DNA of 20,000 nt from an uncultured virus (IMG/VR IMGVR_UViG_3300021519_000008). Lineage: Duplodnaviria > Heunggongvirae > Uroviricota > Caudoviricetes. Positions 1 to 20,000 of the stretch are shown here, piece by piece. How positions within the stretch are numbered: position 1 is the stretch's first letter; the number at the start of each line of letters is the position of its first letter. The DNA lies in the IMG/VR virus record IMGVR_UViG_3300021519_000008, positions 54,088 to 74,087 of that record. One strand, given 5' to 3'. Below the pieces are notes generated by a model that saw nothing but the letters and a program-made list of their open reading frames with translations, made no database searches and was not told the DNA's origin. Both the position numbers and the translations under genes were made by a program.

Positions 1-1
1 T

Positions 2-217
2 ATGACTCAAAAAGGAGTTATGGCTTATCGTAGAGCTAACCCTGGATCTAAACTAAGTACAGCAGTAACAGGTAAGGTTAAAGCAGGCAGCAAAGCAGCT
101 GGTCGTAGAAAATCTTATTGTGCTCGTTCATTAGGACAGTTACGTGGATCTAAACAATCTACACAGAATGATCCTAACAGCAGAATACGTCAAGCACGTA
201 GACGCTGGAAATGTTAA
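2..217 (+). CDS. Small basic phage protein (DUF6321-like), probably 5'-truncated by the window edge
   Basis: ORF track 71 aa. The motif string KGV.AYRRANPGSKL...RRKSYCARS...DPNSR...RRWKC matches, from memory, a conserved phage family of unknown function. The ATG lies at the window edge, so the true start may be upstream. Confidence 0.7.
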   Translation: MTQKGVMAYRRANPGSKLSTAVTGKVKAGSKAAGRRKSYCARSLGQLRGSKQSTQNDPNSRIRQARRRWKC

Positions 218-242
218 ACTAAAATAAACTAAAACTAAATAC

Positions 243-398
243 ATGGCAGCTAAAGCATCTAAATCAAATACATCTTCATCTTCAAAGTTTACAGTTAAAC
301 CTAAGGTAAGAAGAAAGGGAGTTGTAGCAAAGACTAAAGCATCTAAGCTAAAGTCTAGCAAAAATTATCTCAAGAAAAAAGTTGGGCAAGGAAAGTAA
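243..398 (+). CDS. 51 aa very basic K/S-rich small protein (missing from ORF track)
   Basis: Manual translation: MAAKASKSNTSSSSKFTVKPKVRRKGVVAKTKASKLKSSKNYLKKKVGQGK. It has an A-rich leader, fills the gap between two plus-strand genes, and its stop TAA (396-398) overlaps the next ATG (TAATG). Confidence 0.8.
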   Translation: MAAKASKSNTSSSSKFTVKPKVRRKGVVAKTKASKLKSSKNYLKKKVGQGK

Positions 399-1129
399 TG
401 ATAGTCTACAAAGCAACTAACCTAATTAATGGTAAAGTATATGTAGGTTATACAACTAAGACTTTAGATCAAAGAATTAAAACTCATTTAAATAAAGCAA
501 ACTGTTTAACTCAAAAACACTACACTCAAGCTTTTAAATTAGCTTTAAGAAAATATGGTGTAGAAAGTTTTTTTTGGGAGGAACTTGTTGTATGTACTAC
601 TAAAGAAGAGGCGTGTGAAAAAGAGAAAGAATTTATAGCTAAATATAATTGTATTGCTCCATTAGGGTATAACATGACTTTTGGAGGAGAGGGAGGAATA
701 CAGTCAGAAGAAGTAAAAATTAAAATATCAAACTCTCTCAAACTTCGTTACTTAAGTAATCCTGAGTTGTGGACTAACAGTGTTTTAGTTAATGCAGATA
801 CAGAACAGAGAAAGTTATATGCAAAGAAAGCAGTTGCTACTAAAGTAAAGAATGGGTTTAAATACAAAACAGGATTCACTAGATCTATAGAATCTAGAGA
901 AAAGATGAAAAGTACTAAAAGAGAAAAAAATGCTTGTACTTGGTATAACTTTAAGACAAAAACTTTTGTAATAGCAGCAGTTCCAGATATGGGTGAACTT
1001 ACGGGATTATCTGTTGGAACATTTAATCATCTAAAACATGACAGAATTCATATTACTAAATGTGGGTGGCTATACGTTCCAAAAGAATCTTCTTACATAG
1101 AATTAGAAAAATCAGTAAAAAAGGGTTGA
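398..1129 (+). CDS. Free-standing GIY-YIG homing endonuclease (Seg/I-TevI-like) with NUMOD3-like DNA-binding motifs
   Basis: N-terminal IVYKATNLINGKVYVGYT...R..TH, followed by E.E..FI and GYNMT.GG. NUMOD3-like segments QSEEVKIKIS and RSIESREKMK. Cys-rich with a TGA stop, unlike the neighbouring genes. Confidence 0.9.
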   Translation: MIVYKATNLINGKVYVGYTTKTLDQRIKTHLNKANCLTQKHYTQAFKLALRKYGVESFFWEELVVCTTKEEACEKEKEFIAKYNCIAPLGYNMTFGGEGGIQSEEVKIKISNSLKLRYLSNPELWTNSVLVNADTEQRKLYAKKAVATKVKNGFKYKTGFTRSIESREKMKSTKREKNACTWYNFKTKTFVIAAVPDMGELTGLSVGTFNHLKHDRIHITKCGWLYVPKESSYIELEKSVKKG

Positions 1130-1150
1130 GAAATCAACCCTTGCTTTTTT
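1121..1150 (+). terminator. Rho-independent terminator
   Basis: Perfect 9 bp stem AAGGGTTGA (1121-1129) / TCAACCCTT (1134-1142) with a GAAA loop, then GC and a T6 tract (1145-1150). It overlaps the endonuclease stop codon. Confidence 0.85.
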
Positions 1151-1172
1151 ATCTTAATCTTGTATATTTGTA
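1141..1172 (+). promoter_or_regulatory. Bacteroidota sigma-A type promoter (TTG-N19-TATATTTG) for the cargo operon
   Basis: TATATTTG at 1163-1170 matches the TAnnTTTG -7 consensus, and TTG at 1141-1143 lies 19 bp upstream. Intergenic, right after the terminator stem. Confidence 0.75.
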
Positions 1173-1233
1173 TAACTGGCTTAAACTCAAGCAGTTATTA
1201 ACTTTCTATGTTAATAACATAAATAATTAAAAC

Positions 1234-3588
1234 ATGTTACGATACTCGCTTTACAAAAAATTTGGCACTGGGGGATCAAATGATACTCCTAATGAAGAAG
1301 GCATTAGTATACCTACTGTAGAAGACTTGAATGCAGTAATGCAAAAAGAGTTTGCTCAACCTAATCCGTCTACACTAGGTAAACCCTTTGCTCCTAAGGG
1401 AAGTTATAGGAGTTCTTTAATGCCTGAAGGTACAATTACTTCAGAAGGAACTACTTATGAGCCTGGAACATTTAACGATGCTTCTAAAACTCTTAATTTT
1501 CTTTATAGTAATACAGGTACTAAGGCAAATGAAGGTCAGCCTAAGCCTGAAGGCAACCAAGATAACCAAACAAGAGACGCAATCTCTTTAGGACTTCTAG
1601 GATTAGATGCAGGACTTGCATACAATCAAGACCTAAAGAATGAACGTACTCTTAACGAATCAATACAACAAAGAAATTCTAAACCTCGTTCTGATGTCAA
1701 CTATCAATATGGTCGTACAACAAGTGGTGGTACAGAGTTTCAACCTACAATAAAAGTAGAAATGGGTGCACAAATAAAAAAACGTTATGCTTCTAATGGA
1801 GCAAATGATGTAGAGATTGAAGGTGGAGAATTTATCCAACTTCCAAACTTTGAAACAGAAATGGCTACAGGCCCTTCTCACTCTAATGGGGGGATACCTA
1901 CAAACCTTCCTGATCAAACTAAAGTATACTCTAACAATCTAAAGCCAGAAGGTTCTAAGAAGACCTTTGCTCAGATTGCTAAGAACTACGACATTACTTC
2001 TTACAAGAAGACAATGGATAATCCTTTTGCTAAGCAGGTTGATAAAGACACTGCTAGTATTATGATGCAACGTAATCAAAAAATACTTGATGATTTATTT
2101 AATGATCAACAGGCTCTTAATGGAAATTCTAACGGAGAGATGGAAGCAAAGAATGGAGCAAGCATTAACAATGCAGGCTTCAAAGCACTTCCTCAAAGTG
2201 TGCAAGATAAAATACTTGCAGAAATGCAGTACGGAGGATACGCTAAAAGAGAACAAGGAATGTTACCTATGGCAGTTGATGGAGTACAAATAGAAGATAT
2301 AACTAACCCTTACGAAAAAGGAAACTTTCCTCCTAAGTCGGTTTATCCTTATGATCCAAAGAAGGCTGCTATGCCTGCATATACAGCAGACGAAACTACA
2401 TTTTTAACAGGTATGGATTCTAGGTTGTCTCCTAGTCAAGAGATGGTTCCTGGAATACAACCAGGATCTACTAGTGGTGTTTATGGAGATCAATCTAATA
2501 TGGATGTTTTTAATAGGAACTATGATTGGTATCTTAAAGATCTAGCTGCTAAAGGAGAGACTTACGATCCTAAAAGAAAAGGAGATTCTTACAAAGCACA
2601 GGTTGCTTTTAATGAAGAAGCGTATAACAGATTTAGAAAACAAGGCTTAGGAGAAGAAGACGCACGTAAAAGAGTAAACGAGATTGGCTTTGATGTTAAA
2701 ACAGGATTACAAAACTCGTTAGATGACAAGTTAGGAAAGTATACAGCAACACGTATACTACCTGATGGAACTCCTGTTACTCCTGTTACTCCAACAGGTA
2801 CTTCAGGTATACCTCCAGGTACAACCCCAGAGAAAGGTAAAAGTACGACTCCTAATACAGAACCTAGTAAAGAACCTACAAAAGATCCTGTTACAGGTAG
2901 AACTTTTACAGGAGTAGGAGAACCTAATAAAGGAAAGTATATTCCAGGACAGTTTCCTTTGTATCAAGCTATTCCAGAAGCTATGGGACTTGCTCAGTCA
3001 CAAGAAATTTATCCATATGCTATTCCTGAGATAGATGCTCCTTATCTTCGTCCTCAGACTTTGAACATTCAAAGCGAGTTACAAGATATTGACAGTATGG
3101 CAACAGCAACTCAGAGAGCAGGTGGAGATCCATTAACTACTTATATAGCAGGACTAGATGCTAAACAAAGAGCATTTGGTGCTAAGCAAAACTACGATGC
3201 AAATGCACGTGCTGCTGCAGATCAAGCTAATGCTTCATCACAGTTTAATGCTGATCGAGTTAACATGACTGCTTTTGATCAAGTTTATAATACTCAAATA
3301 GCTAATGCAAGAGATGCTCAGTCTTACGAAAAGAATAAACAAGTCAATAGTTTAGTTAATAAGAAAGCTCAGTTTACTCAAGAAGAAAATAAAAAATCTG
3401 CTTACATTAACAACTTAATTGAGAACTATGATGTTGACTCTAAGGGTAACTTTACTTTGAAACCAGGCAAGAATCCAATTATAAACAATACACCTAGTAA
3501 AAACGTAGATGCCTCTACTACAGCTATTTCTCCAACCAAAGCTAAAACTAAAGGTAAGAACGGAATGTATAAAAAATCTAAATATTAA
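1234..3588 (+). CDS. Putative virion cargo/internal (ejection) protein, 784 aa
   Basis: Long ORF without Cys. Motif VEIEGGE...GPSHSNGG...KVYSNNLK...TFAQIAK, recalled from crAss-like structural proteins. P/T-rich linker, Q/A/N-rich coiled-coil C-terminus, located upstream of the virion RNAP. Confidence 0.65.
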   Translation: MLRYSLYKKFGTGGSNDTPNEEGISIPTVEDLNAVMQKEFAQPNPSTLGKPFAPKGSYRSSLMPEGTITSEGTTYEPGTFNDASKTLNFLYSNTGTKANEGQPKPEGNQDNQTRDAISLGLLGLDAGLAYNQDLKNERTLNESIQQRNSKPRSDVNYQYGRTTSGGTEFQPTIKVEMGAQIKKRYASNGANDVEIEGGEFIQLPNFETEMATGPSHSNGGIPTNLPDQTKVYSNNLKPEGSKKTFAQIAKNYDITSYKKTMDNPFAKQVDKDTASIMMQRNQKILDDLFNDQQALNGNSNGEMEAKNGASINNAGFKALPQSVQDKILAEMQYGGYAKREQGMLPMAVDGVQIEDITNPYEKGNFPPKSVYPYDPKKAAMPAYTADETTFLTGMDSRLSPSQEMVPGIQPGSTSGVYGDQSNMDVFNRNYDWYLKDLAAKGETYDPKRKGDSYKAQVAFNEEAYNRFRKQGLGEEDARKRVNEIGFDVKTGLQNSLDDKLGKYTATRILPDGTPVTPVTPTGTSGIPPGTTPEKGKSTTPNTEPSKEPTKDPVTGRTFTGVGEPNKGKYIPGQFPLYQAIPEAMGLAQSQEIYPYAIPEIDAPYLRPQTLNIQSELQDIDSMATATQRAGGDPLTTYIAGLDAKQRAFGAKQNYDANARAAADQANASSQFNADRVNMTAFDQVYNTQIANARDAQSYEKNKQVNSLVNKKAQFTQEENKKSAYINNLIENYDVDSKGNFTLKPGKNPIINNTPSKNVDASTTAISPTKAKTKGKNGMYKKSKY

Positions 3589-3591
3589 ACC

Positions 3592-5277
3592 ATGCCAATT
3601 TCAGCTAACCATAACAGATTTGCAGACTCCCAGTACATATCTGCTTTACCTGCAGATGATCTTATTAACTTAGCAGTTAAGAAGCAAGAGATGTACACTG
3701 AGGGACTTACTAAAGTTCAACAGAGTGTAGACGCTTACGGACAACTCAGAAACAATATCAAGACTGACGTAGAACGTGAGTACTTTGATAAGACAATGGA
3801 CAACCTAGTAAAGACTATTAACAGTAGTGCTGGATTAGACTTTTCTATGAAGGGTAATGTACAAGCAGTCCTAAACATAGGTAAACCTTTAGAAAGAGAT
3901 GAGTATATTACTACAGCTATCTCTAACGGTAATGAGATTACTCGTAGACAAGAAACTTTAGGTAAACTTAAATCTGATGAAAGAAGTGCTGCTAACGATG
4001 CTGACTACTTTGAGGATGTACAAGACTACATGAAGAGTGGTAAACTAGGATACAAACTAGGAAGTAAAGAATATACTCCATACATTGATATCTCAAAAGA
4101 AATCAATGAGCGTATGAAGGGGGCTAAAGAAAATGGTACGGTAGATATTATGATGGATGGTAAGTACATTAAAACAGAATCTACAAAAGGTTTAACTAAC
4201 AATCAAGTTGCTGCAAAAATTAGAGCAGGACTAGGAGGTAAAGAATACAACCAACTTCGTATAGATGCAATGTATGACCTCAAACAACGAGGAGTAGAAC
4301 AAGGACATGCTGAAGTAGTTAATTATTATGCTAATCTTAAACAAACAAGTGAAGCTATTCTATTACAAAGCCAAAACAATCTTAAAGCGGCACAGGATAC
4401 TTATGCTAAAACACCTACAGAAAGTGCAAGACTAGACCTTGAGGCTGTTAGAGGGCCTTTAGAAGAAGCAAGAGTTCAAGTAGAAGTAGCTAATAAGAAC
4501 TTAACTAAAGTATCTGATCCAGCTAACTTTAATCCTAATCAATATGTTAACTTGTTTACGGATAAGTTTATCTCTAATCAGTCTAATGCATATGTTTACA
4601 AACAGGTAGAAGCAAAAATTGAAGCCGATCCTTACGGTACAATTGAAGCAAATTCAAGAAAAGCAATGAACTTGGCTGCTTATAATAGTCAATTACGTAT
4701 GCAAGAGAATGAACAAAAATCAAATTTAACTTCAGCTAAACTTCCTGCAGATGCTCGTGTTATTTCTGGTCAAGACGTCTATGACTTAGGAGGTGATCCA
4801 ACTAAACTGATGGATGCAATAGTACAGAACTCTTCTAAAGCAGATCCTAAAATAGGAACTGATATAACAGAAGCTAAAGCTTTATTAGAAAAAGCAGCTA
4901 TCTCTACTAATCAAGGAAGAGCAGATATTCAAAAAGCTATTACTTCGTTAAGAGCTTCTTATAATACTCTTTTGGAAGATCACGATGTGCAAGATAAAGC
5001 TTTAGATGGTCTTATAAGAAAGACTCAAGCAATACTTTCAGGATACAATAACTATGAAAATAAACTTGCAGCTAAAGATAGTAAGTTTAAAAAGGGTGAA
5101 TTCCAAGAAGTTAATTATGGTAAAGGAACTATGCCAGTAGATGAATACTTTAAATTACCTTTTATGCAGTTATTGCAATCCGACCAAACTCAGATATACT
5201 CAAGGGCTCAAAGATCTACTAGTACCAATGATTGGATGAATGGTATGCCTATAGATAATCCTCCAACAACACCATAA
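3592..5277 (+). CDS. Putative virion cargo/ejection protein, 561 aa, helical
   Basis: Long ORF without Cys and with coiled-coil-like composition. N-terminal YISALP...KKQEMY pattern, 3 bp from the previous gene, same operon as the RNAP. Confidence 0.6.
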   Translation: MPISANHNRFADSQYISALPADDLINLAVKKQEMYTEGLTKVQQSVDAYGQLRNNIKTDVEREYFDKTMDNLVKTINSSAGLDFSMKGNVQAVLNIGKPLERDEYITTAISNGNEITRRQETLGKLKSDERSAANDADYFEDVQDYMKSGKLGYKLGSKEYTPYIDISKEINERMKGAKENGTVDIMMDGKYIKTESTKGLTNNQVAAKIRAGLGGKEYNQLRIDAMYDLKQRGVEQGHAEVVNYYANLKQTSEAILLQSQNNLKAAQDTYAKTPTESARLDLEAVRGPLEEARVQVEVANKNLTKVSDPANFNPNQYVNLFTDKFISNQSNAYVYKQVEAKIEADPYGTIEANSRKAMNLAAYNSQLRMQENEQKSNLTSAKLPADARVISGQDVYDLGGDPTKLMDAIVQNSSKADPKIGTDITEAKALLEKAAISTNQGRADIQKAITSLRASYNTLLEDHDVQDKALDGLIRKTQAILSGYNNYENKLAAKDSKFKKGEFQEVNYGKGTMPVDEYFKLPFMQLLQSDQTQIYSRAQRSTSTNDWMNGMPIDNPPTTP

Positions 5278-5288
5278 AATCCTAACTA

Positions 5289-8200
5289 ATGCCTATAGAA
5301 CCTGTATATAATGTACCTCCTAAGAGTGGGATACTAACTAGTCGGACAGTAAAATTAGGAGATACTGAAGCGTCTAGAGGATTGGTTGATGCTGATATTA
5401 GTGCTAGAAATACTCAAGCACAAGTAGCTCAGATTAATCAACAAAAAGAAGCTATTAAATTAAAAGCAGCTAATGATGCTAAGATTGATGGAGCATTGAC
5501 AACTGCAGCACAAGTTAATTTAGAAAGTGCAGGAGCATTAAGACCAGGAATTCTATTTGCTCTTCCAAGTGCTAAAGGAACAATGGGTCCTCAGTTGACT
5601 ACAGAGTATCAGCTAGTTAACCAAGAGAAAAATAGATCTAAGCAAATTCTTACAGAAAGCTTTGCAGAGAAAGATCCTATCTCAGAAGAGTTAGATAAAA
5701 AACTAGGTCAAGTAGAAGATGAATTGAATGCTTTTACTTCTAGAAAACAACAAGGTTCTGCTATTACTAGTGTAGGAGCAGAAGCAGGAGGAGGAGCAGG
5801 AGGATTTTTACAAGACTTTATTGCAGAGAAGGCTTTAGGACAAGACACTAGTTTAAATAAAGAACAAGAATTAAAGAATACTATTGCTAATCTTAAACAG
5901 AGTCAAGCAACTATAAACTCTTTTAAATCCGATCTACAACTAAAGAAATTCACTACAGATTATCTGACTGAGTTAAAAGGACAAGGTAAGAAGTTTGGAG
6001 AACAAGAAGCAGCAACTCTAATGCAGAAAGCAAAAGAGATTACAGCAAACCAAAGACATCTTACTAGAGGAGACGATTTGTATGATGACAACACATACAA
6101 TACTTATATAAAAGACTTTCAGGGAAAGAATGATTTCTTTGACTGGAGACATACAGACATAAGTTTAGGTAATGCAATAAACTCTGTTTACAATCAAGTA
6201 AAATCTGCACAAGGTCCTGAGAGAGAAGAGTTAGTAGGAGTTCTTAACCAATTACAAGGTTATAGTAAAAGACATGAAGGTTCTAACAAAGACGCTTACG
6301 ATCATTACTACGGGGGATCAAAACAATACTACAAAGAGAATACTCCTTGGAAAACTTATTTAGGTAACCAAATTGGAGGAGGAGTTGGAGAAGGATTATA
6401 CAATGCTTTAGGTACAATAGTTAGTACTTCTCAAGATCTACTAGGATACCACTCTGCTGCATTTGCTTCTAGACAAGGTAAGGATAAATACTTTTCAGCT
6501 GACATGCTTCAAGCAGACTTAGATGGAGATGGTAGGATTACAGAAAGAGACCAAGACATTAATGGTCAATATCAGTACATTGGAAAAAATGTTACTTATA
6601 TAAAAGCAGGAGATGGACCAGATAAAAAAGGAAGGGGTGATATAGGTTTTATTGGTCAATCTGTTTTAGGAGCTTCCGTAAGGACTCTTGCAGAAATGGC
6701 ACCTACTTTATTACTTACTAGAGGTATGATGGCAGCAGGTGCTGGCATGCGAATAGCAACCTTTGCTCCAGTTGCTTTAACTTCTACTATTCGTTCTTAT
6801 GAAGAGAATAGAAAGTTCTTTAAAGACAAAGGAACTGCAGCGTTAGTAAGTTCTGTTCAGGGAATTATTGAAGGAGCAACTGAATCTATTGTTCCAGACA
6901 TTAGTTACTTTATGGGTAACAAGTCTCTAGGAACAAAAGCTTTAAACAATAGTAGTAGAAAATACTTTACAGCTCAAACCTTAGTTCCTGAGTTTACAAC
7001 ACTTTCTAATGCAGGTAAAAACTTTCTTTTAGGAACAGTCTATGCAGGAAAAGCTTTAGGTAAACAAACTTTACAAGAAGGTGCTGAAGAAGAACTTTCC
7101 ATGTTTGCTAATTATATCTTAGATAAACAACTTGAAACAAAAGATGATCTTTATGGAAAGAGAGAACAAGAGTTGGATGATAGCAGTGTAGAAGGATTCT
7201 TTAAGTCAGTAGCAAAAACATTTGTAGAATCTGCAGCTGCAGGATTACTTATGTCTGGTACTGCTATAGGAAGTTCTCGTACAGAGGATAGGAACTATAT
7301 GCGATTTAACATTGCAAATAATCCTGATCAGTTTAAGGCAGAACTAAAAAGCCAACTAGAAGCAAAGAAGATTACACAAGATCAATATAATAAAGGAATC
7401 TTGGAGACAGGTCGCTTAAGTCAATTACAAGAACAAGCGACAAGTACTATGATGAATCTAGTAGACTCAGAAAATCTATTAGAAGATCATGACAAACAAT
7501 ACGAATACTTTTCTAAATTACTAACTAGAGATGATCTATTAACTAAAGTAGATTATAATGCTTTGTCTGAAACAGAAAAAGCAGAATACGTTAAGAAAGT
7601 AGAGACTGTAGAAAAAGAGATAGATAGCTTTGAAAATTCAGCAAGACAGTATGCAAACATGCCTAAAGAAGAGAAAGAAGGCATACTGGCTAAAATGTTT
7701 CAGAAGAATCTTGAAACTGTAAAGAACACAAATAATCCTGCAGTACTTTCAGAAAACTTAGAAGCTATTACAGACGCAATTGAGATAGGAGAAAAGACAG
7801 GTAAAGGTTCTCAAGTAGTAATATCAGGAAGACAACAAGTAAGAGAAGCTTTAGTAGGACAGATAGAAAGACTTCAAACTGTAGAGGATAATGGGAACAC
7901 TGTATATGAGAATCAATTATTAAATACTCCTATAGAATCTGCTGGAGAGTCTATGCAGATAAGTAATGCTGTTAAGTTAGAAAACCTATTGACTCAAAAT
8001 AAAAACTTAGTCAGCCCTGCAGTAAGACAACAGTTACTTGGTAAGATTGCTCAGGCTTCTAGTGTTGCAAGAGAAAGACTTAATAGCCTTTCTAAGAAAG
8101 AACAGAAGAAAGTTATTGCTAGAGAATTAGCAAGAGTAGAATTAATATACCCTGGTACTGCTTTTAATAAAGAAAGATTAAAGACATTATTTGGTCAAGA

Positions 8201-11200
8201 CTTAACTCAAGAAGAACACTCAGAAGTAATACAACAAGCTTCAGTTATAACTGCTAGAGAGAAGGAAACTCTTAAAGACGAAGACATATTACAACCTCAA
8301 GACGAGGATATAACATTAAACTCTTTACTTAAATCTATTGAAGCTGCTCCTGCAGAGATTCAAGTAGAGAATGAGATGGGTAATGTAGAAACAAAAAGAA
8401 ATGAAGAAAGAGTTACTAGAGAGCGTAGAGCTGTTATGTCTATTCCTAGAGCTAAATCTAAAGAACAAGCAAGAGGTAGAGTTAAAGCTATCTTTAAGAT
8501 ACTAGGTTATGATACTGAACAAATAAATAAAGCTTTAGAAGATCTTAACAAAGTATTTGATAATCAAGAAGTTACAAGTCCAGGTGAAATCTATGAAGGA
8601 TTTCTTCGCTTCCTTGATTCAAACTTATTACGTTCTTTACCTGATAGAGCTATTACAACTTCAGAAGATGTATTAGCTGAAGAACCTATAGTAACAGAAA
8701 CAGTAACTACTCCTACATCTACAGATGCTGTAGCTGATATAGAAAAAAGAAGACAAGAAGAGTTAAACAGAGAGGTGTATGGATATAATTATGAAGTAAA
8801 CTATAGACCAGATGTAGCAGCAGAATATGATACAGTCTTACAAGACTGGATTGACACTCCTAGTTATGCAGAAAGCAGAGAAAGAAATATTGAAGCAAAA
8901 AGAAAATATCTAGAAATCAATGCTAAGTATGATGCGGAATTAGCTGCTTTAGGACAGACTAGCACTACAATATCTGAAGAGGATGCTTTATTTGGAACTA
9001 ATGAAGAGATTGATGCTCGTAGAGGAGCAACAGAAGTTGTTGTACAAGGTCCTACAATAGATGCAGCAGATGAAGTAATAACTGAAACTCCTATTCCTGT
9101 AGTGGATCCATTAGATGGTTTAGAAGTAGTTGCTGCAAAGAGTATAGACTCTCCTAATCTAGTAGCAACTATTCCTACGGTATTTACAAATAGTAATGCA
9201 GTAGTACAAAGTTCTATTATGAGAACGATCAGTCAATCCTTAGAGTCTTTTAATTTAAAGTTAGTAGATATGTTCTCTTTTATAAGAGAGACTTTAGGAG
9301 AGTCAGCTATGCCTACCTTAGAGAAGATCTATAATAATGTAACAGAGGCGCTTAAAACAAACGACACAGAAACTATTGCTAGACTTAAAGAAGAGTACTT
9401 AGCTGTATTCAGTGGTAGTACATTTGCTAATGAGCAGTTAGAATATATCTGGAAAACACAATACGTAAACGGAAAACCTGATGCTTCCATTCCTTTCCAA
9501 GACTTAGCTTATGTTACCAATGGACAGTTTGCTACAGCATATCAAGGAGACGAAGTAATTGTTACTGCAGTAAAAAAAGAGACAGGAGAAGTGTTTACTT
9601 ATAATGCAACTGTAACAGGCAAAGTAAATGAATCAAACCAAATCGAAGTAAAGACTCGTAACGGTAATATAGTTTATATTAAGAAGAGCAACCTTCAAAC
9701 TATTGCTCCTAGAACAATAAGTGTAAGAGCAAACTTTAATCAAACTAACTCTATTATGATGACTGCAGTAGATAGAACTACTGGAGAAATTGCTAAGTTT
9801 AATTCTAATGGAGAAAGAGATGCTCAAGGAGATACACAGTTAAATACATTTGTTCCTCAAGCAAACCCAACAATGATTGAAGTAAGAAAGAGTCTTGCTT
9901 CAGGTCAACCTGTTGCTCACACTCTTCCTATACACGCAGGAGCAAGAATCAATAGTGCTTTTGCTTATGAAAAAGGAAAGACTTCTGTTTACTTAACAGC
10001 TTCGGTTACAGGAATTAATACTGATATACAAACAGTAGCACCTATAGTAGATGTAGAAAACATTCCAATAGAGCAAGCTCCTACTGCAGAAATTATTAAA
10101 GAAACAGAAGCAAAAATAAAAAGAAAAGACTTATTTGATGGAGTAGGAGAATTTTCTAGAATACTAGGGAATAGCGGAGTAGATTCTGTACCAGTATCTC
10201 ACTCCGAAAATAATGGGATAGAATTGGTTCAGTATGCAAATCCAAAAACTGGATCAGTCGATGTAATTGTTACGGGTACTTCTGATAATGACTTTGTTGG
10301 GTTCTATCGTATTTACGAAGATGGGAAGCCCACAAATAAATGGAGTTCAAAGTTTGAAAACCAATCTAGAAATAAAGAAAACTTTAAGACTATGATGGGC
10401 AGCGTGCAGGCTATATTACCAGAGGGGCATGAATACACAGAGAAAGCTTCTATTTCTACGGATGGATTAAGAGTATGGAATCAGCAATTAGCTCGTGGAT
10501 ATGAATTGCAATACGATGAAAGTGGTAAACTAAAAACAAATTTAGTAGCCATTAATGGGGATGCTATTCAAAACGAATTAGGCATACCTGTAGAGAAGGG
10601 AAATTTTGAAAATATAAAAGTAAAAACAAAAGAAGAATATGAGATAGCCAAGAAAGCTTTGTTACCTTATATGGAAAAATTTGGGTTAAACGAAAGTAAT
10701 ATTAATTGGTACACTGGTACTATTAAAATTGACTTACCTGTATTAAAAAAATCTTCACAACCTATAGATGCTAAAGCTGATATAGAAAAAAGAAGACAAG
10801 AAGAGTTAATTATTCCTAATACAAATGTTTCTTTGTATGACAGTGTTAAAAAACTAGAAAAAGGTATTGAAGGTATTACAAACAAAATAACTGAATTAGA
10901 AAAGAAAGGTAAAGGTATTATTGCTAATCAAATAACAGGAGTTACATCTCTTTCTGGACTAGCAACCGACAGGAAAAGATTAAAAGACATTCGTGAAAAA
11001 GAGTTGCAGAAAATAGACAAAATCAATGCTAAGTACGATGCAGAACTAGCTGCTTTAGGACAACCAGCATTTGAACCAGAAGTAACTACTAACTTAAGTA
11101 AAGATGAATTAGCTATTCTTTCTTTTGATACTAGTCAGATAGACAATCTAGAGATTTCTGAAAATTCTATAAATCAAAGTGATGCGAAAGAGATAGAGGA

Positions 11201-11222
11201 TGCAGCAAGCTGTAAACTATAA
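5289..11222 (+). CDS. Giant virion ejection/cargo protein, 1977 aa, modular (membrane-inserting region, EF-hand-like loop, internal repeats)
   Basis: G/A-rich hydrophobic segments and EGATE/EGAEE motifs typical of podophage ejection proteins, DLDGDGRITERD loop, and two ADIEKRRQEEL...INAKYDAELAALGQ repeats. Directly upstream of the RNAP, as for the large partner proteins in crAss-like phages. Confidence 0.7.
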   Translation: MPIEPVYNVPPKSGILTSRTVKLGDTEASRGLVDADISARNTQAQVAQINQQKEAIKLKAANDAKIDGALTTAAQVNLESAGALRPGILFALPSAKGTMGPQLTTEYQLVNQEKNRSKQILTESFAEKDPISEELDKKLGQVEDELNAFTSRKQQGSAITSVGAEAGGGAGGFLQDFIAEKALGQDTSLNKEQELKNTIANLKQSQATINSFKSDLQLKKFTTDYLTELKGQGKKFGEQEAATLMQKAKEITANQRHLTRGDDLYDDNTYNTYIKDFQGKNDFFDWRHTDISLGNAINSVYNQVKSAQGPEREELVGVLNQLQGYSKRHEGSNKDAYDHYYGGSKQYYKENTPWKTYLGNQIGGGVGEGLYNALGTIVSTSQDLLGYHSAAFASRQGKDKYFSADMLQADLDGDGRITERDQDINGQYQYIGKNVTYIKAGDGPDKKGRGDIGFIGQSVLGASVRTLAEMAPTLLLTRGMMAAGAGMRIATFAPVALTSTIRSYEENRKFFKDKGTAALVSSVQGIIEGATESIVPDISYFMGNKSLGTKALNNSSRKYFTAQTLVPEFTTLSNAGKNFLLGTVYAGKALGKQTLQEGAEEELSMFANYILDKQLETKDDLYGKREQELDDSSVEGFFKSVAKTFVESAAAGLLMSGTAIGSSRTEDRNYMRFNIANNPDQFKAELKSQLEAKKITQDQYNKGILETGRLSQLQEQATSTMMNLVDSENLLEDHDKQYEYFSKLLTRDDLLTKVDYNALSETEKAEYVKKVETVEKEIDSFENSARQYANMPKEEKEGILAKMFQKNLETVKNTNNPAVLSENLEAITDAIEIGEKTGKGSQVVISGRQQVREALVGQIERLQTVEDNGNTVYENQLLNTPIESAGESMQISNAVKLENLLTQNKNLVSPAVRQQLLGKIAQASSVARERLNSLSKKEQKKVIARELARVELIYPGTAFNKERLKTLFGQDLTQEEHSEVIQQASVITAREKETLKDEDILQPQDEDITLNSLLKSIEAAPAEIQVENEMGNVETKRNEERVTRERRAVMSIPRAKSKEQARGRVKAIFKILGYDTEQINKALEDLNKVFDNQEVTSPGEIYEGFLRFLDSNLLRSLPDRAITTSEDVLAEEPIVTETVTTPTSTDAVADIEKRRQEELNREVYGYNYEVNYRPDVAAEYDTVLQDWIDTPSYAESRERNIEAKRKYLEINAKYDAELAALGQTSTTISEEDALFGTNEEIDARRGATEVVVQGPTIDAADEVITETPIPVVDPLDGLEVVAAKSIDSPNLVATIPTVFTNSNAVVQSSIMRTISQSLESFNLKLVDMFSFIRETLGESAMPTLEKIYNNVTEALKTNDTETIARLKEEYLAVFSGSTFANEQLEYIWKTQYVNGKPDASIPFQDLAYVTNGQFATAYQGDEVIVTAVKKETGEVFTYNATVTGKVNESNQIEVKTRNGNIVYIKKSNLQTIAPRTISVRANFNQTNSIMMTAVDRTTGEIAKFNSNGERDAQGDTQLNTFVPQANPTMIEVRKSLASGQPVAHTLPIHAGARINSAFAYEKGKTSVYLTASVTGINTDIQTVAPIVDVENIPIEQAPTAEIIKETEAKIKRKDLFDGVGEFSRILGNSGVDSVPVSHSENNGIELVQYANPKTGSVDVIVTGTSDNDFVGFYRIYEDGKPTNKWSSKFENQSRNKENFKTMMGSVQAILPEGHEYTEKASISTDGLRVWNQQLARGYELQYDESGKLKTNLVAINGDAIQNELGIPVEKGNFENIKVKTKEEYEIAKKALLPYMEKFGLNESNINWYTGTIKIDLPVLKKSSQPIDAKADIEKRRQEELIIPNTNVSLYDSVKKLEKGIEGITNKITELEKKGKGIIANQITGVTSLSGLATDRKRLKDIREKELQKIDKINAKYDAELAALGQPAFEPEVTTNLSKDELAILSFDTSQIDNLEISENSINQSDAKEIEDAASCKL
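8719..8956 (+). repeat. Bipartite internal repeat, copy 1 (left flank 8719-8766, right flank 8914-8956)
   Basis: 8732-8766 is identical over 35 bp to 10775-10809. 8914-8956 matches 11020-11062 at 40 of 43 bp. Confidence 0.95.
10762..11062 (+). repeat. Bipartite internal repeat, copy 2 (left flank 10762-10809, right flank 11020-11062)
   Basis: Same flanks as copy 1, but the intervening sequence is unrelated and differs in length (210 bp vs 147 bp). Confidence 0.95.
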
Positions 11223-11252
11223 TAATTAAGTTTTAAAAGTATCAAACTAAAG

Positions 11253-11262
11253 TATATTTGTA
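11253..11262 (+). promoter_or_regulatory. TATATTTGTA promoter (-7 element) immediately upstream of the RNAP gene
   Basis: Same 10-mer as at 1163 and 18904, located in a 43 bp intergenic gap. No clear TTG -33 element. Confidence 0.7.
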
Positions 11263-11265
11263 AAG

Positions 11266-14200
11266 ATGGCAAAAATAAACTGTCCTGATAGGGGTAATAA
11301 AGATTTCTTAGATTTAAGTAATGCACTAGGCAGTGATGCTTTAGCTAAATTTATATGGTATAAGAATGGCAACCTTCCTTTAAATCAAACAGAGGACGCA
11401 GAGGGAAACATTGTACTTAGTGAAGTATATGATCGTATACTAAATGAAGTTGCAGAAGGTAATGAGGCACAAGCTTTAGCTATGGTCTCTACTATGTATC
11501 TTCCTAATTTCCAAGAAAAGTATAGAGAGGAAGATCCAGCCTTTACAGTTGACTACATCAAACAGGAAGTACAAGATCGTCAAGACAGAGCAGCTAAGAG
11601 ACAAGGACAACTTATAGAAGAGAAGATAATTCCAGGTACAAAAACTCTTTATATTCAAACACCTGAAGGAGACATTATATACACTCAAGAAGAGGGTAAG
11701 GAAATCTTTGACAGCTTAGAGTATTTATTGGCTACAAAGAAAAGTTGGAAAAGTACTGTTGACGCTTTGAAAGAAAGATTTGAAGACATTAGAACTAAAG
11801 TAAAAAACTCTACTGTAGATCCTAATGTTATAGTTACACCCCAAGATACTCTAGTAGGAAAGAATCTTGTTAACATTCTAAAGAACTGGCCTCAAGTAAA
11901 AGCTTGGTATCTAAGTCAAGAATCTGTATTTGGATTAGAAGCAATAGATGATGAGGTTAATCAAGAAGTAGGCAATAAGATTTACAATAAGAATGCGCAT
12001 GACTCAAGTCAGATGGATTTGGCTTCATCCCAAGTTATCAAACTAGTACAAGCTTTACCTAAGTACAATAAACTAACTACACAAGATAGAAAAGATATTA
12101 AGTCAGGTAAGAAAAGTATATCTGACTTTCAAGTAATAAGTAACATTACTGGATTTCCTGTAGTAGGAAACTTCTCTACTAACTGGAATGTACTTACTTC
12201 AAGTCTATCAGGAATAACTGAATACCCTAAAATTCTTGCAGAGTTAGCGGTAGTAGCACAAGAGTACCCACAGTTTAATGATATGGTTTCTTTGCTTCCT
12301 GAAGAGGATGTACAAGACGTAGACTTAAACACAGCAAACTTTGTAGCTTCTTTTGTACAGACAGTCTCTATGCCAGAAATTCTTGCATATCAACTATCTG
12401 TTAAAAAACTTACAGGTTCTACTGAATCAAGTAACTTAGTTAGTAAAGTATTCCAACTAGGTACTAGAACAACTGATAACTTAGTTAGGTACTTTGATGA
12501 GGATTACTTTAAGTCTAATCCTAAGTACGGAACTGTTAATGACAAAGGTGAGACAGTTTTAAATGTACCTAAGTTATTAGAGGATTTTAGTTACATAAAG
12601 AACATCAAACAATTCTTTGCAGGACGTAATAAACTTACAAACGAGAAGGGAGATTATACTCCAGAAGGCAAAGAGTTATTACAAGGGATACATAAGTTCT
12701 ACAATGCCTTAGGTATTATTCCTACTAATGCACTTTACCAAAAAGATAAGAAAGCGCTTTACGACTTTTTATCTGATACTACTTTTACTGTAAGAGAACT
12801 GTATGACAAATTAGAAGAAAGTATAGATAACACTTCTATTACTCAACCTTTACAATTTTTAGGTAAGTCACAGGGACCAGGTAAAGCACTAGGACCTAAG
12901 TTTGATGCTATTAATGCAGTTGTAGGATACTATGGTAAATTTGAAAGAGAGTTTGCTTCAGGTTCTTACTTTAACTCTGAAGATAAACTTCAGTATAATA
13001 GAGTACAGTACTTCTACCTTACTCAAGTAACTAATGCTTTAAACTCTGTAAAGAGTTATAACGAACTTATAGCTAAGCCAGAGTTTGCTCACCTTGATGT
13101 TAGATTGAATCCTAACATTATAGGATCTCTTTGGTTAGAAAAAATGTTTGGTATTACTGTTAAGGATAAAACCTTACCTCAGTTATACAAAGAACTTAAT
13201 TCAGGTAAACAGTTTCCTAGACTCAAAACACAGTTTAGTAAACAAGACTTTAAGATTAACATTGTAAACTTCTCAGGAGTTAAGGTTGAAGCAGATTTAA
13301 AAGACGGTGTAACTACTACCGAACTTACTTCGGAAGATAAAATTATACAAGATTTTGCTTCTTTCTTCCAAGAAGGTATGACAGAGAACATCCGCTTTGG
13401 AGACAAAGGAACTTCTTATGCTACCATGACCTCAGGTAAAGTAGAAGAAAGAATGTACGTACCTTTAGATCCTGCAGTATTAGGTAGTAATGAAAAGTCT
13501 ACTGTAGTAGAAAAAGTACTAGCAGACCAATTCAAAGCTTATCTAACTTCAGAAGTAGCAAGAGTACTTAACATTCTAAATAGCGATAAGAAGCACGTAT
13601 ACAATACAAAAGGAAAAGAGTTGTTCATATTCAAAGACATCCTTCCTAAAGAAGATTATGCTGACTTAACTAGTAGCGACAAAGCAACTGTTATAGCAGC
13701 CTTTACTCGTGTTAGTGATCAATTACCTACTCACTTGAGTAAGTACTTTGAAACACAAACTGCTCTCTACAAACAACGTCTAATAGAATCTACACTAGGA
13801 GACAAGAGTGCTATTACTGATAACTCTACTGAACAACAAAAGGATCAAGACTTAGCAAATATGTTAAATGCTTTAAACTTTGCTAATCCTGCCTTGTTTA
13901 AAAAGAATAAGATTACTCCACAAAACTTAGACTACGTTATAGCTAACTACTTAAAGAATGATTTCATTCATAAGGTAGAGTTCATGAAAGTCTTTGTAGG
14001 AGATATTGCTAACTTTCAAGTTAAGGGAGACTTCCGTGAGGTATTTAAACGTATTCCTTTTACTTCTTCTCCTGGATTTGTATTCCAAGACAATGCTGCT
14101 GTAATGGCTCACTTAAATAATAGTGGAAATACTAATGGGTTATACAAAGCATTAAGAGGAGCAACTCAGAAGTTTCGTAAGACAGTTAGAACAGTTGTCT

Positions 14201-17200
14201 TTAATGATGTAAATACTTTTAGTAAAGAAGACTGGCCTACTTACAGAGCAGCTTTAGGACTTCCTGATACATTAGAGTACCAAGAGTATGTCAACTCTCC
14301 TAAGGAAGCAGATGCTCAGGGTTTAGTTAGTTTAGATTTCTATCGTAACTATCTTATAGGATTAGGTCAATGGTCTCAAGAACAAGAGAACGCTTACTTA
14401 AATGAGATTGAAGTATTTAAAATCCTAAACAAGAAAGATAAAACTGAAGAGGACTATGCAAAGATGCAAGAACTCAAAGACAGTACAAACTACGTAGGAT
14501 TTCCTCCACTTAAGTTAGGTCACTACGGAGCTATTGTAGAGGATCCCAAGTTAACTGCTTTACATAAGTATTCTTTGGCTCCAATGATTCCTTCTATGAT
14601 TGCAGGAACCCAACTAGAGGAGTTGAATAAGCAAATGATTGCTAAGCAAATTGACTATGCAACATTTAACTCAGGTTCTAAAGCTTCTAACTATGGAGAT
14701 GCTTTGGACTTTTATGTACCAGATGCAGACAATGCAGGTACACTTAAAGTAAATCCTAGTATTAAAGGAAACAATATTACATCCCTACACTTAAAGAACC
14801 TTAAACAACAGCAGTATATTGCTCCTAAGTTGAAGAATGAAGCTACTCTCTCTACACAGATGGTTAAGCTTATTTTTGGGGATTTTTTTACTGCAGGAAA
14901 CCTAAGCAACTTGAATGCAAGTACTGCTAAGACAGTACAAAATTTATACAAAGAGTATGATCAAGTACTTGGTAATATTATTGGAATAGAAGAAGCTAAC
15001 TTGTTTCATAAATTAGGTTTAACTAGAGACTCTAACGGAGCTATATTAGGATTTGATAACAAGAAGTTCTATAACTTCCTAAAGAGTGAGATGGATAAGA
15101 GAGACACTAGTCAATCTCTTAGGCGCTACATTCAATTAGATGCAGCAGGAAACATCAAGTATCCCTTAGATGCTACTAAAAATAGAGCAGAGATAGAAAA
15201 CATTTTATTGTCTATTATCAATAATAAGATTATCTCTCAAAAAATTCACGGAGAGTCTTACATTCAAATGGCTTCTACAGCTCAAGGTAATACGAGATTT
15301 ACTAAGCCTACTGAAGAACAGATTAAGAAGTTTGGAATTAATGGATTAAGATTCTACCGTAAAGGGGTAAATGGTACAGAGCCTGCAGATGTTAAGATTG
15401 CGTTTAATCCTAAGAAACATGCTCCTCTATTAAACTTAACCTTTAAAGGACAGAAGATTGGTACAGTAGAAAGACTTAATAAAATTTTAAAGTCTAACAA
15501 CAGAGAAGCAGTAGAATGGGTAGATCAACATACAAAACAACTTAGCTTAGTAGGAGTACGTATTCCTGTACAGGGTTTAAACTCTATGGAGTATTTTAGG
15601 GTAAGAGAGTTCTTACCTACTAGTGCAGGTCCTGTAATTGTTGTTCCTGCTCAGATAGTTGTTAAGTCTGGTTCTGACTTTGATATAGATAAGTTAACTA
15701 TGTTTGAACCTAAATTGGATCAGAATGGTCAGTTGATTAGCGATGCAGGATTTACACTATCTAATTATAATAGTGCACTACCTAGTAAAGCAGAGTCTGT
15801 AAGATTGTTAAAGACCCTAAGAGCAGCTAAACAGTCTTTAGTTGAAACCCTAGAAACTATTCCTTCTTACTTAAACAAAAAAGAATTAGAGAAAGAGATA
15901 AAAGAGCTTAACGAATCTATGTCTTCTACCGAGGAGAACATAGGCAAGTTTGCTAATACAAAAATGAACTTAGAAGAACTTCAGGCTTTAATGTCAGAAG
16001 GATCTACTGAGAAAGAAGACTTGATTAAACAAAAGATAGAAGAAGTTAAAGCGTTAAGTAAGTCTGGGGAATTAGCGAGTGCATTATCTGCATTGAAAGC
16101 ACTCAAAAATGAAATTGGAGATTACTCATCTGTTGTGTCTAACGTAAACAACTTTAAAGATGGAAACGTTAATAGACTTATAGATGTGTTTACTTCAGTT
16201 ATCTCAATGCCTGAAAACTATAACAAGTTAGTTCTTCCTAACACAAACACAATTCTAACAAGTATTTCTGATAAATTAGATCAGAATCCAATTACTTCTA
16301 CTGGTTTGTTTAGTCCTCTTACATCTAATCGTGTATACGGAGATAACATTGAATCTAAGAAAGCTTTGGGTATTGATGCTAAACTTAACACAATGCAGAA
16401 GGAATTCCAGATTGCAGGTTTAGTTTACAATAACGAACTTTCTGGATTTTATCCTTTTGATGCAAACAGAGTAAATGGAGGTATTAGCTTAGGAGAACAA
16501 ACTCTTACAGATGGAACTGTTATCTCTAGGGTAATCAGTGAAACAATTAACGGGCACGTAGATATTGCAAAAGAAGATTGGATTATTCTTTTAGGTTTAG
16601 ATAAAGCTAAGACTCCTCTCTTTCATGCTATGATTCTTGCAGGTACTCCTGTAAGAACTGCTTTAGATTTCTTGAATAAGCCTTTAGTTAAATATGTACT
16701 TAAAGAATCTAACAGAGGTCTGTTGTTTAAACAAATTGGAATGAGAAGAAGAAGACCAGTTAGTATGACATTTAAGAATGTAATGGTGCAAACATTAAAA
16801 GACTTAAATGTATCCGACAACACTAAGTCTTACATTAATATTGCAATAGATACTTTTAGTAATAAAGATGTAGTTAAGTTTAAACCTTTGATGATGGATT
16901 TAAATCGTTTCATCACTGAAGGTGGAGTTAACAATGAATCAGATAAACAACAACTAGAAGATTTGTTTAACTTGTATATAATTAAAGAGTTACAAGGATC
17001 AGTTCAACAGTTAACTAGTTTAGTAGATTACAACACTAAGAGATTCCAAAACTCCTATCAAGTAAAAGCAGATGCAATTACTTATGGCAGAGTAGTAGAA
17101 AGTTTTAATAGAGACGGTTTAAATAAACTTACACAAGATTCTGCTTTATCTAACTTTAACCAAGCAGGAACAGTTCTTTCCATCATGCCACAAGTATTTG

Positions 17201-18381
17201 ATGTATCTAATCATCCTTCAGTATTAGATGCTATTTCACAATACACTAATAGAGCAGGAAAATATACTGACGATGACTTAGTAAAAGCATCTAAAAAGAT
17301 TAAAGACAATTATCTAGTAGCAATGGTTCAACTTTTTGGTGTAGATCAAACAGGTACTAAGTTACAAGACAAGTTCTTTTCTGCTTCTGGGTTGTTTAAT
17401 AAAACCTATTCTAATAACATAGCAAAGAAACTTGCTGACCTTACAGAAAAGTATAGTGATCTATCTAAAAATCAAATAATTGCTAACCTTTACACTGCTG
17501 AGAATTCGTCAAAGAATATTATCTTTAAGCTTAGAAATGCTAACCTAGATGCTTATCTAGTAGGTGAGTATGAGAAAGCATTTATAGAAGGACTTAACGA
17601 TGTGAGAGAAGATGTAAGCGAGTTATTTAAGAACATTGGTCTGGGTACATTCTTACAGTTTGGCTTTAGCAATAACTCTTATGGCTTATCTCAAGTAATT
17701 CCTTACGAGACTTACGTAGACCAAACGACTAAAGCAGTAAACAAACTTAAGTTAATGCAGGGGAACAAAATAGTATCTGAACAACTTGCTGGATATATTT
17801 CTCAGATGACTTATTTTAATGACAGCAAGGATGTTCCTACTTTAGTCTTAGATAAAAACGTAGCTAAGATAGAACATGAGCCAGACTTTAACGTTAGATT
17901 ACTTTTGATAGAAGAGAAAATAGATAGTGCTCTTAGAGGAATTCTAACTTTCCAAACTAAGAACTATACAAATCTTGAAAACCTTAAGTCTACAAATAGA
18001 TTCAGAGGACTTCGTATAGAGTTTGTAGATAAACTATCTACTAGTAAGAATACTCCAGTTGCTATGCGAAACTCTAACGGAGTTATTCAGATAGCAGAGA
18101 AGGACTTACTTAATAAGTTTAACGAGAAAGCATGGACTAAGTCAGCTAAACAAAAAGATGACAGTTATTCTACTCCTCTAGCTTCAGATGAGTTTAAATC
18201 ACTTGAAGAGTTTTTAACTTTTGCTTTAATACACGAAGTAAAACATGAGACTATTAAGAAGTCAGAAGACCAAACAATAGGTCAGTACGAAGATCAGATC
18301 AATGAAGCAGCTTTAGTTGATCTTAGAAACAACTACAAGCAAGAAAAGTTTGATGATGTAGTAGATCCATTTAAATGTTAA
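11266..18381 (+). CDS. Virion-packaged single-chain two-barrel DNA-dependent RNA polymerase (crAss-like, phi14:2 gp66-like) with a C-terminal zincin-like domain
   Basis: Catalytic GSDFDIDK (DFDID at 15676-15690, aa 1471-1475) preceded by RIPVQGLNS (R at 15559). Upstream ADAQG (14308-14322), PPLK, KYSLAPMIP and FNSGSK motifs, and downstream LGI.A and VDIAK (16558-16572). HEVKH at 18232-18246. Confidence 0.93.
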   Translation: MAKINCPDRGNKDFLDLSNALGSDALAKFIWYKNGNLPLNQTEDAEGNIVLSEVYDRILNEVAEGNEAQALAMVSTMYLPNFQEKYREEDPAFTVDYIKQEVQDRQDRAAKRQGQLIEEKIIPGTKTLYIQTPEGDIIYTQEEGKEIFDSLEYLLATKKSWKSTVDALKERFEDIRTKVKNSTVDPNVIVTPQDTLVGKNLVNILKNWPQVKAWYLSQESVFGLEAIDDEVNQEVGNKIYNKNAHDSSQMDLASSQVIKLVQALPKYNKLTTQDRKDIKSGKKSISDFQVISNITGFPVVGNFSTNWNVLTSSLSGITEYPKILAELAVVAQEYPQFNDMVSLLPEEDVQDVDLNTANFVASFVQTVSMPEILAYQLSVKKLTGSTESSNLVSKVFQLGTRTTDNLVRYFDEDYFKSNPKYGTVNDKGETVLNVPKLLEDFSYIKNIKQFFAGRNKLTNEKGDYTPEGKELLQGIHKFYNALGIIPTNALYQKDKKALYDFLSDTTFTVRELYDKLEESIDNTSITQPLQFLGKSQGPGKALGPKFDAINAVVGYYGKFEREFASGSYFNSEDKLQYNRVQYFYLTQVTNALNSVKSYNELIAKPEFAHLDVRLNPNIIGSLWLEKMFGITVKDKTLPQLYKELNSGKQFPRLKTQFSKQDFKINIVNFSGVKVEADLKDGVTTTELTSEDKIIQDFASFFQEGMTENIRFGDKGTSYATMTSGKVEERMYVPLDPAVLGSNEKSTVVEKVLADQFKAYLTSEVARVLNILNSDKKHVYNTKGKELFIFKDILPKEDYADLTSSDKATVIAAFTRVSDQLPTHLSKYFETQTALYKQRLIESTLGDKSAITDNSTEQQKDQDLANMLNALNFANPALFKKNKITPQNLDYVIANYLKNDFIHKVEFMKVFVGDIANFQVKGDFREVFKRIPFTSSPGFVFQDNAAVMAHLNNSGNTNGLYKALRGATQKFRKTVRTVVFNDVNTFSKEDWPTYRAALGLPDTLEYQEYVNSPKEADAQGLVSLDFYRNYLIGLGQWSQEQENAYLNEIEVFKILNKKDKTEEDYAKMQELKDSTNYVGFPPLKLGHYGAIVEDPKLTALHKYSLAPMIPSMIAGTQLEELNKQMIAKQIDYATFNSGSKASNYGDALDFYVPDADNAGTLKVNPSIKGNNITSLHLKNLKQQQYIAPKLKNEATLSTQMVKLIFGDFFTAGNLSNLNASTAKTVQNLYKEYDQVLGNIIGIEEANLFHKLGLTRDSNGAILGFDNKKFYNFLKSEMDKRDTSQSLRRYIQLDAAGNIKYPLDATKNRAEIENILLSIINNKIISQKIHGESYIQMASTAQGNTRFTKPTEEQIKKFGINGLRFYRKGVNGTEPADVKIAFNPKKHAPLLNLTFKGQKIGTVERLNKILKSNNREAVEWVDQHTKQLSLVGVRIPVQGLNSMEYFRVREFLPTSAGPVIVVPAQIVVKSGSDFDIDKLTMFEPKLDQNGQLISDAGFTLSNYNSALPSKAESVRLLKTLRAAKQSLVETLETIPSYLNKKELEKEIKELNESMSSTEENIGKFANTKMNLEELQALMSEGSTEKEDLIKQKIEEVKALSKSGELASALSALKALKNEIGDYSSVVSNVNNFKDGNVNRLIDVFTSVISMPENYNKLVLPNTNTILTSISDKLDQNPITSTGLFSPLTSNRVYGDNIESKKALGIDAKLNTMQKEFQIAGLVYNNELSGFYPFDANRVNGGISLGEQTLTDGTVISRVISETINGHVDIAKEDWIILLGLDKAKTPLFHAMILAGTPVRTALDFLNKPLVKYVLKESNRGLLFKQIGMRRRRPVSMTFKNVMVQTLKDLNVSDNTKSYINIAIDTFSNKDVVKFKPLMMDLNRFITEGGVNNESDKQQLEDLFNLYIIKELQGSVQQLTSLVDYNTKRFQNSYQVKADAITYGRVVESFNRDGLNKLTQDSALSNFNQAGTVLSIMPQVFDVSNHPSVLDAISQYTNRAGKYTDDDLVKASKKIKDNYLVAMVQLFGVDQTGTKLQDKFFSASGLFNKTYSNNIAKKLADLTEKYSDLSKNQIIANLYTAENSSKNIIFKLRNANLDAYLVGEYEKAFIEGLNDVREDVSELFKNIGLGTFLQFGFSNNSYGLSQVIPYETYVDQTTKAVNKLKLMQGNKIVSEQLAGYISQMTYFNDSKDVPTLVLDKNVAKIEHEPDFNVRLLLIEEKIDSALRGILTFQTKNYTNLENLKSTNRFRGLRIEFVDKLSTSKNTPVAMRNSNGVIQIAEKDLLNKFNEKAWTKSAKQKDDSYSTPLASDEFKSLEEFLTFALIHEVKHETIKKSEDQTIGQYEDQINEAALVDLRNNYKQEKFDDVVDPFKC

Positions 18382-18392
18382 AATAAGAAGAC

Positions 18393-18902
18393 ATGGCAAC
18401 TTGTAACGTAAGAACAACAAACAAAGAGTATATGGTTAGTAAGGGAGCCCTAGAGAATGGCTCTGCTAAAGTAAAGAATGAACGTCTGTTTGATGTGCAT
18501 AATGCAGAGATAAGAGATGCAGCAAACCAACGCTATAACCTAAAGACTGAAGAACTTCCTTTCTCTAAGGCAGTAAGAGATATTCCTAGAAGTGGTAGAA
18601 CAGCTTCTAACTTTTTTATAGAGTGGCAATTCAATGATAAGTTCTTTGATGAAGTAACTCCTATAGTAGAGATGTATAAATCTATGGAGGACATATCTGA
18701 AGAAGAAAATATGATTCAACCTTCTTATACTCAGACTCAACTAGACTTTAATGACCTAGTAAACGATGATATAATTATAAATGAGTCACCTATTAGATTT
18801 ACTTATCCTTACGAGGCAGAAGACTACATGGCAGACATGAGTCCTGAAATAAAGAAAGAACTTAGTAAAGTAGAATTTAAAGAACTAAACTGTAATCTTT
18901 AA
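18393..18902 (+). CDS. 169 aa hypothetical protein with acidic C-terminal half and Cys only at both termini
   Basis: ORF track. It fills the gap between the RNAP and the next large gene on the same strand with short spacers (MATC...ELNCNL). Confidence 0.75.
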   Translation: MATCNVRTTNKEYMVSKGALENGSAKVKNERLFDVHNAEIRDAANQRYNLKTEELPFSKAVRDIPRSGRTASNFFIEWQFNDKFFDEVTPIVEMYKSMEDISEEENMIQPSYTQTQLDFNDLVNDDIIINESPIRFTYPYEAEDYMADMSPEIKKELSKVEFKELNCNL

Positions 18903-18903
18903 C

Positions 18904-18913
18904 TATATTTGTA
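18904..18913 (+). promoter_or_regulatory. TATATTTGTA promoter (-7 element) upstream of the last gene
   Basis: Third copy of the 10-mer, intergenic, ending 23 bp before ATG 18937. Confidence 0.7.
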
Positions 18914-18936
18914 TTAACTTAAGATAAACTTAAATA

Positions 18937-20000
18937 ATGTCTTGTAAAGCATCAATAAAATCTCCCATTACTGGTAACACAGTATCCTCAACAGCATACT
19001 TTCAGTTAACTAATCTTTTTGACAAACAAAAAGCAGTAGACGTTTATAACAGTATGTACACTCCAGGGTTTAAAGACCTATTAGGATTTGATTGGACTAC
19101 TAACACAGCACACAGGGAGGAGTTAAACCTAAACGGAGAACCTAAGATTGAATATCTAAACAAGATATTAGGTTTAGATTTAAGTCAGTATCAGATTGAT
19201 GCAGTAAACTCAGAAGAAGATATCCTTAGTCAGTTAGATCCTACACAAGAATTTGATTCCTTTGAGGAAGCAAGTGTAGCAGCTGCTGGGTTTAACATGA
19301 ATCCAAGATACAAGAACGTATCTACAGATGTTGTTAGAACAGATAACGGATTTAGATTAACTGTAGGGATTAACCAATCTCCTCAAAGTATAACTAAAGA
19401 AACTTTATCTGCTTTAGGATTTGGAACACTTGTTACTCAGTTCTTTCCTTCTACTAATTCTAGTTGGAGTGATGTAGCCAATAGTTTGCTTACTGGTGAT
19501 CAGTTACCTGAGTTCCAAAAGAATATCTTATCTAAGTTAGTAGAACTACAGAATAAGAATGCTCGTGTGAAGCTTGTAGTGTTTGATGACACACAAGACT
19601 CAGATCCTGGACAAGTTGCTTTCTATGATAACAACACAGGAACAATTTACATAGGCAAGACTGTAAGTGAGAGTATGAACAATTCTAAGCTTGTTAGAGA
19701 CCTTATCCATGAGTCTTTGCATGCTTATACCATTAAAGCATTAAACGAGCCTGTAACAGAACAGGAGAAAGCATTTAAGGCAGATATGGAGAAGGTATTT
19801 AATTCTTACTTAAAGAAGTTCCCTAATCTAGCTGTTAACTATGGCTTTAAGAACGTAGAAGAGTTTGTAAGTGAGGTTATGTCTAACCCACACTTCAGAG
19901 CTGCTTTAACTACCCAACAAGAATCTTTAAAGAATGATAAGAATTTCTTAGGTAATCTCTTAGAGAAAATAGGTAACTTCTTTAAAGGACTATACACAGA
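18937..20000 (+). CDS. Large virion protein with zincin-like metallopeptidase domain, 3'-truncated (missing from ORF track)
   Basis: Open from ATG 18937 (MSCKASIKSPITG...) to the window end. AFYDNNTGTIYI...LIHESLHAYT (HESLH 19708-19722) and downstream YGFKNVEEFVSEVMSNPHF match the gluzincin-type pattern of phage polyvalent-protein peptidases. The N-terminus has a Y.P.FK...DW...NGEP motif. Confidence 0.85.
   Translation, partial: MSCKASIKSPITGNTVSSTAYFQLTNLFDKQKAVDVYNSMYTPGFKDLLGFDWTTNTAHREELNLNGEPKIEYLNKILGLDLSQYQIDAVNSEEDILSQLDPTQEFDSFEEASVAAAGFNMNPRYKNVSTDVVRTDNGFRLTVGINQSPQSITKETLSALGFGTLVTQFFPSTNSSWSDVANSLLTGDQLPEFQKNILSKLVELQNKNARVKLVVFDDTQDSDPGQVAFYDNNTGTIYIGKTVSESMNNSKLVRDLIHESLHAYTIKALNEPVTEQEKAFKADMEKVFNSYLKKFPNLAVNYGFKNVEEFVSEVMSNPHFRAALTTQQESLKNDKNFLGNLLEKIGNFFKGLYT

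Follow-up and report, generated by a model that had tools for sequence, protein, structure and literature searches.

The cargo proteins encoded in the 20,000-nt stretch of viral DNA analysed here (the window) carry Cys residues only at their termini, and these follow the layout C, N..C, N..C, N across proteins of 1977, 2371 (the RNA polymerase), 169 and 2009 aa. The reading that we judge best, and consider fairly probable, is that these proteins form a head-to-tail disulfide chain of ~6,500 residues. Comparative evidence strongly supports a functional pairing of facing termini, C-terminus to next N-terminus and in protein order, because the Cys are conserved, are gained in pairs at gene splits, are missing at fusions and both occur on small adaptor proteins. 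A disulfide is the most likely bond at the junctions by analogy, since the same pattern in cyanophage A4 was resolved as an S–S bond by cryo-EM.

Cysteine layout in the cargo module of a crassvirus

The window holds the cargo module of a crassvirus. Pfam matches to Crass_capsid (1.1e-26), CrAss_Ring_1 (5.7e-09), CrAss_Ring_2 (1.8e-17) and crAss_MUZ (3.7e-41) place the virus among the Crassvirales, with a CrAss_Ring_3_4 score under its cut-off. At E 0.01, Pfam assigned no family to any of the six cargo ORFs. Chain member B is similar to g066 of phage phi14:2 (tblastn E 5e-18, 25% identity over residues 882–1482), and in its catalytic region the residues G1469, D1471, D1473, D1475 and K1476 are invariant in alignment A1, from whose invariant residues the scan pattern G[SGA]DFD[IV]DK was built. 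The combination of gp66 similarity and a DxDxD catalytic motif identifies B as a phi14:2 gp66-like polymerase; phmmer with the single B sequence gave no match in the PDB. Member C matches phi14:2 g065 (phmmer E 9.3e-16), and an Atlas search with the mobile domain of A returned only matches below 0.9. The 784-aa gene lies downstream of the muzzle gene, the place of gp45 in crAss001. By position and size only, we refer to the 784-aa and 561-aa proteins as C1-like and C2-like, as phmmer found them unlike gp45/gp46 or g069/g068. Homology and a position downstream of the muzzle and cargo genes suggest that B is packaged in the virion and injected, as all four chain proteins probably are.

Cargo ORFs and terminal Cys codons of the window.
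Feature	Coordinates	Strand	Cysteines and remarks
784-aa cargo protein	1234..3588	+	0 Cys; outside chain
561-aa cargo protein	3592..5277	+	0 Cys; outside chain
Chain member A, 1977 aa	5289..11222	+	Sole Cys is residue 1975 (third from end); N-terminus without Cys
Cys1975 codon (TGT) of A	11211..11213	+	
Chain member B, 2371 aa, virion RNA polymerase (phi14:2 gp66-like)	11266..18381	+	Only Cys6 and Cys2371
Cys6 codon of B	11281..11283	+	
Cys2371 codon, last residue of B	18376..18378	+	
Adaptor link, 169 aa	18393..18902	+	Only Cys4 (18402) and Cys167 (18891)
Chain member C, N-terminal 354 aa of 2009	18937..19998	+	Sole Cys is Cys3 (18943)

According to the ORF translations, the six cargo ORFs contain six Cys in total, every one of them within six residues of an end. 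The Cys counts and coordinates of the initial annotation all proved correct on recount, as did its description of a first member with a C-terminal Cys only, middle members with one at both ends and two upstream cargo proteins with none. The last ORF is still open at the window end; it reaches 2009 aa in a 99%-identical contig (L002), where Cys3 is again the sole Cys, so that the chain ends cleanly. Under uniform placement, the probability that all six Cys lie within six residues of a visible end is 1.4e-12, and a chance origin of the pattern is excluded. Six TGY codons are found in frame, compared to 67.5 expected from position-specific base composition, whereas 82 and 347 occur out of frame, indicating that the purge targets the protein and not the DNA. 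Split inteins and protein trans-splicing were also considered and rejected: Pfam at E 0.01 shows no Intein (Hint) domain flanking the junctions, and Cys located 0–5 residues from the ends leave no space for one.

Conservation of terminal Cys, gene splits and fusions

Judged from homologous sequences, the terminal-Cys rule is kept by hundreds of relatives. Among 120 polymerase homologues (22–99% identity), a Cys lies within 12 residues of the N-terminus in 107, within 12 residues of the C-terminus in 115 and at both ends in 102; 88 contain exactly those two and no others, and interior Cys amount to 29 in 384,006 residues. Cys6 of B is an invariant column in alignments A1 (24 sequences) and A3 (46 sequences). 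Its invariance in A1 matches that of the catalytic aspartates, and it is the only invariant column across 46 aligned N-terminal stretches of B. Likewise, when 46 C-terminal stretches (200 aa) of A were aligned, the Cys was the sole column close to invariance. Each of the 38 A homologues that span 36% or more of the query has one Cys only, located at −3 to −6, and none of 71 A matches has an N-terminal one.

We extended this count to the junctions of 70 non-redundant loci (out of 80), where both Cys are present at 118 of 125 junctions. Counting Cys by relative position in homologous loci, a check that the initial annotation had suggested, therefore shows the terminal Cys to be conserved. The seven missed junctions comprise a start-codon miscall (L008), a Cys at −19 (L011) and five that adjoin inserted ORFs (L044, L064). 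Interior Cys number 44 per 449,366 residues in this census and are ~85-fold depleted compared to neighbouring genes. The outer chain ends typically have no Cys: among the first N-termini, 32 out of 39 lack one, the upstream partner of the other seven being truncated or off the contig, and 50 of 53 last C-termini lack one, the remaining three having a truncated downstream ORF. How far the C-terminal Cys lies from its end does not covary with the position of the partner's N-terminal Cys (rho −0.16, p 0.08). Six faecal crassviruses mostly retain the terminal pair, but their interior Cys (67 in 38,421 residues) are ~18 times commoner than in the 70-locus census. The fused protein of cr273_1 has its last Cys 50 residues before the annotated end.

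The initial annotation had also asked whether terminal Cys come and go in pairs with gene splits and fusions, and this is what we observe: a pair is gained at splits and absent at fusions. A 583-aa link in L045 corresponds to residues 2–563 of C in L077, where this protein is unsplit (E 2e-114), and a 396-aa link in L022 to residues 1–352 of C of L075 (E 1.5e-88). Links of 655 and 252 aa resemble parts of B or C in other loci; at sites equivalent to the split ends, the unsplit forms are devoid of Cys. Conversely, A+B fusions (L019, L054, L076, L079, L082) have no Cys near the former junction, leaving one Cys on each of two proteins in L019, and a B+C protein of >5945 aa (L071) carries Cys5 only.

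Four ORFs without the Cys lie between chain members (three in L044/L064, one in L022), three of which are GIY-YIG endonucleases by Pfam, and the Cys pair persists across the inserted ORFs. Apart from the endonucleases and an unassigned 217-aa ORF beside one of them, all sandwiched ORFs that we saw carry both Cys. The polymerase gene of cr108_1 is split by a group I intron (80 bits), which is removed at the RNA level, and no Cys pair is found at this split. In crAss001, gp47 (Cys at −3) is encoded on one strand and gp50 (Cys 5 and −9) and gp49 (Cys 5) are inverted on the other. The inverted block keeps the rule, indicating that the rule tracks protein order and not DNA adjacency.

Small adaptor proteins always carry both Cys. 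Across 30 homologues of the 169-aa adaptor Cys4 never varies, and all but one, a truncated sequence, also have Cys167 (29 of 30). A low-confidence model (mean pLDDT 60.7) predicts a folded N-terminal half and a low-confidence tail ending in a helix. Blastp and phmmer found the adaptor only in close relatives, and a four-sequence profile weakly matched two sequences, a 165-aa link in L080 (E 1.6e-3) and, at E 4.6e-5, the N-terminus of C in L043. Since C of the window aligns from residue 1 with C of adaptor-less relatives, the adaptor is not a simple split product.

Possible nature of the link between facing termini

In the proposed disulfide chain, each C-terminal Cys would be bonded within the particle to the N-terminal Cys of the following protein, yielding an unbranched thread of ~6,500 residues with 1:1:1:1 stoichiometry. 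With its linkages at the extreme ends, the thread could pass a narrow channel like one polypeptide, and without interior Cys no false or branched linkages could form. Once in the host cytoplasm, the proteins would be released by reduction. We infer the S–S bond by analogy with cyanophage A4, and likewise infer ordered ejection and release by reduction. Of the linked cargo train proposed in the initial annotation, the functional pairing of facing termini is borne out by conservation, by splits and fusions and by the adaptors, and the type of bond is argued from analogy. Because particle assembly takes place in the reducing cytoplasm, and the gut habitat of crassviruses is free of oxygen, a disulfide chain needs an oxidant, which counts against it; the visible 74 kb showed no redox enzyme. 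The commoner interior Cys of the faecal crassviruses and the lack of covariation between Cys offsets also count against the chain. A complex prediction that combined the C-terminal 200 aa of A and the N-terminal 400 aa of B, run on 46-row alignments and without controls, scored 0.19 compared to a mark of 0.32, which speaks neither for nor against a contact. Disulfides have been reported to occur in crAss001 particles (PMC10172136).

The pair gain and loss at splits and fusions would also fit if the facing termini were joined by a metal ion held by two thiols (as in the Rad50 zinc hook), perhaps from two or more copies of the junction, or by some other bridge. A metal link would require no oxidant, which suits anaerobic gut phages that retain the pair. 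We nevertheless regard it as unlikely, as each terminus offers only one Cys, His is scarce as well in the cargo proteins (0.13–1.13%), and the sole solved case of the pattern is a direct S–S bond (PMC12002296). The Cys could also stay unbonded inside the particle as free thiols and have a role only once injected, such as assembling or regulating a polymerase complex in the cytoplasm. The three large proteins are annotated as polymerase-associated (PMC10172136), and the pattern would still track protein boundaries if the termini dock together. However, this would leave unexplained both the ~85-fold purge of interior Cys relative to neighbouring genes and the bond seen inside the A4 particle (PMC12002296), which makes it quite improbable.

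Counts of N- and C-terminal Cys alone cannot separate topologies, so that the Cys might link elsewhere: in homodimers, to the portal or tail, or to the other end of the same protein, with B and the adaptor forming rings and A joined to C. Homodimers or rings predict neither a new pair with each split nor its absence at fusions nor bare outer ends. The L019 fusion keeps just one Cys on each of two proteins and the A4 link joins two different proteins (PMC12002296); we see little prospect for such partners. Finally, five of the six Cys codons lie in the word YTGTAA and the octamer TATATTTG occurs in two spacers, as if the TGT codons were by-products of a nucleotide signal at the junctions (a promoter or translational coupling). 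This origin has next to nothing left in its favour and is refuted by the inversion in crAss001, where the rule survives without DNA adjacency, by its persistence across inserted endonuclease genes, and by the frequency of YTGTAA, which is present 18 times across the window. Moreover, the Cys is kept as an amino acid at 22% identity, and TANNTTTG as a class is not enriched (19 matches vs 25 expected).

Comparison with known ejection proteins

In cyanopodophage A4 (Anabaena phage A-4L), cryo-EM resolved a Cys1715–Cys5 disulfide between two ejection proteins inside the particle (PNAS 2025, PMC12002296). The only Cys of ORF27 is at position 1715 of 1717 and the only Cys of ORF26 at position 5, so that, as in the window, a sole C-terminal Cys, third from the end, faces the sole N-terminal Cys of the next protein, and the gp27 and gp26 genes are adjacent and in order. 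In contrast to the three links, four proteins and one small adaptor of the window, A4 has one link between two proteins, neither of them a polymerase. None of the ORFs of the 80 loci or the 120 polymerase homologues matched A4 gp27 or gp26 by phmmer at E 0.01. The statement of the initial annotation that no description was known needs correction, since the A4 bond was published in 2025; in the accessible passages of that report it is given as a structural detail and not as a rule, a chain or a crassvirus feature (PMC12002296). In the literature outside subscription journals we found no description of terminal Cys in Crassvirales cargo, nor are these Cys mentioned in the searched passages of Bayfield 2023 or, by full-text term counts, in the Drobysheva preprint.

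For Crassvirales, which outnumber every other phage order in the human gut, a covalent end-to-end chain, if true, would provide a simple physical answer to how podophages drive megadalton protein loads through a narrow tail, and in which order; the accessible text of Bayfield 2023 describes the order only as "likely to be controlled" by packing and mutual interactions. As a broader view, which we put forward tentatively and with slightly more doubt than confidence, crassviruses and, independently, at least one cyanophage may build a reduction-cleavable, post-translational "polyprotein" from giant injected proteins. Single terminal Cys would tie these end to end into one thread, which would deliver the RNA polymerase together with its partners in equal numbers and in a fixed order. 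As continuity would be restored by a new Cys pair, genes would be free to split, also after insertion of a homing endonuclease gene, and might also shed small adaptor links or re-fuse. If true, this would account for protein boundaries that shift within the order alongside a conserved thread. The sequence rule helps to annotate crassviruses, as it marks true starts and ends of giant ORFs, protein order and chain membership, and the chain would make clear why these genes split and fuse with unusual ease.

Among cultured crassviruses, the g067-g066-g065 block of phi14:2 and gp47-gp50-gp49 of crAss001 represent a homologous module that follows the same terminal-Cys rule as the window, and their proteins are reported to be present in virions (record notes; PMC10172136). 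Unlike the window, both blocks have three members and no adaptor; the crAss001 block is partly inverted, and its gp50 carries one interior Cys. The three crAss001 proteins have masses of 262.5, 276.9 and 154.5 kDa (PMC10172136), which add up to about 694 kDa, and LC-MS/MS runs of both reduced and non-reduced crAss001 virions exist. In N4-like phages (Schitoviridae), the giant injected proteins including the virion RNA polymerase are described as Cys-free, with passage through the oxidising periplasm as the published rationale for the purge (PMC11445570). The window does not encode an ejection operon of this type: where the N4-like operon keeps no Cys, its interior Cys are purged and exactly the six facing terminal ones are retained. 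In T7, gp15 and gp16 have no Cys and gp14 carries Cys2 only.

Cysteine placement in the cargo proteins

The window forms the final 20 kb of the linear 74-kb virus record. Five ORFs of 784, 561, 1977, 2371 and 169 aa stand in a row on its plus strand, and behind them comes an open ORF with 354 visible aa. Translation of the six cargo ORFs matched the cysteine counts and positions reported in the initial annotation in every detail (see table). In a 99-kb contig with 99% identity (L002), the last ORF is complete and encodes a 2009-aa protein with Cys3 as its sole cysteine. With this complete version, the row holds six cysteines in 7,871 residues: one at the C-terminus of A, one at each end of B and of the adaptor, and one at the N-terminus of C, with both outer ends bare (p = 1.4e-12 for all six lying at most six residues from a visible end under uniform placement). 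The rule is that cysteines occur only at ends facing the next chain protein (A, B, adaptor or C).

Features of the virus record and a related phage, with cysteines read from translation for the cargo proteins. Coordinates refer to the window unless the whole 74-kb record (G000:C1) or phage cr108_1 (L091) is named.
Feature	Coordinates	Strand	Cysteines
784-aa and 561-aa proteins		+	none in either
1977-aa protein (A)	5289..11222	+	one, third residue from the end
2371-aa virion RNA polymerase (B)	11266..18381	+	Cys6 and last residue
169-aa protein (adaptor)	18393..18902	+	Cys4 and Cys167
Last ORF (C)	18937 onward	+	Cys3 (visible part)
DUF6321 protein, 190 aa	2-217 (full ORF G000:C1:53732-54304)		last residue
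GIY-YIG homing endonuclease gene	398-1129		
Octamer TATATTTG, three copies	1163-1170, 11253-11260, 18904-18911	+	
Domain of about 240 aa in A	about 10050-10850		
2110-aa tail-fibre-like protein	G000:C1:11218-17550		one, 16 residues from the end
633-aa phage protein	G000:C1:20612-22513		none
Group I intron of cr108_1	L091 21331-21649		

Judged from its sequence, the record is that of a crassvirus. Upstream of the window, Pfam identifies the crassvirus capsid protein, ring proteins 1 and 2, and a muzzle protein of 2034 aa with 34 cysteines. B matches the Cellulophaga phage phi14:2 protein g066 (E = 5e-18), a catalytic virion RNA polymerase, and has G1469, D1471, D1473, D1475 and K1476 invariant in 24 homologues; C matches phi14:2 g065 (E = 9.3e-16). 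No sequence similarity was detected between the 784-aa and 561-aa proteins and crAss001 gp45/gp46; from position and size alone, we label them counterparts of these cargo proteins.

Conservation in homologues and related loci

Conservation analysis of 120 polymerase homologues (1,563–4,145 aa, 22–99% identity) showed a cysteine within the first 12 residues in 107, within the last 12 in 115 and at both ends in 102; 88 have exactly the two terminal cysteines and none besides, and interior cysteines amount to 29 per 384,006 residues. Ten of the 13 homologues without the N-terminal cysteine are more than 3,500 aa long and still carry the C-terminal one, which is what a fusion of A and B should look like, and by size and cysteine pattern they are candidates for such fusions. 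The other three are a truncated protein with a Leu start, P0021 and P0120. Among the five homologues with no cysteine in the last 12 residues, two have one at −13 and −40, P0027 and P0113 are full-length, and the short P0013 (1,563 aa) is possibly truncated.

An N-terminal cysteine is found in none of the 71 matches to A. In all 38 homologues with 36% or more of the query covered, the sole cysteine lies at −3 to −6, and the remaining 33 matches cover one domain (10–20% of the query), with a C-terminal cysteine in 13 and none in 20. When 46 N-terminal stretches of 400 aa were aligned, Cys6 of B was the sole invariant column; in 46 C-terminal stretches of 200 aa, aligned likewise, the C-terminal cysteine of A was the sole nearly invariant one. 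The 30 adaptor homologues (56–98% identity) all have Cys4, and 29 have Cys167, the exception being truncated.

A profile scan of viral contigs yielded 80 loci, of which 70 were kept after removal of 10 redundant ones. A block comprised every ORF of 1000 aa or more together with whatever lies between such ORFs, and a junction was scored as paired if a cysteine lies at most 12 residues from both facing ends. This count by relative position, proposed in the initial annotation, found the terminal cysteines conserved, with both sides occupied at 118 of 125 junctions. The seven misses comprise a start miscall (L008, true start MASC), a cysteine at −19 (L011) and, in L044 and L064, five junctions beside inserted ORFs. 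With a 197-aa ORF of L022 included, four non-Cys ORFs lie between chain members, and the pair is kept across them; three are GIY-YIG endonucleases by Pfam, and no Pfam family was found for the fourth. At the outer ends, the first giant protein has a bare N-terminus in 32/39 cases, the upstream partner being truncated (<1000 aa) or off the contig in the other seven, and the last protein has a bare C-terminus in 50/53, with a truncated ORF downstream in the other three. N-terminal cysteines lie at positions 3–6 in 130/132 cases and C-terminal ones in the last five residues in 122/130. Interior cysteines are rare in the blocks (44 per 449,366 residues, 0.01%) compared with the ORFs downstream (125 per 14,892, 0.84%).

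Fusions, splits and inversion

A and B form a single protein in L019, L054, L076, L079 and L082, with the N-terminal region of the polymerase at about residues 1700–2050. Interior cysteines are few in these fusions and all lie at residue 2750 or beyond; that of L019 has its sole cysteine at −5. Likewise, the B+C fusion of L071 (>5945 aa) has only Cys5. Conversely, other loci have larger proteins of which the small links between B and C are pieces, and each of the following links has a cysteine at both ends. The 583-aa link of L045 corresponds to residues 2–563 of the unsplit C of L077, whose only cysteines are at positions 4 and 1647, and the 396-aa link of L022 to residues 1–352 of the C of L075 (Cys3 only). 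For the 655-aa link of L040, matches were found to part of the L043 C protein and to part of the L068 B protein. The 252-aa link of L052 matches, in its C-terminal half, the C-terminal end of B from several loci. An endonuclease gene is located at the split of L022, and relatives also have such genes between chain members.

Phage cr108_1 provides a control with a different type of split: its polymerase gene is broken within the catalytic GSD/FDIDK motif by a group I intron (Rfam RF00028, 80 bits). The halves are separate proteins in the record annotation and there is no cysteine at the break; since this split would be healed at the RNA level, no pair is needed. The initial annotation had suggested that cysteines be followed for paired gain or loss with fusion and split, and this is the pattern seen: links carry both cysteines and fusions lack those of the junction. 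Pairing across junctions would predict gains and losses of this kind; neither ring closure nor homodimers do.

The cysteine signal is at the protein level and not a DNA feature. The word YTGTAA, the context of five of the six cysteine codons, is found 18 times across the window, and TGY triplets are depleted in frame (6 vs 67.5 expected) and common in the other frames (82 and 347). Moreover, in crAss001, gp47 (sole cysteine at −3) is encoded on one strand, and gp50 (Cys5, one interior and one at −9) and gp49 (Cys5 only) are inverted on the other, so that the rule holds without DNA adjacency, as it does across homing endonuclease genes.

Precedents and the proposed bond

In the excerpts consulted of the cyanopodophage A4 paper (PMC12002296), cryo-EM of the pre-ejectosome reveals a disulfide between gp27 Cys1715 and gp26 Cys5, with the C-terminal helix of gp27 inserted in a cleft of gp26. 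In the A-4L genome, ORF27 (1717 aa) and ORF26 (1114 aa) have Cys1715 and Cys5 as their sole cysteines. A4 and crassvirus cargo thus share the same sequence signature, but the bond of A4 was seen by cryo-EM, whereas we infer that of crassviruses by analogy. No sequence similarity was detected between the two sets of proteins, and the likeness reflects either convergence or a relationship too ancient to detect. Unlike the crassviruses, phage T7 has no facing pair: gp15 and gp16 lack cysteines and gp14 has a single one at position 2. In N4-like phages, injected proteins are purged of cysteines, which the sections consulted of PMC11445570 explain by passage through the periplasm; such purging appears general among podophages.

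Alternatively, a metal could bridge the facing thiols in place of a disulfide, or the thiols could have a purely cytoplasmic role. Particles assemble in the reducing cytoplasm, so that oxidation must come later; disulfides are present in the tail of crAss001 particles, according to the parts consulted of Bayfield 2023 (PMC10172136). Gut crassviruses, from an anaerobic habitat, keep the pair and tolerate more interior cysteines, with 67 per 38,421 residues summed over six faecal phages. The fused protein of cr273_1 has its last cysteine 50 residues before the annotated end, and the IAS virus record contains ambiguous bases at one junction.

Full-text literature searches found no description of the rule for crassviruses, and to this extent the novelty claimed in the initial annotation stands; the A4 bond, published in 2025, qualifies it and is the sole precedent found in the literature searched. 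The same parts of Bayfield 2023 discuss tail disulfides and cargo proteins with no mention of terminal cargo cysteines, full-text term counts for the Drobysheva preprint give zero for the word "cysteine", and a 2026 N4 paper states that crassvirus ejection proteins remain unresolved.

Several further features were noted in the record. The C-terminal cysteine of the DUF6321 protein, encoded upstream of the cargo genes, is kept in relatives L006, L007 and L009 and has no obvious partner, the next virion protein having no N-terminal cysteine. The free-standing GIY-YIG gene separates the DUF6321 gene from the first cargo gene and is followed by a hairpin and a T run. Each copy of TATATTTG is located in the spacer preceding a cargo gene (784 aa, polymerase and 2009 aa) and agrees with the Bacteroidota −7 box consensus, TAnnTTTG; these putative promoters may split the cargo module into three units. 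Residues of about 1590–1850 of A form a domain that is 65–80% identical to one in giant proteins that have few cysteines or none and are otherwise unrelated, and is mostly absent from a 1570-aa version of A in near-identical relatives. No family assignment was found for this domain, which looks like an exchangeable cargo domain. The 2110-aa protein is rich in Gly, Ser and Thr (PHROG tail fibre, 2.9e-08), and the 633-aa protein combines a cohesin domain with a type IX secretion C-terminal sorting domain, which points to a Bacteroidota host.
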